58,225 nucleotides of DNA, taken from a virus. The stretch covers positions 1 to 58,225 of IMG/VR virus record IMGVR_UViG_3300001167_000001; one strand, written 5' to 3'. A model generated the notes under the pieces. It was not told the origin of the DNA and searched no databases. It was given only the letters and a program-made list of their open reading frames with translations. Both the position numbers and the translations under genes were made by a program. Below are positions 1 to 58,225 of this stretch, one piece after another. How positions within the stretch are numbered: position 1 is the stretch's first letter; each line of letters opens with the position of its first letter.

Positions 1-143
1 CCGCGCCGCCTTCGGCGCCGCTCGCGCTGATACAGGCCGCCGTCGGTTCCGATTTCCCAATGTACACGCAAGCTCGCGTGTGCGCGTATGGCGGGACTGG
101 TCCTGGCGCGTTGTACACGCAATATCCCATCGGAGCGCACTAA
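1..143 (+). CDS. 3' fragment (cut by window start) of the 191-aa signal-peptide/N-terminal-module protein
   Basis: Identical to 52678..52820; TAA at 141..143. Confidence 0.7.
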   Translation, partial: APPSAPLALIQAAVGSDFPMYTQARVCAYGGTGPGALYTQYPIGAH

Positions 144-166
144 ATACCCAATGAGGGGCGCACCCG

Positions 167-478
167 ATGGTTGCCAATCCTATAAAGACGATACCGCGAA
201 GCTATCAGTCCTGGGTCAATCTCGCCGTCACGCCAGCAACCGATTTTGAGCTGGATGCGGGTAGTTACGGACTCACGGTAGCTACTGCCGGCTTCACCAG
301 TTACCAGCTCCAGAGATTGCTGCCTGACGGGGTGACGTACACGCCTGCCATGCCAGTGGCGGCCGCGGCTGGTTATACTGTGCTTGATCTGCCGGCGGGG
401 CGGTACAGCATGGTTGTTGTCGGCGCGACGGCGTTTACTGGCTTGATCGAGAAAATCGATACGGGGCGCGCACGATGA
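167..478 (+). CDS. Hypothetical small virion-module protein (103 aa)
   Basis: ATG preceded by GAGGGG. Stop overlaps the next start (ATGA at 475). Lies in the fibre gene run. Confidence 0.6.
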   Translation: MVANPIKTIPRSYQSWVNLAVTPATDFELDAGSYGLTVATAGFTSYQLQRLLPDGVTYTPAMPVAAAAGYTVLDLPAGRYSMVVVGATAFTGLIEKIDTGRAR

Positions 479-1395
479 AAAAATTTCTATTCGCCGCGCT
501 ATTGATGTTGGGCGCGCTACCCGCGAATGCTCAGCAGCATACCGATGCTCTGATCGTATCGGCGTGCGGTACATTGCCGGTTCCGTACGTCGCCGGGACT
601 TATAATTACGTGACGATGGATACGACGGGGAAGTTGTGCGATAGCGGCAGCGGAGGCGGTGGCGGCGGTACTCAGAACGTCAACCTTACTCAGATATTGG
701 GCGCCGCACCGAGTGCGACAAATCCGCTGTGGGTATCTCCTGCGACCGGCGCGACGTTCCCTGTTAGTGCAGCATCGCTGCCGCTGCCGACCGGCGCGGC
801 AACGCAGACGACACTCGCGGCCATCCTCGCAGCACAAGGCGCGGCGCCTGCACAACAGACCGGCGCGACGGTCGGTATTGTTGCCGGATCGGCGGTTATC
901 GGTAAGGTCGGCATAGATCAGACGACGCCGGGAACAACCAATGCCGTATCGGCGACGAATTTTCCCAGCACGGTCGCGACGGGTACAGGTGCTCAAGGTG
1001 CGACCGTTCCGCGCGTCACGGTCGCAACCGATCAAGCCACCAATGCGGGCGCCGCGTTGGTCAAGGGCGGCGTTGGCGTCGTCAATGGAGGCAGCACTTA
1101 TCAGGCTGTGGCAGCATCGCAGACCGCAACGGTCCTCCAAACATCGACCGGGGCAATCGGCGATTATCTTTCGCATTGTGTGATCTATCCGACCTCCACA
1201 TCGCCGGGCGTCGTGACAGTATTTGATAATACAAACGCTGCTGGTACCAACGTCATCGCCTTTCCTGGTGGTGCTAGTAGCGTGTCGAACCTTGTACCAA
1301 TCGCCGTTCCAGTTGGCGCAGTTAGTACCGCTGGAGCGTGGAAGGTGACGACTGGCGCGAACGTGTCGGCTGTCTGTTACGGGAAATTCAGCTAA
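475..1395 (+). CDS. Signal-peptide-bearing fibre-like protein, Gly/Ala/Thr-rich (306 aa)
   Basis: N-terminus MKKFLFAALLMLGALPANA|QQ; G6 run. Translationally coupled on both sides (TAATG at 1393..1397). Confidence 0.65.
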   Translation: MKKFLFAALLMLGALPANAQQHTDALIVSACGTLPVPYVAGTYNYVTMDTTGKLCDSGSGGGGGGTQNVNLTQILGAAPSATNPLWVSPATGATFPVSAASLPLPTGAATQTTLAAILAAQGAAPAQQTGATVGIVAGSAVIGKVGIDQTTPGTTNAVSATNFPSTVATGTGAQGATVPRVTVATDQATNAGAALVKGGVGVVNGGSTYQAVAASQTATVLQTSTGAIGDYLSHCVIYPTSTSPGVVTVFDNTNAAGTNVIAFPGGASSVSNLVPIAVPVGAVSTAGAWKVTTGANVSAVCYGKFS

Positions 1396-2381
1396 TGCGC
1401 CGCGTCGTCGGCTTTTTTCTGTTGGCGCTCGTTTCTTTGTTGCCTGAAACTATTTGTGCGCAGGCAATTCTTCCGGGATTTCCGCCGGGGGTTTTCACTA
1501 ACCGCGCGGCGCTCGATCCGGCACCTGCGGGGGGCTTTCAAGGCCCCGGCGACATCACGTCGGGCGCCATTGCATTCTATTCCTGCGGCCGGGCCTACAA
1601 TGCGGCATATGCCGCAGGAGCAAATCCAGCCTGCGATCTCGTCGATACCGGCACAGGGCTTGCGACCTGCACGATTTCATTTGGCACAAACGGCCTTGCT
1701 AATTTAACAGCCGTGGCCTGCCCGACAGGGGCACCGACCGTCAACGTCGTGACATTCTGCGCGGTGACTCACCCGTCAGGATGCAGCCTGACTAAGATGT
1801 ACGACCAGACCGGCACCGGCAATCATGTGGTGCAGGCGACGCTCGCCAATATGCCGGTGCTGACGTTCAGTGCGCAGAATGGGTTGCCGTGTGCGGCGGG
1901 AACGGGAAATGCGGCGATGCGACTCGCAACGGCGGGCAGCATTTCGCAATCTGCGCCATTTAGTGCGACGGCGGTTACGGAGAGAACCGGAAGTTTTACG
2001 ACGACGCAAAAGATAATCTCGAACGGGGCCAACGCCAGTACGTTTAATTTTACGGCGAGCGCGAACAGCATATCTTCGGCGCTCGGCAGTTCAGCGGCCG
2101 TGACTTTAACCGCCGCAGATAGTTCGTTTCATGCGCTGCTAGGAGTTGCGAGTGCGACCGCCCCGCTATTCGCGGTTGACTCAAGCGCCAATACTTCGAC
2201 CACGACAACTGGAACAACCGCTTTGGCAGGCAGTCAATTTCTCATGGGACGCAGCACGGGGGTACAGGCTCTTCTTGCCGGCTTCGTCTGCGAAGTCGGC
2301 ATCTGGCCAGCCGATCTCAACTCATCCTATCAAGCCATGCTCGCCAATATGCGCAGCGCGACCAATGGGTGGAATTTTTAG
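1395..2381 (+). CDS. Signal-peptide-bearing fibre-like protein (328 aa from ATG 1395)
   Basis: MRRVVGFFLLALVSLLPETICAQA. ATG 1395 overlaps the upstream TAA. The tracked ORF 1338..2381 extends further upstream. Confidence 0.6.
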   Translation: MRRVVGFFLLALVSLLPETICAQAILPGFPPGVFTNRAALDPAPAGGFQGPGDITSGAIAFYSCGRAYNAAYAAGANPACDLVDTGTGLATCTISFGTNGLANLTAVACPTGAPTVNVVTFCAVTHPSGCSLTKMYDQTGTGNHVVQATLANMPVLTFSAQNGLPCAAGTGNAAMRLATAGSISQSAPFSATAVTERTGSFTTTQKIISNGANASTFNFTASANSISSALGSSAAVTLTAADSSFHALLGVASATAPLFAVDSSANTSTTTTGTTALAGSQFLMGRSTGVQALLAGFVCEVGIWPADLNSSYQAMLANMRSATNGWNF

Positions 2382-4813
2382 TGCGTAGATTTCTAGCCGC
2401 CTCAGCAGTACTGCTCTTTACGGCGTTCCCCGCGCTCGCGCAGAACGCCATCACTCTGCCGATCGCCGCGAACGCGGTCGCCGACTTAGGCAACGGCCCT
2501 ATCAAGGTCCGCATGATCGCGGGTAACGCATCAATTTTCACGGCACAAGGATCTGGCACTGGCAGCACGTCGGGTTCGTCCACAGCACTGACTTTGACTG
2601 CGACGCCGGCAACGCCACCGCTCGTTGGTGGCCTGATTTCCGGCAGTGGCATCACGTCAGGAACGACGGTCGCAGCGTACAACGGTACAACGGGCGTAAC
2701 GCTGTCGGCGGCCATGACTGTAGCCGGCGGTACGACGGTTTCATGGGGCGCCGCGTGTCCATCAACGCCACCTAGCAGCGTAATTCAGGCGTCGCCTTCG
2801 GCCGACGGCTATGTGATGTACACACAAGCGCGCGTGTGTGCAGTTTCACCGGGTGGCCCGGTTAACACGCTTTTGATTTCTCCGGTTTTTCAGGATAGTC
2901 AAGGTGGAAGCGGCAGCGGGAACGTAAATGGGCCGGCAACATCGATCGTAGGAGGCGTCGCGGTATGGAAAAACGGGGCTGGAACTTTACTCGCAGACGG
3001 TGCAACAGATGACGGATTTTTTGGTTCAGGTCGTCCATGGGCCGATATTAGGGCCTACGGCGCTAAAGGCGATGGTGCGACGGACGACACAGCGGCGATA
3101 ACAGCGGCGTATAATCAGCTTGCCGCAATTGGTGGCGGTGACCTATTCTTCCCGCCAGCACCTAACGGTCTTTATTGCACCTTTACTGGAATAACGATTT
3201 CCAACGGCAACGTGCATTTGAGATTCGCCGCCAACGGCGCGGCTTCAAATGGAATCAGTTCTTTAAGTTCTTGCGGCCACGATGTCACGACGTTGAATTT
3301 GAACGCCGGCTCTATCATACTGGACTACGCAAATATCATCGGCGATGGGTATGGCGCGACGCACCCGGCACTGGATTTCGGTCCAAGTTGCGGCGGTTGC
3401 AAAATGCACTTCGGCAGCGTCAGCGGCGGCACTTCTCCGGTATTGATCGAAGGCGTTGATGACCGTATCGAAAACGTCAACGTTGCTCCAGGTTACGGCA
3501 CTGCATCGATTAAGATCATCAATGGCGCGACGTATTTAGATCATGTTTCAGCCGATCTTAGCCCCCCGGTCTACACGCTGACTAATGCCAATTTCAGCGG
3601 CGGCGCCGCGTCGTGGGCGGCAACCCATGCCTATTCTGGTTCGGTGACTGTCTCAACACAGGGATTTTTTATTCAGCTTGTAACGGCAAGCTGTACTAGC
3701 GGTGGCAGCGCGCCGACGCTGAAATCGTACGGAACAAACATTACGGACGGTACTTGTACGTGGAAATTATTGTCACCTGGAACTTATTACAGTGTACAGG
3801 TCGATACCGGGGCCAGCGCAGTCTATCTGAACAACGGCGATAGTAGCGGGCCTTTTGTGGCAGGAGTCGGCGTTACAAACACAAGTGCAGGCACGGCACC
3901 GGGTGGCATCACCGTTGAAAATTGGAATTTCGGGGCTAACCTACAGGCTGGAATTTACGCTCATGACGGCAATACGCTTTCGGTTTCAGACTCTACACTG
4001 AATGGATGCATCTATGGTGGCTGTGCTGGTATTTATACTTTAGGGTCGTGGACCGGAGTCGTGAATGCGAGCAGTAACTTAATTGTTGGTGAACAGGCCG
4101 GCATCGATTTGACCGTCGGCGGTGGCGACACCATCGTCGGCAACACCATCGTTGCCAATGTAACCGGCGTGCTCGTCTCCAACAATTATGCGAATTTCAA
4201 CATCAACAACAATAATTTTTATAACGCGGCGTACGGCGCCAATTCCGGTAACGATATTACGATCGGTACGGGCGCGATACACTGTAATGTCATCGGCAAC
4301 AGTAGCAACGGCGGTACTTTTAGTACAGGGGCGTGCAAAGCATTCGCCAATGACGGTTCTGTCGTAAGTTACACCAACGGTGGCACCAACGCCACGTCGC
4401 TTGCGGGGGCGCAGGCAAATTTGTTGATCGGAACATTAATGAGCGTTCCGGCTACTGTGAATTTTGCGGTGGCTGGTGATTATGCGATCGCGGTCCCACT
4501 TCCTGCGGGATTCACACAATTTAGAGCCGACGATATTGTCATATCGCAGTGTAGTGTATCGCTTTCTGGCGCCACATTCGGTCTATTCACGGCAACCGGA
4601 GGCGGTGGCGCGGCGATCATCACGGCAGGTGCTACTTCGAACGTAACAAACAATACCGCTAATACAAATAACAACATGCAATTCGGCGCCGGCTTTATTA
4701 ATAACATTGGTACGGAGGCGTACACACCAGTTAGCGGAAATGTCCAATTTCGTGTTGGTTCAACGGCTGCAGGAACGTGTTCTGTGGCGTTTCAATATAA
4801 ACCTGTGCCATGA
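2369..4813 (+). CDS. Tailspike / depolymerase with pectate-lyase-type right-handed beta-helix (814 aa; start GTG 2369 or 2381)
   Basis: WADIRAYGAKGDGATDDTAAITAAY motif (Pectate_lyase_3-type) followed by repetitive N/G/I/V beta-helix-like sequence. N-terminal about 160 aa are paralogous to the 52245..52820 product. Signal-like N-terminus FLAASAVLLFTAFPALA|QN. Confidence 0.7.
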   Translation: MEFLVRRFLAASAVLLFTAFPALAQNAITLPIAANAVADLGNGPIKVRMIAGNASIFTAQGSGTGSTSGSSTALTLTATPATPPLVGGLISGSGITSGTTVAAYNGTTGVTLSAAMTVAGGTTVSWGAACPSTPPSSVIQASPSADGYVMYTQARVCAVSPGGPVNTLLISPVFQDSQGGSGSGNVNGPATSIVGGVAVWKNGAGTLLADGATDDGFFGSGRPWADIRAYGAKGDGATDDTAAITAAYNQLAAIGGGDLFFPPAPNGLYCTFTGITISNGNVHLRFAANGAASNGISSLSSCGHDVTTLNLNAGSIILDYANIIGDGYGATHPALDFGPSCGGCKMHFGSVSGGTSPVLIEGVDDRIENVNVAPGYGTASIKIINGATYLDHVSADLSPPVYTLTNANFSGGAASWAATHAYSGSVTVSTQGFFIQLVTASCTSGGSAPTLKSYGTNITDGTCTWKLLSPGTYYSVQVDTGASAVYLNNGDSSGPFVAGVGVTNTSAGTAPGGITVENWNFGANLQAGIYAHDGNTLSVSDSTLNGCIYGGCAGIYTLGSWTGVVNASSNLIVGEQAGIDLTVGGGDTIVGNTIVANVTGVLVSNNYANFNINNNNFYNAAYGANSGNDITIGTGAIHCNVIGNSSNGGTFSTGACKAFANDGSVVSYTNGGTNATSLAGAQANLLIGTLMSVPATVNFAVAGDYAIAVPLPAGFTQFRADDIVISQCSVSLSGATFGLFTATGGGGAAIITAGATSNVTNNTANTNNNMQFGAGFINNIGTEAYTPVSGNVQFRVGSTAAGTCSVAFQYKPVP

Positions 4814-4880
4814 AGTACGTGCTGAAATTCAACGCGACAATAGCTTTATCTACGGTAGGGATAGATTAAGTAGGATATTA

Positions 4881-5168
4881 ATGATTATCGACGCAGGAAC
4901 TGTAGCTGCCGGGGTTGCCGCCTTGAACCTAGTACTCACAATCGGCGGCGGTAGTTTCTTTGCTGGCAAGCTGACCGGCAAAATTCAGCGCATAGAAACC
5001 GACGTGAGGGAAACGAAAGGCTTGCTTATCACATCCGCAGTCGAAGCCGATCGGCTGCGGCGTGCGGAAGCTGACATTCACAGCGTGGAAATGGACGTTC
5101 GGAATCTGCGCAAGGGCGTCGGCTGGATAAATGACGCAGGCGCGAAGGGTGTCAATCGGGAGTATTGA
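4881..5168 (+). CDS. Small membrane/coiled-coil protein (95 aa)
   Basis: ATG 4881 in frame within tracked ORF 4707..5168. Hydrophobic N-terminus (AAGVAALNLVLTIGGGSFFAG) then a charged helical region. Confidence 0.5.
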   Translation: MIIDAGTVAAGVAALNLVLTIGGGSFFAGKLTGKIQRIETDVRETKGLLITSAVEADRLRRAEADIHSVEMDVRNLRKGVGWINDAGAKGVNREY

Positions 5169-5174
5169 ACTTTC

Positions 5175-5197
5175 TGCCGCTTTGCGGCATTGTTTAG
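5175..5197 (+). terminator. Weak Rho-independent terminator candidate
   Basis: TGCCG-cttTG-CGGCA hairpin followed by TTGTTT, just after the 5168 stop. Confidence 0.3.
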
Positions 5198-5227
5198 CAC
5201 CATGTCTAAAACCTAGGAGAGAAAACC

Positions 5228-5647
5228 ATGAGTGATCTAAAGGGCGGCCTTCAGGGCATGTTCGACGTGCTGAAGGGTGTGGAAGAACGCGCTCGCAAGC
5301 TGAAGAACCAGAACCTTGCGGACATTGCAGCGTCGGCGCACGGTCGCGTGAAGCAGCTCATCGACCACCCCGACACCGAGCTGGTGGACGAGAGGAAAGA
5401 CCAAGCGCACCCCGGCAACCCGCTGTACGTCGCACCCGCGACCAAGGACGAAGCGATTGCCAAAATGCGAGCGGACGGTGACGCTGACCCGGAAGGCACG
5501 GCGAAGCTGAATTGGCCGCACCTGTTTGAGCCGGGGGCCGCCGGCGGGTTTGCTCGCGCGCCGCAGCAAGAGCCGGGTGCTCAGCAGTGGCCTGGACAAC
5601 CGCAGTCCCGGCCGCTCGGCGCTGACGAATACCGGCGCGACCGTTAA
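5228..5647 (+). CDS. Hypothetical protein (139 aa)
   Basis: AGGAGAG 7 nt upstream of the ATG. Charged N-terminus, P/G/Q-rich C-terminus. Confidence 0.6.
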   Translation: MSDLKGGLQGMFDVLKGVEERARKLKNQNLADIAASAHGRVKQLIDHPDTELVDERKDQAHPGNPLYVAPATKDEAIAKMRADGDADPEGTAKLNWPHLFEPGAAGGFARAPQQEPGAQQWPGQPQSRPLGADEYRRDR

Positions 5648-5746
5648 GGCTACCAGCGTAGGCTCCTGCCATGCGGCAGGGGCCTATGAAAGCCGGGAAC
5701 TGGGTGGTATGATGCCTTGAACGGCGTCATACAAAGGCAGGCAGCT

Positions 5747-6001
5747 ATGACCACTTTCCGCGGCATGAAAACGGGCTTCAACAAAACCGGCAGTAACTCC
5801 GCTGTGCCCAACGAAATGGGACCGCCGACTACAAAATTCGCGGGGCGCGGCGGCCTGCCGGAAGGGCCGTTGAAGCGCTACCCAGGCGCGGTCGCGGATA
5901 CGAGTGGGGGCAATCGCCGGCTGGCGAAGTCCAACCACGGCGACGGCGGCGGCTCTGGGACGCGGTACAGCGGGAACACAGCTTTTGACAAAGCCCGGTA
6001 G
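5747..6001 (+). CDS. Hypothetical Gly-rich basic protein (84 aa; tracked ORF starts at TTG 5717)
   Basis: ORF only; ATG 5747 is in frame. Confidence 0.35.
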   Translation: MTTFRGMKTGFNKTGSNSAVPNEMGPPTTKFAGRGGLPEGPLKRYPGAVADTSGGNRRLAKSNHGDGGGSGTRYSGNTAFDKAR

Positions 6002-6064
6002 GAGGTTCCAATTTTCTATAGGCCGGGCGGCAGCGCGTCGCGGATCAGCAGTCAAACCGATACC

Positions 6065-6427
6065 GTGTACGCTGATAACATCGGCGGCGCGACCGGGTGG
6101 CTGCCCGTAAGTAAGGGCAATACGATTTCCGTCAACATAGCTCGCGCGTCACTGGCGTTCGTTTCTGCCGCGTCGAGCACCATAACGCCGTCCCCGGTTG
6201 CGCCCGAAGTTCAAGTCCTCATGGAAATGAAATTGTACGGTGTGGACAAGGACGCGTCCGCGCGCCCGATCGACCAATGGCAAAATATCGTTGTTGCCAC
6301 GTCCCGTCGCGCTCACCGTGAAGGTTGGGTACGGCTGCGTATCGTCAACATCAATAATAGCGAAGGTACGGGCGTTGTCATGGACATGCAGATCGCCCGT
6401 ACGGGCGACGTCGGTGCTTCTACATGA
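6065..6427 (+). CDS. Hypothetical virion-module protein (120 aa from GTG 6065; possibly 138 aa from ATT 6011)
   Basis: The frame is open from 6002. GGAGG (6001..6005) lies 5 nt before in-frame ATT 6011. The stop overlaps the next ATG. Confidence 0.55.
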   Translation: MYADNIGGATGWLPVSKGNTISVNIARASLAFVSAASSTITPSPVAPEVQVLMEMKLYGVDKDASARPIDQWQNIVVATSRRAHREGWVRLRIVNINNSEGTGVVMDMQIARTGDVGAST

Positions 6428-7053
6428 CCGGATTTGACCAAGGCACCGTCCAAGGTGGGGTATTTGCCCAAACGAAACAGTTTGGCTCGATCTTGCGCGG
6501 TTTCGGGCCGCCAGTACCAGGGGCCGGTGTTGTCGGGGATTTGTACATTGACGTACAGATGTGGTTTCTGTACGAAAAACGCAGCGCAGAGGGCATTGAT
6601 CCTTGGGGCCATTATTTGTTTGCCATTCCGGCGCAGTATCAGTCTGGTTTGAATTGGTTTAGTTCTTCGCTTCCGACAAATAATTTCGGTGCGAACGGCG
6701 ATTACTGTCTGCTTTGGGGCGGTTTTAATAACTACGGACTCCAGCCGTCTTTTTGTGGCCCGAATGTCAACGGTTATTGGCCCGAGAGTGGCGATGGCCC
6801 GGATTTGTTGCTTGATACGACAGACACGGGTTTCACAATCCCTGTCGATTCGTTGACCGAAGGCCCATTGGTTCCTTTTAGCAATTCGTGGCAGACCATT
6901 GTTGTTGGCGTCGATACGGAATATCTTTTGTCCATTCCGGTGTCACAGCTCCCGAACACACCTGTGCTTGAATGTGGGTTGCAGTCGCCGCCAGTTGTTG
7001 TGGCCGTAGCCGTCAACCCACTGTACGCCGCTGAAGACGAGCACGACATATGA
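6424..7053 (+). CDS. Fibre-tip-like protein, paralogue 1 (209 aa)
   Basis: GAGVVGDLYIDVQMWFLYEK motif (GxGxxGDxYID..LYxK, a common tail-fibre tip motif). Paralogous to 7492..7968 at both the N- and C-termini. Confidence 0.6.
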   Translation: MTGFDQGTVQGGVFAQTKQFGSILRGFGPPVPGAGVVGDLYIDVQMWFLYEKRSAEGIDPWGHYLFAIPAQYQSGLNWFSSSLPTNNFGANGDYCLLWGGFNNYGLQPSFCGPNVNGYWPESGDGPDLLLDTTDTGFTIPVDSLTEGPLVPFSNSWQTIVVGVDTEYLLSIPVSQLPNTPVLECGLQSPPVVVAVAVNPLYAAEDEHDI

Positions 7054-7553
7054 GCGGCTTCATAACATCCAGTGAAGCACGGTTGCGTAATGCGGCAGCC
7101 GTACGCCGTTATAGAGCGGCCAATCTTGATCGCGTCCGTGCTTCGGGACGACTTTCAGATCGTCGTCGCTATGCAAAACGACGTGCGGACCCGCAAAAGA
7201 ACCGCGATTACTGGAATGCGTGGCGTGCTGAAAATATCGACAGGGAGCGGGCGCGCGGGCGCGCTAGCGCGGCTATCCGCAAAGCGCGGCTGTTATCTTC
7301 ATCGGGCGTATATACGTACCACGATGTGATTTCTTTATATGCCATGCAGCAAGGCAAGTGTGCGGCGTTTTGGTGCGCTGCTGAGATGCACGGTGGATAT
7401 CACGTAGATCACGTAGTCGCTCTGGCTAAAGGCGGTTCTAATAACCCGGACAATTTGCAATTGCTTTGTCCAACGTGCAATATGTCAAAAGGTGACGATA
7501 GCATGTTTGACTTTTACCTCCGTACAGTGGGAGGCAGCAATCTCAGGTTTTGA
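7050..7553 (+). CDS. HNH homing endonuclease (167 aa)
   Basis: HVDHVVALAKGGSNNPDNLQLLCPTCNMSKG (H-N-H with CxxC). N-terminal basic 'Y..N.ER' repeats. ATGA overlap with the upstream stop. Confidence 0.8.
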   Translation: MSGFITSSEARLRNAAAVRRYRAANLDRVRASGRLSDRRRYAKRRADPQKNRDYWNAWRAENIDRERARGRASAAIRKARLLSSSGVYTYHDVISLYAMQQGKCAAFWCAAEMHGGYHVDHVVALAKGGSNNPDNLQLLCPTCNMSKGDDSMFDFYLRTVGGSNLRF

Positions 7554-7968
7554 CAACGGCACAACCCAGAGCGGCGTGTTTGCGCAGACGAAGCAATTTG
7601 GTCCGGTATTGCGCGGCACGGGCGAACCTGTGCCGGGAGCCGGCGTTGTTGGCGACGTGTACATAGACACACAAACTTGGTTTTTATACGCGAAGCGATC
7701 TAACGACAAAACGAGTCCGTGGGGTAATTATCTGTTCGCGGTGCCCGCTACTTATCAAGCCGCATTGAATTGGTTTAGCTCTGCGCAGCCAACAAACGAC
7801 CTAGGGTCGAACGGCGACTATTGCTTGCTTTGGGGCGGGTATCCGAATTACGGGCTTCAACCGTCTATACTAGGACCAAAAGCGGCCGGCGTATGGCCTA
7901 CCAATCCCGTAGCGGTCGCAGTCGCGCTCAACCCGCTGTATACAGCTGAGAACGAATATGCCGTATAA
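7492..7968 (+). CDS. Fibre-tip-like protein, paralogue 2 (start uncertain: GTG 7492, TTG 7507 or ATC 7540)
   Basis: SGFDNGTTQSGVFAQTKQFG...GAGVVGDVYIDTQTWFLYAK parallels paralogue 1. The 5' end overlaps the HNH gene. Confidence 0.6.
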   Translation: MTIACLTFTSVQWEAAISGFDNGTTQSGVFAQTKQFGPVLRGTGEPVPGAGVVGDVYIDTQTWFLYAKRSNDKTSPWGNYLFAVPATYQAALNWFSSAQPTNDLGSNGDYCLLWGGYPNYGLQPSILGPKAAGVWPTNPVAVAVALNPLYTAENEYAV

Positions 7969-8569
7969 TCCAGCAACGGATTTTATCGGGCTGTTGCGGC
8001 TGGTAGGCAGTGCTGTGCGTTCGGAAAGAATGCCGGGGCTGGATTACGTTGTTGCCGCGCTCGCTCGCGCTGGGATGTTTGCTCTTTCGGTCGGGCAGAC
8101 GGCGCCGACAGCGAATCAGGCGAGTACGTTTTGGTTTCAACCTGCTATCCCGTCGTGGACGGCTGAGGGCACGTTGTACATTTGGAACCCGGTTGCTGCA
8201 GCTTATCAAGTCGCGACGCCGGCATTGTGGCAGGCGTTTTTGACGCCATCGGGTTCGGTTTTCCAATCGCTGCCGGGTGCGAACAACACCATTAACCCGG
8301 GCGTTTCGCTTGCCGCCGTACAGCGTGCCGCGCCAGCGAATACGGCTGTGCAACTCCCGACGATCGCAGCGCAGTACCTTACGCAAAAAGATCTTGTATT
8401 GACCGATTTTTCGACCGGCGTTGCCAATCACATCATCACGCTTTCGCCAGTCGGGGGCGCCACGATCATGCAGCAAGCGACATGGAATTTGCAATCTACT
8501 GCGGATTACTTGGCGCGCGTACGTCTTCGCCCGTCCCCCGACCTTAACGCCTGGATACTGATACCATGA
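7958..8569 (+). CDS. Hypothetical tail-associated protein (203 aa)
   Basis: ORF is coupled to both neighbours (overlapping stop and start codons). Lies in the fibre module. Confidence 0.55.
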   Translation: MPYNPATDFIGLLRLVGSAVRSERMPGLDYVVAALARAGMFALSVGQTAPTANQASTFWFQPAIPSWTAEGTLYIWNPVAAAYQVATPALWQAFLTPSGSVFQSLPGANNTINPGVSLAAVQRAAPANTAVQLPTIAAQYLTQKDLVLTDFSTGVANHIITLSPVGGATIMQQATWNLQSTADYLARVRLRPSPDLNAWILIP

Positions 8570-9840
8570 GAATGCTCCGCTTCGCCGCTCTCGCGTTCTT
8601 GCTGGCTTGCGCGCCTGCGTTGGCGCAACAGACGGCAATCCATTCTGTGCCGATCGGCAAGGGCGCCGGCAATACCGGATTCAATGCTGCAGTGCCCGGC
8701 ACGGCGGGGCAGCCGCTTGTCAGCCAAGGCCCCAGCGCGGACCCGGCTTTCGGCACGATTGCCAATAGTGGCTTTACGGCCGGCGCTGCTAACACGGTGA
8801 AAGGCAGCCTGAACGGTACAACTGTAACGGACCTTCCGTTGCCGAGCTGTACGGCTAACAATCAAGCGTGGCGGTATACGTCCGGCGTCGGCATTAATTG
8901 CGGCGCCGTCACCGCCACGGGCGGCTACGACATGCCGATCAATTTCGGCTTGTCGGCTTCCGCTTCAGGCAATGCTCTCACGATCACGTTGACGCAAGCG
9001 AGCGGCGCCGTGCCCAGCGGCGGCAGCCCGGTTATTGTGCCGTTCCGGTCCACTACGGCGGTGACGGGCACAGTAACTTTTGCAGCGATTTCCGCCACCC
9101 AGTCCATTACCATCCCAAATGGCGCGACGCTCGGTACTTCCAACGGCGTGCCGTTCCGCGTGTGGATTTTTGAGGAATACAACGGCGGTACGCCTGAATT
9201 GGCTGTAGCGACGTGCAGTAACACCACGACTGTCTTTCCGTGCGCAACTTGGGAGCACACGCTTCCGACCACCACGACCATCGGTGGGTCTTCCAACACT
9301 GCCGGCATGCTGTATGCTACTGCCGGCGTTGCCGCCGATGCCGTACGGATTGTCGGTTTTTGCAGCTTCGGCGGCGGCTTAGCCACTGCCGGCGCTTGGG
9401 CAAGTTCGTGTACGAGTTTGCAGATATTTGGCCCCGGCGTCGCGAAACCGGGTGACGTGGTGCAGGAAGTTTTTGCACAGACCGGTTCTGGCGTAGGCAA
9501 TGCCACTGGTACGTACGTGGCGTCGAACGTCACTGCTTCGATCACGCCAACGAGTGCGGTAAATCTGATTGATCTCGATCTTTCGGCCGCCGTCACAGGT
9601 GGCGCGTCGGCGGTCGTGACTTCGGTTGTCAGGCGTGGCACGCTCACGAACGTAAGTCAGTCATTCGCTCTCGGTACGGCCAGTAACATTGGAACGCCTG
9701 CCATCCCAATCGCTTTCAACGTATTGGACGCTCCCGGCGTCGTGGCGGCTACGCCGTACACGCTTTATTTCAATAATTCCAATGGCAATAATTCAACCGT
9801 ACAGTCGGGTCATGTACGCCTCAAAGAAATCATGGGGTAG
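8566..9840 (+). CDS. Signal-peptide-bearing tail-fibre-like protein (424 aa)
   Basis: MRMLRFAALAFLLACAPALA|QQ. G/T/A/S-rich beta-type composition. ATGA coupling at 8566. Confidence 0.6.
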   Translation: MRMLRFAALAFLLACAPALAQQTAIHSVPIGKGAGNTGFNAAVPGTAGQPLVSQGPSADPAFGTIANSGFTAGAANTVKGSLNGTTVTDLPLPSCTANNQAWRYTSGVGINCGAVTATGGYDMPINFGLSASASGNALTITLTQASGAVPSGGSPVIVPFRSTTAVTGTVTFAAISATQSITIPNGATLGTSNGVPFRVWIFEEYNGGTPELAVATCSNTTTVFPCATWEHTLPTTTTIGGSSNTAGMLYATAGVAADAVRIVGFCSFGGGLATAGAWASSCTSLQIFGPGVAKPGDVVQEVFAQTGSGVGNATGTYVASNVTASITPTSAVNLIDLDLSAAVTGGASAVVTSVVRRGTLTNVSQSFALGTASNIGTPAIPIAFNVLDAPGVVAATPYTLYFNNSNGNNSTVQSGHVRLKEIMG

Positions 9841-9842
9841 CG

Positions 9843-10763
9843 ATGCCGAGCTTCTACGATACCGTCATTCGCAATTCGCCTGCTTTCCGCAGCGACGCAG
9901 TTTGCAAGGACGTATCTCTTTTGGAGCCCGGCACGCGAGCGGCCGTGCTCGCGGTGCTGGCGGATGCCAAAGCGCAGAATATAGACTTGCGGCTGATGGA
10001 GACGTACCGATCGCAGACGCGGCAAGGTGCGTTATTCATGCAGCGCGTGACGCAACTCCGTACGGTTGGGTGTCATGGTTACGGCGTTGCGGCCGATTTC
10101 GGCGTGTTCGTCAATGGTAAGTACGCCGAAAATAACAAGCCGTACGTGTTTCTTCGCACCATGGCGCGCAAGCATGGTTTGATTTCCGGCCAGGATTGGG
10201 GCCGCGTTACCGAAGGTAGTTTCGTTGACAGCGGCCACGTACAGCGCGTTCCAGTGTGGCGTCAAAACGCGCTGTTCTCCGGTGCGTGGTATCCGCCGGA
10301 AGTGTACGACCCGTATCAGGACAGCGTTGCGCAGCACCCCGACGTGGTTGCAAGTCTTGGCGTGGCGGCGCCTAAGCCTGTAGCAGCGTCTAATCCAGGA
10401 CTCAATACGGGTATCGTCGCTACGGTGTTCGGCGGTGCCAAGGATTTCGAAACTAGCGCGTACGACGGAAAGCGGATCGATGATACCGTGTTAGGCGTTG
10501 CGCTGCCGTTTCATTTTGCCGAGCCGCGGCCCAAGGTTCGCGTACGTAACGGCAGCAAATCGGTTGTTGCGGACGTGGTTGACATTGGGCCGTGGAATAC
10601 GAACGATCCGTACTGGCAGGCCGAAAAACGACCGCAGGCCGAAAACGGAATCGACATGCGCGGCCGGCGCACGAACAAAGCCGGCATAGATTTGACGCCG
10701 GCTACGGCACGCACGCTTGGCATCGATGGTAAGGGCGTCGTCGATTGGGAATTTGTGGGGTAA
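9843..10763 (+). CDS. Two-domain endolysin: M15-type peptidase plus C-terminal RlpA/3D-like (DPBB) domain
   Basis: H-x6-D (CHGYGVAAD) and D-x-x-H (DSGHVQ) zinc-peptidase motifs. C-terminus VADVVDIGPW...AGIDLTPATARTLGIDGKGVVDWEF resembles DPBB lytic domains. Confidence 0.7.
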   Translation: MPSFYDTVIRNSPAFRSDAVCKDVSLLEPGTRAAVLAVLADAKAQNIDLRLMETYRSQTRQGALFMQRVTQLRTVGCHGYGVAADFGVFVNGKYAENNKPYVFLRTMARKHGLISGQDWGRVTEGSFVDSGHVQRVPVWRQNALFSGAWYPPEVYDPYQDSVAQHPDVVASLGVAAPKPVAASNPGLNTGIVATVFGGAKDFETSAYDGKRIDDTVLGVALPFHFAEPRPKVRVRNGSKSVVADVVDIGPWNTNDPYWQAEKRPQAENGIDMRGRRTNKAGIDLTPATARTLGIDGKGVVDWEFVG

Positions 10764-10765
10764 AG

Positions 10766-10963
10766 ATGGACTTGCAAGGATTGGCATCAATCGTATCTGC
10801 TATCGCCGCCACTGGCGCCGTTTGCATGAGTTGGCGTAACAGTCGTAAGATTCAGAGTGTGCATATCGATATTAATAGTCGTATGGACCAATTACTGAGC
10901 ACTACCGGATCGGCAGCTCATGCAAACGGGTTGGCAGAAGGGCGCGCAGAAGTAAAAAAATAA
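10766..10963 (+). CDS. Small single-TM protein (65 aa), holin/spanin-class candidate
   Basis: MDLQGLASIVSAIAATGAVCMSW transmembrane segment. Lies directly after the endolysin gene. Confidence 0.45.
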   Translation: MDLQGLASIVSAIAATGAVCMSWRNSRKIQSVHIDINSRMDQLLSTTGSAAHANGLAEGRAEVKK

Positions 10964-11030
10964 ATTCCATTGCCTGCTTGTCTTACGGGTGCTATGTGTA
11001 GGGCATCCATCAATGGGGACGCTTTACGCC

Positions 11031-11369
11031 ATGAACAAGACACAGCTTCAAACGACTGCCGCTTCACTCGTTGGCGTTGCGGCCGGCTACGCAGCGGGGC
11101 ACGGCTGGCTCGGCTTAGACGTAGGGGACTGGACAACGATTTTCGGTGCGGCGGCTGCCGTCGGCGCTGTTCTGTGGCCGGTCATCGCTACCCGCGCGCA
11201 ATCGCTGAAAGACACTGTGGGCAAGATGCCAGCAACTACGGTCGTGACTGATAAGGCGACTGCCGACGCGCTGCCCGACAATCCCGACGTGATCGCGGCG
11301 ACGCCGGCAATCGTCGCTGCCATCAAGCAGAGCGGCGAGGCGAGCCCCACGGGTGCAGCGGTATCTTGA
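11031..11369 (+). CDS. Two-TM membrane protein (112 aa), holin-class candidate
   Basis: Two hydrophobic segments (AASLVGVAAGYAAGHGWLGL; TIFGAAAAVGAVLWPVIA). Lies between the lysis genes and terL. Confidence 0.45.
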   Translation: MNKTQLQTTAASLVGVAAGYAAGHGWLGLDVGDWTTIFGAAAAVGAVLWPVIATRAQSLKDTVGKMPATTVVTDKATADALPDNPDVIAATPAIVAAIKQSGEASPTGAAVS

Positions 11370-12898
11370 ATTATCCTTGGGCGCCCGCAAAGACTAAAGA
11401 AGCCGTACGGGCGAAGCTCTGCGATTTCGATTACTACCGCGAAAAGTTTTTGCGCGTACGCCCGCGTGAAGGCGGCGAGCGCGTACCGTTCATTTTGAAC
11501 AGCGCACAGCGTATGTTACACGCTCGCGTCGAACGTGAGCATGAAGTATTCGGCATGGTGCGCGCTCTCATACCCAAAGCGCGTCGCATGGGCGTCAGTA
11601 CGTACATAGGCGGCCGGTATTTTCATCAAACCGCAACTAGGTTCGGCCGGCGTGCGCAAGTCGTAGCGCACCGATCGGATAGCGCCGGCAACCTGCATCG
11701 TGAAATCAAGGAATTTGCCAACGGCCTGCCGCCGCCCCTGCGTCCGTCGATCGGTGCTACGAACGCTTATGAGCTGATTTTTGACAAGCTAAAATCGCTG
11801 TATAAGGTCGCGTCCGCGGATGGCGGCGACATCGGCCGGTCTGACGACTTCCACAATCTGCATCTGTCGGAAGCGGCGTTCTTCGACAACACGGAAGATT
11901 TGTCTTCCGGTCTTTTGCAAACCGTACAGGACTTGCCGGGGACTGAGATAGCTTTGGAAAGCACCGGCAACGGCCAGTCTGGTATGTTCTACAATATGTG
12001 TGAGGAAGCCGCACGGCAGCAAAACAAAGGACCGTGGCGTGTTCATTTCCTGCCGTGGTCGATTATGCCTGAATACCGTACGGACGTGCCGCAAGGGTGG
12101 GCCGCGCCAAAGGAATTTGAAGACTACGCCAAATTGCATGGCCTGGATCGTGAACAACTCTATTGGTTTTGGAAGCACAATTACACCATCGCGATAATGA
12201 ACGGCGGTCAGCCTGAGACGATTCACCGGCTGACGCGCCAAGAGTATCCGGCCATCTATAGCGAATGTTTCATGGCCGATAGTACGCTGGACTTCTACCC
12301 GGCGTCGCTGGTCCAGGCTGCTATGACCAGCAAGCCGGCGCCTTCCGCGGGGGCGTTGAAACTGCTTTGTGTAGATCCTGCCGGCGACGGCCAGGATAAG
12401 CCCTTTGTCTGCGATCGGCAGGGCTCCGCGATCGGAGTGCGGGTGTGGGGCGAACTGGCGAGCCGCGACGCCAACGTGGCGTCTGATTGGCTTGTAGCGA
12501 CGTACCGGCGCTTCGACATGGACGCCATTTTGATAGACGGCACGGGCGGCTACGGGCGCGATTTAGTTGCCGGTTGCCGCCTGCGCATGCGGGAGTTAGG
12601 ACCGGAAAAAATCGTACCTGTCGTGTTCAGTCATGGCGCGCATAATTCCGTTATGTACGGTAATAGACGTGCGGAGTTGCACGATAAGCTGTTGCGTTGG
12701 CTTAGTGGTAAAGTATCGATGCCAAACGATAAGATGACACAAGAAGAAGCGGCGGCGTACAAGTGGGGCCAGAATGCTTGTCGGCGTGACGAAAACGCGC
12801 GGTTGTTTATGACGCCAAAAGAGAAAATTAGGAAAGAGATTGGCCGATCCCCCGATCGTTGGGATTGCTGTGCTATTTCAATGGCGATTGAGAGCTGA
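11366..12898 (+). CDS. terL: Terminase large subunit (510 aa, TTG start)
   Basis: Walker-A-like KARRMGVST, Walker B LHLSEAAF, ESTGNG. Nuclease acidic motifs LLCVDPAGDG, ILIDGTGGYG, SPDRWD. Confidence 0.85.
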   Translation: MNYPWAPAKTKEAVRAKLCDFDYYREKFLRVRPREGGERVPFILNSAQRMLHARVEREHEVFGMVRALIPKARRMGVSTYIGGRYFHQTATRFGRRAQVVAHRSDSAGNLHREIKEFANGLPPPLRPSIGATNAYELIFDKLKSLYKVASADGGDIGRSDDFHNLHLSEAAFFDNTEDLSSGLLQTVQDLPGTEIALESTGNGQSGMFYNMCEEAARQQNKGPWRVHFLPWSIMPEYRTDVPQGWAAPKEFEDYAKLHGLDREQLYWFWKHNYTIAIMNGGQPETIHRLTRQEYPAIYSECFMADSTLDFYPASLVQAAMTSKPAPSAGALKLLCVDPAGDGQDKPFVCDRQGSAIGVRVWGELASRDANVASDWLVATYRRFDMDAILIDGTGGYGRDLVAGCRLRMRELGPEKIVPVVFSHGAHNSVMYGNRRAELHDKLLRWLSGKVSMPNDKMTQEEAAAYKWGQNACRRDENARLFMTPKEKIRKEIGRSPDRWDCCAISMAIES

Positions 12899-12914
12899 CG
12901 GTAGTTTGGACGGG

Positions 12915-13019
12915 CTATCCGCCGCCGACACTCTTGGGCGGCCATTTCCAGTAGCAAAAACCACCAATCGCCATAGCCAGGGCAATCGCGGCGAGCAGAT
13001 AGAGGGGAAGAAGCGGCAT
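12915..13019 (-). CDS. Micro-ORF, 34-aa single-TM peptide
   Basis: Translated by hand as MPLLPLYLLAAIALAMAIGGFCYWKWPPKSVGGG. Lies downstream of the 13044 gene. Confidence 0.3.
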   Translation of the reverse strand: MPLLPLYLLAAIALAMAIGGFCYWKWPPKSVGGG

Positions 13020-13043
13020 GGCGGCTATAGCGGCACCTTGATT

Positions 13044-13397
13044 TCACCACTGCCACTCGGGAAAATTGTCCCGGTCCAGAGCGTGCCTGAGTCGTTTCCA
13101 ATCGATCCAACACTCGGCCAATTCTTTTTTTGTTTGCTCGCTGTAGCCGTAGACATCGTCGTATCCCGGGTAGCAGCCAGTAACGCAGTGCGGGCCGGAT
13201 ATATACTCGTCGAACTGGCGCCAGGGGTGCACGCCCATGCCCAGCGTCATGCACTTGTCGTCCGCATTTTTGATGCAGCGGCACTCCCATGGATTGGTGG
13301 GGTGCGGCCAGTGCATGATGCCGGAAGCGTTTTGCGCGTTCGCTGCAGATACGGCGGCACACAAAATTGCAATGATAGCGGTCAGTGTCGTTTTCAT
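13044..13397 (-). CDS. Secreted Cys/Trp-rich small protein (117 aa)
   Basis: GGAG SD before ATG 13397. Signal peptide MKTTLTAIIAILCAAVSAANA|Q. About 8 Cys residues. Confidence 0.6.
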   Translation of the reverse strand: MKTTLTAIIAILCAAVSAANAQNASGIMHWPHPTNPWECRCIKNADDKCMTLGMGVHPWRQFDEYISGPHCVTGCYPGYDDVYGYSEQTKKELAECWIDWKRLRHALDRDNFPEWQW

Positions 13398-13423
13398 TTC
13401 AGTTCTCCATGTTTTGTGTCGGA

Positions 13424-13669
13424 TTAATCGGTGCTGGCACGAATTGCCGCCGCGCAATCTCGACACGCTTCGTCGTAAGCAGCGTTTGTCAGCGGCGCCA
13501 CAATATCGTTTTTGCTGCTTCTCTGTTCTTCACAAAGCAACGCACATCGTTCTCGCTCAGCCACGATGATGCCGAGTGCTTGATCGATAGCGTTAACTTC
13601 CGGATCGCCTTCTCCATGCTCGTCGGCGCCGCAAAAACCCAAATTGATCAAAGCGGTGCCGAGCCGCAA
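13424..13669 (-). CDS. Hypothetical protein (81 aa; TTG start uncertain)
   Basis: ORF only. Its 5' region is partly duplicated 94 bp upstream (19-bp exact repeat at 13610..13628 and 13704..13722). Confidence 0.35.
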   Translation of the reverse strand: MRLGTALINLGFCGADEHGEGDPEVNAIDQALGIIVAERERCALLCEEQRSSKNDIVAPLTNAAYDEACRDCAAAIRASTD

Positions 13670-13821
13670 CGAGTCCGCGCTGATTATCGATGGTCACGAC
13701 ATTTTCTCCATGCTCGTCGGCGGTCAGCGCCTGAATTGTTGGACGTGACAAAGCAAGACGCTGACGACAAAGACCGCAACAACTACAAATCCAATTGCGT
13801 CTTGCATTGCGTGCTCGGCGG

Positions 13822-14034
13822 TTAGTGCGCTAAGTTCTTCTCGATTTCGTCGGTAGCGTGGATTGCGGCGTTGAGTGCGATCGGCGTAGCGCCAGCCTCC
13901 GGTAGCCTCGGTTGAGCGATCTTGAGGGCGTACATGACAGCGCGGAATATCGTTTCGTGGATCATGCGCTTACGATCCGTTGGCACCGGCAATTCAAAGT
14001 CTTTATAGTCAAAGCCGTAATGTTTGTTGCTCAT
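13822..14034 (-). CDS. Hypothetical protein (70 aa)
   Basis: ORF with protein-like composition, in the leftward operon. Confidence 0.5.
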   Translation of the reverse strand: MSNKHYGFDYKDFELPVPTDRKRMIHETIFRAVMYALKIAQPRLPEAGATPIALNAAIHATDEIEKNLAH

Positions 14035-14050
14035 GGCGACATACGTCCTG

Positions 14051-14347
14051 TTAACTGCCGCGGTTGAACACTACCACGCTTGGCGGCTTTTCCGGTGTGC
14101 CTCCGATCGTAGCGTCCCGATGTTCGACAACGGCCGCACGGACCGTGCGCAGTGTCGCTCGCGACAAATCAAGCTCCCGATGCAGGGCGTCTGTCGTTTC
14201 GCCAGCATCTTTGAGCATCGTGCGCAAGTTTTTGTTTTCGGTGTTGATTGATTTTATCGTGACATCGCGCGCTTCGATCATGGCGTGCATTTGCGCGTTT
14301 TGTTCTTCCAGTTGCAGAACGTAACGGTGGTGCTCATCGGCTGACAT
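14051..14347 (-). CDS. Coiled-coil hypothetical protein (98 aa)
   Basis: ATG 14347 within tracked ORF 14051..14386. Heptad-like charged sequence. Confidence 0.5.
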   Translation of the reverse strand: MSADEHHRYVLQLEEQNAQMHAMIEARDVTIKSINTENKNLRTMLKDAGETTDALHRELDLSRATLRTVRAAVVEHRDATIGGTPEKPPSVVVFNRGS

Positions 14348-14428
14348 AATACCCCAGCTCCGTACCTGTGTTGACCTGTGCGGCAATGTACGCTATACGC
14401 CTGTCATCGTCAACCGTACGAGGACCCC

Positions 14429-14764
14429 ATGGACACCGCCCCCGAAGACGCCGCGAAACCGCCGGAAACGACAAAGCCGAAGAAGCCCAAGGCCAAGAAG
14501 ACGGCGGCTCGCAAACCGAAGAAAAAGGCGAAGCGGCCGGCAAAACCGAAGGCTAAGACCAAAAAGCGGAAAGCCGTCAAATCGAAGAAACGGCCGACGA
14601 AGGCCAAGAAGACGGCGGCTCGCAAACCGAACGGCGACGCGCGCTCCGAACGGCTGGACATGCGTCTGACCAAAGCGCAAAAGGCCAAGATCGACGCCAA
14701 GGCGAAGAAAACCCGGCGTACGGTTACGAGTCTCGTTATCGAGGCGATCGAGAAGATCAGGTAA
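14429..14764 (+). CDS. Ribbon-helix-helix DNA-binding protein with long Lys/Pro/Ala-rich (H1-like) N-terminal tail (111 aa)
   Basis: The C-terminus RSERLDMRLTKAQKAKIDAKAKKTRRTVTSLVIEAIEKI fits a CopG/MobC-type RHH. KKTAARKP occurs twice (a DNA repeat). Confidence 0.55.
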   Translation: MDTAPEDAAKPPETTKPKKPKAKKTAARKPKKKAKRPAKPKAKTKKRKAVKSKKRPTKAKKTAARKPNGDARSERLDMRLTKAQKAKIDAKAKKTRRTVTSLVIEAIEKIR

Positions 14765-14770
14765 AAACAG

Positions 14771-14796
14771 GAAGGGCCTCATTTCTGAGGCCCTTC
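14771..14796 (-). terminator. Rho-independent terminator of the OMP gene (perfect 11-bp stem)
   Basis: GAAGGGCCTCA-tttc-TGAGGCCCTTC. On the minus strand it is followed by CTGTTTTTAC. Confidence 0.7.
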
Positions 14797-14818
14797 CCTT
14801 ACTCGTTGCCGGGGTGGG

Positions 14819-15628
14819 TTAGAAGCCCCGCAGGATCGTAACACCAGTCAGATATGTGGTGCCCATGAGCGCACCCGCGCCGGTCGTCAGCGGCGTACCG
14901 TTGGCCGCGAACACGTTGTTAAGCGTCGTGCCCTTGTTGGCCCAGCTTACCGACGCCCACAGATCGATTCCGCCGCCGTTCGTCTTGCCGTCCGCGCCCA
15001 TTGTGGGGAACACGAATCCGGTTTTGATACCCGGCGCGATGCCGACGCGAACGCCGTGCGCGGCACCGAAATTGCCGTCGATGCCGAACTCGCGCACGAC
15101 CGCGCCGAAATACTGCTTCGGCACGCCGACTTGGATATTCGCGGGAAGCTGCGGCGTGAAGGTGGGAAAGTTGATCGTCCCGTTGGCCTGGATCGCGGAC
15201 ATGATGTAGGTCACCACGTCGGCGCCGACATCGAACTCCTGCTCGGCTGCCCAGCGGCTTGCGACGCTGGCGCTGTTGCCCGGTACCGTGATGCCGCCTT
15301 GGATGTTCTGGTAGTCGGCATCGGCCTGAACGCGCCACCAATTACCGAAACCGACCAGCGCGGTTGAGCCGTGCTGGTAGCCGCCGACGACGGAAACGCC
15401 CGCGCCATCGGCTGTCAGATTGCTCGATACGAGGCTCGTGACGAACAGGTTGTTGCCGGACACGCTCGATTGCGCGACGCCGGCATAGGTGCCCACGCCC
15501 CAATAGAAGCCCGAGGCGGCGGCAGTGAATGGAACGGGTGGCTGTGCTTTCACCGCCATGTCCGCGGCAAACGCACTGATGGGCAGCGTCAGGGCTGCCA
15601 GCACCGAAAGAAACGCGATCTTGCGCAT
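14819..15628 (-). CDS. Outer-membrane beta-barrel protein (Omp25/porin-family-like), phage moron
   Basis: Signal peptide MRKIAFLSVLAALTLPISAFA|AD. Alternating aromatic/Gly beta-strand pattern and a C-terminal ...TILRGF (terminal Phe). It has its own terminator. Confidence 0.7.
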   Translation of the reverse strand: MRKIAFLSVLAALTLPISAFAADMAVKAQPPVPFTAAASGFYWGVGTYAGVAQSSVSGNNLFVTSLVSSNLTADGAGVSVVGGYQHGSTALVGFGNWWRVQADADYQNIQGGITVPGNSASVASRWAAEQEFDVGADVVTYIMSAIQANGTINFPTFTPQLPANIQVGVPKQYFGAVVREFGIDGNFGAAHGVRVGIAPGIKTGFVFPTMGADGKTNGGGIDLWASVSWANKGTTLNNVFAANGTPLTTGAGALMGTTYLTGVTILRGF

Positions 15629-15714
15629 GTGAGTCCCCTATTATCGGGCGAAATGCCCGACACGGACTGTACGCCTGTTAGGTGTGCTTTGCGTGCAACA
15701 CTGGCAGATAATCG

Positions 15715-15957
15715 TTACCGGCCGGTTACGGCTCGATATGCTTCGATACAGTAGTTTGGGAGCTGGCCACCGTGGTAGCGTCCTACGCACTCCATCCAAA
15801 CTTGCCACGCCGTACGCCCCTGCGCGCTGGCGTAGTCCGCCAGTCCAAGTAGAATGCCAATCGTCAGCCCCGCCAGTATGGCAAGAATGACCATCGCGCG
15901 GTAGCTCGGCCCAGTGTACGGGCGTCCGTCGCCTGCGTAATGATGCTCACTAACCAT
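15715..15957 (-). CDS. Small membrane protein (80 aa)
   Basis: ATG 15957 within tracked ORF. TM segment AMVILAILAGLTIGILLGLA. Confidence 0.45.
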   Translation of the reverse strand: MVSEHHYAGDGRPYTGPSYRAMVILAILAGLTIGILLGLADYASAQGRTAWQVWMECVGRYHGGQLPNYCIEAYRAVTGR

Positions 15958-15961
15958 GTGA

Positions 15962-16513
15962 TTACCCCGTCTTGATGCGGAAACCGGCGCCCGTAAACTG
16001 GCCTTTGGTGCCGTCCTTAGCGTCCACATTGTTCGTGTACTTGCCCGATAAATCTTTGTTACTTGGGTCCATGCCGGCGTACAGACTGGCGAGCTGAATG
16101 CGGTAGCGCTTGCGGATATGCTCGCCAACGGCCTTCGGGCGCGCGACCAAGATCGGGCGGAACGCCCTGCCTTCTTTGTCCGTACCGGCGACAAGATCGC
16201 GGAACAGCGCCGACATTTCCGGATCCGTGACTTCCCGAAAACCTTTGTTATGGGCGTCCGCGATTTCGTGCGGGATGCTGTTGATGATTCGGAACTCGTA
16301 TTGCGGGTACTTTTCCTTATTTGGAATGAACAGCTTTAGCGGCCGATCAAGCGTCAGGTTTTTTATGATTTCGTCAACGTCCAGCGCTTCCTTGAATGGT
16401 GACGCGCTCGCCATGGCATCGCCGGCAGTTTGCGGCTCGGGAACGCCGGGCGGTGGATTTGGCTTCAGCGCGTCGGGGATGCCGCTGAATGGATTTGTCG
16501 GGTCGTTGTTCAT
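15962..16513 (-). CDS. Hypothetical head-module protein (183 aa)
   Basis: ORF lies in the portal-scaffold operon. No motif recognised. Confidence 0.5.
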   Translation of the reverse strand: MNNDPTNPFSGIPDALKPNPPPGVPEPQTAGDAMASASPFKEALDVDEIIKNLTLDRPLKLFIPNKEKYPQYEFRIINSIPHEIADAHNKGFREVTDPEMSALFRDLVAGTDKEGRAFRPILVARPKAVGEHIRKRYRIQLASLYAGMDPSNKDLSGKYTNNVDAKDGTKGQFTGAGFRIKTG

Positions 16514-16516
16514 GGC

Positions 16517-16684
16517 TTAGTCTTTCAGGTTTTCGGCGACGTGTTTCAGAGAGGCGAGCGCGTCATTAATAGTCTGCAAAAGAGCCGCCTCTGTAGAATT
16601 GCCGAAGTCGCAGGCATCGTGCGGATCGGCTAGCGTGTTGACCGCCTCCGACAACCACTCGCGAGCTTTCTTAACGTCCGCCAT
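16517..16684 (-). CDS. Hypothetical small protein (55 aa)
   Basis: ATG 16684 lies 1 nt after the upstream stop. Helical composition. Confidence 0.4.
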   Translation of the reverse strand: MADVKKAREWLSEAVNTLADPHDACDFGNSTEAALLQTINDALASLKHVAENLKD

Positions 16685-16685
16685 T

Positions 16686-17342
16686 CTACTTCTTTCCCTT
16701 GGCAAGCTGCGCCTTAGCATAGTGCGCCTCAAGCGCCTTGGCCACGAATTTTTCGCGCCCCTCTTTGGTCTTCGGGGCGAACTTGTCCGCTGTGCGATTG
16801 ATTTCTTTTTGAATGTCGGCGGGGGCGTCGGATATTTTCAGCCACGGCCCCGACGTACGGCGCGTACGAGTTGTGCCAGTATCGCCGTCCGCTGGGCCGT
16901 CGCTAGTGCGTGTTTTCTTTTCTTTTGCTTTGGCAGCGGCGTCCGCTTCCTCTGCTTCTCGCGCTTCACGTTCTTCGTCAGTTTCGTTTTCCGGCGGATC
17001 TTTGACAGCCGGTTTAAATTCTTCATCCACGACTTTGACCAGCGCCGCCGTGAACTCGGCAGCCGTGCCGAATTTCTTGGGGTCCATGGTCTTGCCAAGT
17101 TCGATTGTGCGGCCTGATTTCTTCGGGTCCACGCCGAACCATGGCAGTTTGTTCAGCTCCGCGCGTATCTCAGTATCACCGTACGCCGTTGATGGCTTGG
17201 GCGCGGCGGCGGTGTTCAAGTCGCTAAGTTTCGCGGCTACTTTGCGCGCTGCTTCCGTGTCGCCGTTGGTTACGGCAGTGTCCAGTTCTGCTTGCAGGCC
17301 GTTCCGGGCTTGCTCTAGCAGCATGACGTTAAGATCGGGCAT
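16686..17342 (-). CDS. Scaffolding-like protein (218 aa)
   Basis: Highly charged, helical, with E/K/A-rich acidic stretches. Its position between portal and capsid-related genes fits a scaffold. Confidence 0.5.
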   Translation of the reverse strand: MPDLNVMLLEQARNGLQAELDTAVTNGDTEAARKVAAKLSDLNTAAAPKPSTAYGDTEIRAELNKLPWFGVDPKKSGRTIELGKTMDPKKFGTAAEFTAALVKVVDEEFKPAVKDPPENETDEEREAREAEEADAAAKAKEKKTRTSDGPADGDTGTTRTRRTSGPWLKISDAPADIQKEINRTADKFAPKTKEGREKFVAKALEAHYAKAQLAKGKK

Positions 17343-17820
17343 GGGGCACCTTTATGCGCTCACGGTACGGCTCCGGGCTGCCCGTTGGTTTGGGTGCTGG
17401 CGTCCCGGCTGTCTTAGCTTCGTCATCCCATATCAGTGTCGCTGGGTCCGGCATCTTATCGGACGGTACGAGGCCGATTACATCTTGAAAACTGGACAGA
17501 TAGCGCCAGTTGCCGGCGCCGGCAACTTTGCCGCCTATTGTCTGCGTACCGGCGTACGGACGGAAAATAACCCAGTCACCCATACTTACAGGCTGCCGTG
17601 CTAGATTCCCCTCTGCGTCTTTGTAGACAAACGCAAGCGGACCCATAGCGACGACACGGCCAACCATGACATTGTGAATTGCCAAGTCCCGGTACATATC
17701 GGGGATTATCATGCCGCCGACCATCTTCGGCGGCAGCGGCAGCCGAACGAGCACCATGTCCCGCGTCGGCTGTACGTCGCCGTGGGGGATCGCGAAATCA
17801 TGTACGCCGATGTTGCTCAT
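17329..17820 (-). CDS. GroES/Cpn10-like co-chaperonin domain protein with C-terminal extension (163 aa)
   Basis: VQPTRDMVLVRL...GGMIIPD...VGRVVAMGP...MGDWVIFRPYAGT follows the GroES pattern (I.P..DRVLV...GGI..P...G.VVAVG...GD.V.F..Y.GT). Confidence 0.55.
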   Translation of the reverse strand: MSNIGVHDFAIPHGDVQPTRDMVLVRLPLPPKMVGGMIIPDMYRDLAIHNVMVGRVVAMGPLAFVYKDAEGNLARQPVSMGDWVIFRPYAGTQTIGGKVAGAGNWRYLSSFQDVIGLVPSDKMPDPATLIWDDEAKTAGTPAPKPTGSPEPYRERIKVPHARS

Positions 17821-18046
17821 TCATTTTCCGATTTGCGTTCTCAAAAATTTCGCTGATTTCTTCCGGCGTTTTACGAAGCAGCCGCTCGACTTCATGCCAG
17901 CCCGCTACCAGCCCCTGCATCGCCGGGAGCACCTCCCGCCCCGTCAGAAATTCCTCCACCGGCCCCGCCTGCCGGAACTTGAGGTACGTCACCAGGGCTC
18001 TGGTTTCCTGACTGTTGAGCCATTCCGCTAAGGATGCCGTCTGCAT
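17798..18046 (-). CDS. Hypothetical helical protein (82 aa) overlapping the portal 3' end
   Basis: Well-formed protein-like sequence. Overlaps the portal ORF by 155 nt in another frame. Confidence 0.4.
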   Translation of the reverse strand: MQTASLAEWLNSQETRALVTYLKFRQAGPVEEFLTGREVLPAMQGLVAGWHEVERLLRKTPEEISEIFENANRKMNEQHRRT

Positions 18047-19826
18047 TGTTCGCGCCCGCCATCAGCTCTTGTACGGTTTGTTCTATCTGTGCCATTTGCA
18101 GCAAAGCCGCTCGATTGTCAAGCATCCCGCCGCTAGCTTCAACCATATTTAGCAGTGCTTGAGTAAGCTGCATAGCCACCGTGGCCTTGGCCTTCATTTG
18201 GTCAATTTGCAGCTTGCCCAGGCCGATCATGCCCTTCATTTTTTCGTTCGGTGTGGCTTGTGGCGCCTGCGGACCTTGGCCCAGCAATTTTTGCGGGTCA
18301 GGAAGCCGCAGCGTACGGTACAGCCGCATACGGACTTCATCCCATTTCGTCATGGGATCTTTCATCAATTCCATGTAAATGCCAGCCAGCGCCGTACGCT
18401 GCATTTCGGTCGCCAACGACGGGTCTGCCGTAACCGCCACGCCGTCCTTGCCGGAAGCCGATACGTTTTCGGGCAGCATATCGTATGCGTCCGCCATCTG
18501 AACGAACATGCGGAATTCTTGGGTCATGGACGCAACAAGCCGCCGATGTACAGCGGACTGAACCTGTGTACCCGTATCTATAATGCCCTTCGCCATGGTG
18601 GCAGTCATGGACGAAGGCGCGTTTTCCAAAAGGTTCAGCGTGCCGGCTAAGCGGTCGCCAAGTGTCATCAATTTTTCAAGCGTCGCGACCGAGCCCGGCG
18701 ACACCGATTTAACCGGGAATGGGGAGAACCTGTTAGCGAGCGGGGCGCCGTCCGTGTTGACAGTAGCAATGCGATTGTTTTTCAGTTCGATCTTGTCGGG
18801 CAGGCCAAAGCCGCCGCCGGCAAGCACGCCGCCATTTTCGCTTTCGCTTTTGGCGGTATCGACAATCGACCCCAAAAGCCGATCGGCGGAACTCTCCGTA
18901 CGGTCCAGTAATTTACCGAACCCCATTGGAAGGAAACCGCCCCTCGGGTCCGGCAGGAAACGGTACGGATAGAAGCGACGAATTGGATTGAAAAACAAAA
19001 CCTCTGTCGTACTTACGACAGTCTTTTTAGACCATCGAGGTTTTATACGTACGATTTCCGGTGTGTCGTCCCGCGAGATAACTACGGTCCATGGTTCGTC
19101 TATTTCGTCGCCGTCAAGATCGAGCCATAAATCGGTTTCGTAAAATCGCTTTGGCGCTTGTGGATCGCGCTCGTCATACACCGGCTCATAATCAATCCAC
19201 TTTTTTCGTTCGATCATGCGGTCTATCTCGTACGGATAGCGTTCAAACACATCCGTAATGCGCGGTGCGCGCTCTACCGAACGAACGTTGTTGTTTATGA
19301 TAACATCCGTACACGGACGAAAAGAAGAATGAAATACGCGGTCTGTGTCGTCAAAATCGCGTTTACGCCAGCCAAGTCCCGTGACGGACATGTGGATTAT
19401 CAGCGGGTCTGTGTCCAAGGTCCAATTCGGGTCTTTTGTACGGAGCTGGCTTGACACCCATGCCGCAAGTTCTTCGCCGCCGGGCTCGCTGGCCCGCGCT
19501 AAGTCGGGTTCGCCCAGCAAAGCATCGGTTGCGCGGGCTGAGAATTGAATGACCGCCGATAGCGTCATTTCGGTTTTTGGCGGCGGCTCCTCCCCAGCGC
19601 CTTCTTGCTCGCGGTCATTTGGATTGTCGTTTTTGTCGTTTTCGATTTTGTCCAAGTAGCCTTTGGCGCTTCCAAGCCAATCCGACATTGATTGTTCGTC
19701 TACGCCGACCAGCGCAATAATGTCGATTGCGAGCGTACGACGCTCATCCGAACTGAGTTTTTCAGCGACGTTGCCAAAATCTTGCGGCTTCGTCAGGTCC
19801 AGCTTCAAAACGGGAAGATCGCGCAT
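17892..19826 (-). CDS. Portal protein (644 aa from ATG 19826)
   Basis: Size, acidic N-terminal region, position next to the scaffold and divergent from the capsid gene. AAGGA SD before 19826. Low-complexity G/A/D C-terminal tail. Confidence 0.7.
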   Translation of the reverse strand: MRDLPVLKLDLTKPQDFGNVAEKLSSDERRTLAIDIIALVGVDEQSMSDWLGSAKGYLDKIENDKNDNPNDREQEGAGEEPPPKTEMTLSAVIQFSARATDALLGEPDLARASEPGGEELAAWVSSQLRTKDPNWTLDTDPLIIHMSVTGLGWRKRDFDDTDRVFHSSFRPCTDVIINNNVRSVERAPRITDVFERYPYEIDRMIERKKWIDYEPVYDERDPQAPKRFYETDLWLDLDGDEIDEPWTVVISRDDTPEIVRIKPRWSKKTVVSTTEVLFFNPIRRFYPYRFLPDPRGGFLPMGFGKLLDRTESSADRLLGSIVDTAKSESENGGVLAGGGFGLPDKIELKNNRIATVNTDGAPLANRFSPFPVKSVSPGSVATLEKLMTLGDRLAGTLNLLENAPSSMTATMAKGIIDTGTQVQSAVHRRLVASMTQEFRMFVQMADAYDMLPENVSASGKDGVAVTADPSLATEMQRTALAGIYMELMKDPMTKWDEVRMRLYRTLRLPDPQKLLGQGPQAPQATPNEKMKGMIGLGKLQIDQMKAKATVAMQLTQALLNMVEASGGMLDNRAALLQMAQIEQTVQELMAGANNADGILSGMAQQSGNQSPGDVPQVPAGGAGGGISDGAGGAPGDAGAGSGLA

Positions 19827-19981
19827 GGAGTCCTTTGTATGACAGTCGGTATGACAAATCAAGGGGCCTTATACCATATATTGCGTTTGCCCGCATTGGG
19901 TGCTAAGTTCCACTCTCTTGTCGGGCATTTTACCGCTTTTGCATCATCGGCCTCGCATGGCTGCAACGTACGGAGATTGAC

Positions 19982-20914
19982 GTGCAAGTAATCGATCGCA
20001 GTTTGCAAAGCAGCCAATACTGGCCAGGACTTTTTGCCCTTTTCGGGCTCGATTACGAGCGATTGGATCCAATCTACACCAAGTTCTTCGACACCAAACC
20101 CTCGGAAAAAGCGTTCGAGGAATTCATGACTGAGCGCGCCGGCCTCGGCCTCGCCGTTCAGCAGCCGGAATTGGAGCCCGTTCAATTCGACGTACCGAAC
20201 GAAGGCTACCGCACTCAGGTCACACACGCTTCGTACGGCCTCGCCGTTGCGGTGTCCCGCGAAGCCGAAGACGACAATCTGTACGAAGATGTCGGCGCCC
20301 GCATGATGAAAGAGCTGGCATTCAGTGCGCGGCAGACTGAGGAATACATCGCCCACGCACCGCTTCAGGTCGCCGTGGACACCGTGAACGGCGTGCGTGC
20401 CGATGGTGTCCCGCTCGGCTCCGCAAGTCACCCGACTGCTTCCGGTTTGCAAAGCAATCTCCTTGTTTCGGCCAACGTGTCGGAACTGGCATTTGAAAAT
20501 GCCGTCATCCAGATTTCGTACACACGCAACGGTCGCGGTTTTATTATCAATGAGTTGCCACGTCGCGTTATTCTGTCGCCGGAAAGCGGCCCGGAAACCC
20601 GGCGCATTCTCGGCTCGCCGTTGCAGTGGAACGCGCAGACGAACAATATCAACGTCCTGCGATCGACCGGCGCCCTGCCGGAAGTGATCGAGACTCCGTA
20701 CCTTGTGGATAAGGACAACTATTTCATCCAAACGTCCGAACAAGACAAAGACAACGGCCAAGGCTTCACATTTTGGGAGCGTTCCGCGCTGGAAATGCGC
20801 GAAGACAGCAACTGGAGCAACCAAGCGAAGCTCATGGCGCTATGGTTCCGGTGTGCCGCTTCCATAGTGGACTGGAGAACCGTTTATGTCTCCCCCGGCG
20901 CAGATAATGCGTAA
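19982..20914 (+). CDS. Major capsid protein (HK97-fold type, 310 aa, GTG start)
   Basis: GGAGA 5 nt before the GTG. Size and composition are typical of a coat protein. A strong terminator follows. Confidence 0.65.
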   Translation: MQVIDRSLQSSQYWPGLFALFGLDYERLDPIYTKFFDTKPSEKAFEEFMTERAGLGLAVQQPELEPVQFDVPNEGYRTQVTHASYGLAVAVSREAEDDNLYEDVGARMMKELAFSARQTEEYIAHAPLQVAVDTVNGVRADGVPLGSASHPTASGLQSNLLVSANVSELAFENAVIQISYTRNGRGFIINELPRRVILSPESGPETRRILGSPLQWNAQTNNINVLRSTGALPEVIETPYLVDKDNYFIQTSEQDKDNGQGFTFWERSALEMREDSNWSNQAKLMALWFRCAASIVDWRTVYVSPGADNA

Positions 20915-20953
20915 GGCGTAGTTGCGTTTTTGGCGTTTGAATCTCCCTAGACT

Positions 20954-20988
20954 AGGCCCCTGTCCACCCGCGACGGGGGCCTTTTTTA
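20954..20988 (+). terminator. Rho-independent terminator after the capsid gene
   Basis: AGGCCCC...GGGGCCT stem (with inner GTC/GAC pairs) followed by TTTTTTA. Confidence 0.7.
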
Positions 20989-20989
20989 T

Positions 20990-21547
20990 TTATCCAAATT
21001 CCATGTCTTGCAGTGATCGTTTGAGTCCCTGAAGAACTGTGATGGTAACGGATTCGGGCCACACATTTTTAGCGACGTTCCACCACAATGAAACCACGCT
21101 AATGTTATCGACCGTGTACCCTTTCGTCCCGTCAATTCGATCTATGGAAGGCGCGAATGGGTGGCGGGAAGCAATTAACACAAAAGGCTGTTGTATGTAC
21201 GGACAGACCGTATTTAAGATTCGATCTGCTATGTCGTCCGCGTTTAAATCGTAAGCTAACCCACGTTTCCTGCACCGATGGCGTACACCTCTTAGCAATG
21301 ATTTTGCTCTGCCAAGTGCAGTTAGGCGTCTTTTCTTTTGAAGATTGAGCGCGCGTTCTTTTGTTTCTGGGCGCGCGTTGTGTATTTTAGCAAGTGCGGC
21401 TCTGCGCTCCTTATTTGCGGCAGCCCACGCTTGACGCGCAGCTCTGCGCTCCGGGGTCGCCTCCAACGCCTTGCGCCTTGCTCGGTTCTCTAGGTTCCTG
21501 TTATACTCACGCTGTCGGGCGCGCTTTCGCTCTAGGTCTTCAGCCAT
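20990..21547 (-). CDS. HNH/His-Me-finger homing-endonuclease-like protein (185 aa from ATG 21547; TTG 21571 possible)
   Basis: PSIDRIDGTKGYTVDNISVVSLWWNVAKN. N-terminal basic repeats (Y.RN.E.R...) like the other HNH genes. Confidence 0.6.
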   Translation of the reverse strand: MAEDLERKRARQREYNRNLENRARRKALEATPERRAARQAWAAANKERRAALAKIHNARPETKERALNLQKKRRLTALGRAKSLLRGVRHRCRKRGLAYDLNADDIADRILNTVCPYIQQPFVLIASRHPFAPSIDRIDGTKGYTVDNISVVSLWWNVAKNVWPESVTITVLQGLKRSLQDMEFG

Positions 21548-22157
21548 GGCCGTCCATACCTCCAAGCCCAAATTTCCATCCTACGCCGTATGGGGGGCTT
21601 GTAGCAGGTGCAATGCAAGGTGTCTAGCTAGTACTCTCAAACGCGAGCGGCTTACCGGGCTCTTGGTATGCACGAAGGCCAGCGGACGCGCCACGCGCCC
21701 TTGCTTTGATCCCTGGCCCGCGATTTTCGACTTCCAAGCCTTCCCTGACAAGTCGACTGAGCCACCCCCGGAACCGCTGCCGCTCCGTTGGAACCTCGAC
21801 GCCATATGGGGCAACGGCCCTGTGAGCGGCACCACGACGGTTTTCGCTGCCGCGCCTGCCGCAGCGCCGGACGACGCCACGCGGCTCGCCAAGCTGCTTA
21901 CGTCGGTTCCCTACTACGCCAATCTTGGGAAGTCGGCGGCGTTCATGGGACCGAACGCGCCGGTATCGAATGCGGTTACAAATTTGACGACCATCGTGCC
22001 GCAGGATTACGATGGTACTTTCATCCCAAGTTCATCTGTGCGTACGGTGACGCCGCCAGTCGAAGCAAGCGAACTGGCAGCCGTGACCATGACGGACCCG
22101 GATTTGCCGAACGATCAATTATGGTCGCCGCCTTGGGCTGCCGTGAAGCAGGTTTAA
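21546..22157 (+). CDS. Hypothetical virion-module protein (203 aa)
   Basis: ATG 21546 within tracked ORF 21471..22157. Cys cluster near the N-terminus. First gene of the adaptor operon. Confidence 0.45.
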   Translation: MAVHTSKPKFPSYAVWGACSRCNARCLASTLKRERLTGLLVCTKASGRATRPCFDPWPAIFDFQAFPDKSTEPPPEPLPLRWNLDAIWGNGPVSGTTTVFAAAPAAAPDDATRLAKLLTSVPYYANLGKSAAFMGPNAPVSNAVTNLTTIVPQDYDGTFIPSSSVRTVTPPVEASELAAVTMTDPDLPNDQLWSPPWAAVKQV

Positions 22158-22158
22158 G

Positions 22159-22317
22159 ATGGACGCCAAGCCGTCGCCCGAAGTTAAAGCAATCCTAAAA
22201 GAGTGGTGCGAAATGCAACGCGCCAAGTACGGACCCGATTGGAAGCGGATACTCGCAAATGAAATGGCTGCGAAAAGCGCTCCCATACTTTCTGCGTTCT
22301 TAGGTCTTCAGAAATGA
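22159..22317 (+). CDS. Hypothetical small protein (52 aa, below the ORF-track cutoff)
   Basis: Hand translation MDAKPSPEVKAILKEWCEMQRAKYGPDWKRILANEMAAKSAPILSAFLGLQK. ATGA coupling to 22314. Confidence 0.45.
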   Translation: MDAKPSPEVKAILKEWCEMQRAKYGPDWKRILANEMAAKSAPILSAFLGLQK

Positions 22318-22997
22318 CCACAGCCGCCCAAATCGTAGCCGGAGCCCTGCACCTGTTCGGCATCACGGACCAAACGGAACAGCCAACAGCGACGGACACA
22401 GCGAACAACGTCATCATCCTAAATGACTTGCTTCGCAACGAACAGGCAGACGGCGCCTGCCAGTACCTTATCAAGCGCCTTGCGGTGACTTTGCCGCCCG
22501 GCACCAACGGACAAGTATACAGTTTCGTGGTTGGCAATGGCAGTCCCAGTTATCTGGTTCAGGTTGATGCGGTAGCCGTACGCGCAATTTGGATGAACGA
22601 CATAAATATCACGGTAAACCGCGAAACGCGTATGTCGCCGATAGCGGACTGCGTACGCACGACGTACCCCGGCATCGTAACCAAGTGGCACCAAGAACGG
22701 CAAACGGACGGCTCCGTGCTGGTCACAGCATGGCAGCCGCCCCGCGCTCCCGCGAAGGCGCTGATTGAGTACGGCGGCCGGCTCGCGTTGATCTCCGCGG
22801 CGGATGGTAGCGACGTAGTTGCGCTCCCGCCGGAAGGCATACACGACGCCACGCTGTTGCTGGGGCGCCGCATTATGGGTTCGTACGGTCGCGTGCTGAG
22901 CCCGACCGATCCTATCATTGTGGATGCCGAGCGTGTCAATACGCGATGGCGTGATTACGCTCGCGGCCAAATGTGGCTCCGATTTGTGCGCGCATAG
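22314..22997 (+). CDS. Head-to-tail adaptor, P22 gp4-like (227 aa)
   Basis: The N-terminus AAQIVAGALHLFGITDQTEQPTATDTANNVIILNDLL follows the gp4-type pattern (..ALRKLGV....L...E......D.L..M..EW). Confidence 0.45.
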   Translation: MTTAAQIVAGALHLFGITDQTEQPTATDTANNVIILNDLLRNEQADGACQYLIKRLAVTLPPGTNGQVYSFVVGNGSPSYLVQVDAVAVRAIWMNDINITVNRETRMSPIADCVRTTYPGIVTKWHQERQTDGSVLVTAWQPPRAPAKALIEYGGRLALISAADGSDVVALPPEGIHDATLLLGRRIMGSYGRVLSPTDPIIVDAERVNTRWRDYARGQMWLRFVRA

Positions 22998-24440
22998 ATG
23001 GGCGCAATCGACATACTAGGTTCGTTCCAAGATCCCCTCAACTTAGACCAAGGGGCGGGAAAACTTGTCAACGTGCGCGTCGTACCGCGCGAGCAAAAGG
23101 AAGGCAAACCCGGCAAAGCACGTCTTGTTGGTGCGCCGGGTCTTACACAAGTTTGTGCGCCGTCTGTTGCGCCGTGCATCACCATAGGGCAAGCACTGGA
23201 AACGGTGTGGACCGGGCACGCAGACGGCTCGATATTCTACGGCGTAGAAACAGGGGCGCCGACGTTGGCAGGCTTCGTTGCAGTCAATGCGCAACAACCG
23301 ATCATACGCTTTGCCGAAGATCGTACAGCGCTCGCCATTGCATCCAATTCAAATACCAATAACGTAGCAGAATACGGCACCGGCTACACGGCGACGCCAG
23401 CGGCCGGCGTTTCTAATGCCAATTTTGATGCTTTGATAAATTTCGATCCGTCTGCTGTCGCTGAATTGAACAACATTACTATATGGTCCGCCGCGTCTAA
23501 TTTCTATGCTAATCAAGACGCCAAAATGTACAGTTCGGAACCGCTGGCGCCGGCCAATGTGCTACCGAACAGTTTTGCGACGAAGGAAGCTCGCGCTGAT
23601 CGCGTCGTAGATCTTGCCGTGTCGGGGCTTGTTTTGTGGCCGCTTGGCTCCCGCTCGCTTGAACAGTGGTATGATCCCGGCGGCCAAACCGATTTCGCAT
23701 TCACGGCATACCCCAACTCGCTCTATTCTGTGGGACTGGCCTCGCGTCTGTCTCTGGCGATCCTTCGCGACATAATCATGTTCGTGGGAACCGATCGCCG
23801 AATATGGATGTGCTCAGGGCAGACAGCTCAACCAATATCGCCGCCGTGGATTGATTTGCTTTTGCAGCAACTCACGGCTGCGACGCTGGCGACGCTCACA
23901 GCGTACGCGTACGGCCAAGGCGGCGGCGATTTCTACGTACTGACACTCCCCGGCCAGTGGACTTTGGAACTGTGTGGTTCAACCGGCGTGTGGTCTTACC
24001 GACAGACGCCGGGTGGCCGCTTGGACCACGCGGGCCGCTGTGCCACGGAATTTAGTGGTGGCATTACGTACGTCGGGCTGGATACCGGCCAAGTCTGCAC
24101 TGTAGACATAAACAGCGATGCGGAGCCGGCCGGCGCTTTGCAGCGCGCGATAATAACGCCTTGGCTCGGCAGCCAGGAAGCACGGCAGACGTACAATTCA
24201 ATCGACGTAACATCGTCCATGGGGCCGGCAGCTGGTAACTTTCAACTGGACTGGTCCGAAGATAAAGCTGTGACGTGGCGCGGTACTCGGCAAATCACGA
24301 TGCCACAACCCGGAATCCGGCGTGCGATTGGACGCGATTTCGGTACGGGGCGGCGTCGCCAATTCCGTTTGCAGTACAGTGGCGTACAAGCGCCATTTAC
24401 GATAGATGAGTTTTTCGCACAGATTTCGGCGGGTACGTAG
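22998..24440 (+). CDS. Tail hub / DNA-stabilisation protein, P22 gp10-sized (480 aa)
   Basis: Position after the gp4-like gene, and size close to gp10. Confidence 0.4.
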   Translation: MGAIDILGSFQDPLNLDQGAGKLVNVRVVPREQKEGKPGKARLVGAPGLTQVCAPSVAPCITIGQALETVWTGHADGSIFYGVETGAPTLAGFVAVNAQQPIIRFAEDRTALAIASNSNTNNVAEYGTGYTATPAAGVSNANFDALINFDPSAVAELNNITIWSAASNFYANQDAKMYSSEPLAPANVLPNSFATKEARADRVVDLAVSGLVLWPLGSRSLEQWYDPGGQTDFAFTAYPNSLYSVGLASRLSLAILRDIIMFVGTDRRIWMCSGQTAQPISPPWIDLLLQQLTAATLATLTAYAYGQGGGDFYVLTLPGQWTLELCGSTGVWSYRQTPGGRLDHAGRCATEFSGGITYVGLDTGQVCTVDINSDAEPAGALQRAIITPWLGSQEARQTYNSIDVTSSMGPAAGNFQLDWSEDKAVTWRGTRQITMPQPGIRRAIGRDFGTGRRRQFRLQYSGVQAPFTIDEFFAQISAGT

Positions 24441-24461
24441 TCCTGAAGGGCAGAGATACGC

Positions 24462-24869
24462 ATGGTTCTCAAAATACCACCACCGCCGACGTTGCCGACG
24501 CAGTTTCAACAACTGAATCGGTGGCTACTGGAAATCCAATCTATTTTGAACAGCCAAGGAACTATTGATCCCGACCAGATCGCTGGGTTGCCCGCGCTCT
24601 TTACCCAAGTAGCAACTAACACCGCCAACATTGCAGCCAACACCGCAGCCATCGCCGCCGCCAATATTGAAATTACGGCGAACACCGCGGCTATCGCGAC
24701 CAATACGGTTAACATCGCAACGCTGACGGCGCGTAACCAAATCTTAAACGGTGCCGGTATTCCCGGTGCTGGGCTTGGCAACAACGGAGATTTGTATATC
24801 AATAACACAGGTGCCCCGAGTACATTCCTGTACGGCAAAATTGCTGGCTCATGGGTTGCGTTTGCCTAG
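24462..24869 (+). CDS. Coiled-coil tail needle / fibre protein (135 aa)
   Basis: Heptad repeats NTANIAANTAAIAAANIEITANTAAIATNTVNIATL. C-terminal GAGLGNNGDLYINN...LYGK..W fibre-tip motif. Confidence 0.5.
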   Translation: MVLKIPPPPTLPTQFQQLNRWLLEIQSILNSQGTIDPDQIAGLPALFTQVATNTANIAANTAAIAAANIEITANTAAIATNTVNIATLTARNQILNGAGIPGAGLGNNGDLYINNTGAPSTFLYGKIAGSWVAFA

Positions 24870-25024
24870 TGGTCTCCCGCCATGAATACGGCCAGATTTG
24901 AACATCCCCAGCAAAGCATGGCGAGCGCCATCCACGGCTTATTATCCAAAAAGTAAAGAGTCCCTATTTGGAACTCGAGAAACGCCACCGCGATCCAACT
25001 GTAAAGAATTACGGTTGTAATCAC
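24866..25024 (-). CDS. Micro-ORF, 52-aa two-TM peptide (GTG start)
   Basis: Hand translation (V)ITTVILYSWIAVAFLEFQIGTLYFLDNKPWMALAMLCWGCSNLAVFMAGDH. GGAGAGAGGG SD. Stop overlaps the needle gene stop (CTAG). Confidence 0.35.
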   Translation of the reverse strand: MITTVILYSWIAVAFLEFQIGTLYFLDNKPWMALAMLCWGCSNLAVFMAGDH

Positions 25025-25040
25025 ACCCTCTCTCCATCGC

Positions 25041-25400
25041 TTAAACTGCGAAACTAATAATGAACTGAAAATCTGCTACTGTACGTGCGATGAAATAAAG
25101 ACCGCCGGCAGCTTCCCAACGCCGTTGAAATTTTTTCTGATCCGCGTCTTGTACACCTTTGTCGTCTTTCAACTCGATTGCAATTTTGCGGCCGTCGAGC
25201 GGAAACACAAGGAAGTCAGCCACGCCGGCTAGAACACCTTTGCGCTTCATTTTGACGTGATACTGGACGTGCGCCTTGCGTTCGTTGGCGACATGGAAAA
25301 TCAGTAGCGCAGGGTGCGTCTTTTGGCACCAAGCCCACGCCTTCATATGGATCTCGTTTTCGGAAGGCCCCTTGACCTTTTTAGCGCGTTTTCTTTTCAT
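25041..25400 (-). CDS. VRR-NUC domain nuclease (119 aa)
   Basis: SENEIHMKAWAW...HVANE...KMKRKGVLAGVADFLVF...IAIELKDDKGVQDADQKKF matches the VRR-NUC pattern (E..Q...H.PN...G...G.PD...E.K...G..S..Q). Confidence 0.7.
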   Translation of the reverse strand: MKRKRAKKVKGPSENEIHMKAWAWCQKTHPALLIFHVANERKAHVQYHVKMKRKGVLAGVADFLVFPLDGRKIAIELKDDKGVQDADQKKFQRRWEAAGGLYFIARTVADFQFIISFAV

Positions 25401-25407
25401 CTGTTGT

Positions 25408-25617
25408 TCAGTGGATAAGTGCCGCTGCCGGCGATACGTCCTTGGCACCATTGATGCGTAACGCGTTTAAAGTCTCATTCAGGGAGCGCAACCGGGCAGC
25501 TTCGGAAAAATACGGGCCGAAGCTACCAAAGGGTGAACCGTTGATTTTAAAGTCGAGGTAGAGCCAACCGTAGTTGCCTTCGCGGCGGACGTATTCGACA
25601 GTAGTGGCGGCATTCAT
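25408..25617 (-). CDS. Hypothetical protein (69 aa)
   Basis: ATG 25617 within the tracked ORF. Operon position. Confidence 0.45.
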   Translation of the reverse strand: MNAATTVEYVRREGNYGWLYLDFKINGSPFGSFGPYFSEAARLRSLNETLNALRINGAKDVSPAAALIH

Positions 25618-25624
25618 TTTGGTT

Positions 25625-25825
25625 TCACTTCCGCGCCTTCGTACCGAGTATCCCCAGTTCCCGTAGCCGATCTTCACGCCCCGGCAACCACGCCTCTAAG
25701 GCCTCGCGGAGCGCTGCGGAGCGGTTCTTTACCGTGTCGCTGTCAATATTGCGGGTCACGTAGTCCAAGCGCTCTACGAGGGCCTTGGGTAGCCGGCCCG
25801 AAATCATTATGGTGTTCACGGCCAT
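25625..25825 (-). CDS. Ribbon-helix-helix (CopG/Arc-type) transcriptional regulator (66 aa)
   Basis: ISGRLPKALVERLDYV...NRSAALREALEAWL. First gene of a leftward operon at a divergent intergenic region. Confidence 0.55.
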   Translation of the reverse strand: MAVNTIMISGRLPKALVERLDYVTRNIDSDTVKNRSAALREALEAWLPGREDRLRELGILGTKARK

Positions 25826-25874
25826 AGGTGGTATGCTCTAACCCAAGATGTATGACAAATCAAGAGGCTAACCA

Positions 25875-26519
25875 ATGGCAGCAGCGGCAGGGGCAGCATC
25901 GCCGTTCGGCGCCGGCCTTGGTGGCGTCATCGGCGGGGAACTCGCAAGCCAGGACATTACCGCTGGCCAGAATGCCGTCAACAACAATACGGCGGCTGCG
26001 ATAGGAAATACGCAGCCATACAACCTATTTGGTCAGTCGTTCTTGAATCCTACCAACAACGCAATTACCGACGCGCAGACCTTTGCGGGTAGTACGCAAG
26101 GCTACAATCAGTTTATGTCCGGCTACACGAACACGCCGGCTGCGCAATACCAGCTTCAGCAAGCGGACCAAGCACAAAACAACAGCGCCGCTGCGAAGGG
26201 CGGCTTACTCTCTGGCTCAAATGAACGCGCGCTCGGCACCATCAACAACGGAATTGTTGCTCAGAACGCGAACACCGCGTACAACGAATATTTGTCTGGC
26301 AATAGCCAGCAATTCGGCCAGCTCGAAAGTGCGCTCGGCAATATGTTCCAAGCGATCGGCGTGGGGCAGACAGCGACCGGCCAAGATGTAAGTGCCACCA
26401 ATTCGCAGAACGCAGCCACGGCAACGCTGACAGGCGATCAAGCGAAGGCTGGCATGGCGAAGGGCAGCGGCTTGGGGTCTATTTTCAGCGGACTTGGTTC
26501 AATGGCGATGATGGCCTAG
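25875..26519 (+). CDS. Q/N/G/A-rich virion (ejection/internal) protein candidate (214 aa)
   Basis: ORF with AAGAGG SD. Composition resembles podovirus internal proteins. No catalytic motif. Confidence 0.4.
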   Translation: MAAAAGAASPFGAGLGGVIGGELASQDITAGQNAVNNNTAAAIGNTQPYNLFGQSFLNPTNNAITDAQTFAGSTQGYNQFMSGYTNTPAAQYQLQQADQAQNNSAAAKGGLLSGSNERALGTINNGIVAQNANTAYNEYLSGNSQQFGQLESALGNMFQAIGVGQTATGQDVSATNSQNAATATLTGDQAKAGMAKGSGLGSIFSGLGSMAMMA

Positions 26520-27034
26520 TCGCGTACGATCGAATAAATAAAGCAATCCTGCGGTTCTGTACTTACATTAGGGAAAAATTCAAACCTACGCAAGACGCCT
26601 TCGCACGTAGCACCCATGCGCTCAGTTACGCGCTGGGCTGGAATGTTGTCAACGTGAATGTATGTCCACAGCCGCCACGTTTGAGGGTGCGTAAAAATCC
26701 ACTGCACAAACGGCCGGCAGAACTCGCGACCGGCGCCGCGCGCTTTCCAGCCGGGACGGAACATAATTGACATGGTTGCTTGATGCCGGCTGACTTCCAA
26801 GCCGATGATGCCTAGAATCTCGTTGTTAGAGCAAACGGCCTGCCATTTCGCGACGCTGTTGTGATATCGCTCTATGAGCTGCGTTGCTTCGTCCACGGTC
26901 TTGTGCGTACGAAAGCCCATGTAGCGCGTCACGTCGGGGTTGCCTGTCAGTACGAATAAAGCGGGGCCTTCCCATGGATTCAAGTCGCGAAGGGTGAAGC
27001 GACCGACTTGCGCGTTGGTCATGGCGCGTTCCAA
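26516..27034 (-). CDS. GNAT-family N-acetyltransferase (RimJ/RimL-like, 172 aa)
   Basis: FTLRDL...ILGIIGLE...ATMSIMFRPGWKARGAGREF...HVDNIPAQRVTERMGA fits the Acetyltransf_3 layout. Confidence 0.6.
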   Translation of the reverse strand: MERAMTNAQVGRFTLRDLNPWEGPALFVLTGNPDVTRYMGFRTHKTVDEATQLIERYHNSVAKWQAVCSNNEILGIIGLEVSRHQATMSIMFRPGWKARGAGREFCRPFVQWIFTHPQTWRLWTYIHVDNIPAQRVTERMGATCEGVLRRFEFFPNVSTEPQDCFIYSIVRD

Positions 27035-27588
27035 GGAAACAACTGTTTCGGTTTAGCTAATCGTTCGTATCGCGTGTACGGCGCAGCTTTCGGTCCCCAT
27101 ACCGTCCATATGCAATTAAAGTACGGCCTTCCGGCGCCTGTAAAATCCGGTTTCCAACATAACGCGTAAATCGCTTCGGGCAGGCGACGGTTCCAAAGTT
27201 TAGTACGGTTAGCAGCATGCCATAGATTAACGTTCACAAGCATAGCGACGTACGGCGTGTCAAGGTCCAGCGCGTGCTTTATGAACGCCGATACGCTGCT
27301 GCCGAACGGCGGGTTAGTGACAATAGCATCGGCGCGACGCCACGGAGTTTTTAGGAAGTCAATTCCGCCCGTACCGTAACCTCGATCAATCAAATCTGTA
27401 CCAACAACTTGAAAACCAGAGTGTTCAAGAATTCTTGCAATTCCGCCGTCGCCGCAACTTGGCTCCCACACCGTACAAGGCCAGTTCGTAAGAGTTGGTA
27501 ACAGCGCCAATGTGCATTCGATTGGCGTCGGGTAAAAATCATTTTCTCGCCGCTCGCCACCGTTGTTGGCTGCTTGCAGAATCGTCAT
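27019..27588 (-). CDS. DNA N6-adenine (amino-)methyltransferase (189 aa)
   Basis: DFYPTP, motif I EPSCGDGGI, motif IV IVTNPPF. Confidence 0.7.
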   Translation of the reverse strand: MTILQAANNGGERRENDFYPTPIECTLALLPTLTNWPCTVWEPSCGDGGIARILEHSGFQVVGTDLIDRGYGTGGIDFLKTPWRRADAIVTNPPFGSSVSAFIKHALDLDTPYVAMLVNVNLWHAANRTKLWNRRLPEAIYALCWKPDFTGAGRPYFNCIWTVWGPKAAPYTRYERLAKPKQLFPWNAP

Positions 27589-27595
27589 GTGATTG

Positions 27596-27940
27596 TCAAA
27601 CGCTCGCTTTCACAGCTTCTTGATACAATTCAAAGCAGCGCGTCATTTCGGGACACTCTTTGCCCTTTGCTTCATCGCAAACAACCCAGCACCACTCGCG
27701 CGGCTTTAGGGCTTCAATAAATGCCATGCCTGCTTTGCGCGTCTTAAATCGCGTGCGCCCCAAACTCCTACTTGTACGGATGTGCGTTACGCACCATTGC
27801 GATTCGTCAAATTCAATTCTTGCGGTGCCTTGAAATAGAGGATGCGTCAGCGCGAGAGGCGATCCTTCGTATGAAACATATCCTACGCAATCAATTGAAA
27901 CGTCGTTTTTAAGCTTAAGTTTGAAATTAATTTGCATCAT
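27596..27940 (-). CDS. Hypothetical protein (114 aa)
   Basis: ATGATG at 27940 overlaps the polymerase TGA. Confidence 0.5.
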   Translation of the reverse strand: MMQINFKLKLKNDVSIDCVGYVSYEGSPLALTHPLFQGTARIEFDESQWCVTHIRTSRSLGRTRFKTRKAGMAFIEALKPREWCWVVCDEAKGKECPEMTRCFELYQEAVKASV

Positions 27941-30741
27941 TTCCGCATCCGCTCGCTCTCGTACCCTTCGCAATCCAACGGCAGCCCCGAAGTCCACGAA
28001 CGCGGACGCCGCATAATCTCACGCATTTGTTGCGACCGTACAGCAGCAACGTCGGCACGCGCAAGCGATAAAATCGAATCGTACACGTCCAAGATCAAAA
28101 CCACGTCAGGCAGCTCGCGCTCTATATCGGCTTCGGCCGCCGTCACAAGATCCCGCGTCATGGACTGGCAGTTATGTACCAAAAGAAAGTGCCCCGACCG
28201 CGTACGTATCGTAAAGCGGCTCCGTGGGCCACAATCCAGCAAATCGTAAACCAACTCTGATGATTTCAAGATCGTTAATTTTTCTGCGATTGAGCATATT
28301 GGCTTGGCGACTGATAAATCGGATGTTTCCGGGCTCGTAATTCCCGTCGTTATCTTTTCGGTCCATTTCAAAAGCCGGGTTATCGAAGTTCGGCAGTGTC
28401 GAAACGTACTCGATAAAATTTCGCGTGCCGCCCTTGCCGCGCCAAAGCCAGAACACGGAAACACCCCTACCGCCGTAGTGCGGCCAGCTCTTAACTTTGG
28501 GGTTTGTACATCTGGAAACTGCGTCAGATAGTTGCCGCATAAGTCTATTTTGTACGGATGCTGACAGCCCGAAATCGCGGCCGGTGCTGGCATCGTGCCA
28601 ACTCCGCACGTTATTTCGAACGCATACAGTACAGCCCGTAAAAGTTGCGTTACGGAAATCGCTGCGGCGTTTAATTTCTTCCGCGCTGCCGCAGTCGCAT
28701 TTAACAAGAACGTCCATGCGCTTACCGCGTCCTTCGTGGCGCGGAACCCAGCCGGTAACGATGACGTTGCCAAATCGGTCGCCAATTTCAATTTGCTCTG
28801 CGACAGGGCGCCCCAGCTTTGCCACGTCTGCGTACCGCCCTGTTCGGAGCACAGTATCAAATGGTCCGACGTGGCGCGGGTTCCACATACCTCCGTTACA
28901 GCTTTGTTTCCTTGACATGTGGCCCCTTCCTGCGTAACCCATTCGACGCCATCCCATACTAGATCGTTGGCGGTCACGGCGTCAATCCTTTTGAAACCCG
29001 TACTTGTCAGTACCTCCGTATCGCCGGCAAAACAGGCAATCTCTAAAAGGCTGCCACCAAAAGCTTTCTGTCTAAGCATCGCGCCGAACTTGGCTCTAAA
29101 AAACGCCATTTCGCCGCCGTACGTAATGTGCGCGGAGTAGTGCGGCACGGCGCGGCCGGACGGCAACAGCATCCATACAGTGCCGTGGCTGTCCTTTTGA
29201 AATGCGACTTTGCCGGCCGGAAATATGCGGCCCGGCTGTTCGTAAATTGCGAACTTGAAAGCATCGGCGAGCGCGTACCAGAGAGATACTAGCAGCGGGT
29301 TTGCTTGCCGGTAGCCGTCAATATCAGAACGGGCTTTGATTTCATCTATGTTAATGCCACCTTTACGTAGGTGGGCTAAAAAGGTTTTCCAACCTAGTTG
29401 ATAATTGCCGCCAAGTGTAACGTTTTTATATATGGTGTATTCTTTCAGGTGGTTCTTTTTGGTCCAGCCTTCGGGCCATCCGCCCATTTTTATGGCGTTG
29501 TATATGTACGGATTTTTAGTCTTGTCTGCGATCACGCTCAGGCGTTCAGTATCGCCGGCCATCCACATAGCCAGCCGATATTCCGCGCCTGATAAGTCAT
29601 TGTCGCAGATCATCCAGCCCGGCGGGGCCACAATGCAGCTCCGCAAGCAATCGGTCAGTGCAAGATTGTTATATTTAAATCCGGCTTTAAGACCCTGGAT
29701 AACGCTGTCGATTGTTGGGCGCCCGTCTTCCCCGTCGTACTTACCAGACGGACGGGCAATGTTAAAAAGGTTGGCACCTTCGGACGTACCGCGACCTGAC
29801 CGCGCGCCGAAATACCGCGTAGCGTCTTTATAGAAGCCGTTGACGTGCCGATCTAGCAACGCTTGCGCCTTCAGCGGTGCCGAACCGCCTCCAGATTGCA
29901 ACAGCTCCAGAACGATCCGTACGTCGGGGTGCAGGTTTTCATCGGCCAGTTTTTCAGCGACAATATGCTTTTGCGTGCTTTCCAGCCCGGCAGCGCGATT
30001 GCCACTGTTGCACCAATCCATAATGCGCTGGCGCTGCGACAGCTTCGTTACCGCGTTCTGCGTCAGCTCCATTAATGTCGCGGTACTCTCTTGCTCGATT
30101 TCCTGCCGCCGTATCGCAATCGCGGTTGCCAAGTGTACATCGACCGGCAAACCAATTTCGTTTTTGCACCATGTACGTTCAAAAATCAGGCGTTCATCCG
30201 GCGTAAGCGGCGGCAGCCGGACGTCCAAGTCAATAAGGCAATCCACGTCAACGTCGTTGTACTCCAGCAATTCACGGAATACTTGTACGTCTTCATTAAA
30301 CGTGCCGTCCCGCTGCGGCCGGCAAGTCTTCATGACGAGTTCGCGCCCGCGCGGGTCTTTGCCCCGGATGCCAAGCGTTTTGCAAACTTCGTCCAAGCCG
30401 CCCGGCAGCGCCAGTGATTGCGCCCGCGCCATTGTGCAGTCTATTTTCGATAGCGGCAGATCAAGGAAAGGATTGACCGCGCGCAAAATACTCACGTCAA
30501 AGTTTGCATGGTGGGCGACGAATCGGCGGCATTGCCGCACATCTGCGTACAGGTCCGCGAGTGTGTGCGTGCCTAAGTTCGGATGTACGGGGCAGGCGCG
30601 TTTACGTACGCCGCGAAACTGCCAAACGACCGACGTTATTCCGGTGGAAGGATCGGCAGCGTAGCGACGCGCGCCGGCCTTTTTAAGATCGCAGCGACTC
30701 CGCGTCTCGAAGTCGGCCGGTAGATCGTCAGGGTGTGGCAT
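27937..30741 (-). CDS. Family-A DNA polymerase with 3'-5' exonuclease domain, interrupted by an intein (934-aa precursor)
   Basis: Exo I DFETRS, Exo II HHANFD, Exo III YNDVDVD. Pol motif A CDNDLSGAEYRL, motif B KNVTLGGNYQLG, motif C ILDVYDSI. Intein lies between ...LLEIA and CQSMTRD. Confidence 0.85.
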   Translation of the reverse strand: MPHPDDLPADFETRSRCDLKKAGARRYAADPSTGITSVVWQFRGVRKRACPVHPNLGTHTLADLYADVRQCRRFVAHHANFDVSILRAVNPFLDLPLSKIDCTMARAQSLALPGGLDEVCKTLGIRGKDPRGRELVMKTCRPQRDGTFNEDVQVFRELLEYNDVDVDCLIDLDVRLPPLTPDERLIFERTWCKNEIGLPVDVHLATAIAIRRQEIEQESTATLMELTQNAVTKLSQRQRIMDWCNSGNRAAGLESTQKHIVAEKLADENLHPDVRIVLELLQSGGGSAPLKAQALLDRHVNGFYKDATRYFGARSGRGTSEGANLFNIARPSGKYDGEDGRPTIDSVIQGLKAGFKYNNLALTDCLRSCIVAPPGWMICDNDLSGAEYRLAMWMAGDTERLSVIADKTKNPYIYNAIKMGGWPEGWTKKNHLKEYTIYKNVTLGGNYQLGWKTFLAHLRKGGINIDEIKARSDIDGYRQANPLLVSLWYALADAFKFAIYEQPGRIFPAGKVAFQKDSHGTVWMLLPSGRAVPHYSAHITYGGEMAFFRAKFGAMLRQKAFGGSLLEIACFAGDTEVLTSTGFKRIDAVTANDLVWDGVEWVTQEGATCQGNKAVTEVCGTRATSDHLILCSEQGGTQTWQSWGALSQSKLKLATDLATSSLPAGFRATKDAVSAWTFLLNATAAARKKLNAAAISVTQLLRAVLYAFEITCGVGTMPAPAAISGCQHPYKIDLCGNYLTQFPDVQTPKLRAGRTTAVGVFPCSGFGAARAAREILSSTFRHCRTSITRLLKWTEKITTGITSPETSDLSVAKPICSIAEKLTILKSSELVYDLLDCGPRSRFTIRTRSGHFLLVHNCQSMTRDLVTAAEADIERELPDVVLILDVYDSILSLARADVAAVRSQQMREIMRRPRSWTSGLPLDCEGYESERMRK
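28171..29034 (-). mobile_element. Intein (288 codons) in the DNA polymerase
   Basis: Block A CFAGDTEVLT, block B TRATSDHLIL, block G FLLVHN followed by +1 Cys. Codon positions checked against the DNA (TGT 29034..29032; AAC 28173..28171; TGC 28170..28168). Confidence 0.8.
28172..28957 (-). CDS. HNH homing endonuclease encoded out of frame inside the intein (conserved core about 28280..28795; true start uncertain)
   Basis: IGDRFGNVIVTG..KCDCGS..CTVC; WPHYGGRGVSV; FEMDRKDNDGNYEPGNIRFISRQANMLNRR (phage HNH family pattern SxDRIDNDGNYEPGNCRW...NNRR). The frame differs from the polymerase frame by 2 nt. Confidence 0.7.
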   Translation of the reverse strand: MGWRRMGYAGRGHMSRKQSCNGGMWNPRHVGPFDTVLRTGRYADVAKLGRPVAEQIEIGDRFGNVIVTGWVPRHEGRGKRMDVLVKCDCGSAEEIKRRSDFRNATFTGCTVCVRNNVRSWHDASTGRDFGLSASVQNRLMRQLSDAVSRCTNPKVKSWPHYGGRGVSVFWLWRGKGGTRNFIEYVSTLPNFDNPAFEMDRKDNDGNYEPGNIRFISRQANMLNRRKINDLEIIRVGLRFAGLWPTEPLYDTYAVGALSFGT

Positions 30742-30782
30742 GGTGAAAGCGGGGGCTTTTTAGGCCCCCGCGATCTTATCGT

Positions 30783-31538
30783 TTAGCGCGGTGCGAAGGG
30801 GTTTGCCGGTGGCTGAAAAGCGGGAGCTCCCGAGTTCGGCGCAAACCCACCTGCCTGCGTCTGCGGCTGAAAACCGCCCACAGCCGGGAAGATAGCCGGA
30901 CCCGGAGCGGCAGGGGCTAGGAAACCCCCTTGCGGCGCAAAACCTCCAGGCGACGCACTGAAGCCCGCCGGACGCAAGCCTTGCTGTTCCGCCATCCGCA
31001 TCAGCTCGGCACCGCTGACGGAGTTGGCAAACACGATTTCTTCACCCGGCGATGAAAACACAACCGAGTTCAGATAGATTTTCGCCGCTCGATTGTTCTG
31101 CTGACTGACGGCTACCGATCCGCCAATCATGCAGTAGTCACCGGACTTCACGCCGACTTTGTTCGGCAATCCTATCAGCGCCCCGCCGGCTTGTGCCAGT
31201 TCGACGTTGATAGGCTTGCCGCTAGAAGCGTTGAACAGCCAATGACCTTTGGCGAATTCAGATGACTTGCCTTCCACGTTCGGCGTGTCGCCGTCGTGAA
31301 TACGCCAGTCGATAATCTGCGGGTTGGACTGGTAGATTTTGCCGAGTGCCTGAACCAGTCCTGCCAACGCTGGTTCGTGATGCCATTGTGGTTGCGTTTT
31401 TTGGGCGATGAAGCCAGCAAAGTAACTCACTTTTTGCTGTTTCTGCCCTTTGAACATGTCGGTAGGTGTCCACAGATTTCGCATATCAACAATGCGGACG
31501 TTGAACAGCGTGAACGGTTCATACTGCCTTTGAGCCAT
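30783..31538 (-). CDS. ssDNA-binding protein candidate (DUF2815/T7 gp2.5-like) with G/P/Q/A-rich C-terminal tail (251 aa)
   Basis: Sits between the Cas4-like nuclease and PolA, as in the known DUF2800-DUF2815-PolA module. Disordered C-terminal tail. Confidence 0.5.
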   Translation of the reverse strand: MAQRQYEPFTLFNVRIVDMRNLWTPTDMFKGQKQQKVSYFAGFIAQKTQPQWHHEPALAGLVQALGKIYQSNPQIIDWRIHDGDTPNVEGKSSEFAKGHWLFNASSGKPINVELAQAGGALIGLPNKVGVKSGDYCMIGGSVAVSQQNNRAAKIYLNSVVFSSPGEEIVFANSVSGAELMRMAEQQGLRPAGFSASPGGFAPQGGFLAPAAPGPAIFPAVGGFQPQTQAGGFAPNSGAPAFQPPANPFAPR

Positions 31539-31613
31539 TGTCAGTTTCCTTTTGCCAGTTTGTCAGTAGTCAGGTAGTTACGTTGCGAAGTATAGGCGTA
31601 CGGTTGGGGTTGG

Positions 31614-31844
31614 TCAAGTGGTCTGTTTTTCTTCTGCCTCCACCAGCTTTTGCAGCGCGTCTTGCTTGCGTTCGATCTCAATTCTCAGGTAGCCGCCGAT
31701 CTTACGCAACGCGTTTAGCTCGGTTTCGGCTTCCGCCATGTTCACTTCTTCGGCGCGCTCGCGGCGTTTGATCGCTTCTTGTACGCCATGAAGCCCAGTG
31801 ATTTCTTCGCGGACGGCTTTGATCGGATCGAAGGTTTCGGCCAT
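31614..31844 (-). CDS. Coiled-coil hypothetical protein (76 aa)
   Basis: Charged heptad-like ORF lying 1 nt downstream of the 31846 stop. Confidence 0.5.
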   Translation of the reverse strand: MAETFDPIKAVREEITGLHGVQEAIKRRERAEEVNMAEAETELNALRKIGGYLRIEIERKQDALQKLVEAEEKQTT

Positions 31845-31845
31845 A

Positions 31846-32841
31846 TCAGTAACTCGCCTTCAACTGCCCTTCAGGCTTATGAGCGCCAACAGCCGCGTAT
31901 TGCTTACCAGCCGGCCCCAGCTTTTCGGCCTGCGCCGGGGAAATCGGCTTAATCCCGCGTGGGCCAAATTGTTCGTACAGCACCTTGGCGGCCTGCTCTT
32001 GGTCGTTCCACTGTCTGAAAGAACGCCCCGGCTTCAATACAGCCCCCGGCGTCGCATATCCCAGTTTCAGCTTCGTAACCAACGCGTCGTCATAAACGGC
32101 CTTCACGTCGTCAAGCGCGCGGATAATTCGCAACAGCCGTACAAGTTCCTCGCTGGTCAGGCTTTCGGGGGTACGCGACATAGCGCCCATGACGAAGCCG
32201 GCATCAATCGCCATCGCGGGGCATTGCTGGAACGCGTTGCACCAACGGCACCACGGGCCAGGGCGCGGGGCACTGCGATCGGCAATCTGTCGCAACACGC
32301 GGTCGCGGTGTGCGATCACTTCGCTACGGTGCGCGACCCATTGTTTGAACGGCGTTTCGTCCAAGCCGTTCGGCTGGAAAATCACGAGGCGCCACCATTC
32401 GGCGTCGCACTCGTTAAGTAATGCAGCGGCGTACGTCAACATTTGCTTGTTATGGTATGCGTCAACGTCCCACTTGCCGAATTTGTAGTCCATGATAGTC
32501 GCGATGTACGGTGACGCGCCAGCATAAGGCGAGTTGAAAAGGTCGGCTGTACCACCGCATTCGTGCGCTAACTCTACCGTTAATTCTGTGTACGTGTCGC
32601 CGGGTTCAAGCTGTCGTACAAAATCAATGCCTAAAGCGACGGCTCCGGCTTTGCTGTCGCTGTCATCTGGAAAAGCGTTTTCTGCGACGGCGAGCGCCAA
32701 CAGTTCATGGCCTCGCGTACCTTCGTCCGCCGCTTGCTGCGTCTTCAGCGGCTTCGGCGCTTCCGGTACACTATTGCGGGCTGAGAAAGAACATTCCAGC
32801 CATGTTGCTGCGGACGATGGTGCGAAAATAGCGTGGGCCAT
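31846..32841 (-). CDS. PD-(D/E)XK Cas4-like exonuclease (DUF2800-type, 331 aa from ATG 32841)
   Basis: HAIFAPSSAATWLECSFS, DEGTRGHE, MDYKFGKWDVDAYHNKQMLTYA, C-terminal Cys cluster CRWCNAFQQCP. Confidence 0.75.
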   Translation of the reverse strand: MAHAIFAPSSAATWLECSFSARNSVPEAPKPLKTQQAADEGTRGHELLALAVAENAFPDDSDSKAGAVALGIDFVRQLEPGDTYTELTVELAHECGGTADLFNSPYAGASPYIATIMDYKFGKWDVDAYHNKQMLTYAAALLNECDAEWWRLVIFQPNGLDETPFKQWVAHRSEVIAHRDRVLRQIADRSAPRPGPWCRWCNAFQQCPAMAIDAGFVMGAMSRTPESLTSEELVRLLRIIRALDDVKAVYDDALVTKLKLGYATPGAVLKPGRSFRQWNDQEQAAKVLYEQFGPRGIKPISPAQAEKLGPAGKQYAAVGAHKPEGQLKASY

Positions 32842-33047
32842 TAGACTTCGATTCCTTCGTCCCATTCTTTGTTTTTGTCCCGTGCGTATTTATGGTTTTC
32901 TGCGTACCACTTTTTATTGTAGCGCCGTACGCGCTCTTTATTGTTGGCAGCGTACCGCACAGCAAAACGGCGAGCGCAAGGGATGCACCTTTTGTTTTCG
33001 TATCGCAGTGTGCTTCCGCACGTACGGCACGGTTTCATCGGGTGCAT
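32841..33047 (-). CDS. Zinc-ribbon protein carrying the HNH-type N-terminal repeats but no nuclease domain (68 aa)
   Basis: CRTCGS...CIPCARR, then AVRYAANNKERVRRYNKKWYAENHKYARDKNKEW (same repeat type as in 7050 and 20990). Confidence 0.5.
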   Translation of the reverse strand: MHPMKPCRTCGSTLRYENKRCIPCARRFAVRYAANNKERVRRYNKKWYAENHKYARDKNKEWDEGIEV

Positions 33048-33057
33048 CCCTCACGGA

Positions 33058-33492
33058 TTAGGCATTCATAAGGCGCGCAATGTTCTCCAGCCCCGGCACC
33101 GCCAATTTGGGTAGAAAAACTTGCTTGATCTGGTCCATGGTCGCGGCAGCGGCTTCCGCACCGCACTGCCCACGGAACCACGTAAGCACGGCGTCGGCAG
33201 GCTGGCCGCTGGCAAGGGCGCTGTCAATGCGGGCCGAAATACGCTGGACGAGGCCGGTGACGACCGGATCGACCGTAGGCGCTCCAGGGAAGCCCTGCGG
33301 AGGCGTAAACGTAGCCGGCGCGGGGGAGGGGTTAAACGCGGGCTGTTGCGTTTGTGGCGGTGCCAGCGGGGCCGGTGCTTGGGCGCTCTGCGTGCCGGTT
33401 TGGTCGCCTTCGTCTGTGCCGCCGCCTTTGCGTGGATTTTTGATCCGCGCCTTAAATTCTTCTTCGCTGTCGAACTCGACTATTATTTTCAT
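33058..33492 (-). CDS. Hypothetical protein with P/Q-rich linker (144 aa)
   Basis: ORF in the operon; no motif recognised. Confidence 0.5.
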   Translation of the reverse strand: MKIIVEFDSEEEFKARIKNPRKGGGTDEGDQTGTQSAQAPAPLAPPQTQQPAFNPSPAPATFTPPQGFPGAPTVDPVVTGLVQRISARIDSALASGQPADAVLTWFRGQCGAEAAAATMDQIKQVFLPKLAVPGLENIARLMNA

Positions 33493-33702
33493 GGTTCCGT
33501 TCTCCGGTTGCTGGTGACGTTTTTCGATTTAGAAGGCGACTGTATGACAAAACTCTAAGGCCGCGTCAAGGCCCTTCATCCGTACAAGGCTTAAATTTAT
33601 AAAAAGAAAAACCAGTCCGGCATTAGAGGCATCCAAAGCGGAGACGTAAGCCCTCCCACTATCACCACCCAAAAAATCATATAAGCCCAACACGGCATCT
33701 TT

Positions 33703-35352
33703 TCACCTTTGATGAATAACTCCGCTTTTATCATACATCCCGGCTGCCATGTAGCGGCCGTTTGGCGAGCGTTTTAGGTACACGGAATGTACATCAGGCA
33801 GGTTTTCGTACGGCCACGTACAGGTAGTGAACTTCGTTGTCAACGTCCAGCCGCCCGAAGGGTTTTTGACCGGCGGGCTGACGACTTCCTGCCACGGTGC
33901 GGCCTCAACCAGCTTGCGAATGCTGACGGCTTCGTTTGTGCCGCCGCGCATTTTTAGATCCTTACCGGCTGCCATCGTCACGGTGTTGTCAAAGCCGCAG
34001 AACGGGCACAGTGGATGTAAAAACGCGGCGTACGTTTCCTCGCAGGCTGCACAAATCTTTATTTCGGATTGCTGCTGTTTGCAGTGCGGGCAGCGCATGC
34101 CGTGGAAATGCGGGTCAAATGCTTCACCGCAACTTTTGCACTTTGGGGCGCTACGGTGCAGTGTTTGACACTTTGGGCATGTCTTGCCGTTTTCCCACGT
34201 CTCCCACTCCCGCGAACATGGCCCGGTGGTTGTCACCGCTTCACACTCCAGCAAACGCCCTGGAGCTGCCATTACGGCGTCAAGCGTGCCGTGGCGTTGG
34301 ATATTGCCGCCGAAGTCCGATACAAGACAGTTAGCGGCGTACGGCGTTATACGGGCGCCACGCCCTAACGATTGAGCATACAGCACGGCGGATTTGGTGG
34401 CGCGGCAGAACGCCATGTAGTCGATGTCAACGACGTTAAACCCGGTCGTGAACATGTTGCATGAAACGAGGATTTCAGCATGACCGGCTTTAAATGCCTG
34501 TACAGCTTTGTCCCGTTTGCCTGTGATCGAATGCGAATGCACGCCGACAACTGAGGCATTGAGTTTGTGCAGTTCCGTTTCCATTTTATCGACGTGTTCG
34601 ATATTGCAGCAAAATACCAGCACGCGGCGGCGTCCGTACTTTTGCATGACTTCCAGAATTGTTTTCGCGTGACTCGGGGACAGCTTGATCGCGCGCGGCG
34701 CCATTTCGTCCATATCGAAATCGCCGGCTATGGTTTTTAATCCTTCGACTTCGATTGTTTCGTCTTCGCCAGCATCCACCGGGACTAGCGGCTTAACGTA
34801 GCCGTCGCGTAAAGCGTCAAGAAATGTATATTTGAAAACCACCGGCCCAAATGTACGGTTAAGGTCGCCCGTACCGTCTGATCGGAACGGCGTTGCGGTC
34901 AATCCGTGGATTTTGGTTTGCGCGAGTTTATCGAAAAGCCGCCGGTATTGTGACGACTTAGCGGGTGGCGTCCTGTGAACTTCATCCACAAGTATCGCCA
35001 CCACGTCACGGAAAAGGTGCAGTCTACTAACGATTGTTCCGATAGTCCCAACTGTGACTCGGGCAAAGGCGTTGACGCTAATGGATGCTGAGCAGACGCC
35101 AGGGCTACACCCAAGTTGTTTGCAGGCTTCGGCATTCTGAACCACCAATTCTTTGTTGTGTGCAACTATCAGTACGCGGCCGAATTGACTGTAATGTAAT
35201 GCCAGCATTCCTAGCATCGCGCTCTTCCCCCCCGCAACGCTGACTTCGGCAACCGAAAACCGTCCATCGTAGTTTATAAGCGTCTGTACGCCTTCGGTTT
35301 GATGGCGGCGCGGTATGAACGGTTCGATTTGCGGAGCTGGGTAGCCGTGCAT
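33703..35352 (-). CDS. SF2 DEAD/DEAH-box helicase with C-terminal multi-zinc-ribbon (549 aa)
   Basis: Walker A AGGKSAM, DEVH (ILVDEVHR), LTATPFR, C-terminal helicase lobe. Several CxxC pairs (CPKCQ, CKSCG, CPHCK, CAACE, CPFCG). Confidence 0.8.
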   Translation of the reverse strand: MHGYPAPQIEPFIPRRHQTEGVQTLINYDGRFSVAEVSVAGGKSAMLGMLALHYSQFGRVLIVAHNKELVVQNAEACKQLGCSPGVCSASISVNAFARVTVGTIGTIVSRLHLFRDVVAILVDEVHRTPPAKSSQYRRLFDKLAQTKIHGLTATPFRSDGTGDLNRTFGPVVFKYTFLDALRDGYVKPLVPVDAGEDETIEVEGLKTIAGDFDMDEMAPRAIKLSPSHAKTILEVMQKYGRRRVLVFCCNIEHVDKMETELHKLNASVVGVHSHSITGKRDKAVQAFKAGHAEILVSCNMFTTGFNVVDIDYMAFCRATKSAVLYAQSLGRGARITPYAANCLVSDFGGNIQRHGTLDAVMAAPGRLLECEAVTTTGPCSREWETWENGKTCPKCQTLHRSAPKCKSCGEAFDPHFHGMRCPHCKQQQSEIKICAACEETYAAFLHPLCPFCGFDNTVTMAAGKDLKMRGGTNEAVSIRKLVEAAPWQEVVSPPVKNPSGGWTLTTKFTTCTWPYENLPDVHSVYLKRSPNGRYMAAGMYDKSGVIHQR

Positions 35353-35442
35353 AGGTGTTAATGCTCAACATAAAGAAGATAGCCGCGCCCAATCACAGCG
35401 AATGCGCCGAACACGATAAAGAACCAACAAAATTCTTCCATT

Positions 35443-35646
35443 TTAATTTTTTATAAATTCGATTTCCCGATCTAGATGTAAACCGATAAAGCCAAGGCAC
35501 TTCAATCGTATTCTTAACAGCACTTCGTCAGAGTAGGTTTTTGGACTGGCGTTGAACTCTTTGACGCGTACGGCGTATGCCGCGCGCCAGTCTTGCCAGT
35601 CATCGTACATTGATGGCAATGAGTTGGGTTCGGTGTTCGGTGTCAT
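35443..35646 (-). CDS. Hypothetical protein (67 aa)
   Basis: ORF; ATGA-type coupling with 35643. Confidence 0.45.
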   Translation of the reverse strand: MTPNTEPNSLPSMYDDWQDWRAAYAVRVKEFNASPKTYSDEVLLRIRLKCLGFIGLHLDREIEFIKN

Positions 35647-35903
35647 CCTAAGTGCCTCAAATCACGGTCCACAGCTTCCCGCAACTTCGTTACCGTAGCG
35701 TTAACAACGTCTTCCTTGCTACCGTGACCACCTGCGATCGTCAACGCCATGGCGCCCGCCAAGCCGTCAATGTATGCAGCAACTACGGCTTGACCAGACG
35801 AGCGGCTATAGCGAATCGTAAGGGCGAACGATTGCATATGCTGGCGTATCGCGTCGCGGAGCGTAAAGCCGGCAGCCGTTTCGATTTTTAATCCGTCGTT
35901 CAT
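35643..35903 (-). CDS. Hypothetical protein (86 aa)
   Basis: ORF in the leftward early operon. Confidence 0.5.
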   Translation of the reverse strand: MNDGLKIETAAGFTLRDAIRQHMQSFALTIRYSRSSGQAVVAAYIDGLAGAMALTIAGGHGSKEDVVNATVTKLREAVDRDLRHLG

Positions 35904-35935
35904 GTACGTACCTGTACGCTTGTTTAACTAGAAAG

Positions 35936-36229
35936 TCAATGCAGTGCGTCCATGACAAAGCCGAAATCGTCCCAAATTTCCATAAAGCCGCCACGCTCTA
36001 AGGCCATCCATTGGTCAAAGCTAGGGCAGCTAAGATATACGCGACGCATCCCGGCGCCTTCCGAACGAACGACCGCCAGCGACGTGCAAGCAGGTACTTT
36101 GCTTGTGACGGCATGGCATGCACGCATTGTGAGCAGCGATACGGGATGAAGCTGAGCGTTCGCTATCTCGACCCGCTGGTAGCCGTTCAGATATTGCACT
36201 ACGGCAGCCGTAGGCCAATACGCGGTCAT
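35936..36229 (-). CDS. Hypothetical protein (97 aa)
   Basis: ORF; its start overlaps the upstream stop (ATGA). Confidence 0.5.
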   Translation of the reverse strand: MTAYWPTAAVVQYLNGYQRVEIANAQLHPVSLLTMRACHAVTSKVPACTSLAVVRSEGAGMRRVYLSCPSFDQWMALERGGFMEIWDDFGFVMDALH

Positions 36230-36393
36230 CTTACGGCCCCACTTTCACGCACTTTCAGTAGCGCAGCAATCGCTTCCGTTAACTCAGTTGACGGCACGAT
36301 TCTTCCGTAGTCAGTTTCTTGCCAGTACCGCTGTCTCAACTTAATCGGCAGTGAAAACCATTCTTCTTTGGTGTGCCCGGCGTACTGTATCAT
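36226..36393 (-). CDS. Hypothetical small protein (55 aa, below track cutoff)
   Basis: Hand translation MIQYAGHTKEEWFSLPIKLRQRYWQETDYGRIVPSTELTEAIAALLKVRESGAVR. ATGA overlaps at both ends. Confidence 0.5.
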   Translation of the reverse strand: MIQYAGHTKEEWFSLPIKLRQRYWQETDYGRIVPSTELTEAIAALLKVRESGAVR

Positions 36394-36716
36394 TTGCTAA
36401 TCTCCAGCCCCGAATCACTCGCCAGTTTCCAAAGGCGAGACATAATCTGCGGTACGCTCATGTACGGCGTATTTGGCTGGCACATCCCTATATCCTGTAG
36501 CTCGACCGTCGTACCGTCCGAGAACTTGACTTCACCGCGCGGTACGAGCTGCCCGCGCTGCGTGTTGGCGATGAAAGCGAACGCCGGATTATTGGAGTGT
36601 ACCACAATGCAAGTGTTTGCCACAGCGTACGCGAAATCGTTTCGCAGCAGCGCAATGGTGTCTTCCGCCGATCGTTTCGGCGGATCCCAGGGGAATATGT
36701 CGTCGGTGTCGGTCAT
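36390..36716 (-). CDS. Hypothetical protein (108 aa from ATG 36716)
   Basis: The upstream part of tracked ORF 36390..36980 is Arg-rich out-of-frame read-through of the neighbouring gene. ATG 36716 overlaps the TGA of 36713..36916. Confidence 0.5.
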   Translation of the reverse strand: MTDTDDIFPWDPPKRSAEDTIALLRNDFAYAVANTCIVVHSNNPAFAFIANTQRGQLVPRGEVKFSDGTTVELQDIGMCQPNTPYMSVPQIMSRLWKLASDSGLEISK

Positions 36717-36916
36717 GGCGTGTATTGCATCATGCTTACCGCGTCCATCGGATACGTTATCGGCTTGCCGTCGTCGCTGTCTTCCCAAACTACTCCCATG
36801 GTAGCTTTGTCGGCGTCCACGGCAACGACGGCTCCGCGACAGGTGCCGCTGTAAATTGCGTCTCCCACGGCAAAAGGCGCGGCTTGTACGGCTGATGTGT
36901 CGCTCCAAGGAAACAT
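36713..36916 (-). CDS. Hypothetical protein (67 aa)
   Basis: ORF coupled to the downstream gene. Confidence 0.45.
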   Translation of the reverse strand: MFPWSDTSAVQAAPFAVGDAIYSGTCRGAVVAVDADKATMGVVWEDSDDGKPITYPMDAVSMMQYTP

Positions 36917-37162
36917 CGTTGTCCGTTCGTGTCAGTACGCCCACACGCACAAATTCCATCCCATTCGCCGTTTGCGTCAAGGGCCATCACGGTTCTCACT
37001 TATACAGTTTATGGTCGTCAGCAACAATATGGTAAAACGGTCCTTGCCTGTCTCCTAGGTGCTCGTTCAATTTGTCACACACGCGTTGCGCCACATTAGC
37101 ATCTACACTGTCGAGCCACAGGTATTCATTTGATGTGTCACTCGGGATGTTGTCGCTGTATA

Positions 37163-39232
37163 TTATTTTTGCCACGGGAAACTCTCCTTTGGTATGTCGA
37201 TTGCGTACGGTATCGTCAATTCCTGCCGTACACTACCAGCCGGCGGAAAGATAGCAAAAAATGGGTATCCGTACAAGCCCCTAAAATGTCCGCTTTCCAC
37301 AAGGCTTTTCATGCCGTCCTCAAACATTTTTTTGGCGGCATCCTTGGTGACGACGTAGCCAGGAACCTCGCCTTTAACGGCGTGGCCTATCTCGGCTGCC
37401 ACACTATCGAATTTGACGATGCTGCCGGCGCGCAAGGCGTCCATGCCGGCGGCGGTAACTCCGGGCAGCATCGCAGCCAGCTTCAAGACGGCGGATTGCT
37501 CTTTAACTTCTTTAATCACTTCGGAAGTGCGCTTGAACACGTTGACGGTGGTTGTACGACCCTTCGCGTCTTTGCCGTAGTTCTCAGATACGATCTTGCC
37601 AGTGTAGCTTTTGGCCTTCGGGGCGCCGCGCGTTTTGCCGCAATCAACCGATACGTAATCATTGCGGCCGCCAGTGACGCGATATACAAAGCCGCTATTG
37701 CCCGACTTGGCGCCGTTGCCTTTCTGAAATGCGTCTTCATTGCCGAGCGGTAAATGATCGGTGACAAGTACAGCGGCACCCGTACGCCGCGCTAGGTTTT
37801 TCAGAATGAACATGGCTTTTAGAACAGCTTCAGTGTCGTTGTCGGCAAAGCAAAGTCCTGACGCGCCCCAGGTATCCAGCACAATTATATCGACACGCTT
37901 ATCCATCGCGATCATGGCTTGAACCTGCGCCGCGCATTGTTGTTCAAAGGCCATCGGTTCATTGACGCCGCGGATCATGTGAAAGCGCCCCGCTAGCTCG
38001 GTCGCGTTCGGCTCTTGACGCAGCAGATGCCTTATGCGTCGTTCTGTGCCGTAGTCATCTTCAGCGGCAACCCACAGTACATGACCACTTGCGCGCTCGT
38101 TATCGGCGTCAAGCCACGACTGCCCCCGAAGAAATTGGAAAGCCAAGTCAGTAACAAGCGCGGACTTACCGGCCCCGCTGTGCCCGGTGAAAAAGTGAAC
38201 TTCACCGCAAAGTATCCTCTGATATAATAGCCATGGTAGCTCTGCACTGTCGTCCTCCAAGGATATTTCAAAGCCCGTGCGTTTGGCGAGTGTTGGCGCT
38301 ATCTGCGCGTCATGCAGCCCTTGAATCATCGTACGGCGCGACATGATCGCTTGCATAATCAGATTGCCGCGCAACACTGGCAGTTCATCTTGTCGGCTGA
38401 TTTCCTCGCCTAACGTACGGCCGCCGATTCCTTCATCCAGACTGTGCCCGGCATTGGTGATCGCGTCTTCGATTTCGTGCCGCGTGATGATGCCGTTCTG
38501 CTCGGCGAATTTCAGGACGCCGACAAGGGCGAAGATTGTAGATCCGCGCCCTTCGGTTTTGCCCCGCAGTTCATGCGTCAGCGTGCCTAGGTAACGATCG
38601 GCAGCATTGCGGCCGGCTTGCCATTCGTCATACGTCTGCGGCTTTGCGTATTTCAGCTCATCGGCGCTGGCGGTTTCATGCTCGGCTGCAAAGCGCAGCG
38701 ATGTGCCAGCGCGCAACGGGACTTCAGATAAAACCGTTTGCAGTTGCTCTGTTGTTAATCGCGGCCAGTCAACGCTCCAATTCTCCCACTGGTAGTGTTG
38801 GCCGGTGTCCTTATGCGGGCCAAAGGCGATAAATTGACCGCCCATGAGCTGTAAGTGCTCGCCGTTCGCAAAAGTGAATGTACGTCCGCGTACAGGCGCG
38901 TCAACGAGGTAGAACGGGATTAGGAAACGATTCGGCCTGCCGCGCCTCACAGGGATATTCAGGCCGAGCACTGAGCGGAAAGCGGCCAACAATTTTGGGG
39001 ATAGCGCTGGGTCCGACACGTCAACGTCGAATGCGGTCAGTCCATTATCGCCGCAGCGGAGCCCCACGCTGCCAGCGCCGGGGTGTGCGATCGGCGAAGT
39101 CCATATGTTCCAGCCGTCGCCTATGGGGGCCTTGCTGTTCCGTGCTATGGCGAGGGGGAAAAGGCCGCGCGCAATGGCGGCGTCCCAAAAGGATTGTATG
39201 TCGTACGCAGTTGTGCTAGGGGGAGCGAGCAT
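37163..39232 (-). CDS. Bifunctional primase-polymerase (PrimPol) fused to a RecA-like/AAA_25 replicative helicase (689 aa)
   Basis: The N-terminus GLFPLAIARNSKAPIGDGW...FDVDV is Prim-Pol-like. Walker A GHSGAGKSAL and Walker B DIIVLDTWG. Confidence 0.75.
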   Translation of the reverse strand: MLAPPSTTAYDIQSFWDAAIARGLFPLAIARNSKAPIGDGWNIWTSPIAHPGAGSVGLRCGDNGLTAFDVDVSDPALSPKLLAAFRSVLGLNIPVRRGRPNRFLIPFYLVDAPVRGRTFTFANGEHLQLMGGQFIAFGPHKDTGQHYQWENWSVDWPRLTTEQLQTVLSEVPLRAGTSLRFAAEHETASADELKYAKPQTYDEWQAGRNAADRYLGTLTHELRGKTEGRGSTIFALVGVLKFAEQNGIITRHEIEDAITNAGHSLDEGIGGRTLGEEISRQDELPVLRGNLIMQAIMSRRTMIQGLHDAQIAPTLAKRTGFEISLEDDSAELPWLLYQRILCGEVHFFTGHSGAGKSALVTDLAFQFLRGQSWLDADNERASGHVLWVAAEDDYGTERRIRHLLRQEPNATELAGRFHMIRGVNEPMAFEQQCAAQVQAMIAMDKRVDIIVLDTWGASGLCFADNDTEAVLKAMFILKNLARRTGAAVLVTDHLPLGNEDAFQKGNGAKSGNSGFVYRVTGGRNDYVSVDCGKTRGAPKAKSYTGKIVSENYGKDAKGRTTTVNVFKRTSEVIKEVKEQSAVLKLAAMLPGVTAAGMDALRAGSIVKFDSVAAEIGHAVKGEVPGYVVTKDAAKKMFEDGMKSLVESGHFRGLYGYPFFAIFPPAGSVRQELTIPYAIDIPKESFPWQK

Positions 39233-39282
39233 TCACTAGCCATAGTGGTGAGTGCATTTCTAGCCCTGTCGCGGGAGTCGAG

Positions 39283-39307
39283 CCCCGCGGCGGGGTTTTT
39301 CTTTTTA
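39283..39307 (+). terminator. Orphan plus-strand hairpin + T-run at the edge of the AT-rich island
   Basis: CCCCG-cgg-CGGGG followed by TTTTTCTTTTTA. There is no plus-strand gene upstream. Confidence 0.35.
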
Positions 39308-39517
39308 TGCCTGCGTCACGGCGTTGTCAAACAGACGCGGGTCATAACCCAACCGGTGCCACCGCGACTGGATCAAACGCGTCTCGCTTGCACTTAGGAC
39401 AGCGTTCGTTTTCTAGAATCCCGCCCGCGTCACAAACCACGCATCGCCAAGTAGATGTATCGCAAATATGCCCCGTCAACTTCGGAAAATCACGGCCGCA
39501 AACGAGAAATGAGACTT

Positions 39518-40399
39518 TTAGCCTGGAGCGCCCTCAAATGTGGCGGGCGGCGCGATTGGAGGGGCTACTGGAATGCTTGTTGTGGGAGGGGCTGGAATCG
39601 CCCCCGGGGGCAGATTGATCTGCATGGTGCAGGTTTCGTTCGTGGGCAATTTAGGTCGTGGCGGGTTGGCTACACGGTTGCAGCCATCGTCTGTGCAATT
39701 ACCCTCATCGCACAAGGCGTGCAGAAATACGAGTTCACCTCGCACGTTCATCGTTCCAAAAATGCGCCAGCAGAATCTAGTAGTTCGAATATCGCTCCTA
39801 AACACGTCTTTATATCTCGCCCATCCCCAAATGTACGCGAATCGGAACCTTTGCTGCATTTCATTAAGATAGCTTTGAGGGAAAAATCCGACCGATCCGT
39901 CTGGTTGTCGAAAGGCGGGCGCACTCAAAACTTGCTTTGGGCCGACAGAAGATGGCCCGTCAATTTTTTTCGTACTATCAACATTTGTGAAGCCTTCAGC
40001 CAAATCGTCTCTAGAAAATTGGAAATTCACAATGGAGTTCATTTCAAGAGCAGCGGTGTTTCCAGTGTTTTCCCATTGGGGAATGAAGTAGTACCCGATG
40101 ATGGTATTTATTTGAGTTTGGTTGACGATAACACTCAGTGGAACGATCAGGGCATCGTGAAGAATTATCGAGGCCCGTTGCGCGTAATAGAGATTGTCTT
40201 TTTCAGTTTGCGAAGTACAGGTCCCGAGAACAAAGAGGCACGCTGTTACTCCGGTATATATGGCTACGGCTACGAACGTGCGTATGCTCCATGTGCGATT
40301 TTGCTGTTGGTGTTCATCGTTTTTAGCCTGAGCGGTCTGATATTCAGCAGCAAAGGATTTAAACGCCGCGACAGAAAGGGGACGATCCTCATCTTCCAT
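39518..40399 (-). CDS. Membrane-anchored protein of unknown function in a low-GC island (293 aa)
   Basis: AGGAAA SD 7 nt before ATG 40399. Single TM segment (WSIRTFVAVAIYTGVTACLFVLG), Cys-rich and Pro-rich C-terminus. The region is visibly more AT-rich than its flanks. Confidence 0.6.
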   Translation of the reverse strand: MEDEDRPLSVAAFKSFAAEYQTAQAKNDEHQQQNRTWSIRTFVAVAIYTGVTACLFVLGTCTSQTEKDNLYYAQRASIILHDALIVPLSVIVNQTQINTIIGYYFIPQWENTGNTAALEMNSIVNFQFSRDDLAEGFTNVDSTKKIDGPSSVGPKQVLSAPAFRQPDGSVGFFPQSYLNEMQQRFRFAYIWGWARYKDVFRSDIRTTRFCWRIFGTMNVRGELVFLHALCDEGNCTDDGCNRVANPPRPKLPTNETCTMQINLPPGAIPAPPTTSIPVAPPIAPPATFEGAPG

Positions 40400-40513
40400 G
40401 GCTGGCTTTCCTTTGTGATCGCTCTAGTAGCTGCCGCGTGGCTTATTACTGGTGAACATGTTTTTATTTCCAGTTCTGCTGAGCGCGTCTCCGCCGCCCC
40501 CGGGATCGACGCC

Positions 40514-40702
40514 TCAGCAACGTGCTATAGCCGCGCCGAAAATGTCCGCGTTCTCCCGATTGTTATACCGGAACTCAAACTCGGCAACGTAGAGCGGCAT
40601 GTACTTGGCGCTGACCTTGTGGAACGTGCCAACCACGCCGCGTTTCAGGATCGACCAGAAGATTCCGAAGGGCCGTGCGAGGCGGCCCGCTAGGTTCGGG
40701 AG
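40514..40702 (-). pseudogene. IS1595-family (ISXO2-like) transposase, C-terminal remnant only (about 62 codons)
   Basis: Hand translation ...PFGIFWSILKRGVVGTFHKVSAKYMPLYVAEFEFRYNNRENADIFGAAIARC* matches the family C-terminus (FWS.LKRG..G.YH.VS.KHL..Y..EF.FRYN.R). An in-frame TGA lies immediately upstream. Confidence 0.7.
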
Positions 40703-40723
40703 TCAAGTATATAATTCCCTTTT

Positions 40724-40976
40724 ATGCTTATCCGGTTGTCACCCATGCGATCCGGTAACCTGTACCTGCACACAAACGATATCTGGGCGCGCCGGGAACA
40801 CACGATTTTTTGCACGTTCGCAGTCGGATTGACCGAGATATAGGCCGTTCATCGCCGATGGCCCGGCGGTGTTGAGCGTTTGGTAGCAGCTAGGAAGCAG
40901 TCCGCAATTTAGCGTGGTCCAAAGTAGCATTATGAACATGATTTCATCTCCTTATGGGTGACAACCGGATAAGCAT
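40724..40976. mobile_element. 253-bp miniature element with 23-bp terminal inverted repeats, flanked by a 10-bp direct repeat
   Basis: ATGCTTATCCGGTTGTCACCCAT (40724..40746) is the reverse complement of 40954..40976. ATTCCCTTTT occurs at 40714..40723 and 40978..40987. The termini share CATGCTTATCCGGTT with the MTase cassette. Confidence 0.7.
40739..40939 (-). CDS. 66-aa hydrophobic-N-terminus peptide carried by the miniature element
   Basis: AGGAG SD 8 nt before ATG 40939. MFIMLLWTTLNCGLLPSC... The stop lies inside the left inverted repeat. Confidence 0.45.
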   Translation of the reverse strand: MFIMLLWTTLNCGLLPSCYQTLNTAGPSAMNGLYLGQSDCERAKNRVFPARPDIVCVQVQVTGSHG

Positions 40977-40985
40977 GATTCCCTT

Positions 40986-41156
40986 TTATATCGTCCCCAT
41001 CACAACACGAAACATGACGTACGCGAAGAACGCGGTGACGATCAGCAATGCACCGCCGACGACAATGCGCGCTGTACGTACACCGAAGGCGAATGTGATG
41101 GCGGCGACGAGCATGAACAGCGAGAACGAGCCGCCGTGTCTGTGTCCGTGGGTCAT
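40986..41156 (-). CDS. Micro-ORF, 56-aa two-TM membrane protein
   Basis: Hand translation MTHGHRHGGSFSLFMLVAAITFAFGVRTARIVVGGALLIVTAFFAYVMFRVVMGTI. Starts 3 nt after the upstream stop. Confidence 0.45.
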   Translation of the reverse strand: MTHGHRHGGSFSLFMLVAAITFAFGVRTARIVVGGALLIVTAFFAYVMFRVVMGTI

Positions 41157-41159
41157 GGC

Positions 41160-41366
41160 CTAGGCCCCCACGATGATGTTGTGGCGGCTCTTAAACGCAG
41201 CCCGTTGTTCGCTCGACAGGTCGTAGTACATGGATGCGATAAGCGCTTCCAGCATGCCGAGCTGATAAGCCGTACGGTATTCGATGCACGTGCCGGATGT
41301 TACGGCTCGATCGGCGGAAATTCGCTCCCACGTTTTGCTCAGAACCAGAGGATCCACGCTCATCAC
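41160..41366 (-). CDS. Hypothetical protein (68 aa)
   Basis: ORF; ATGA coupling with 41363. Confidence 0.5.
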   Translation of the reverse strand: MMSVDPLVLSKTWERISADRAVTSGTCIEYRTAYQLGMLEALIASMYYDLSSEQRAAFKSRHNIIVGA

Positions 41367-41536
41367 ACTGCCTCCCTACGCTCAAACTGCGACCACCATT
41401 GCACCGAGCGCCCGTACTGCAACGCCTCGACCATATCGGCGCAAGCTACGTCGAATTCCTCGCCGCTGCAAGCGATCGCCAGCTTGCGCGCGGCTTCCTG
41501 GATCACTTCGTTGTCGGTTTTGATTCGACTAATCAT
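41363..41536 (-). CDS. Hypothetical protein (57 aa from ATG 41536)
   Basis: Preceded by the conserved CGCTGGAGAGCGA leader motif. Confidence 0.5.
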   Translation of the reverse strand: MISRIKTDNEVIQEAARKLAIACSGEEFDVACADMVEALQYGRSVQWWSQFERREAV

Positions 41537-41601
41537 TTTCGCTCTCCAGCGGTTCAACTCGTTTTCGATGTACGTACATGTACATCCACCATATCAGCCT
41601 G

Positions 41602-42195
41602 TCAACCCTCCCAAGGCATTTTTTGCGCTTTATTTTCAGTGAGCCATTTTTGCAACAGTTCGCCGCTGGCTACCGCGGCACGCAGGTTTTTCGTGGATTC
41701 TGCCATGGTTAGGGGTTCCGGCGGTAGCTTATACGTCTGTACGGGCTTTGGAGCGACAACGGGCGCCGGCTGCAATGCGGCGATCTGTTCGCGCAGCTCT
41801 TTATTTAGCGCGTATAAGCCCGTCAGTTCCTCTTTCATGGTGACGTTTGCCGTACGTAATGTTTCCAGTTCCTCATTATCGACCGGTGCCGCAGGCCGCA
41901 CAGGGGCCACCGCGGGCTCGCCAGCGACGGGCCTGGACTTGCCGCCGCGGGACCCGGGGCCGCCGGCTTTACGCTCTGCTCGGCACTTCGGGCAGTTGCG
42001 CAACAGCAGGCCGGCGTTTTTCTTGGTGCCGTCGAGTGCCTTTTTGGTTACGTCCAGGCTGATCTCGGCTTGGCAATTCGCGCAGGGCCGCGTCACTCGG
42101 TAGAGGTGGATGTAGTCGCCGTTCCAGTATTTTGTAATCGGATCGCCACCTTGCCAGCCATCCGGCAGTTCGCCGTCGTATTTCGGGTGTGTCAT
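41602..42195 (-). CDS. Zinc-ribbon / coiled-coil protein (197 aa)
   Basis: CANCQ...CPKCR zinc ribbon, basic linker, heptad region (LETLRTANVTMKEELTGLYALNKELREQIAAL). Confidence 0.55.
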   Translation of the reverse strand: MTHPKYDGELPDGWQGGDPITKYWNGDYIHLYRVTRPCANCQAEISLDVTKKALDGTKKNAGLLLRNCPKCRAERKAGGPGSRGGKSRPVAGEPAVAPVRPAAPVDNEELETLRTANVTMKEELTGLYALNKELREQIAALQPAPVVAPKPVQTYKLPPEPLTMAESTKNLRAAVASGELLQKWLTENKAQKMPWEG

Positions 42196-42515
42196 GGTGC
42201 AACTTCTGTTGCCGCTTCGATCGCAGCGGCGGCAAGTGCTTCAATGATGGCCGGGCAGTTGTCTCGATTGACGGCGTGCCCGTGGATTGCTCTCAGAGCA
42301 GACAGCATTGCCCAATACTGCGGATCGTACTCACGCCCCCATTCGCGTTCGTAATCGGCTCTCAGTTGCTTTTGCTGTTTCGGCGTGATTACCACAACGG
42401 GGCAGTCCGGCTTATTGTAGCGCGCACGAATGCTATCCGTACAGCGAGCGGCGTACACCCAGTTCAAGCCGACGCGTTCTCTCATGAAGGCTCCGAACGT
42501 TTTTTGTTCAATCAT
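42192..42515 (-). CDS. First gene of the leftward early operon, hypothetical (107 aa)
   Basis: ATG 42515 preceded by CGCTGGAGAGTGA. ATGA coupling to 42195. Confidence 0.5.
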   Translation of the reverse strand: MIEQKTFGAFMRERVGLNWVYAARCTDSIRARYNKPDCPVVVITPKQQKQLRADYEREWGREYDPQYWAMLSALRAIHGHAVNRDNCPAIIEALAAAAIEAATEVAP

Positions 42516-42542
42516 TGTCACTCTCCAGCGTTTGTATGACAC

Positions 42543-42713
42543 CCTTCTACACCCCTCAAAAAGAGTTGTAAAGAGTTTTCATGAATTTTTGTGAATTTTA
42601 TTTTACACCATGAATTTGTTGTAAATTTACCACAATATGGGATTGTAAACTCACAGTAAAAAGCCGTAAATTTACAACGCATATATTCAATCAGCCCCTT
42701 CGAGTGGCGGGGT
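42543..42713. promoter_or_regulatory. AT-rich divergent early control region with repeated TGTAAATTTACA-type operators
   Basis: Near-palindromes TGTAAATTTACc (42620..42631) and cGTAAATTTACA (42665..42676). Half-sites TTGTAAAG (42566) and TTGTAAAC (42643). About 21-bp direct repeat CATGAATTT(T/G)T(G/T)GT(G/A)AATTTA at 42580 and 42609. Confidence 0.6.
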
Positions 42714-42788
42714 GTGAGAGCTAAGCAGTACACACCCACTAGACGAGGGGAAGCGAGAAAGAGTATCATCCAACCGGACAAAGGCACA

Positions 42789-43253
42789 ATGAGTAACCTA
42801 GTCACTTTAAGTAACCACGTCAGGCTGCCTGAGTTGGCTGTACGTACGGCTAACCTGCATCAGGACCGGATAAACGCGCTCGTACGGATGAATAGTCCGA
42901 CTCTCACTACGGCCTGCAGACAAGCCGGATTGCCGATCGAACTGGCGGAACTCTGCGGTGGGTTGCTCGCGAGCGTGGTGGACGACCTTGTGGCGATCGG
43001 GAATCTGCGGCGTACGGATTTCGAGCGCACAAAGCGCAAGCAACGCGTTCTAGCGGCTGCCGATGAGCCTGCGGCGTCGGCCCTGCGGATTGCCATTGTC
43101 GCGTCGCCGGTCAATGGGCAGGCTGCTGTGGCTCATTGGGACGCCATCTGCGAGGGTTACGAACTCGGCAAGTTGGCCTGGCTGCTCGGTATGGACACCG
43201 AGACAAGCTGGGGTTATGGTCGCCGGATGGAAAAGCGAAATAATCGTGTCTAG
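42789..43253 (+). CDS. First gene of the rightward early operon, hypothetical (154 aa)
   Basis: ATG 42789 within tracked ORF 42714..43253. Confidence 0.5.
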   Translation: MSNLVTLSNHVRLPELAVRTANLHQDRINALVRMNSPTLTTACRQAGLPIELAELCGGLLASVVDDLVAIGNLRRTDFERTKRKQRVLAAADEPAASALRIAIVASPVNGQAAVAHWDAICEGYELGKLAWLLGMDTETSWGYGRRMEKRNNRV

Positions 43254-43257
43254 GGGG

Positions 43258-43286
43258 TTGACAGGGTTTTGTGGCGTGCTAGTGTA
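43258..43286 (+). promoter_or_regulatory. Sigma70-like promoter candidate
   Basis: TTGACA (43258..43263), 16-17 nt spacer, TAGTGT/AGTGTA. Intergenic, upstream of 43324. Confidence 0.3.
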
Positions 43287-43323
43287 CGTACATCGAAAAC
43301 GAAGAGCCGCTGGAGAGCGAAAA

Positions 43324-43491
43324 ATGATTAAGCTGGTAGAAAAGAAAAACCACGACGCGGTGCATGCCTTATTTGATGACCGCACCCGTGCTGAACAGCA
43401 TTTACAAGTTATTATTCCTGATTTTGTACGACGCGGTTTGTTTATGGATAAGACACTAACTGCCGACAGTTTTGAAATTATTGAAGATTGA
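43324..43491 (+). CDS. Hypothetical small protein (55 aa)
   Basis: CGCTGGAGAGCGA leader 3 nt before the ATG. MIKLVEKKNHDAVHALFDDRTRAEQHL... Confidence 0.5.
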   Translation: MIKLVEKKNHDAVHALFDDRTRAEQHLQVIIPDFVRRGLFMDKTLTADSFEIIED

Positions 43492-43516
43492 AACCTCAAA
43501 CCGCTGGAGAGCGACC

Positions 43517-43927
43517 ATGAACACGAACCTCCCCGCCCTTGAAATCGTTTACGACACGCTGCAAACCGCGCTTGCGCAGCTGCAAGCCATCAACGCCGAC
43601 GCCATCGAAAGCGCCAATCTTGTGCCGATGGTCAAGGCCGTGCAGGCGATCGGTGCGTTCCAAGCTGCTATCGACGCGCAAATCCAGGCGCGTGCGATCG
43701 GCAACGGTGAGTTGATCCCCGGCGTCGTCGTGAAAGACAGCGTTGTGCATCGCCGCTGGTCAGATCCCGAAGTCGCCGCGCAGCTCGCGCAAGAGACGAT
43801 CGGTGATAAGGCTTTCAGCCGTACGCTGTTGTCGCCGGCACAGATGGAAAAGCTGGGCGATGATGGCAAGTCGTTTGTTGCTGTGGCTTCGTTCAAGCCG
43901 GAAGCTGGCAAGTGTGTGGTGTACTGA
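43517..43927 (+). CDS. Stand-alone paralogue of the C-terminal domain of the Cas4-like nuclease (136 aa)
   Basis: PGVVVKDSVVHRRWSDPEVAAQL...LLSPAQMEKLGDDGKSFVAVASFKPEAGKCVVY versus PGAVLKPGRSFRQWNDQEQAAKV...PISPAQAEKLGPAGKQYAAVGAHKPEGQLKASY in 31846..32841. Confidence 0.55.
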   Translation: MNTNLPALEIVYDTLQTALAQLQAINADAIESANLVPMVKAVQAIGAFQAAIDAQIQARAIGNGELIPGVVVKDSVVHRRWSDPEVAAQLAQETIGDKAFSRTLLSPAQMEKLGDDGKSFVAVASFKPEAGKCVVY

Positions 43928-44029
43928 TATGGAAATCGCTCAATTTCTTACGCAGTGGTTCGATAGTCATGTGACGTGGGGCTGGCTAGGGTTTTGTCTG
44001 TTTCTCTACTGTGTCGCGCCGAGGAAGTG

Positions 44030-44227
44030 GTGACCCGCTACCATCGCAAATGGGACCGTCGCGGCAGGCTGCTCAACGCCGTACGGAAGTTGCTCGCCGG
44101 CATAATCACTGCTAGCGATAACTCAGTGATTGAGCGTGGGCAGCCACGTAGTGAGGACGCGGAGTGGTTGTACTTCCGTGCTAAGTCGATGGTCATCAGG
44201 ATAAAGAAGGAGTTGAGCCGTGGCTGA
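44030..44227 (+). CDS. Hypothetical basic protein (65 aa, GTG start)
   Basis: GAGGAAG SD. GTGA overlap with the preceding micro-ORF stop. Confidence 0.4.
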   Translation: MTRYHRKWDRRGRLLNAVRKLLAGIITASDNSVIERGQPRSEDAEWLYFRAKSMVIRIKKELSRG

Positions 44228-44387
44228 TACGTTTTTTGTTAGACCTGAAGACGCACAGCGCACCATCGACGCCAAGATCGAACGGTTGCGTCAGCGCATT
44301 AAAAATGCAAAATGGTACGAAGGCGAAGCCGCGCGCTTGGCAAATATCCTGCTCGGTGTTCTGGATTTGCTGGGGGATGAGCTATGA
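44220..44387 (+). CDS. Hypothetical small protein (55 aa, GTG start, below track cutoff)
   Basis: AAGGAG SD. Hand translation (V)ADTFFVRPEDAQRTIDAKIERLRQRIKNAKWYEGEAARLANILLGVLDLLGDEL. Confidence 0.4.
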   Translation: MADTFFVRPEDAQRTIDAKIERLRQRIKNAKWYEGEAARLANILLGVLDLLGDEL

Positions 44388-44571
44388 GCAAACTTGATGA
44401 AGCATGGCCTTGGGTTGGCGTGCTGTTGTTTTGTGCGCTCGCAACAGCGGTGCCGAGCATCATCGCGCATTTGATTGTGCTGTACGGAGGTTGAACAATG
44501 CCGTACACAGTAGAGCTCGCACATAACGATGGTGGCGGTTTTGAACGCTATTGCTTCGATTGGAACGAGAT

Positions 44572-44772
44572 ATGACCCTCCAAGAATTCGCCGCGCTCAA
44601 AGTCGGCGACAAGATCGAAAACCACGCCATTGGCGGTACGGGTCACGGCGAGATTGTGGAAACAACGCCCAGCGGCGTGCGTGTTGTGTGGGGTCCGCGC
44701 CACGATCGTGAAACGAAATTTTTCTACAGTGTCGTCGGTACGGCCTGGATGCAGTGGAGCAAAGTGTTGTGA
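44572..44772 (+). CDS. Hypothetical protein (66 aa)
   Basis: ATG 44572 within the tracked ORF. SH3-like composition (VGDKIENHAIGGTGHGEIVE). Confidence 0.5.
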   Translation: MTLQEFAALKVGDKIENHAIGGTGHGEIVETTPSGVRVVWGPRHDRETKFFYSVVGTAWMQWSKVL

Positions 44773-45251
44773 TCTGGAGCGATAAGCAAATTGCGCTGCT
44801 CAAAAAGCTCTGGCCCCAAGGTTTGCCGGCGGGTCAAATTGCCGACGAAATCGGCGTTGGGCGTAATGCTGTGGTTGGCAAAGCGCGTCGGCTCGGCTTA
44901 GGAGAGCATTCGGGGAGTACGCGGAATTTGCAGTTACGCGCCGCACAACGAGTTACGCCGCAAAAGTCGGGACCTGTATCAACACGGTTAAAAATACGTG
45001 GCCGACATGGCGCGTTTGGGGCTGGGTTAGAATTACAAGTTGCGCCGTCTATTTTGCCACTGATGCCCGACGGTTCCAACATCCCACCCGCACAACGCCG
45101 TACATTGTTGCAACTCAAACCCGGCGTCTGCAAATGGCCCTTCGGCGAACCGCAGTCCCACGATTTCTTTTTCTGCGGCGGCGACGCTATCGAGGGCAAG
45201 CCATATTGCGCGGGCCATTGTCGCGTGGCTTATCAGGCTCCCAAGCGCTAA
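44769..45251 (+). CDS. gcrA: GcrA-family cell-cycle regulator homologue (160 aa, GTG start)
   Basis: N-terminus WSDKQIALLKKLWPQGLPAGQIADEIGVGRNAVVGKARRLGL. C-terminus CKWPFGEPQSHDFFFCGGDAIEGKPYCAGHCRVAYQ. Both GcrA signature regions are present. Confidence 0.75.
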   Translation: MIWSDKQIALLKKLWPQGLPAGQIADEIGVGRNAVVGKARRLGLGEHSGSTRNLQLRAAQRVTPQKSGPVSTRLKIRGRHGAFGAGLELQVAPSILPLMPDGSNIPPAQRRTLLQLKPGVCKWPFGEPQSHDFFFCGGDAIEGKPYCAGHCRVAYQAPKR

Positions 45252-45257
45252 AGGAAA

Positions 45258-45983
45258 CATGCTTATCCGGTTTAAACACACAAAAGTTCCGAGCCACTAA
45301 ATGTTGATGCAACCAAAACCTAAGGCTCTCGACCTGTTTTGCGGCGCTGGCGGCGCAACCATGGGGCTGCATAATGCTGGCTTTGAAGTGGTCGGCGTCG
45401 ATTTGAGACCGCAGCCGCATTACCCCTTCCGCTTCGTCCGCGCCGACGCGCTGAGACCCCCCTTTGACTTGCGAGAATTTGACCTTGTGTGGGCTTCCCC
45501 GCCTTGTCAGGCGCACGTCGGCTTTAATGCTTCCTGGAACGACCACCAGCACGTTTCGCTTATCGATGAGACCCGCAAGCTGTTGGCAGGGCATCCTAGA
45601 TACGTGATCGAAAACGTCGTCGGGGCGCCGCTGCGCAACCCGATGACCCTTTGCGGAACACATTTTGGCCTGGGAGTACGCCGGCATCGGCGTTTCGAGA
45701 CCAATTTCGGCTGTACCGCTCGGAAAGCTTGCTCTTGCCGGGGCAAAAAGCTTGTCGGCGTGTACGGCGACCATCCACAAGGCCATTTCGGCGATGGGTA
45801 TCGGATACCGCGTGCGCGCTCGATCGCAGAGGCGCGGGAGGCTATGGGCATCGATTGGATGGATTGGCGTGAAATCACGCAAGCTATTCCTCCCGCCTAT
45901 TCCGAGTACATCGGGCGTGCTGCCTTGGCCCATTTGCAACAGACACAAGATGTAGAGCTGTGTGTTTAAACCGGATAAGCATG
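45258..45983. mobile_element. 726-bp TIR-bounded cassette carrying only a C5-methyltransferase gene; 8-bp target-site duplication
   Basis: Perfect 25-bp inverted repeats at 45258..45282 and 45959..45983. AAAGGAAA lies directly outside both ends (45250..45257, 45984..45991). Confidence 0.8.
45301..45969 (+). CDS. Compact DNA (cytosine-5)-methyltransferase (222 aa)
   Basis: Motif I DLFCGAGG, IV SPPCQ, VI ENV, VIII RRHRRF, X QAIPPAYSEYIG. Confidence 0.8.
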   Translation: MLMQPKPKALDLFCGAGGATMGLHNAGFEVVGVDLRPQPHYPFRFVRADALRPPFDLREFDLVWASPPCQAHVGFNASWNDHQHVSLIDETRKLLAGHPRYVIENVVGAPLRNPMTLCGTHFGLGVRRHRRFETNFGCTARKACSCRGKKLVGVYGDHPQGHFGDGYRIPRARSIAEAREAMGIDWMDWREITQAIPPAYSEYIGRAALAHLQQTQDVELCV

Positions 45984-46134
45984 AAAGGAAACACTGTGGT
46001 AGGCAATCAAAAAGCCATCTTATGGATTTGGGGCGTGGGGTTTGCAGTCGCAATTATAATTGTATTTGCCGCCTAAGTGACAAACCAGCCCTAACCGTGC
46101 TACCGTCCCGCAATTCAGTTGCGGAGCGGTCAAA

Positions 46135-49100
46135 ATGTCTGACGTATTCGGCGGCGGCCTCGATACACAATCGGGCGCGTCGGTCTACAACGGCGATGGT
46201 AGCGGTGCGCTGCCTGCCGGCGGCTTGGACATGCCGACTGCGCAGCCACAGGCGCCCGCACCACAGCCGCCAGCGCAATCGAGTCCGACGTTCGGCAGTT
46301 CGTTCATATCGCCGTTCTCGAACTATAAGCCGCTGGAGGATCCGAAAGCGTCGGCACTCGATCAATCGGCCAGCTTGCTGCAACAGCGCATCACGCGTGC
46401 CAGCAAAATAGCGACCAATCCGCTTGCGGCGTTCTTCATGCCCGAGCAAGTGCAGGCAGCCCGCGACGCCGTGCCGAAGATGACTGAGCAACTCCAGCAA
46501 ATTCAGACGCAAAAAGCAGCTGTACAGGCTGGCCGTGCGCAAGCGCAAACGCTGGGCTTGACACCGGACGAGGCGCCGGATCAAGCGACAATGGAAGATC
46601 GTATTGCGGTCGCCTCGAACAAAGCACTCAGAGGCGACCTGCAAGCATTCCAGGGTATCGCAGCCGTCGCGCCCGACAAGGCGGCTGCCCTTGCTCCACA
46701 GGTCTACGCAGCGTTGGGCGGCCATTTGAATAACGCGCAGACTGCTTTCGACAGCCTGTCAGGCATGGAAAACGAAGGACAATATCAAGCCAAGATCAAA
46801 CAACTGCGTCAAGATGGTACGTTGACCGATCTTGAAAGCGCCGGTTTGAAATTGCCACCGACGTTCGACGCATTCAAGGCTGCGGCGCCGGCCGAAGCGT
46901 TGGCACTTCGTAATGCGCGTGCTGCGTTGAACGCACAAGGGCAGGCGATAGAACAGCGCAACACCTACGTTCCGATGGAAAGCAAAGAGCAGGATACGTA
47001 CAAAGGCGCGCTGAAAACTGTGTACGGCGATGAGCTAAATCTAGGCCCGTGGTCGCGCAATGGTGCGTCGGGCACACGCGGTCAGCTCGCAAATGGCATC
47101 GCGACTGTGGATGACTACGGCAAGACGGGTAGCGCCGCGACGGCGGACCAGCGCAAGGAAATCAAGGAAGCGTTCGCTGCTGCCGCGCCCCCGGCGGACG
47201 TTGAAAAGTATCGCGGGTTTAACCGTATTTACGACATAGCGACGAAGGACGCGAAGGGCAATCCGCTGCCGGCCGATAAGATCAACACCAACCCGAACGT
47301 ACAGCAAGGCGTCGCCGAAGGCTTGGCGTCCATGCTGCGCGGCGGCCGTGCCAGCGCCAATGTCGGCTTGCTGAATATCGAGACCGCCAAGCGTGGCGTG
47401 ATGCAAGCCATGTTTGACAAGATTCAGAGCGGGTACGCTGGCGCGCTTAACGCGCTCACAGGCAATGAAGTGCGGCCGTACTTGACAGGGGTTACGCAAG
47501 ATCAGATTCGTCAAGTCATAGACGGTCTGAAGCAGTGGAACGATGCGAGCATTGGCGACCGCGCGACCGGAATCGCGCGACGCGCGGGTGCGCTCGGCAT
47601 GGACGCGTCGGCACTGGGATTAGGCCAGGACGAAGCAAACGGCGTTATCAATAACGCAATTGAGGAAGGCCGCCGTGCGCAAGTCGAACGCATGCGCCCG
47701 TACTTTCAGCCGATCGGCGCGGGTAACGGCGTGTTGCAGCTCGGCGCGCAACGCCCCGGTGCGGGGCCGATTAGCCTGCCACCCGGATCGCAGCCGGCTA
47801 ACCAGATTCCGGGCGCACAACCCCTCTTGACGCCCGTACAGCAAGCGGGGCAGAATACCAACGTTGTTGCGCCCTCATCAGCACAACAACCCGTACCGTC
47901 GCCGGCTTCGCCCCCCAATACGAGCCCCGGCGGCGGTGCGGGCCAGCCTCCAGCGCCGCCGCAGCGACCTGTTACAGTCGCAGGCCAGCAAGTCAATGTT
48001 TCGCTGCCGCCGGGCGCTTCGCCTGCGTACGTGACTTCGCTACAACGCATTGAAACCGGCGGCGCTCGCAATCCGTGGACCGCGAAGGCCGACAGCACAA
48101 GCGCGGGCGGTGCGTATCAGTTTATCAAATCGACGTGGGACGCGAACAAGCCGCCCGGCGCTCCAGCGCGTGCGCAAGATGCCACGCCGGAACAACAAAC
48201 GGCTGCGCTTGAAAAACTAACAAATACGAATGCGTCGGCGCTGCAAAGCGCCGGAATACCTGTCAACGATACAAGCCTGTACGTCGCGCATAATCTTGGC
48301 GCGACCGGCGCGGCTTCGCTATTAAGGGCCAATCCAAACGCCGATGCACGTACGGTTGTCGGCGAGGCTGCCGCAAAGAACGACCCGCTATTTTTCAGGG
48401 GGCGCCCGACTGTTGCGACGGTGTTGCAGCGTTATGCCGATGCCGTGGGTAGCAACGCAGGTCCGGGCGGCCAACCCGGCAGTCCCACACCAAATTTGAC
48501 GCCGTTGCAGCGCGAAGCACTGGCACGGCGCGGGGTGGACACTTCGGCTCCGGGGCCGACGTCTGAGCAGCGGGCCGACCAGTGGGACCAGACGCGTGAG
48601 GGTTTAGCCGACGCCGCGCCTGCCGCACTTTCAACGGTTGGCGCTGCAGGCGGCGCGCTTACCGCCCCCGTTACCGGCCCGTTTGGCGCCGTGGGCGGCG
48701 GTGCGGCTGGCGGCTACGTCGGCAACGTTGCGAAGAACTACCTGAAGGGCAAGCCGCAAAACCAAATCGAGAATGCAGAACAAGCTGCGCTTGGTGGTTT
48801 GCTTAGTGTCGCGGGGCCGGCGCGACTGGCGACAAAAGCAGGACTCGCGGTGCTCGCGGGCCAGACAGCCGGAAGTGCCGCTATCGAAGCGGGCACAGTC
48901 GGGGCGGAAGGCGGCAGCGGCCCTGAAATGGTTGACGCTGGCTTGCGCGGCGGGGCCGAAGGTCTTGGCGGTAGACTGTTTGGGCACGCGCTCGGCATGG
49001 GGCTGAATAAAGTTTATAGCTTGTTTACGACCGACGCGCAAAAGACCGTACAAGCCGCTGCGAAGGACCTGCACGAAGCAAATCAAACGTTAGCTACGAC

Positions 49101-50184
49101 GGAGCCAAAATTACCGGGTGAGGGCGCTGGCGACAATCCGAAGTACGTAGCCGCACAGGCTGCGAAGGATAAAGCCGAGGCCACGATTAAAGACATGCTA
49201 CCAAATGCGAAGCCGGATGAAGTGGCGTACGCACACAAGGTTACGTCGGAAGGCGACGTACCGCGCGGCGAGGCCGTGGTTATGGGCCGTGCGACGAGCG
49301 CAGCAAACGAGACATCGCAGGGCTACAATCAATTAACGCAAAACGCACGCGAAGCAGGCGTTGGCGCACCAAAAGCGAATCAGCCGACGCCGGATGGACC
49401 GCTTGCGCAGATACGTACAGATAGCAATCCAACTGCTCCGGTCGAAGAAAAATTTACCCCTGATGCCGTGAATGCCGAAAGGCTGGTTAAGGCGCCTGCT
49501 GCCGATTGGGGCGTAAAATGGGGGCAGCTACAGCAAGCCGGTAAAGAGTTGATTCAAAAGCGCATGGCATTCTTATCGCAAGGCGACAAGTATAGCGCCG
49601 ATCAGATGGACGCTATTTTTCAGGGCGTGCGCAATCAACAGATAGCGGCGGCAAAATACGTGTACGGACCCGCAAAGGCTCCGCAGGCTATCGACCAATT
49701 GAAGCAGTTAGACAAGAGCTGGGCGACAATCATGACCGGCTCCGGCGGTTTGAACTACGGCAGGATGCAACAAGTGTTGGAAGGCGGCAACTCGCCGGAA
49801 CGCCGTGCGATGGAAAGCGCCTTTAAGTCGTTCGCTGGCGGCGATCCAGGCGCCATGCGTGCGTTCAACGCAATGAAAGCGGGTGCGCCTGCCGACTGGA
49901 AATTGATGCTGCCGGTTATTGCGGGAGAGCTATCGGCGAATGCTGCAGGCATCCCAACGCTCGGCGCTCTTTCCGCTACGGCTGCGGCGGGTATTGGCGG
50001 CCAGCGCATATACAGGGTGATGCGTCAGTACATGAATGCCAAGGTGCTAGGTCAGCCAGTGCAGTTCAAGGACTTCTTTATGAAGGACTTGCAAGACGAC
50101 GGGACTTTGAAGGCTATTACTGGCAACGTGGCGCAGCGCGGCGCCGTACAGGGTGACGTGTTGCGCTCGGGGGCTTCGCCGTAG
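46135..50184 (+). CDS. Giant internal virion / DNA-ejection protein with lytic transglycosylase motif (1349 aa)
   Basis: Size. IETGGARNPW...STSAGGAYQFIKSTWD (SLT-type E...GxxQF..xTW) near 48040..48140. P/Q/A-rich linker near 47750..48000. Gly-rich hydrophobic segment near 48640..48960. Confidence 0.6.
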   Translation: MSDVFGGGLDTQSGASVYNGDGSGALPAGGLDMPTAQPQAPAPQPPAQSSPTFGSSFISPFSNYKPLEDPKASALDQSASLLQQRITRASKIATNPLAAFFMPEQVQAARDAVPKMTEQLQQIQTQKAAVQAGRAQAQTLGLTPDEAPDQATMEDRIAVASNKALRGDLQAFQGIAAVAPDKAAALAPQVYAALGGHLNNAQTAFDSLSGMENEGQYQAKIKQLRQDGTLTDLESAGLKLPPTFDAFKAAAPAEALALRNARAALNAQGQAIEQRNTYVPMESKEQDTYKGALKTVYGDELNLGPWSRNGASGTRGQLANGIATVDDYGKTGSAATADQRKEIKEAFAAAAPPADVEKYRGFNRIYDIATKDAKGNPLPADKINTNPNVQQGVAEGLASMLRGGRASANVGLLNIETAKRGVMQAMFDKIQSGYAGALNALTGNEVRPYLTGVTQDQIRQVIDGLKQWNDASIGDRATGIARRAGALGMDASALGLGQDEANGVINNAIEEGRRAQVERMRPYFQPIGAGNGVLQLGAQRPGAGPISLPPGSQPANQIPGAQPLLTPVQQAGQNTNVVAPSSAQQPVPSPASPPNTSPGGGAGQPPAPPQRPVTVAGQQVNVSLPPGASPAYVTSLQRIETGGARNPWTAKADSTSAGGAYQFIKSTWDANKPPGAPARAQDATPEQQTAALEKLTNTNASALQSAGIPVNDTSLYVAHNLGATGAASLLRANPNADARTVVGEAAAKNDPLFFRGRPTVATVLQRYADAVGSNAGPGGQPGSPTPNLTPLQREALARRGVDTSAPGPTSEQRADQWDQTREGLADAAPAALSTVGAAGGALTAPVTGPFGAVGGGAAGGYVGNVAKNYLKGKPQNQIENAEQAALGGLLSVAGPARLATKAGLAVLAGQTAGSAAIEAGTVGAEGGSGPEMVDAGLRGGAEGLGGRLFGHALGMGLNKVYSLFTTDAQKTVQAAAKDLHEANQTLATTEPKLPGEGAGDNPKYVAAQAAKDKAEATIKDMLPNAKPDEVAYAHKVTSEGDVPRGEAVVMGRATSAANETSQGYNQLTQNAREAGVGAPKANQPTPDGPLAQIRTDSNPTAPVEEKFTPDAVNAERLVKAPAADWGVKWGQLQQAGKELIQKRMAFLSQGDKYSADQMDAIFQGVRNQQIAAAKYVYGPAKAPQAIDQLKQLDKSWATIMTGSGGLNYGRMQQVLEGGNSPERRAMESAFKSFAGGDPGAMRAFNAMKAGAPADWKLMLPVIAGELSANAAGIPTLGALSATAAAGIGGQRIYRVMRQYMNAKVLGQPVQFKDFFMKDLQDDGTLKAITGNVAQRGAVQGDVLRSGASP

Positions 50185-50241
50185 TTGACAAGCGTACGGA
50201 TAAAGGTGTACATCTCGTTACCTATGTAACGGAGGTTAAAA

Positions 50242-50460
50242 ATGGATGAAGTTCAACTCAGGAGCATGGATTTCAGTAAAACCGCGCCGGCGTTCAAGGT
50301 TGGCGATACTGTGATGCTCACAAGTGGCGGCCACTTAATGACCGTCATCGGCATTGACCGCGAAGGCGTAGTTACTTGCGCGTGGTCTTTTGATGAAGAT
50401 ATTAAATGCGAAGATTTCCCGATTTCCGCGCTGTTTAAAGCTACAAAAGCGTCGAGGTAA
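50242..50460 (+). CDS. DUF2158/YodC-like small protein (72 aa)
   Basis: GGAGG SD. FKVGDTVMLTSGGHLMTVIGI...VTCAWF-type motif. Confidence 0.55.
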   Translation: MDEVQLRSMDFSKTAPAFKVGDTVMLTSGGHLMTVIGIDREGVVTCAWSFDEDIKCEDFPISALFKATKASR

Positions 50461-50471
50461 CGCACTAGATC

Positions 50472-50780
50472 ATGTTCCCGTGGCTCTTTCAGCAAAAGCC
50501 CAAAGCAACGCTGCCGCGCGAAATCATGATCGAACGGCTGCGGGAAGGCGTGCCCCCAGAGCTGGCGTGCCGAGCTGCCGGTATTGATTGGGCCGGCGTG
50601 AAAGACGATCCTGAAATCGACAAGGCGCTGGCCGAAGGTGAAATACTGCTATTCGAGCGGGCGCGCGATAGCGGCGTTACCGGCGTTATACGTGCTGCTA
50701 TGCGAAACGAAAGCAAGACGTGGAATGCCAAGACCGAAGTTTCGCTAGGGCTTAGTCTCGAAGACTGTTTGCGTGATTGA
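50472..50780 (+). CDS. HTH-containing small protein (possible small terminase or regulator, 102 aa)
   Basis: PPELACRAAGIDWAGV helix-turn-helix-like segment. The function is not established. Confidence 0.4.
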   Translation: MFPWLFQQKPKATLPREIMIERLREGVPPELACRAAGIDWAGVKDDPEIDKALAEGEILLFERARDSGVTGVIRAAMRNESKTWNAKTEVSLGLSLEDCLRD

Positions 50781-50896
50781 TTTTCGCCCCACGGAAATTC
50801 CTGTTTCGATTCTTTGTCCTTCGGCAACTCGCGCCGCAGGAAGTCGGGGATTTCGTTGTAGTCCGGTTCTGGTGGTTTTTCCCAAGGGTGCGTCAT
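50489..50896 (-). CDS. ORF coupled to the T5orf172 gene; only the first 40 or so codons look protein-like
   Basis: ATGA coupling at 50893..50896. Beyond about 50775 it runs antisense to 50472..50780 with S/R-rich composition. Confidence 0.25.
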   Translation of the reverse strand: MTHPWEKPPEPDYNEIPDFLRRELPKDKESKQEFPWGENQSRKQSSRLSPSETSVLAFHVLLSFRIAARITPVTPLSRARSNSSISPSASALSISGSSFTPAQSIPAARHASSGGTPSRSRSIMISRGSVALGFC

Positions 50897-51339
50897 TTTC
50901 GTTTCTTTCGTCTGATAAGTTCTTGATGCATAGCTGCACGTATTAAGTCTGACCGGCCCTCGCCTCCTTTTAGAGATTCGTCAATTTCAAGAGCTAAATA
51001 TGCGGGTACCCGCAAAGACAGCATTGTACTCGTACGGTCCTTAGTTCTTGGTGCGTATTTTTTTATGGCAGCGGCAGCGTCTTTAACAGCTTTCGTTGCG
51101 AGTTCTCCGCTTACGGCGAACCACTCCCCGGAATTACGAAATTCGTATAAAAGCCAATGTGCGTGATCTTCTATCTGAGCAGCTAAATGCGCCGGTACGG
51201 ATACTGAGGCGTGCATCGCGAGGCGGAACGGGCTCCCGCACTGTAGCTGGCTCAGTCGAATTGCTACGTTCCTGGCAATGCCAATTTTGACGTGCTCTCC
51301 CCCTTCTGCGCCTATGACGTACACGTACATACTTGCCAT
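50893..51339 (-). CDS. T5orf172 (GIY-YIG-superfamily) domain protein with C-terminal RHH-like tail (148 aa)
   Basis: YVYVIGAEGGEHVKIGIARNVAIRLSQLQCGSPFRL...EWFAV (T5orf172/MUG113 pattern). C-terminus LSLRVPAYLALEIDESL..RSDLIRAAMHQEL. Confidence 0.6.
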   Translation of the reverse strand: MASMYVYVIGAEGGEHVKIGIARNVAIRLSQLQCGSPFRLAMHASVSVPAHLAAQIEDHAHWLLYEFRNSGEWFAVSGELATKAVKDAAAAIKKYAPRTKDRTSTMLSLRVPAYLALEIDESLKGGEGRSDLIRAAMHQELIRRKKRK

Positions 51340-51468
51340 GTATTTTACTCACTGTAGTACATGGCTTACCGTATGACAAAAAGTAAGTCAAGGGGCTATT
51401 TGTATGACATTTTACTTGCTAGTCTGACCCTCACAGATTTTTCAATCACCACGTAGGAGGGTATTCCA

Positions 51469-52203
51469 GTGGTCAATATCGTCAACGCCGGCACGCTTGG
51501 TGGCGGGTTTCGAGCATATTCCGGGTTATTGCCTATCACCCCTGGCGGCGGCGGGCCTCAGGCGCAAGCGACCGTCCGCTATTTCCACATTCCGTCCGCC
51601 AACGCGGCTGCGATCTTCCGGGGCGATATTGTTGTCCTGGCATCGGGTTCGATTGGCACGCCGGGCGCGGCTGATATGCCGTACAACATCAGTGCGCCGT
51701 CTGCATCCGTCGTTGTCGGCGGCGGTGGCGGTACGGGGCTTGGCAACGCGTCCATGGACCCAAATATCTCGCGCTGGGTGCCCGGCGACACAGCCAGCGT
51801 TATTGCGGGCGTTGTCGTCGGTTTTGGCCCGATCACGCTTTACCAAGCAAAAAACGGTTTTCAGTACGCACCGGCTTCAACCGAATGCTGGGCTGCGGTC
51901 GATACCGGCCCCGGTATCGAAATGGAAATCACGATGCCCACCGTACCGGGCACGGCGTTCAATTTCGATCTCATGTCCGGCATTGACGTGAAAGCGAATG
52001 CTGGCCAGCAGGCAACGCGGTTTGGTATTTCGGGCGTGTCACTCGATCCGGCGACCATCGCAATCACATCTACACTGCCGCTGCGGTTGCTCAGTTCGGG
52101 CGATCAAATCGGCAATGACCCGACCTCAGCCGGTTTTGTCGCGCGAGTGCTTTTCAACTCCAGTCGGCATTACCGCGGCGGCGGTGCGTTTATTGCCGAC
52201 TAA
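51469..52203 (+). CDS. Hypothetical virion-module protein (244 aa, GTG start)
   Basis: GGAGGG SD upstream. G/A/S/T-rich beta-type composition. First gene of the rightward fibre operon. Confidence 0.5.
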   Translation: MVNIVNAGTLGGGFRAYSGLLPITPGGGGPQAQATVRYFHIPSANAAAIFRGDIVVLASGSIGTPGAADMPYNISAPSASVVVGGGGGTGLGNASMDPNISRWVPGDTASVIAGVVVGFGPITLYQAKNGFQYAPASTECWAAVDTGPGIEMEITMPTVPGTAFNFDLMSGIDVKANAGQQATRFGISGVSLDPATIAITSTLPLRLLSSGDQIGNDPTSAGFVARVLFNSSRHYRGGGAFIAD

Positions 52204-52244
52204 ACCGTACAGCGCGCAATCACAGGAACGAAGGAAACACGACA

Positions 52245-52820
52245 ATGAAGACTTTCACTGCTAGACTTCGCGCTGCGTTGGCTGCACTGGCTTTGCTGGC
52301 GCCGGCTCCCGCACTGGCTTTGCTGGCGCCGCTGCCCGCGCTTGCGCAAACCGTCGTACAAGTCCCCGTCAACGTGAATGCGCGTGCGGTCGCTGACTTG
52401 GGCAACGGGCCAACCGAAGTCCGGATGATCCAGGGCAGCATGGGGCTCTTTACGGCTCAGGGCTCTGGCGTCGGCAGCACGTCGGGTTCGTCCACCGCAC
52501 TTACGCTGACGGCGAGCGCCGCAGCCAACCCGCCTTGCGTCGGCTGCATCATTTCCGGCGTCGGCATTACGTCGGGCACTACTGTCGCCGCGTTCAACGG
52601 CACGACCGGCGTTACGCTCTCCGCAGCGATGACCGTTGCGGCCTCTACGCCGCTCGCATGGGGCCAGGCGTGCCCGTCCGCGCCGCCTTCGGCGCCGCTC
52701 GCGCTGATACAGGCCGCCGTCGGTTCCGATTTCCCAATGTACACGCAAGCTCGCGTGTGCGCGTATGGCGGGACTGGTCCTGGCGCGTTGTACACGCAAT
52801 ATCCCATCGGAGCGCACTAA
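52245..52820 (+). CDS. Signal-peptide-bearing protein consisting of the tailspike N-terminal module only (191 aa)
   Basis: Residues about 35-185 align with residues about 25-165 of the 814-aa tailspike (ADLGNGP..VRMI.G....FTAQGSG.GSTSGSSTALTLTA...SGITSGTTVAA.NGTTGVTLSAAMTVA...MYTQARVCA). 21-bp unit repeated at 27-bp spacing (52284..52304, 52311..52331) in the signal peptide. Confidence 0.65.
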   Translation: MKTFTARLRAALAALALLAPAPALALLAPLPALAQTVVQVPVNVNARAVADLGNGPTEVRMIQGSMGLFTAQGSGVGSTSGSSTALTLTASAAANPPCVGCIISGVGITSGTTVAAFNGTTGVTLSAAMTVAASTPLAWGQACPSAPPSAPLALIQAAVGSDFPMYTQARVCAYGGTGPGALYTQYPIGAH

Positions 52821-52843
52821 ATACCCAATGAGGGGCGCACCCG

Positions 52844-53155
52844 ATGGTTGCCAATCCTATAAAGACGATACCGCGAAGCTATCAGTCCTGGGTCAATCTC
52901 GCCGTCACGCCAGCAACCGATTTTGAGCTGGATGCGGGTAGTTACGGACTCACGGTAGCTACTGCCGGCTTCACCAGTTACCAGCTCCAGAGATTGCTGC
53001 CTGACGGGGTGACGTACACGCCTGCCATGCCAGTGGCGGCCGCGGCTGGTTATACTGTGCTTGATCTGCCGGCGGGGCGGTACAGCATGGTTGTTGTCGG
53101 CGCGACGGCGTTTACTGGCTTGATCGAGAAAATCGATACGGGGCGCGCACGATGA
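52844..53155 (+). CDS. Second copy of 167..478
   Basis: Identical translation. Confidence 0.6.
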   Translation: MVANPIKTIPRSYQSWVNLAVTPATDFELDAGSYGLTVATAGFTSYQLQRLLPDGVTYTPAMPVAAAAGYTVLDLPAGRYSMVVVGATAFTGLIEKIDTGRAR

Positions 53156-54072
53156 AAAAATTTCTATTCGCCGCGCTATTGATGTTGGGCGCGCTACCCG
53201 CGAATGCTCAGCAGCATACCGATGCTCTGATCGTATCGGCGTGCGGTACATTGCCGGTTCCGTACGTCGCCGGGACTTATAATTACGTGACGATGGATAC
53301 GACGGGGAAGTTGTGCGATAGCGGCAGCGGAGGCGGTGGCGGCGGTACTCAGAACGTCAACCTTACTCAGATATTGGGCGCCGCACCGAGTGCGACAAAT
53401 CCGCTGTGGGTATCTCCTGCGACCGGCGCGACGTTCCCTGTTAGTGCAGCATCGCTGCCGCTGCCGACCGGCGCGGCAACGCAGACGACACTCGCGGCCA
53501 TCCTCGCAGCACAAGGCGCGGCGCCTGCACAACAGACCGGCGCGACGGTCGGTATTGTTGCCGGATCGGCGGTTATCGGTAAGGTCGGCATAGATCAGAC
53601 GACGCCGGGAACAACCAATGCCGTATCGGCGACGAATTTTCCCAGCACGGTCGCGACGGGTACAGGTGCTCAAGGTGCGACCGTTCCGCGCGTCACGGTC
53701 GCAACCGATCAAGCCACCAATGCGGGCGCCGCGTTGGTCAAGGGCGGCGTTGGCGTCGTCAATGGAGGCAGCACTTATCAGGCTGTGGCAGCATCGCAGA
53801 CCGCAACGGTCCTCCAAACATCGACCGGGGCAATCGGCGATTATCTTTCGCATTGTGTGATCTATCCGACCTCCACATCGCCGGGCGTCGTGACAGTATT
53901 TGATAATACAAACGCTGCTGGTACCAACGTCATCGCCTTTCCTGGTGGTGCTAGTAGCGTGTCGAACCTTGTACCAATCGCCGTTCCAGTTGGCGCAGTT
54001 AGTACCGCTGGAGCGTGGAAGGTGACGACTGGCGCGAACGTGTCGGCTGTCTGTTACGGGAAATTCAGCTAA
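53152..54072 (+). CDS. Second copy of 475..1395
   Basis: Identical translation. Confidence 0.65.
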   Translation: MKKFLFAALLMLGALPANAQQHTDALIVSACGTLPVPYVAGTYNYVTMDTTGKLCDSGSGGGGGGTQNVNLTQILGAAPSATNPLWVSPATGATFPVSAASLPLPTGAATQTTLAAILAAQGAAPAQQTGATVGIVAGSAVIGKVGIDQTTPGTTNAVSATNFPSTVATGTGAQGATVPRVTVATDQATNAGAALVKGGVGVVNGGSTYQAVAASQTATVLQTSTGAIGDYLSHCVIYPTSTSPGVVTVFDNTNAAGTNVIAFPGGASSVSNLVPIAVPVGAVSTAGAWKVTTGANVSAVCYGKFS

Positions 54073-55058
54073 TGCGCCGCGTCGTCGGCTTTTTTCTGTT
54101 GGCGCTCGTTTCTTTGTTGCCTGAAACTATTTGTGCGCAGGCAATTCTTCCGGGATTTCCGCCGGGGGTTTTCACTAACCGCGCGGCGCTCGATCCGGCA
54201 CCTGCGGGGGGCTTTCAAGGCCCCGGCGACATCACGTCGGGCGCCATTGCATTCTATTCCTGCGGCCGGGCCTACAATGCGGCATATGCCGCAGGAGCAA
54301 ATCCAGCCTGCGATCTCGTCGATACCGGCACAGGGCTTGCGACCTGCACGATTTCATTTGGCACAAACGGCCTTGCTAATTTAACAGCCGTGGCCTGCCC
54401 GACAGGGGCACCGACCGTCAACGTCGTGACATTCTGCGCGGTGACTCACCCGTCAGGATGCAGCCTGACTAAGATGTACGACCAGACCGGCACCGGCAAT
54501 CATGTGGTGCAGGCGACGCTCGCCAATATGCCGGTGCTGACGTTCAGTGCGCAGAATGGGTTGCCGTGTGCGGCGGGAACGGGAAATGCGGCGATGCGAC
54601 TCGCAACGGCGGGCAGCATTTCGCAATCTGCGCCATTTAGTGCGACGGCGGTTACGGAGAGAACCGGAAGTTTTACGACGACGCAAAAGATAATCTCGAA
54701 CGGGGCCAACGCCAGTACGTTTAATTTTACGGCGAGCGCGAACAGCATATCTTCGGCGCTCGGCAGTTCAGCGGCCGTGACTTTAACCGCCGCAGATAGT
54801 TCGTTTCATGCGCTGCTAGGAGTTGCGAGTGCGACCGCCCCGCTATTCGCGGTTGACTCAAGCGCCAATACTTCGACCACGACAACTGGAACAACCGCTT
54901 TGGCAGGCAGTCAATTTCTCATGGGACGCAGCACGGGGGTACAGGCTCTTCTTGCCGGCTTCGTCTGCGAAGTCGGCATCTGGCCAGCCGATCTCAACTC
55001 ATCCTATCAAGCCATGCTCGCCAATATGCGCAGCGCGACCAATGGGTGGAATTTTTAG
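54072..55058 (+). CDS. Second copy of 1395..2381
   Basis: Identical translation. Confidence 0.6.
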   Translation: MRRVVGFFLLALVSLLPETICAQAILPGFPPGVFTNRAALDPAPAGGFQGPGDITSGAIAFYSCGRAYNAAYAAGANPACDLVDTGTGLATCTISFGTNGLANLTAVACPTGAPTVNVVTFCAVTHPSGCSLTKMYDQTGTGNHVVQATLANMPVLTFSAQNGLPCAAGTGNAAMRLATAGSISQSAPFSATAVTERTGSFTTTQKIISNGANASTFNFTASANSISSALGSSAAVTLTAADSSFHALLGVASATAPLFAVDSSANTSTTTTGTTALAGSQFLMGRSTGVQALLAGFVCEVGIWPADLNSSYQAMLANMRSATNGWNF

Positions 55059-57490
55059 TGCGTAGATTTCTAGCCGCCTCAGCAGTACTGCTCTTTACGG
55101 CGTTCCCCGCGCTCGCGCAGAACGCCATCACTCTGCCGATCGCCGCGAACGCGGTCGCCGACTTAGGCAACGGCCCTATCAAGGTCCGCATGATCGCGGG
55201 TAACGCATCAATTTTCACGGCACAAGGATCTGGCACTGGCAGCACGTCGGGTTCGTCCACAGCACTGACTTTGACTGCGACGCCGGCAACGCCACCGCTC
55301 GTTGGTGGCCTGATTTCCGGCAGTGGCATCACGTCAGGAACGACGGTCGCAGCGTACAACGGTACAACGGGCGTAACGCTGTCGGCGGCCATGACTGTAG
55401 CCGGCGGTACGACGGTTTCATGGGGCGCCGCGTGTCCATCAACGCCACCTAGCAGCGTAATTCAGGCGTCGCCTTCGGCCGACGGCTATGTGATGTACAC
55501 ACAAGCGCGCGTGTGTGCAGTTTCACCGGGTGGCCCGGTTAACACGCTTTTGATTTCTCCGGTTTTTCAGGATAGTCAAGGTGGAAGCGGCAGCGGGAAC
55601 GTAAATGGGCCGGCAACATCGATCGTAGGAGGCGTCGCGGTATGGAAAAACGGGGCTGGAACTTTACTCGCAGACGGTGCAACAGATGACGGATTTTTTG
55701 GTTCAGGTCGTCCATGGGCCGATATTAGGGCCTACGGCGCTAAAGGCGATGGTGCGACGGACGACACAGCGGCGATAACAGCGGCGTATAATCAGCTTGC
55801 CGCAATTGGTGGCGGTGACCTATTCTTCCCGCCAGCACCTAACGGTCTTTATTGCACCTTTACTGGAATAACGATTTCCAACGGCAACGTGCATTTGAGA
55901 TTCGCCGCCAACGGCGCGGCTTCAAATGGAATCAGTTCTTTAAGTTCTTGCGGCCACGATGTCACGACGTTGAATTTGAACGCCGGCTCTATCATACTGG
56001 ACTACGCAAATATCATCGGCGATGGGTATGGCGCGACGCACCCGGCACTGGATTTCGGTCCAAGTTGCGGCGGTTGCAAAATGCACTTCGGCAGCGTCAG
56101 CGGCGGCACTTCTCCGGTATTGATCGAAGGCGTTGATGACCGTATCGAAAACGTCAACGTTGCTCCAGGTTACGGCACTGCATCGATTAAGATCATCAAT
56201 GGCGCGACGTATTTAGATCATGTTTCAGCCGATCTTAGCCCCCCGGTCTACACGCTGACTAATGCCAATTTCAGCGGCGGCGCCGCGTCGTGGGCGGCAA
56301 CCCATGCCTATTCTGGTTCGGTGACTGTCTCAACACAGGGATTTTTTATTCAGCTTGTAACGGCAAGCTGTACTAGCGGTGGCAGCGCGCCGACGCTGAA
56401 ATCGTACGGAACAAACATTACGGACGGTACTTGTACGTGGAAATTATTGTCACCTGGAACTTATTACAGTGTACAGGTCGATACCGGGGCCAGCGCAGTC
56501 TATCTGAACAACGGCGATAGTAGCGGGCCTTTTGTGGCAGGAGTCGGCGTTACAAACACAAGTGCAGGCACGGCACCGGGTGGCATCACCGTTGAAAATT
56601 GGAATTTCGGGGCTAACCTACAGGCTGGAATTTACGCTCATGACGGCAATACGCTTTCGGTTTCAGACTCTACACTGAATGGATGCATCTATGGTGGCTG
56701 TGCTGGTATTTATACTTTAGGGTCGTGGACCGGAGTCGTGAATGCGAGCAGTAACTTAATTGTTGGTGAACAGGCCGGCATCGATTTGACCGTCGGCGGT
56801 GGCGACACCATCGTCGGCAACACCATCGTTGCCAATGTAACCGGCGTGCTCGTCTCCAACAATTATGCGAATTTCAACATCAACAACAATAATTTTTATA
56901 ACGCGGCGTACGGCGCCAATTCCGGTAACGATATTACGATCGGTACGGGCGCGATACACTGTAATGTCATCGGCAACAGTAGCAACGGCGGTACTTTTAG
57001 TACAGGGGCGTGCAAAGCATTCGCCAATGACGGTTCTGTCGTAAGTTACACCAACGGTGGCACCAACGCCACGTCGCTTGCGGGGGCGCAGGCAAATTTG
57101 TTGATCGGAACATTAATGAGCGTTCCGGCTACTGTGAATTTTGCGGTGGCTGGTGATTATGCGATCGCGGTCCCACTTCCTGCGGGATTCACACAATTTA
57201 GAGCCGACGATATTGTCATATCGCAGTGTAGTGTATCGCTTTCTGGCGCCACATTCGGTCTATTCACGGCAACCGGAGGCGGTGGCGCGGCGATCATCAC
57301 GGCAGGTGCTACTTCGAACGTAACAAACAATACCGCTAATACAAATAACAACATGCAATTCGGCGCCGGCTTTATTAATAACATTGGTACGGAGGCGTAC
57401 ACACCAGTTAGCGGAAATGTCCAATTTCGTGTTGGTTCAACGGCTGCAGGAACGTGTTCTGTGGCGTTTCAATATAAACCTGTGCCATGA
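55046..57490 (+). CDS. Second copy of the tailspike 2369..4813
   Basis: Identical translation. Confidence 0.7.
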   Translation: MEFLVRRFLAASAVLLFTAFPALAQNAITLPIAANAVADLGNGPIKVRMIAGNASIFTAQGSGTGSTSGSSTALTLTATPATPPLVGGLISGSGITSGTTVAAYNGTTGVTLSAAMTVAGGTTVSWGAACPSTPPSSVIQASPSADGYVMYTQARVCAVSPGGPVNTLLISPVFQDSQGGSGSGNVNGPATSIVGGVAVWKNGAGTLLADGATDDGFFGSGRPWADIRAYGAKGDGATDDTAAITAAYNQLAAIGGGDLFFPPAPNGLYCTFTGITISNGNVHLRFAANGAASNGISSLSSCGHDVTTLNLNAGSIILDYANIIGDGYGATHPALDFGPSCGGCKMHFGSVSGGTSPVLIEGVDDRIENVNVAPGYGTASIKIINGATYLDHVSADLSPPVYTLTNANFSGGAASWAATHAYSGSVTVSTQGFFIQLVTASCTSGGSAPTLKSYGTNITDGTCTWKLLSPGTYYSVQVDTGASAVYLNNGDSSGPFVAGVGVTNTSAGTAPGGITVENWNFGANLQAGIYAHDGNTLSVSDSTLNGCIYGGCAGIYTLGSWTGVVNASSNLIVGEQAGIDLTVGGGDTIVGNTIVANVTGVLVSNNYANFNINNNNFYNAAYGANSGNDITIGTGAIHCNVIGNSSNGGTFSTGACKAFANDGSVVSYTNGGTNATSLAGAQANLLIGTLMSVPATVNFAVAGDYAIAVPLPAGFTQFRADDIVISQCSVSLSGATFGLFTATGGGGAAIITAGATSNVTNNTANTNNNMQFGAGFINNIGTEAYTPVSGNVQFRVGSTAAGTCSVAFQYKPVP

Positions 57491-57557
57491 AGTACGTGCT
57501 GAAATTCAACGCGACAATAGCTTTATCTACGGTAGGGATAGATTAAGTAGGATATTA

Positions 57558-57845
57558 ATGATTATCGACGCAGGAACTGTAGCTGCCGGGGTTGCCGCCT
57601 TGAACCTAGTACTCACAATCGGCGGCGGTAGTTTCTTTGCTGGCAAGCTGACCGGCAAAATTCAGCGCATAGAAACCGACGTGAGGGAAACGAAAGGCTT
57701 GCTTATCACATCCGCAGTCGAAGCCGATCGGCTGCGGCGTGCGGAAGCTGACATTCACAGCGTGGAAATGGACGTTCGGAATCTGCGCAAGGGCGTCGGC
57801 TGGATAAATGACGCAGGCGCGAAGGGTGTCAATCGGGAGTATTGA
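57558..57845 (+). CDS. Second copy of 4881..5168
   Basis: Identical translation. Confidence 0.5.
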   Translation: MIIDAGTVAAGVAALNLVLTIGGGSFFAGKLTGKIQRIETDVRETKGLLITSAVEADRLRRAEADIHSVEMDVRNLRKGVGWINDAGAKGVNREY

Positions 57846-57904
57846 ACTTTCTGCCGCTTTGCGGCATTGTTTAGCACCATGTCTAAAACCTAGGAGAGAA
57901 AACC

Positions 57905-58225
57905 ATGAGTGATCTAAAGGGCGGCCTTCAGGGCATGTTCGACGTGCTGAAGGGTGTGGAAGAACGCGCTCGCAAGCTGAAGAACCAGAACCTTGCGGAC
58001 ATTGCAGCGTCGGCGCACGGTCGCGTGAAGCAGCTCATCGACCACCCCGACACCGAGCTGGTGGACGAGAGGAAAGACCAAGCGCACCCCGGCAACCCGC
58101 TGTACGTCGCACCCGCGACCAAGGACGAAGCGATTGCCAAAATGCGAGCGGACGGTGACGCTGACCCGGAAGGCACGGCGAAGCTGAATTGGCCGCACCT
58201 GTTTGAGCCGGGGGCCGCCGGCGGG
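57905..58225 (+). CDS. Second copy of 5228..5647, truncated by the window end
   Basis: Identical sequence up to the window edge. Confidence 0.6.
   Translation, partial: MSDLKGGLQGMFDVLKGVEERARKLKNQNLADIAASAHGRVKQLIDHPDTELVDERKDQAHPGNPLYVAPATKDEAIAKMRADGDADPEGTAKLNWPHLFEPGAAGG

Follow-up and report, generated by a model that had tools for sequence, protein, structure and literature searches.

A family-A DNA polymerase intein of an uncultured phage with a putative homing endonuclease gene nested in a second reading frame

The polymerase gene and its insert

The window analyzed here (a 58,225-nt stretch of viral DNA) carries on its minus strand an ORF encoding a family-A DNA polymerase precursor, which is interrupted by an insert containing a second, out-of-frame ORF (Table 1). 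The phage carrying this element is an uncultured, tailed phage of 52.7 kb. Alignment with intein-free homologues (644–656 aa; extein identity up to 95%) placed the insertion junction exactly between A569 and C858, in the conserved ExxxQ region of the polymerase, upstream of motif C. Intein-free alleles correspond to 569 + 77 aa (646 aa), read ...LLEIA before and CQSMTRD... after the junction, and are co-linear with the exteins at the nucleotide level. A first-pass annotation of this DNA had proposed a 288-codon insert in a 934-aa polymerase ORF, starting with CFAGDTEVLT and ending with FLLVHN followed by Cys; the coordinates, the DNA at both boundaries, and the alignment with intein-free alleles all bear this out.

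Table 1. Features of the polymerase gene, its insert, and the nested ORF.
Feature	Coordinates	Strand	Description
Family-A DNA polymerase precursor ORF	27937..30741	-	934 aa; phrog_17 match 9.5e-51
N-extein	29035-30741	-	569 aa
Intein	28171..29034	-	288 codons = 864 nt, polymerase frame, residues 570-857
N-terminal Hint half	28750..29034	-	~codons 1-95; codons 1-60 constrained in polymerase frame
Sigma-70-like TTGACG-18-TAGTAT	28956..28985	-	within N-Hint coding region, upstream of nested gene; speculative
Maximal +2 (-1) frame ORF	28172..28957	-	261 codons + stop; HNH-like putative homing endonuclease
Shine-Dalgarno-like GGAAGGGG	28923..28930	-	4 nt upstream of ATG 28918
Probable nested start, ATG 28918	28916..28918	-	alternative-frame codon 39; predicted 248-aa product
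Central stretch, polymerase-frame reading	28261..28848	-	196 codons (63-258); stop-free unconstrained linker
Cys4 module	28622..28699	-	putative CapR-homology-like zinc-ribbon DNA-binding region; C74, C76, C96, C99 of 248-aa product
Predicted beta-beta-alpha element	28289..28372	-	residues 183-210; D186-R187 ... N198 ... N210
C-terminal Hint part	28171..28260	-	codons 259-288, SELVYDLLDCGPRSRFTIRTRSGHFLLVHN; constrained in polymerase frame
TAA stop of nested gene	28172..28174	-	last base of His CAT + first two of Asn AAC
C-extein	27940-28170	-	77 aa, then stop

The insert presents the sequence blocks of a splicing element at both ends. These include C1 (codon at 29034-29032) at the start of CFAGDTEVLT, a block B (T52-RATSDH58-LIL) with the T-x-x-H motif T55-S-D-H58, and H287-N288 at the 3′ end, followed by the +1 Cys (28170-28168). 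C1 and C+1 do not vary across 21 related inteins; T55, H58, and the terminal N are likewise invariant, and the His preceding that N nearly so. Polymerase-frame invariants in the N-Hint half also include W71, L82, A85, L88, A89, S91, L93, and P94. A search of PDB with a profile of 21 mini-inteins yielded 14 matches, all of them (14/14) Hint proteins, the best being NEQ068 (E = 5.4e-4), the Spl DnaX mini-intein (2.1e-3, full length), and PI-MtuI (0.012). Pfam searches with single intein sequences gave weak Vint and Hint_2 matches only, and the AF2 model of the intein, built from an 8-sequence alignment, was of low quality even in its Hint portions (pLDDT 54–69) and too unreliable for a fold search; support for the Hint fold therefore comes from the sequence profile, with modest E-values. 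These data support identification of the insert as an intein of class-1 type, located at a conserved site in the polymerase, and splicing is predicted because C1, T-x-x-H, H-N, and the +1 Cys are conserved, because both Hint ends are under purifying selection, and because the polymerase, as we assume, is likely to be essential.

Selection in two reading frames

Read in the polymerase frame, codons 63–258 of the insert contain no stop codon. Synonymous codon permutation of the alternative ORF gave a mean expectation of 3.9 stops (P(0) = 0.004), while resampling by phage codon usage and mononucleotide shuffling gave means of 7.0 and 8.9 stops, respectively (P = 2e-4 for each); openness of this frame is thus unusual by shuffling (P = 0.004 to 2e-4), and the earlier guess of one stop per 25–30 codons was about right. 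The third frame of the central stretch contains 15 stops, and the deficit of stops in the polymerase frame was found again in six sequences. Among 63 free-standing relatives, the frame corresponding to the polymerase frame has 3.5 stops per 100 codons and is stop-free in none (0/63). The polymerase-frame translation of the central stretch has an AF2 pLDDT of 22–41, mostly below 35; it had been described as featureless and S/T/A/L/R-rich, but its compositional bias is only moderate, with S, T, A, L, R, and G making up 57% of residues as compared to 45% in the exteins.

Estimates of ω (NG86, per frame and per segment) change exactly where the domains meet. In the polymerase frame, ω was 0.11–0.25 for the N-Hint and 0–0.34 for the C-Hint; in the center, ω was 0.14–0.33 in the alternative frame as compared to 1.1–1.43 in the polymerase frame. 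Codon-position entropy switches at codons ~60 and ~256, and over codons ~46–90 variability is low at each of the three codon positions, a pattern suggestive of dual constraint. Selection on both frames, as proposed in the first-pass annotation, is therefore supported by frame-specific ω values, with the Hint ends constrained in the polymerase frame and the center in the alternative frame, and by the purging of stops. The proposed order of N-Hint, nuclease gene, and C-Hint spread over two frames is likewise supported.

The nested ORF, for which 1591 homologues were found, is offset by 2 nt as previously noted (+2 frame, 261 aa), and its TAA stop, which overlaps the terminal His-Asn codons of the intein (cATAAc), is at the identical position in all eight alleles (8/8) at this insertion site. 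Separate internal initiation would give a protein of ~248 aa, most likely from ATG 28918, which follows GGAAGGGG. This ATG is present in seven of the eight alleles (it is missing from L005) and, in L010 and L013, is the first ATG past the last upstream stop in the alternative frame; it is the best supported of the internal starts listed in the first-pass annotation, which had overlooked ATG 28942. Other alleles carry (A/G)GGGG 5–6 nt upstream of the nested start; since the Shine-Dalgarno-like run also forms part of Gly-rich polymerase-frame coding sequence (Q-x-G-G/A codons), its conservation is not independent evidence. A σ70-like site upstream of the nested gene can be regarded as a speculative promoter; similar sites were found in five of the eight alleles, and the count of such sites showed no excess over shuffles.

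Recurrence and horizontal movement

We identified the nested out-of-frame layout in seven other alleles at the same site (L004, L005, and L009–L013), in the GenBank phages Jerseyvirus Spp11 and Pseudomonas phage MR14, and in ~14 further IMG/VR PolA loci, mostly at other insertion sites; the frame offset is identical in all further loci but one (L030). Two further insertion points were found, both in motif B, and a sample of 80 viral loci placed the intein clade solely in genes for family-A polymerases, at three conserved points near the active site. The layout is common to phages whose nested proteins are only ~35% identical.

Extein and intein similarities disagree. The window and L010 share 93% identity in the exteins and 41% in the nuclease, while the window and L013 share 74% and 79%, respectively, and the closest extein relative (95%) lacks the intein. 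This disagreement indicates, as judged from sequence comparison, that the intein is likely to move horizontally (homing).

The nested product, its likely role, and known systems

The AF2 model of the nested protein is confident (pLDDT 81.8; 120 residues score at least 90), and the modular build of the protein is homing-endonuclease-like: the ~248-aa product would consist of a Cys4 DNA-binding module resembling CapR, a helical stretch, and an HNH-like β-β-α module at the C terminus. In the Cys4 module, C74, C76, and C96 are invariant in the family and C99 nearly so; PF21817 (CapR homology domain) matched 11 of 101 relatives, with P0024 at 6.3e-6, above the curated cutoff, and did not match the window protein. 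Relatives with the CapR domain include a DNA-binding repressor demonstrated by experiment (PMC8096241). The second element comprises strands at residues 183–187 and 199–203 and a helix at 204–210 in the AF2 model. A sequence-profile search of PDB matched only I-HmuI (1u3e); in this weak alignment (E = 1.4), D186-R187...N198...N210 aligns with the HNN motif of I-HmuI, the invariant N198 and N210 falling on its two Asn residues and the invariant Arg187 taking the general-base position in place of the catalytic His. No invariant His was found anywhere in the family (101 members). The description of this protein as a textbook phage HNH endonuclease does not hold up, given this Arg-for-His replacement and the lack of Pfam, NCBIfam, or PDB fold matches; the window nuclease had no match in Pfam or NCBIfam, HNH_3 was matched by only one of the 101 relatives (E = 0.043), and Foldseek with the confident model found no PDB match at E < 1. 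The HNH label comes solely from PHROG families so annotated (phrog_374, 6e-28) and from annotations by others, including BFVD neighbours annotated as HNH/AP2/HTH homing endonucleases.

We favor, at a probability of roughly 80%, the reading that the locus is a mobile class-1 intein in a phage polymerase whose homing endonuclease gene is nested in the -1 (+2) frame rather than encoded as an in-frame domain. Ribosomes in the polymerase frame would cross all 864 nt of the insert, as selection for a stop-free frame indicates; the Hint halves (~codons 1–95 and 259–288) would then associate while ~160–190 residues of meaningless read-through loop out unstructured, and protein splicing would release a 646-aa polymerase, equal in length to that of intein-free alleles. 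During co-infection, the nested protein may recognize and cut or nick intein-less polymerase alleles near the LLEIA/CQS junction, and repair would copy the entire intein into the allele that was cut; this homing step is suggested by horizontal transfer and the sporadic distribution of the element. The likeliest origin is invasion of a mini-intein by a free-standing homing endonuclease gene of the same family as the nested protein, the gene having landed in the sole alternative frame that is naturally stop-poor, with leftover stops purged later.

It is conceivable, though doubtful, that the nested protein is an uncharacterized catalytic variant of the β-β-α fold using Arg for His and that the overlap acts as a governor of its expression. 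Were this so, ribosomes in the polymerase frame would overrun the internal start, keeping nuclease levels low and tied to translation of the polymerase. The clade would then be present in at least 150 GenBank records (Salmonella, Escherichia, and Sodalis phages), mostly without annotation or wrongly labeled as an intron, and would provide the most tractable system for studying expression and homing of out-of-frame homing endonucleases.

That no His is invariant among the 101 family members, that Arg187 occupies the general-base position, and that Pfam HNH and PDB fold matches are absent would also fit an inactive nuclease, that is, a domesticated or inactivated sequence-specific DNA-binding relative, like PLE CapR, retained for a regulatory role or some other function in the phage, with the intein spreading by ordinary recombination or with a nuclease supplied in trans. 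The experimentally shown repressor among CapR-domain relatives points the same way, as does L091, which appears, on a motif reading only, to combine two such modules with a methylase-like region that has an SPPY motif. We nevertheless judge this explanation unlikely, since the nested protein co-transfers with the intein over divergent polymerase alleles and is missing from the nearest extein relatives, which is the signature of a homing driver; in addition, D186, N198, and N210 are kept on the β-β-α element that lines up with the active site of I-HmuI, and confinement of the clade, within the 80 loci sampled, to three points in family-A polymerase fits target-specific cleavage.

Homing endonuclease domains often decay once fixed, and the need for a functional polymerase would by itself explain an open polymerase frame, any stop being lethal to the enzyme; the nested ORF could be a pseudogene left by the frameshifting of an ancestral in-frame HNH domain. 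This explanation is strongly disfavored and has a very low probability, because the alternative frame is intact in all alleles examined, down to 41% amino acid identity and with ω of 0.14–0.33, because in-frame versions of the nuclease were found in 0 of 80 loci and mini-intein alleles in 0 of the 120 best polymerase homologues, and because phages with nested proteins as divergent as those noted above share the layout. About equally improbable is that the nuclease arises not by independent initiation but by programmed -1 ribosomal frameshifting, giving a fusion of N-extein, N-Hint, and nuclease. The nested ORF does sit in the -1 frame, and tblastn similarity in the alternative frame reaches the start of the ORF; however, no X_XXY_YYZ slippery heptamer conserved among alleles was found, leaving frameshifting, which the first-pass annotation had offered as an alternative, unsupported, and a conserved ATG with a Shine-Dalgarno-like run is present while free-standing relatives begin near a conserved GxRFG motif.

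The homologue in Sodalis phage SO-1 is annotated as an intron (GenBank labels gp38/gp39 as "type I self-splicing intron"), and group I introns with HNH genes are known in phage polymerase genes (PMC3428280). Removal of the insert as RNA is nonetheless highly implausible here, as the polymerase frame of every allele is significantly stop-free over the inserted stretch, the length of the insert is a multiple of three and its position is between codons, the Hint motifs are under purifying selection in the polymerase frame, and Rfam, even with a permissive threshold, matched no intron family. Although indel-type frame breaks are seen in one relative, the ENA long contig L003, two compensating indels masking an ordinary in-frame HNH intein were rejected as an explanation, since codon-position variability fits the two-frame model and at least 12 independent assemblies show the identical layout, among them Logan contigs from short reads, assemblies from JGI and ENA, and cultured phages deposited as GenBank isolates; the observation is real, and every sequence-level statement about it holds.

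The further claim that no described intein is organized in this way does not stand, as inteins with out-of-frame endonucleases have already been published (Gorbalenya 1998; Gogarten lab, 2025–26). These include inteins with an EndoVII-like homing endonuclease in a separate intein frame, "frame 3" (bioRxiv 10.1101/2025.01.02.630785), and a dnaX intein with a "+2 ORF" encoding a LAGLIDADG nuclease (Phillips, DeSimone and Gogarten, bioRxiv 10.64898/2026.09.14.751524); the latter preprint credits Gorbalenya 1998 ("Non-canonical inteins"). A hidden out-of-frame HNH ORF whose TAA stop falls within the last four bases (TAAC) of an insertion has also been described (Arsenault et al., Genes 2025, PMC11855218). 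Because the layout was described in other inteins in 2025–26, the polymerase intein is a new example of a recently described layout and not a new kind of intein.

The frame-3 EndoVII-like inteins share with the polymerase intein a same-strand nuclease gene placed between the splicing blocks at a +2 offset, an open host-frame reading with a predicted lack of structure, a sporadic distribution, and a proposed origin by invasion of an intein by a free-standing homing endonuclease gene. The features that define the frame-3 type were all found here, namely a nested same-strand ORF, an open host frame, extein/intein incongruence, and, over the overlap, a nested frame under purifying selection with a relaxed host frame. 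The polymerase intein differs in its nuclease (CapR-like Cys4 plus HNH-like β-β-α with Arg for His), in its host gene (family-A polymerase in phages of Gram-negative hosts), and in having at least three insertion points; frame-specific dN/dS and stop-purging were also quantified here. The cyanobacterial dnaX intein likewise has a +2 relative frame, frame-dependent dN/dS, Shine-Dalgarno-like motifs upstream of the nested start, a linker predicted to be disordered, and coexisting intein-containing and intein-free alleles; however, it has a cellular host and a LAGLIDADG nuclease rather than a phage host and an HNH-like one, and its mini-intein alleles are common. The ShiLan domain of a mycobacteriophage DNA methylase also carries an out-of-frame ORF annotated as HNH in an insert open in the host frame, with a stop in the terminal TAAC comparable to cATAAc here, but no splicing domain is detectable in it and the insert is thought to be retained in the protein, whereas clear Hint ends flank the ORF in the polymerase intein. 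In-frame HNH inteins and free-standing or intron HNH nucleases such as I-HmuI (PDB 1U3E) combine DNA-binding and β-β-α modules and reside in phage replication genes, as does the element studied here; the nested nuclease differs in being unfused to the intein and in its invariant Arg at the general-base position, and neither in sequence nor in fold is it significantly similar to HNH proteins of solved structure. In fractured genes, where the two halves of a split intein have a free-standing endonuclease gene lying between them (Dassa et al. 2009, PMC2677866), a separate endonuclease gene also occupies the place where the endonuclease domain of an intein normally sits, a likeness that supports invasion of an intein by a free-standing gene; in that arrangement the host gene is physically divided and is spliced in trans, while here the host ORF is continuous and reads through the nuclease gene. 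In at least 150 phage records of GenBank, the element has gone unrecognized or carries a wrong annotation.

An intein in the phage polymerase gene

The family-A DNA polymerase precursor encoded in the window contains an insert that begins with CFAGDTEVLT, includes a block B motif (T55-x-x-H58) and ends with FLLVHN, followed by Cys; a second ORF, referred to here as the nested gene, lies within this insert in another frame (see table below). Both ORFs, the insert boundaries, the +2 offset and the position of the TAA stop over the His-Asn codons had been proposed in a first-pass annotation and were borne out by ORF listing and direct reading. A protein search identified many polymerase homologues of 644-656 aa and a few of 915-948 aa. 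The short, intein-free alleles read ...GGSLLEIA^CQSMTRDLV... across the insertion point (^) and consist of exactly 569+77 aa; in the nearest of these (P0124), the exteins (i.e., the flanking polymerase parts) are 95% identical to those of the window and co-linear with them in DNA (1941 nt each). Alignment to intein-free homologues, proposed earlier as a check of the insertion point, thus showed an exact insertion at the ExxxQ segment, which is located just upstream of motif C in other phage family-A polymerases (as judged against the polymerase of Salmonella phage Spp11).

Features of the polymerase locus (positions in the window)
Feature	Position	Strand	Description
Polymerase ORF	27937-30741	minus	934 aa; ORF listing and direct reading
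Nested (alternative-frame) ORF	28172-28957	minus	261 codons; same strand as polymerase, offset +2 nt (-1 frame)
Insert	29034-28171	minus	polymerase residues 570-857, 288 codons
TAA stop of nested ORF	28174-28172	minus	last base of His codon and first two bases of Asn codon
Sequence upstream of ATG 28918	28930-28923	minus	GGAAGGGG, window version of (A/G)GGGG
Sigma-70-like site	28956-28985	minus	TTGACG-18-TAGTAT

Pfam and NCBIfam searches with the polymerase, the insert and the nested ORF yielded nothing useful, and Pfam did not recognize the intein ends. A mini-intein profile built from 21 sequences (first 78 plus last 42 residues of each) and searched against PDB matched only Hint proteins, including the NEQ068 split polymerase intein (5.4e-4), the Spl DnaX mini-intein (2.1e-3, full length) and PI-MtuI (0.012); the Hint domains suggested for the insert ends were thus found with this profile but not with Pfam. 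Conservation is complete at C1, T55, H58 and N288 and nearly so at H287. The exact insertion, the profile matches and the invariant splicing residues identify the insert as an intein. A group I intron was rejected, as Rfam detected no intron-like RNA and only a chance, sub-threshold sRNA match on the opposite strand. For the intein as read with the polymerase, the AlphaFold2 model (eight sequences) was poor throughout (pLDDT 36.6 overall, too low for a fold search), with predicted values of 22-41, mostly <35, across the central stretch; this is consistent with the central polymerase-frame reading being a loop-out linker.

Selection on two frames and expression of the nested gene

Nei-Gojobori estimates of dN/dS (omega) from four alleles differed between frames along the intein. 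In the N-terminal Hint part (codons 1-62), omega was 0.11-0.25 in the polymerase frame and 0.7-1.45 in the alternative frame; in the centre (codons 63-258), it was 1.10-1.43 in the polymerase frame and 0.14-0.33 in the alternative frame; in the C-terminal Hint part (codons 259-288), polymerase-frame values of 0-0.34 were not clearly apart from alternative-frame values of 0.17-0.72. Codon-position entropy across eight alleles presented the same switch, with polymerase position 3 the most variable up to approximately codon 60, polymerase position 2 (i.e., position 3 of the nested gene) the most variable from there to approximately codon 256, and a reversion at about that codon. Codons 46-90 showed low variability at every position, and both products are probably functional over this stretch.

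The polymerase frame contains no stop in the 196 central codons, as compared to expected numbers of 3.9 when synonymous codons of the nested gene were permuted (mean; P(0)=0.004), 7.0 when phage codon usage was resampled (P=2e-4) and 8.9 under base shuffling (P=2e-4); the third frame contains 15 stops. The stop-free result was repeated in five other sequences, and the earlier judgment that such an open frame is unlikely by chance was therefore upheld. The frame read by a host is the intrinsically stop-poor frame of the nuclease gene. Even so, stops occur there at 3.5 per 100 codons in 63 free-standing relatives, none of which is devoid of them (the remaining frame has 6.6 per 100), indicating that embedded genes have been purged of stops. 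Together, the frame-specific omega and entropy patterns confirm, at the level of sequence comparison, the proposed selection on both frames, and do so for different properties: the polymerase frame appears to be selected only to stay open, and the alternative frame for a working protein. On this evidence, a self-splicing protein element can share a stretch of DNA with its own mobility gene, the two frames being selected for separate reasons.

The first-pass annotation had offered internal initiation or frameshifting for translation of the nested gene. ATG 28918 (codon 39 of the nested ORF) is present in seven of the eight alleles at this site, the exception being L005, a short-read contig that would require a downstream ATG; in two relatives with full polymerase genes (L010 and L013), no other ATG separates it from the last upstream stop in the alternative frame. 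An (A/G)GGGG run is located 4-6 nt upstream of this ATG, and no slippery heptamer is conserved among the alleles. These features favour internal initiation, while frameshifting gained no support. The segment coding for the N-terminal Hint part also contains a sigma-70-like site, a short distance upstream of the nested gene and made up of conserved R-I-D and D-x-V-W codons; similar sites occur in 5/8 alleles, but a promoter scan gave a count no higher than in shuffles.

The nested protein and its family

The family of the nested protein comprised 1591 matches, most of which are free-standing, 165-250 aa long and devoid of Pfam domains; PHROGs labels the family as HNH endonuclease (phrog_374, 6.3e-28), and NCBIfam returned nothing meaningful across the family. 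Residues invariant in the family (numbered in the 248-aa product from ATG 28918) are C74, C76, C96 (and C99), R136, C137, Y148-G-G-R151-G, W159, R187, Y194, N198 and N210, with no invariant His. The AlphaFold2 model of the nested protein was confident (101 sequences; pLDDT 81.8, pTM 0.66) and presented a beta-rich N-terminal part, helices and a strand-strand-helix element at residues 183-210. No PDB sequence matched the protein alone, Foldseek of the model against PDB found nothing at E<1, and the family profile matched only I-HmuI (E=1.4), in which D-H...N...N is aligned to D-R...N...N of the family. By structure, the nested protein matched many BFVD viral models annotated as HNH, AP2 or HTH homing endonucleases, the top match, 247 aa long, being labelled "uncharacterized protein" in Salmonella phage LPSE1. 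The Pfam CapR domain (PF21817), a Cys4 module, was matched by 11 of 101 relatives (best E-value 6.3e-6). DNA binding has been demonstrated for CapR of a V. cholerae PLE satellite, with mutation of the four Cys tested, and the module also occurs at the N-termini of putative phage homing endonucleases (PMC8096241). The nested protein thus has a homing-endonuclease-like modular build but is not the "textbook HNH" initially described; the family is large, unannotated by Pfam and may be termed "HNH-like".

Two relatives presented other module arrangements. A 493-aa run in L071 (IMG/VR 3300021403_000004) contains three tandem Cys4 (CapR-like) N-terminal modules followed by one C-terminal HNH-like module, and a 726-aa stop-free run in L091 (IMG/VR 3300036768_000843) has a tandem pair of the family's HNH-like modules and, after them, a stretch that includes an SPPY motif. 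This motif is typical of N6/N4 DNA methylases, and the arrangement in L091 suggests that other proteins can recruit the module for DNA recognition.

Recurrence, movement and genomic setting of the element

A tblastn search with the nested protein matched 590 phage records, and the best matches sit under CDSs annotated as "DNA polymerase" or "intein-containing DNA polymerase precursor". The homologous ORFs of Spp11 (a Jerseyvirus) and of Pseudomonas phage MR14 are likewise offset +2 from the polymerase CDS, and the annotated polymerase proteins have a similarly featureless reading across it. An open polymerase frame with a +2-frame ORF ending at the His-Asn codons was also found in short-read contigs (L004, L005-L008 and L009) and in full polymerase genes (L010-L013). 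Conservation of the layout in independent sequences, including short-read contigs and GenBank phages, shows that it is not an artefact and excludes two compensating indels. Of the best 80 IMG/VR loci for the nuclease family, 16-17 lie inside ORFs for family-A polymerases with the same Hint ends, all but one with the same frame offset, and none represents an in-frame version of this nuclease intein; three long runs in the HNH frame were considered as such, and none is an intein. Two further insertion points, GK(T/V/A)^C(I/E/V)LGLGY and GK..ILG^CGYGMG, are both in motif B. The layout is thus a common one: many phages carry it in their family-A polymerases, and several insertion points are used. 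Carriers include Salmonella phages in approximately 155 GenBank records (those checked being Jerseyviruses) and some E. coli phages, in which the element is labelled simply "DNA polymerase" or intron, flagging a systematic blind spot of gene callers; these phages offer a genetically tractable route to the questions of how the nested gene is translated, whether it drives homing and whether the linker affects splicing.

Several individual loci deviate in sequence or annotation. In Sodalis phage SO-1 (L094, NC_013600), gp39 "HNH endonuclease" (2360-3118) is nested, with offset +2, in gp38 "DNA polymerase" (876-4064); its annotators saw the nested ORF and designated the element a "type I self-splicing intron" (group I intron), while an intein of the present type with an out-of-frame nuclease is more likely, judging from homology. 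The sole exception to the frame rule is L030 (IMG/VR 3300009347_000009), a PolA intein that differs in the offset of its HNH-like ORF (host minus HNH = 2); this intein ends in ...VLVAN^C, without the penultimate His. In L003 (ENA ERZ25039540 contig_24924, 2203-4929; 81% identical), two indels break the polymerase and nested gene into gene calls of 588, 186 and 107 aa. These breaks probably represent long-read assembly errors, with real decay as the alternative; a split gene was rejected because indel errors are the simplest explanation. Besides its polymerase intein, L021 (IMG/VR 3300020513_000026) contains a second ORF (535-aa run) with a strong N-terminal Hint match (2.8e-23) and no detected C-terminal Hint half, which could be a second or split intein.

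Inteins with an EndoVII-like nuclease in frame 3 have been described, by authors who expect annotation to miss inteins of this kind (bioRxiv 10.1101/2025.01.02.630785), and Phillips et al. reported a dnaX intein with a +2-ORF LAGLIDADG, frame-dependent dN/dS and SD-like motifs, crediting Gorbalenya 1998 (bioRxiv 10.64898/2026.09.14.751524). Arsenault et al. described a hidden out-of-frame HNH in a methylase insert without splicing domains; its TAA stop is contained in the last four bases of that insert, TAAC (PMC11855218). The initial claim that no intein of this organization was known does not hold, although the core of the initial interpretation, a two-frame intein under dual selection, is supported; no description of this PolA intein with its HNH-like nested gene was found among the open-access papers searched, and the element differs from known out-of-frame intein nucleases in nuclease family, abundance and use of several polymerase sites. 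We infer that the reading of the stop-poor frame by hosts is a simple reason for the relative frame that recurs in the EndoVII-like ("frame 3") and dnaX ("+2 ORF") inteins and, with a single exception, in the embedded loci described here.

The intein was present in eight of the best 120 polymerase clusters, none of which contained a mini-intein. Identity between the window and L010 was 93% in the exteins, 41% in the nested protein and 58% in the Hint ends, as compared to 74%, 79% and 72%, respectively, for L013; two further intein-containing alleles, P0123 and P0139, are not among the sequences analysed as DNA. Discord of this kind between exteins and intein, along with the sporadic presence, is what would be expected if the element homes actively. 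The empty site reads ...GGCAGCCTTTTAGAGATTGCC^TGCCAGTCCATGACGCGG..., with a P0124-type variant GCG^GCGCAGAGCCTT. In L095, the locus of allele P0124, Ala replaces Cys at the +1 position (the counterpart of window 29035/28170), and the nucleotide sequence of this one pair diverges most around the insertion point (35 differences in the 150-nt junction bin, -57 to +93, vs. ~20/150 nt elsewhere). The P0124 junction may represent a homing-resistant target variant.

The ends of the window are identical (1-5548 = 52678-58225, 0 mismatches over 5548 nt), indicating that the window spans a complete phage genome of 52,677 bp, either circular or with terminal redundancy, together with an overlap. This genome (GC 56.2%) encodes a terminase, helicase, primase, exonuclease and one tRNA-Ile, and a scan of all six frames found a single Hint copy and a single nuclease copy. 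The polymerase gene had no blastn match among cultured phages, in which the best protein identity was 29% (Xanthomonas and Burkholderia phages). The polymerase is directly followed downstream by, in order, a 133-aa ORF, a methyltransferase-like 189-aa ORF with an NPPF motif (27019-27588) and a 172-aa ORF (26516-27034) that occupies the position of an Acetyltransf_3 gene in relatives, the latter two being on the minus strand and overlapping by 16 nt; the intein-free L095 has an SNF2-like helicase gene downstream instead. Two repeats were also observed: a 67-nt repeat (82% identical) at 2537-2603, within an 814-aa ORF, and 52449-52515, near 52.4 kb (also 55214-55280), and a 151-nt direct repeat (72%) at 6600-6750 and 7716-7866, with copies 1116 nt apart.

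Follow-up and report, generated by a model that had tools for sequence, protein, structure and literature searches.

What kind of element is the 253-bp segment of an uncultivated virus genome (IMG/VR record IMGVR_UViG_3300001167_000001) that is bounded by inverted repeats, carries a single small open reading frame and shares its outermost nucleotides with a methyltransferase gene cassette of the same genome, and how could it have come to lie where it does? The window analyzed here is the whole stretch of 58,225 nucleotides, which a repeat finder resolved into a circular genome of 52,677 bp plus a 5.5-kb overlap. The genome encodes a large terminase subunit, DNA polymerase, helicase, primase, exonuclease and a 1349-aa transglycosylase-containing virion protein, and a GcrA homolog encoded in the window points to an alphaproteobacterial host. 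The 253-bp segment (40724-40976, plus a terminal G at 40977) is termed el.1 and the methyltransferase cassette (45258-45983) el.2. L-numbers denote IMG/VR loci or contigs that were recovered through a shared end 15-mer or as relatives of the present phage. The lineage with el.1/el.2 ends is referred to as family A (IS-A), and IS-B is the name coined here for a second IS1595-type family.

Ends and flanks of el.1

The left terminal inverted repeat of el.1 (ATGCTTATCCGGTTGTCACCCAT, 40724..40746, plus strand) is the exact reverse complement of 40954-40976 (repeat I11; 23 nt, 100% identity), and the right repeat, on the minus strand, extends to the terminal G (40954..40977). The repeat had been described in this form in the original prediction, and was exact both on re-reading and in the repeat finder. 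The outer 14-mer, ATGCTTATCCGGTT, has exactly four exact occurrences in the genome, forming two inward-facing pairs, one at el.1 and one at the methyltransferase cassette; this too is as first proposed, and 100 dinucleotide-preserving shuffles gave 0 exact matches. Allowing 3 mismatches returned the same four sites and no others. Degenerate further ends were also sought in the genome with a profile of 185 family ends, which found only these four and scored both el.1 ends at E ~1e-6.

The element is flanked by a 10-nt direct repeat, ATTCCCTTTT, whose two copies were confirmed at 40714-40723 and 40978-40987; a single G (40977) separates the second of these from the right arm. An overlap of this second copy with the stop codon (40986-40988) of a 56-aa ORF had been noted, and it amounts to 2 nt. 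By the family rule described below, an 8-bp duplication is expected outside C-ATGC...GCAT-G. The sequence ATTCCCTT is present on both sides of el.1, at 40714..40721, where it shares its first 6 nt with the outer end of an IS-B inverted repeat, and at 40978..40985, from where the direct repeat runs on to 40987. At the left junction, TT (40722-40723) replaces the expected terminal C, and the 8-bp duplication read in strict register has 3 mismatches. The same anomaly occurs in L071, with a 16-nt repeat. Later mutation, imprecise end cleavage and a different entry route might each account for the irregular left junction; the junction may mean that this copy is now immobile. El.1 also retains only the terminal 23 nt, without the ~40-nt extended sub-terminal repeat of el.2 and of simple insertion sequences, and may therefore no longer be mobile.

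El.1 was found in its present context in seven assembled contigs (JGI, Logan, ENA), and is therefore not an assembly artefact. A megablast search of the el.1 region against GenBank phages gave no match, blastn and tblastx comparisons of its interior with other cassettes and transposases gave matches at the ends only, and no second copy of the interior was found in the genome or elsewhere searched.

A family of ends in uncultivated phages

The original prediction placed el.1 in a family of non-autonomous, cargo-carrying elements with shared ends. A search of viromes with the consensus end supported this and allowed the family to be identified as IS1595 (ISAcr1-like). The 15-mer CATGCTTATCCGGTT was present at no fewer than 119 loci in a scan of IMG/VR, and among the loci listed there are 49 distinct inward-facing pairs, 180-1970 bp apart. 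The ends read C-ATGC...GCAT-G in 41 of these 49 listed pairs, and 36 of the 49 have perfect 8-bp target-site duplications, the sequence of which differs per element and is 69% AT. Perfect, element-specific 8-bp repeats directly outside the ends are the signature of transposition.

Other viral contigs contain elements in which these ends enclose a transposase gene. The long copies (L022, L056, L073, L107, L109 and about ten further loci) encode a protein of 347-350 aa that matches PF12762 DDE_Tnp_IS1595 (E = 7e-34), PF12760 Zn_ribbon_IS1595 (E = 3e-11) and NF033547 (E = 9e-56). Similarity to this transposase was sought in the window and inside el.1, and none was found; el.1 and el.2 are therefore non-autonomous and of the MIC/MITE type. 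The ends of el.1 are of a 'CACCCA' sub-type that is shared with the transposase-bearing L022 and L073. A small relative, L214 (298 bp), has the el.1 end over at least 22 nt, a perfect duplication (ATCTGCAT) and an ORF of ~80 aa, and further minimal single-ORF cassettes are found in L034 (273 bp) and L058 (280 bp). Pfam recognized DNA methyltransferases (C5, N6/N4, D12), NADAR and MazG-like proteins among 39 cargo proteins, most of which have no family.

Among the loci listed, only 16 of 119 share any protein with the present phage, one of them being a close relative, which indicates that the cassettes reside on many different phage backbones. No identical cassette was found in two different contexts in this sample. 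An IS1595-type transposase of either kind was present in 2-3 small metagenomic records among 50,697 GenBank phages. A comparison of cargo orientation with that of the neighboring genes was discarded, as naive longest-ORF calls are unreliable at this GC content and mis-called the window flanks. IS1595-derived cassettes in phages were not described in the literature searched, outside of which lies the founding 2009 paper on the IS1595 family.

Members of the IS1595 family combine an N-terminal Zn-ribbon (Zn_Tnp_IS1595) and a C-terminal DDE_Tnp_IS1595 domain in the transposase with an 8-bp target-site duplication (PMC8101967). The autonomous same-end relatives (L073 and others) have these transposase domains; el.1 encodes no transposase and so can only be an IS1595 derivative. 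The named element closest to the transposase of the viral copies is ISAcr1 (Acidiphilium; name from PGAP annotation), at 63.6% amino-acid identity. ISAcr1 on plasmid pACRY02 (NC_009468) has the end C-TTGCCTATCCGGTTGACTCCCAT and a flanking 8-bp duplication, ATATATTG; its end is identical to the el.1 repeat at 19 of 23 positions, i.e., el.1 has end homology to a curated member. ISAcr1 and el.1 share the end core C-[A/T]TGC[C/T]TATCCGGTTG.C.CCCAT, ISAcr1 and the el.1-family ends both have an 8-bp target-site duplication, and the ISAcr1 transposase has the same Zn-ribbon and DDE_Tnp_IS1595 architecture as the autonomous viral copies. Unlike ISAcr1, el.1 is 253 bp long, resides in a phage, has no transposase, retains ~23 nt of the ~40-nt extended end and carries an unrelated small ORF. 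Many alphaproteobacterial chromosomes and plasmids contain relatives at 60-78% identity, in the form of simple insertion sequences of ~1.1 kb that are present in multiple copies, with diverged ends ([A/G/T]TGC[C/T]TATCCGG) and 8-bp duplications.

The methyltransferase cassette

El.2 (45258..45983, plus strand) is a 726-bp non-autonomous cassette of the same family, with perfect 25-nt terminal inverted repeats (I6; 45258-45282 and 45959-45983). Its target-site duplication, AAAGGAAA, is perfect; the left copy (45250..45257) overlaps the GcrA stop codon, and the right copy (45984..45991) is the Shine-Dalgarno site of the downstream membrane micro-ORF (GTG at 45996). The cargo is a cytosine-C5 DNA methyltransferase-like gene (45301-45969) with its TAA stop within the right repeat. 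El.2 is typical of the 'CACACA' end sub-type, with an extended sub-terminal repeat and the cargo ATG at nt 43. The C5-methyltransferase-like cargo recurs in seven other loci at 45-64% identity, and in L022 a C5 methyltransferase lies beside the transposase within one element. A distant blastn search with el.2 against GenBank phages returned only short methyltransferase segments in mycobacteriophages. El.1 and el.2 had been called sister elements, a description that is accurate for the outer 14-15 nt and goes too far beyond them: nothing more is shared, and the sub-types differ (CACCCA vs CACACA).

An older insertion sequence beside el.1

The left flank of el.1 contains part of another insertion sequence. 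A solo IS-B terminal inverted repeat, GGGAATTATATACTTGACTCCC (minus strand; motif GGGAGTCAAGTATATAATTCCC in the window), lies at 40698..40719, and the C-terminal remnant of an IS-B transposase (DDE_Tnp_IS1595; Pfam E = 1e-9) at 40514..40660 on the minus strand. It shares 79% identity with the C-terminal end of the transposase in L033. In L077, L071 and L029 the IS-B repeat forms inverted pairs with 8-bp duplications (TAATATAT, TAAATTTG and CAAATTAT, respectively), and the pair in L077, L071 and L010 encloses its own, distantly related IS1595 transposase. The window keeps one IS-B end only, fused to the transposase remnant, i.e., the element is truncated.

The motif ATTCCC is present in the flanking repeat of el.1 because it is the last 6 nt of the IS-B end. 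Since the el.1 target, ATTCCCTT, lies partly in the IS-B end and partly in the adjoining flank, IS-B was in place before el.1. Another family-A cassette, in L010, represents an independent insertion into the same IS-B repeat, with the duplication ATGTATAT, and this fits the AT-rich target preference. The 293-aa neighbor was considered as IS-B cargo and rejected, its homologs having neither IS-A nor IS-B ends nearby.

The 66-aa open reading frame

The interior of el.1 is filled by a 66-aa ORF (40739..40939, minus strand), which contains 4 Cys and is among the genes called on the source contig. The strong Shine-Dalgarno site and hydrophobic N-terminus that had been attributed to it were both seen: AAGGAG (40948..40953, minus strand) is read directly 8 nt upstream of the ATG, and the N-terminal 15 residues are hydrophobic on direct inspection, without a canonical lipobox. 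The TGA stop (40739-40741, minus strand) lies inside the left repeat arm. This layout matches that of other family cargos, which start at ~nt 33-47 and stop within the repeat. The frame is the only one of the six in the el.1 interior with a positive codon log-likelihood; its score per codon (0.05) equals that of the el.2 methyltransferase, compared with 0.153 +/- 0.068 for core genes. The ORF has the same orientation as all neighboring called genes.

Homologs of the 66-aa sequence were sought in a word-indexed search of 5.8 billion clusters, which returned only the query itself, and exhaustively with HMMER among 1.84 billion representatives, where no credible homolog emerged. The single HMMER match, a 27-residue match occurring six times in a MopE-repeat protein, is repeat-inflated and was judged to be due to chance, since the 66-aa sequence has no Pfam match even with the threshold relaxed to E <= 10. 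Pfam and NCBIfam searches were empty, and an AlphaFold model was of low confidence (pLDDT 60). On balance, the sequence features modestly favor the view that the ORF is an expressed gene.

Relatives and empty sites

L120-L122 are syntenic IMG/VR relatives of the present phage. In place of the segment 39334-40987, which comprises a 45-aa ORF, the 293-aa ORF, the IS-B remnant and el.1, they carry unrelated short segments, and el.2 is absent from them together with the membrane micro-ORF that follows it. Both elements are therefore in variable 'moron' slots. An uninterrupted el.1 site would have the IS-B end joined to ...TTTTATATCGTCCCC, and the directly joined junctions at the sites of the two elements would read ...GTATATAATTCCCTTTTATATCG... 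and ...GCGCTAAAGGAAACACTGTGG.... Exact-pattern scans did not find the el.1 empty site in metagenome contigs or the el.2 empty site in viral and metagenome contigs, and comparison of the reconstructed empty sites of all paired elements with all fetched loci gave an artefact only. L120-L122 carry other DNA at both sites and have no precise empty site, so that the uninterrupted el.1 site, for which a check of related phages had been suggested, was found neither there nor by the scans. L121 has a diverged family end in the equivalent region, and a one-ended cassette is present at another location in L082, a close relative; the family has thus been present repeatedly in this lineage.

Explanations for el.1

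The favored explanation for these observations, and one that merits considerable confidence, is that el.1 is a non-autonomous, ISAcr1-like derivative of the IS1595 family (a MIC or coding MITE) that inserted at the edge of IS-B. The small ORF occupies the place of the transposase gene of the parent element, of which the ~23-nt terminal inverted repeats have been kept. A Zn-ribbon/DDE IS1595 transposase would act in trans, supplied by the autonomous copy of a co-infecting phage or by ISAcr1-like copies in the host; it would bind both ends and insert the element at an AT-rich 8-bp target, which would be duplicated. Within this phage lineage, el.1 would have landed on ATTCCCTT, the outer edge of the older, truncated IS-B, just downstream of the 56-aa gene. 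Expression of the cargo could be by read-through, in the manner of a moron: the ORF is oriented like the leftward replication-gene operon around it, with its own Shine-Dalgarno site and a stop in the repeat.

The 66-codon ORF could instead be fortuitous, el.1 then being a plain non-coding MITE, i.e., a decayed IS1595 derivative. The ORF is without a homolog, the Pfam, NCBIfam and structure predictions are uninformative, its codon score is only weakly positive, and by estimate rather than computation a 66-codon frame in 253 bp at 52% GC is not very improbable by chance. However, the ORF fills el.1 just as cargo ORFs fill other small members of the family, AAGGAG is at an ideal spacing, the stop is within the repeat, which is also the case for el.2 and for many further members, and the frame is the sole positive-scoring one, with a score equal to that of the el.2 methyltransferase. 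It also runs in the direction of the operon, and gene calling in the source assemblies picked it up. A non-coding el.1 is considered unlikely, if not strongly so.

A second alternative concerns how el.1 came to be here. The block 39334-40987 may have come by recombination, or el.1 by a non-canonical or microhomology route, with no transposition into this phage. In L120 and L122 this slot is taken up by short segments of unrelated sequence, homology with the relatives resumes 2-3 nt past the right repeat copy of el.1, and the junction is atypical (a 10-nt direct repeat and a missing terminal C, with L071 alike at 16 nt). The 1-kb windows of 39001-41000 have 50.5-55.6% GC, compared with mostly 51-62% elsewhere in the genome. 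Against this, the 8-bp ATTCCCTT is still on both sides, and the target, once reconstructed, reaches from the IS-B end into the flank, as would be expected if IS-B was already in place. Arrival of this kind is improbable, and would alter the history of the element but not its nature. By far the least probable alternative regards the shared ends not as transposon termini but as a palindrome of the phage or host with a REP-like, regulatory or RNA-structure character. In its favor, viral contigs contain the motif frequently, and each pair could in principle make a long-range stem. The worry that the 14-mer might be a common repeat of this type proved unfounded, since in viromes it is common as transposon ends with differing duplications: 36 of the 49 listed pairs have perfect 8-bp duplications outside them that are unrelated in sequence, the autonomous copies have an IS1595 transposase gene between these ends, and the end core is shared by a named insertion sequence, ISAcr1. 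At el.1, scans for promoters, terminators and Rfam families also gave no signal.

Implications and comparison with known systems

For el.1 on its own, taken here as an IS1595-derived cassette, the conclusion is a modest one: one more cassette, possibly immobile, with an orphan peptide gene. A broader reading can be put forward tentatively, in which a phage-adapted, ISAcr1-like branch of IS1595 is a general shuttle for single genes, the transposase ORF being swapped from start to stop for accessory genes and the resulting cassettes mobilized in trans. The cargo would consist of DNA methyltransferases, NADAR, MazG-like proteins and many proteins without homologs. The ends would provide the start context and the stop, and a mini-ORF of 13 codons beginning at the ATG of the end tip would stop directly before the cargo ATG (TAA/TAG-ATG overlap), so that cargo translation might be driven from a Shine-Dalgarno site captured in the target duplication, as in el.2. 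The mobilizing transposase would come from the host or a co-infecting phage. If this reading is true, transposition would be a major, previously unnoticed route by which phages of Alphaproteobacteria gain moron and anti-defence genes. The family is rare in GenBank phages but is often met among uncultivated phage genomes, on numerous backbones unrelated to one another, where the copies are mostly transposase-less, each with a different accessory gene. These observations suggest a concrete entry route for single 'moron' genes into phage genomes, and the CATGCTTATCCGG ends with an 8-bp duplication provide a sequence handle for finding such genes systematically.

Phage morons, as described by Hendrix and colleagues, are, like the ORF of el.1, single accessory genes that lie between two backbone genes and are absent from relatives. 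They are defined without a mobility signature, whereas el.1 has transposon ends and a target duplication on either side of its ORF. An integron gene cassette, which has an attC recombination site at one end, belongs to an integrase-dependent array and makes no target duplication, was rejected as a model, given the symmetric ends, the 8-bp duplications, the DDE transposase in relatives and the lack of an array. El.1 was also rejected as a strict MITE: its size, ends and duplication fit, but its interior is unique (one copy in the genome and none found elsewhere) and filled by an ORF, whereas MITEs lack coding capacity and usually have many copies per genome. The mycobacteriophage elements MPME1 and MPME2 encode their own small putative transposase and are unrelated to el.1 in sequence. 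Like el.1, these elements of Cluster G mycobacteriophages are very small, bounded by inverted repeats and located between or within phage genes; unlike el.1, they are 439-440 bp long, and in place of an 8-bp duplication their insertions bring with them 6 unexplained bp beside IR-L (PMC3029335).

The closest parallels are among derivatives of bacterial insertion sequences. In PMC3129680, which cites De Palmenaer 2004, MICs and MITEs are passenger DNA or a passenger gene between insertion-sequence ends, without a transposase and presumed to be mobilized in trans. El.1 has just such ends and a passenger, here one putative ORF with a Shine-Dalgarno site, and no transposase. MIC231 of the Bacillus cereus group differs from el.1 in its parent (IS4/IS231 vs IS1595) and in its ends, and the MIC231 elements were described from bacterial replicons, whereas the family of el.1 is spread across phage genomes and el.1 itself is single-copy (PMC3129680). 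The same text describes transporter IS (tIS), first noted in the IS1595 family, which carry passenger genes alongside the transposase (Siguier et al. 2009, via PMC3129680). Viral copies such as L022 (transposase and C5 methyltransferase) are built in just this way, with IS1595-type ends that enclose passengers; tIS retain the transposase, which el.1 and el.2 have lost. The MIC/MITE kind and the IS1595 family are thus already known, and what is worth following is the phage-borne population of single-gene IS1595 cassettes.

Possible translation signals in the element ends

In the 726-bp cassette with C5-methyltransferase-like cargo (el.2, 45258-45983) and in other members of its family, an ATG at nucleotides 2-4 of the element tip opens a 13-codon mini-ORF, the stop codon of which (TAA or TAG) directly abuts the ATG of the cargo gene. 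The observation covers 45258-45303 and 45984-45998 of the window and family ends in L010, L021, L029, L091 and other IMG/VR loci. In el.2, the left copy of the target-site duplication, AAAGGAAA, forms an SD site 1 nt 5' of that tip ATG; its counterpart on the right retains the SD site of a downstream micro-ORF. Fourteen of 39 cargo proteins have an M-L N-terminus, which is coded by a conserved ATGTTGA, and several have C-termini (..HKM, ..HNI or ..DVxLCV) that are read from the extended right repeat. The arrangement of mini-ORF and cargo, together with the placement of the SD sites in the sequence, suggests possible translational coupling.

The downstream micro-ORF (45996-46076, directly 3' of el.2) encodes a hydrophobic peptide of 26 aa, or 38 aa when started at a GTG within the repeat. 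It is missing from the syntenic relatives L120-L122, in which the GcrA stop region runs straight into the common ...GTGCTACCGTCCCGCAATTC... sequence.

Junctions and family remnants

The 253-bp element with the 66-aa ORF (el.1) and the L071 element, two members of the family, have a common aberrant junction in which the left terminal C is missing (40714-40724 in the window; 8110-8127 and 8804-8821 in L071). Each is flanked by a direct repeat of more than 8 nt, namely 10 nt for el.1 and 16 nt for L071.

Additional family remnants were observed in two relatives of the window phage. L121 holds a diverged family end, CAACCCGAAAAGCATG, at 2370-2400, and L082 holds a one-ended cassette at 12085-12418, 3' of a terminase homolog, with an ORF that begins at the conserved ATGTTGA.

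Surroundings of el.1 and genome form

A hypervariable slot (39334-40987) separates the region upstream of the primase gene from the 56-aa gene; the equivalent slot in L120 and L122 holds unrelated short genes. Within it, a 293-aa ORF (39518-40399, minus strand) had no match in Pfam or NCBIfam, and the surrounding GC content is 50.5-55.6% in 1-kb windows. Nine metagenomic homologs (37-73% identity) were found, and none of the nine had nearby ends of IS-A, the family of el.1 and el.2, or of IS-B, a second IS1595-type family.

Upstream of the primase gene, at 39262-39307, stands a strong terminator-like hairpin of 14 pairs with a T-run after it, which is kept in L120 and L122. The Rfam model rnk_pseudo overlaps it below threshold (28.8 bits against a gathering threshold of 55). 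ARAGORN called an 88-nt tRNA-Ile(gat) at 41140-41227, overlapping the 56-aa and 68-aa ORFs; this call is probably a false positive, because Rfam gave no tRNA there at E <= 1.

Positions 1-5548 of the window are identical to 52678-58225. The phage genome is therefore a circular or terminally redundant molecule of 52,677 bp, and the window contains the overlapping stretch twice. Its source contig, ENA ERZ28654904 scaffold_10, measures 52,732 bp.

Beside el.1 lies a truncated IS-B copy (40514-40719), in which a single terminal repeat (minus-strand sequence GGGAATTATATACTTGACTCCC) is joined to a C-terminal transposase remnant of 48 residues. L077, L071 and L029 contain intact IS-B copies that have 8-bp duplications. 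The IS-B transposase shares at most 45% identity with plasmid-borne transposases.

Follow-up and report, generated by a model that had tools for sequence, protein, structure and literature searches.

What is a DNA methyltransferase gene doing between two perfect inverted repeats, themselves enclosed by a directly repeated octamer, at the very end of a phage gcrA homologue? The question is raised by IMG/VR virus record IMGVR_UViG_3300001167_000001, of which a stretch of 58,225 nt (the window) was analysed. The initial annotation read the locus as a cassette that lacks its own transposase and would have to be moved by an enzyme supplied in trans. With high confidence, the 726-bp unit can be classified as a non-autonomous 'mobile insertion cassette' (MIC) derived from an insertion sequence (IS) of the IS1595 family and inserted at the gcrA stop codon. 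Elements of the MIC kind are known. The family to which this copy belongs, which is phage-borne and frames the ORFs that it carries, is apparently undescribed: no published account of such a family was found in the searchable literature.

Anatomy of the cassette

The 726-bp unit (Table 1) is bounded by a perfect 25-nt inverted repeat, the two copies being 100% complementary and 676 nt apart. This pair is the longest inverted repeat of the region. With up to 3 mismatches allowed, the 25-nt sequence has two matches only in the 58-kb window, both of them element ends, and it has no match in 100 dinucleotide shuffles. The outer 15 nt of the left repeat, CATGCTTATCCGGTT, are the family-invariant terminus (consensus of 112 elements). 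The direct repeat around the element reads 10 nt, AAAGGAAACA, rather than 8, owing to a chance match between the first two bases of the left repeat and the right flank; this sequence is found at these two places only (0.13 expected by chance). The sequence checks bore out the repeats and flanking octamers of the initial annotation in every detail. They also agree with it on the coding content: the methyltransferase gene is the only credible ORF inside the unit, filling 92% of it, its stop codon lies within the right repeat, and neither tblastn nor a profile search found transposase similarity in the 726 bp.

The insertion is located at the gcrA stop codon, as had been proposed, with the duplicated octamer covering the last two bases of the gcrA TAA (45249-45251). 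The upstream gene is an intact GcrA homologue, which in the public assembly is called as a 160-aa protein with a start at 44769. Megablast of window positions 43000-48000 against GenBank phages gave no match, and Rfam detected no family anywhere in the window. A second cassette of the same family lies elsewhere in the window; its flanking repeat, ATTCCCTT, is imperfect with a 1-2 nt offset.

Table 1. Coordinates of the cassette, its parts and its neighbours in the window
Feature	Position	Strand	Remarks
GcrA homologue, intact (upstream neighbour)	44754-45251	+	PF07750, 4.3e-34
Left target-site duplication copy AAAGGAAA	45250-45257		8 bp, abuts left repeat
Left (5') terminal inverted repeat CATGCTTATCCGGTTTAAACACACA	45258-45282	+	
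Leader mini-ORF, 13 codons, MLIRFKHTKVPSH and stop	45259-45300	+	ATG inside terminus; TAA directly abuts cargo ATG
5' subterminal conserved segment	45283-45318	+	includes CACTAAATGTTGATG motif
Cargo, compact C5-cytosine DNA methyltransferase	45301-45969	+	222 aa
3' subterminal conserved segment CAGACACAAGATGTAGAGC	45931-45958	+	
Right (3') terminal inverted repeat	45959-45983	-	holds cargo TAA (45967-45969)
Right target-site duplication copy AAAGGAAA	45984-45991		
Small hydrophobic ORF (downstream neighbour)	45996-46076	+	26 aa, GTG start
IS1595-family transposase C-terminal remnant, second lineage	40517-40702	-	core about 40562-40660
Second cassette of the same family	40723-40977	-	255 bp, CACCCAT repeat subtype
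ORF of second cassette	40739-40939	-	66 aa, preceded by AAGGAG

A family of elements with common termini

The initial annotation had suggested a search for further copies, and many were found. A scan for the terminus yielded more than 119 stretches in IMG/VR, which is a lower bound, and 35 in GTDB genomes. The 15-nt termini bound at least 112 non-redundant elements, which are 171-2685 bp long and are spread over more than 100 contigs of metagenomic phages and a small number of Hyphomicrobiales genomes. Several copies with about 45 nt of identical ends can be present inside one phage genome. The 5' end of the cassette has no match of 20 nt or longer in 50,697 GenBank phage records and 72,556 PLSDB plasmids.

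Perfect direct repeats of exactly 8 bp flank 78 of the 112 elements. At other lengths, perfect matches number zero (6, 7 and 10 nt) or two (9 nt). The duplications have a GC content of 32%, compared to 58% for the loci, and the target preference is palindromic (nWWBVWWn). The interpretation of the window octamers as the footprint of DDE-type transposition is sustained by these termini and duplications and by the presence of relatives at different sites. The 34 end pairs that have no perfect duplication are provisionally attributed here to recombination between copies or to mis-paired ends.

The 112 cargo ORFs fall into about 87 unrelated clusters. Short copies carry single genes, including C5, N4/N6 and Dam methyltransferases, Mom, NADAR, Fic and TnpB. 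For the majority of cargos Pfam gives no match; the domains found in the others include Mom, NADAR, N6_N4_Mtase, D12 methyltransferase, Fic, RlaP and TnpB.

Relatives of the window element have moved. The elements of L006 and L031 are 98.3% identical, with different duplications and unrelated flanks, and four further pairs of moved elements are 86-93% identical. Empty sites, which the initial annotation had proposed as a check, were recovered in part. The insertion in L101 has a homologous empty site in L008, with 81% identity through the junction and a single TTGCAAT octamer. None was found for the window copy when the predicted junction and right flank were scanned across metagenomes and the distant GcrA relatives were inspected. 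The proposed comparison with related phages had a similarly divided outcome: at the syntenic position downstream of gcrA, three of them (GcrA identity 47-49%, and therefore distant) have neither the cassette nor the downstream 26-aa ORF, but no single-octamer empty site was found in them.

Autonomous copies and the candidate transposase

The long copies of the family encode an IS1595-family transposase with a zinc ribbon and an ISXO2-like DDE domain (Zn_ribbon_IS1595 and DDE_Tnp_IS1595). Autonomous copies with perfect 8-bp duplications are found at L050 3979-5875, L034 2423-4390 and L041 6158-8410, and the outer 15 nt of the window element are identical to the ends of these three and of L076 9353-10676. 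The ORFs of these elements match PF12760 (2e-12), PF12762 (7e-32) and NCBIfam NF033547 (9.9e-54), and one or two extra small ORFs lie upstream of the transposase gene. An IS1595-type gene bounded by the same termini, of the cognate type which was to be looked for, therefore exists. As longer elements with these termini encode such an enzyme, the earlier suggestion that the window element is mobilised in trans by an IS1595-family protein can reasonably be inferred.

The remnant of an IS1595-family transposase that the initial annotation placed 4.5 kb from the cassette is real. It matches the Pfam domain DDE_Tnp_IS1595 (9.8e-10, 39.1 bits, profile positions 121-153 of 153), was detected in the profile search (E-value: 1.8e-4) and is 79% identical to the full-length gene of L016. 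Two corrections are required: it belongs to a second lineage, around whose transposase genes no inverted repeats were found, and it adjoins the second cassette, which the initial annotation did not list. It is joined to the conserved upstream leader of that lineage, AAAGGGAATTATATACTTGACTCCC (40698-40722). Tblastn with the transposase of clade 1, the repeat-bounded group, gave no match in the window, and the remnant was recovered by the profile search and Pfam. A 412-aa ORF at 39455-40693 (+), antisense to the remnant, is probably spurious, having no Pfam or PHROG match.

No intact transposase was found in the 52.7-kb phage genome, which holds only the 62-codon remnant, so the window copy may be immobile at present. 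It would then be a dead relic, a once-mobile cassette that has become a fixed gene and whose repeats persist by chance or for expression. This explanation is also favoured by an exact-protein look-up, in which every public contig with the window methyltransferase shows the same context, and by the divergence of cassette-borne methyltransferases to 46-58% identity, so that cassette lineages can be old. We consider it unlikely, since the 25-nt repeats are still 100% identical and the duplication is perfect, which points to recent insertion or to selection on the ends; moreover, relatives have moved recently, and mobilisation in trans needs no resident transposase. We infer that the window copy can still be mobilised.

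The second lineage is itself a candidate for the trans-acting enzyme in place of clade 1. In about 12 loci its genes and cassettes are no more than a few kb apart; the genes are resident in many such phages and have in common a conserved, promoter-like upstream leader of their own without detectable inverted repeats; the window remnant belongs to this lineage and abuts a cassette. However, the cassette termini and 8-bp duplications physically bound clade-1 genes only, no binding sites for a lineage-2 enzyme were found, and the closeness to cassettes could reflect the sampling of loci around repeat matches. A role for lineage 2 in place of clade 1 is therefore improbable, and an enzyme of the clade-1 type is preferred.

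The cargo methyltransferase

The cargo has the motifs of a C5-cytosine methyltransferase in order (motif I LFCGAGG, residues 12-18; motif IV SPPCQ, residues 66-70; motif VI ENV, residues 104-106), and C69, E104, N105 and V106 are invariant in an alignment of 63 homologues. PF00145 matches at 25.3 bits (cut-off 22) but covers profile positions 3-111 of 324, the N-terminal part only, and the match to TIGR00675 is weak (20.2 bits, cut-off 100.65). The AlphaFold2 model has a pLDDT of 91.5 and a pTM of 0.90. The best Foldseek matches of this model are the catalytic domain of DNMT3A/3B, M.HaeIII and the prophage methyltransferase 3g7u (E-values: 6e-9 to 5e-7, probability 1.0, TM 0.6). Motifs and fold are thus both those of a C5-methyltransferase, and the earlier assignment stands. 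The enzyme most plausibly modifies the phage DNA and shields it against restriction, and would in this way have an anti-restriction role.

The gene is a chimera. Its closest homologues, P0004 and P0003 (about 80% identity), are both without the repeats. The core (about 45319-45930) has its nearest relatives among ordinary phage methyltransferase genes outside cassettes, and homology to these starts only at about 45319. Roughly 9 codons at the start of the gene and roughly 12 at its end are of the cassette type, and the 3' subterminal segment encodes the tail ..QTQDVELCV, common to other cassette cargos. The cargo has therefore apparently been exchanged or captured between fixed ends.

This composition, the missing duplication in 34 of the 112 end pairs and the about 45-nt identical ends on several copies per phage genome could all be explained if it were mainly homologous or site-specific recombination between conserved ends, and not transposition, that moved cassettes or swapped their cargos. 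The elements would then be comparable to integron cassettes or to the promoter stem-loop modules of T4-type phages. Little probability can be given to this explanation: exact 8-bp duplications in 70% of copies, palindromic AT-rich targets and autonomous copies that encode a DDE enzyme form a signature of transposition, and the elements have no associated recombinase. Recombination is probably an addition to transposition, not a substitute for it. Finally, the possibility named in the initial annotation as one that would undo it, namely that the inverted repeats are a regulatory palindrome or operator of this methyltransferase gene family and the octamers a coincidence, is in keeping with the overlap of the repeats with the translation start region and stop codon, but it is effectively eliminated by the repeat-less homologues P0004 and P0003, by the same termini on about 87 unrelated cargo families (transposases included) and by the exactly 8-bp duplications.

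Comparison with known elements

MICs such as MIC231 of Bacillus cereus, which is mobilised by IS231A (Chen et al. 1999; De Palmenaer et al. 2004; in PMC3129680 and PMC6542083), provide the closest parallel. As outlined in these sources, they consist of IS ends around one or more passenger genes unrelated to transposition; they have target duplications and no transposase, and they depend in trans on a related autonomous IS. The window element has the same organisation, with IS-type inverted repeats, a methyltransferase passenger and no transposase gene. It differs in its parent IS, which belongs to the IS1595 family and not, as for MIC231 in that outline, to IS4/IS231. Unlike MIC231, the present family is found overwhelmingly in phage genomes, has about 87 cargo families in 112 copies and is almost always single-gene. 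In addition, its ends supply a start codon, a leader ORF and stop codons, and its movement in trans is predicted from sequence.

The IS1595 family includes 'transporter IS' with passenger genes (Siguier, Gagnevin and Chandler 2009, in PMC3129680). The autonomous copies share with the family, as summarised there, an N-terminal zinc ribbon, an ISXO2-like DDE domain and 8-bp duplications, and their extra small ORFs upstream of the transposase gene recall the passengers of transporter IS. The window element differs from transporter IS, as these are summarised, in having no transposase at all.

Like MITEs, the family elements are short and non-autonomous, with inverted repeats and target duplications, and the 255-bp second cassette is MITE-sized. 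A survey that reports MITEs in just 0.2% of viruses contains no mention of IS1595 or of cargo (PMC11602168). MITEs are by definition non-coding and under about 500 bp, whereas the window element is 726 bp long and consists mostly of one ORF, as do the family elements in general.

Integrons work by an unrelated mechanism, in which a tyrosine recombinase acts with attC hairpins and a fixed attI platform and no duplication arises. The likeness of the family to integron cassettes is one of function: both are diverse, promoterless single-gene modules with conserved bounding sites, outside expression and an enrichment in accessory functions. The family differs in its DDE-type inverted repeats, 8-bp duplications, DDE transposase and scattered AT-rich sites. 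The mycobacteriophage elements MPME1 and MPME2 (about 440 bp) are also small mobile elements of phage genomes with inverted repeats and one small ORF. Their ends are not known to be related to those described here, however; their single ORF is the putative mobility gene, and they are not known to carry diverse cargo.

Proposed model

The MIC would have reached this locus by transposition of the DDE type, entering the AT-rich spacer at the gcrA stop codon, with duplication of the octamer AAAGGAAA. It would move again only when a cognate IS1595-type transposase is provided in trans by an autonomous copy that resides in a co-infecting phage or in the host. This enzyme would bind the shared termini, made up of CATGCTTATCCGGTT and the inner CACACA and CTAGATGTTG-like motifs. 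The terminus also opens the 13-codon leader, whose stop codon directly precedes the cargo ATG (element position 44). The product of the single cargo gene would modify the phage DNA against restriction, and the cargo may be swapped or captured between the fixed conserved ends.

A wider reading, which takes all of these parts jointly, is offered tentatively as a possibility: that the family is a transposase-driven gene-cassette system specialised for phage genomes. Hundreds of promoterless single-gene modules would have ends with a double role, as binding sites for the transposase and as a portable translation frame, with a coupled leader ORF and built-in stops. These modules would shuttle DNA-modification and counter-defence genes (C5, N4/N6, Dam, Mom, NADAR, Fic, TnpB) among phages of Hyphomicrobiales and of neighbouring soil and freshwater bacteria. 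A phage-resident transposase gene, of clade 1 or lineage 2, would be the shared engine. If this is true, viruses would have in this system a functional counterpart to integrons.

Phage genomes reportedly contain few insertion sequences and MITEs, since these are efficiently cleared by purifying selection (PMC11602168 and its reference 21; PMC3429520). The cassette family is an exception: with one gene per element it is compact enough to be tolerated, it reaches several copies per phage genome, and its cargo types are ones that phages use against host defences. If the proposed mechanism holds, it is a concrete route by which phages gain and exchange accessory genes, and the 15-nt terminus is a sequence tag with which accessory and counter-defence genes can be mined from metagenomes. 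The system would also be small, as ends of about 45 nt and a 350-aa transposase would suffice, and it could be useful for engineering phages of alphaproteobacteria.

Cassette ends and cargo expression

The CACTAAATGTTGATG motif supplies the start codon of the window cargo at element position 44. Cargos start at this position in 31 elements, and 41 begin with 'ML'. Stop codons lie 14, 28/29 or 41 nt from the element end, and the 3' end of the window element closes two of the three reading frames. Family-wide, the ORF covers a median of 82% of the element. In 48 of 82 elements the leader stop is immediately adjacent to the cargo start or overlaps it, which suggests that the leader ORF is coupled to translation of the cargo; alternatively, this geometry could be a by-product of a conserved transposase-binding sequence and not a selected feature.

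Neither a promoter nor a terminator of its own was found on the + strand of the cassette, and the cargo is therefore probably expressed by read-through transcription from gcrA. Elements were oriented by the GC3-weighted ORF; a 3'-end signature could not serve for this purpose, given that both ends have the subterminal motif in inverted form. Both flanks run in the direction of the cargo in 47 elements and against it in 15, as counted with a crude gene caller that mis-called the flanks of the second window cassette. The duplicated target resembles a ribosome-binding site in 14 of 60 cases in cargo orientation, compared to 4 of 60 when reversed, which lends weak support to the idea that it usually serves as one. 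At the window locus, the right copy of AAAGGAAA can also be read as a ribosome-binding site for the small ORF that follows.

Classification and anatomy of the methyltransferase cassette

Mobile insertion cassettes have the ends of an insertion sequence (IS) and carry passenger genes without a transposase, and are mobilised in trans; the type example is MIC231/IS231 (PMC3129680, PMC6542083). By this definition, the 726-bp unit at 45258-45983 is a mobile insertion cassette, for which mobilisation in trans is predicted, and it is derived from the IS1595 family. MITEs are non-coding whereas the cassette is coding, so strictly speaking the unit falls outside the MITEs. Nor is it an integron cassette, because integron cassettes have other ends and use another enzyme. 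'Transporter IS' with passenger genes are already known in the IS1595 family (Siguier et al. 2009, as described in PMC3129680). New features in this family are the phage setting, the scale and diversity, the single-gene format and the ORF-framing ends. The phage setting is counted as new because phages reportedly seldom carry IS or MITEs (PMC11602168, PMC3429520). Searches of openly accessible full texts gave no account of the family, and an earlier one may exist. The transposon reading of the initial annotation is supported and is extended here beyond one isolated case to a whole family.

The anatomy and transposon nature of the element can be assigned with high confidence. Within 2.3 kb, no inverted repeat is longer than the one formed by its ends. 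At up to three mismatches, the 25-nt repeat matches only these two places in the window, and no match arose in 100 shuffles that preserved dinucleotide counts. The octamer AAAGGAAA abuts each repeat on the outside. Because the right flank agrees with the left repeat at the repeat's first two bases, the direct repeat extends to the decamer AAAGGAAACA, which occurs only twice, at the two unit ends (0.13 occurrences expected). The stop codon of the cargo gene (TAA, 45967-45969) is located inside the right repeat. The upstream ORF encodes a GcrA homologue (PF07750, E-value: 4e-34), and the final two bases of its stop codon fall within the duplicated octamer. The repeats and 8-bp flanks of the initial annotation were thus recovered at exactly the same coordinates, and its single 222-aa gene ending in the right repeat and its insertion on the gcrA stop codon also stand.

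Features of the cassette family (L-numbers are other contigs or loci from IMG/VR or GTDB genomes; lineage 2 is a second IS1595 transposase lineage)
Feature	Location	Strand	E-value
Left inverted repeat, CATGCTTATCCGGTTTAAACACACA	window 45258-45282		
Right inverted repeat, perfect reverse complement of CATGCTTATCCGGTTTAAACACACA	window 45959-45983		
Cargo ORF, 222 aa, sole credible ORF of the unit	window 45301-45969		
Second family member, 255 bp, CACCCAT repeat subtype	window 40723-40977		
Open frame adjoining the 255-bp cassette, C-terminal end of Pfam DDE_Tnp_IS1595	window 40517-40702	-	9.8e-10
Lineage-2 copy, internally deleted	window 40517-40722		
Lineage-2 genes	L016 4588-5580; L100 6323-7261; L008 10025-10969; L033 5584-6546; L036 6809-7741; L122 7081-7998		
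Transposase-bearing elements, each with a perfect 8-bp duplication	L050 3979-5875; L034 2423-4390; L041 6158-8410		
Pfam cargo: IS1595 transposase			
Pfam cargo: TnpB	L023, L074		
Pfam cargo: C5 methyltransferases (four)	including the window's		
Pfam cargo: N6_N4_Mtase	L143, L154		
Pfam cargo: Dam-like D12 methyltransferase	L083		
Pfam cargo: Mom			4.6e-33
Pfam cargo: NADAR			2.7e-26
Pfam cargo: Fic			
Pfam cargo: RlaP nucleotidyltransferase			
Pfam cargo, weak: radical-SAM, DHHA1			

A family of elements sharing the termini

A first scan of IMG/VR with part of the 25-nt repeat revealed two contigs with identical termini around different genes and, in each case, a separate 8-bp direct repeat. 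A wider scan with a degenerate terminus pattern matched at least 119 stretches in IMG/VR and 35 across 185,579 GTDB species genomes, the latter mostly Hyphomicrobiales (among them Bradyrhizobium, Rhodoplanes, Xanthobacteraceae, Pseudolabrys and Hyphomicrobium). Other copies of the termini, which the initial annotation had proposed to look for, are therefore plentiful: paired ends define at least 112 non-redundant elements of 171-2685 bp, and there are copies with the same ends that encode an IS1595-family transposase. Among the matches listed, 78 of 112 elements are flanked by a perfect direct repeat of exactly 8 bp, and the outer 15 nt (CATGCTTATCCGGTT) reach a conservation of 90% or more at either end across all elements. 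Perfect repeats of other lengths are almost absent (none of 6, 7 or 10 nt and two of 9 nt). The duplicated octamers have a GC content of 32%, compared to an average of 58% for the loci, and show a palindromic target preference (nWWBVWWn). The 5' end of the cassette is absent from GenBank phages and PLSDB plasmids.

A matching 8-bp duplication is lacking in 34 of the 112 end pairs (such as L004 68-807, L027 9570-10309 and L106 1153-1878). Such pairs would be expected if copies recombine within a genome or are exchanged between phages, or they may be mis-paired ends of adjacent elements. Two isolate genomes, Bradyrhizobium viridifuturi (L124, 5279-5958) and Ferrovibrio xuzhouensis (L141, 566-1240), carry cassettes surrounded by ordinary chromosomal genes, so the family is not exclusive to phages. 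Judged from motifs alone, the former has AMP-ligase and SDR genes as neighbours and the latter an argininosuccinate-lyase-like gene.

Transposases

Elements of 1.3-2.3 kb with the family termini encode a protein of ~350 aa. This protein has the domains Zn_ribbon_IS1595 (E-value: 2e-12) and DDE_Tnp_IS1595 (E-value: 7e-32) and matches NCBIfam NF033547 ('IS1595 family transposase', E-value: 9.9e-54). Further elements of this type, with the same termini, are found in L014 and L076. The transposase gene is preceded by one or two additional small ORFs. Metagenomes contain abundant homologues, and the few that are named are annotated as 'IS1595 family transposase' in Terriglobales and Methylocella MAGs.

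The 255-bp cassette of the window has a 66-aa ORF on the minus strand preceded by AAGGAG, and its flanking repeat (ATTCCCTT) is imperfect. The Pfam match of the adjoining frame indicates that the IS1595 transposase remnant first noted 4.5 kb from the methyltransferase cassette is real. It was not detected by tblastn of the window with the clade-1 enzyme (the transposase encoded between cassette termini) and belongs to a second lineage, being 79% identical to the L016 gene. Full-length lineage-2 genes, encoding proteins of ~310-330 aa, are present in about a dozen cassette-bearing loci and have in common a promoter-like leader (AGGGAATTATATACTTGACTCC...TAGATT) that is conserved among them. In the window copy, the leader runs directly into the final 60 codons, indicating an internal deletion. 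No inverted repeats or duplications were found around lineage-2 genes, and the lineage-2 transposase may be resident in phages or domesticated. A 412-aa ORF antisense to the remnant (39455-40693, plus strand) has no Pfam or PHROG hit and an odd composition, and is probably not a gene; full-length transposase genes are likewise overlain by long antisense ORFs.

Movement and empty sites

Two elements that are 98.3% identical (L006 11810-12174 and L031 7073-7437) have unrelated flanks and different perfect duplications, CTATATTT and AATGGATA. Four further pairs, with 86-93% identity, likewise differ in duplication and flanks. For an insertion in L101 (duplication TTTGCAAT), the homologous uninterrupted site is found in contig L008, which has a single octamer and is 81% identical across the junction. 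Related phages without the window cassette, also proposed as a check, were found: in three syntenic relatives (GcrA 47-49% identical), gcrA is followed directly by a conserved leader that belongs to the gene for the 1349-aa transglycosylase-containing protein, and both the cassette and the 26-aa ORF located downstream of it in the window are absent. A single-octamer empty site for the window's own copy was found neither in these relatives nor in two metagenome scans. At one insertion site, L011 (5707-6226) and L058 (6322-7072) have cassettes of 520 and 751 bp, with cargos of 131 and 208 aa that differ in how many tandem ~11-aa 'YADYKAKRATL' repeats they contain.

ORF-framing element ends

With the coding ORF used for orientation, elements have CATGCTTATCCGGTTgcCaCACACAAACGCTGAGacctACTAGATGTTGA at the 5' end and the cargo ATG at element position 44; 31 elements, whose cargos are unrelated, show this arrangement, and 41 cargos start with 'ML'. 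In a subfamily, the 5' end is instead CACACAGGAGCTAGATCATG and has an AGGAG of its own. At the 3' end, the sequence is CACAAgATnTAGGGCTGTGTGTCTaAACCGGATAAGCATG, and cargo stops fall in clusters at 14, 28/29 or 41 nt from the element end, producing recurrent tails such as ..QDVGLCV*, ..HKM* and ..HNI*. An ATG in the terminus (position 2) starts a 13-codon leader ORF, the stop of which abuts the cargo start in 29 of 82 elements examined and overlaps it in 19. In the window, the leader runs from ATG 45259 to TAA 45298-45300 and is followed directly by ATG 45301. No promoter-like or terminator-like site was found on the cassette coding strand. Cargo orientation is the same as that of both flanks in 47 elements and opposite to that of both in 15, as judged with a crude gene caller. 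From this arrangement we infer, with moderate confidence, that the cassette is a promoterless, translationally coupled module.

Cargo genes

The largest ORFs of the 112 elements form 87 clusters among the matches listed, and most cargos have no Pfam match. The TnpB-like proteins (L023 1253-2408 and L074 3703-4850; 357-367 aa) have OrfB_IS605 and Cas12f1-like TNB domains and are the sole cargo. In these elements, an RNA-guided nuclease gene between IS1595-type repeats is thus carried by a DDE-type cassette.

The sequence-profile match of the window methyltransferase is weak. Its predicted C5 methyltransferase identity is supported by three motifs that do not vary among 63 homologues (FCGAGG of motif I, the catalytic PPCQ, and ENV) and by a confident structural model (pLDDT 91.5) that best matches the DNMT3A/3B catalytic domain and M.HaeIII. 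An anti-restriction role for this protein is suggested with moderate confidence. The nearest homologues, P0004 and P0003 (~80% identity), are ordinary phage genes with no repeats and different N- and C-termini. Cassette-borne homologues (L042, L106, L035 and L165) are only 46-58% identical, but nonetheless share the first ~9 and last ~12 residues of the window protein. Nucleotide homology to non-cassette genes is limited to 45319-45930. These patterns would fit exchange of the cargo core between fixed ends or, alternatively, decay of cassettes into fixed genes.

The P0004 gene of another phage (L163 2501-3774) abuts gcrA immediately upstream, while the window cassette is immediately downstream of gcrA; this adjacency may reflect a functional pairing or be coincidental. 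Beside the non-cassette methyltransferase homologue, the portal protein (L164 3146-5642) has two Phage_portal_3 matches with a weak Hint_2 match in between, suggestive of an intein.

Host phage genome

Rfam at the gathering threshold gave no tRNA at 41140-41227 (plus strand), where ARAGORN predicts an 88-nt tRNA-Ile (GAT), long for a tRNA-Ile. Positions 1-5548 of the window are identical to 52678-58225, so the unit phage genome is 52,677 bp, either terminally redundant or a circularly closed assembly. It encodes a large terminase, DNA polymerase, helicase, primase and a 1349-aa transglycosylase-containing protein. The same sequence is present in a public ENA metagenome assembly (WILH17-1 scaffold_10, 52,732 bp).
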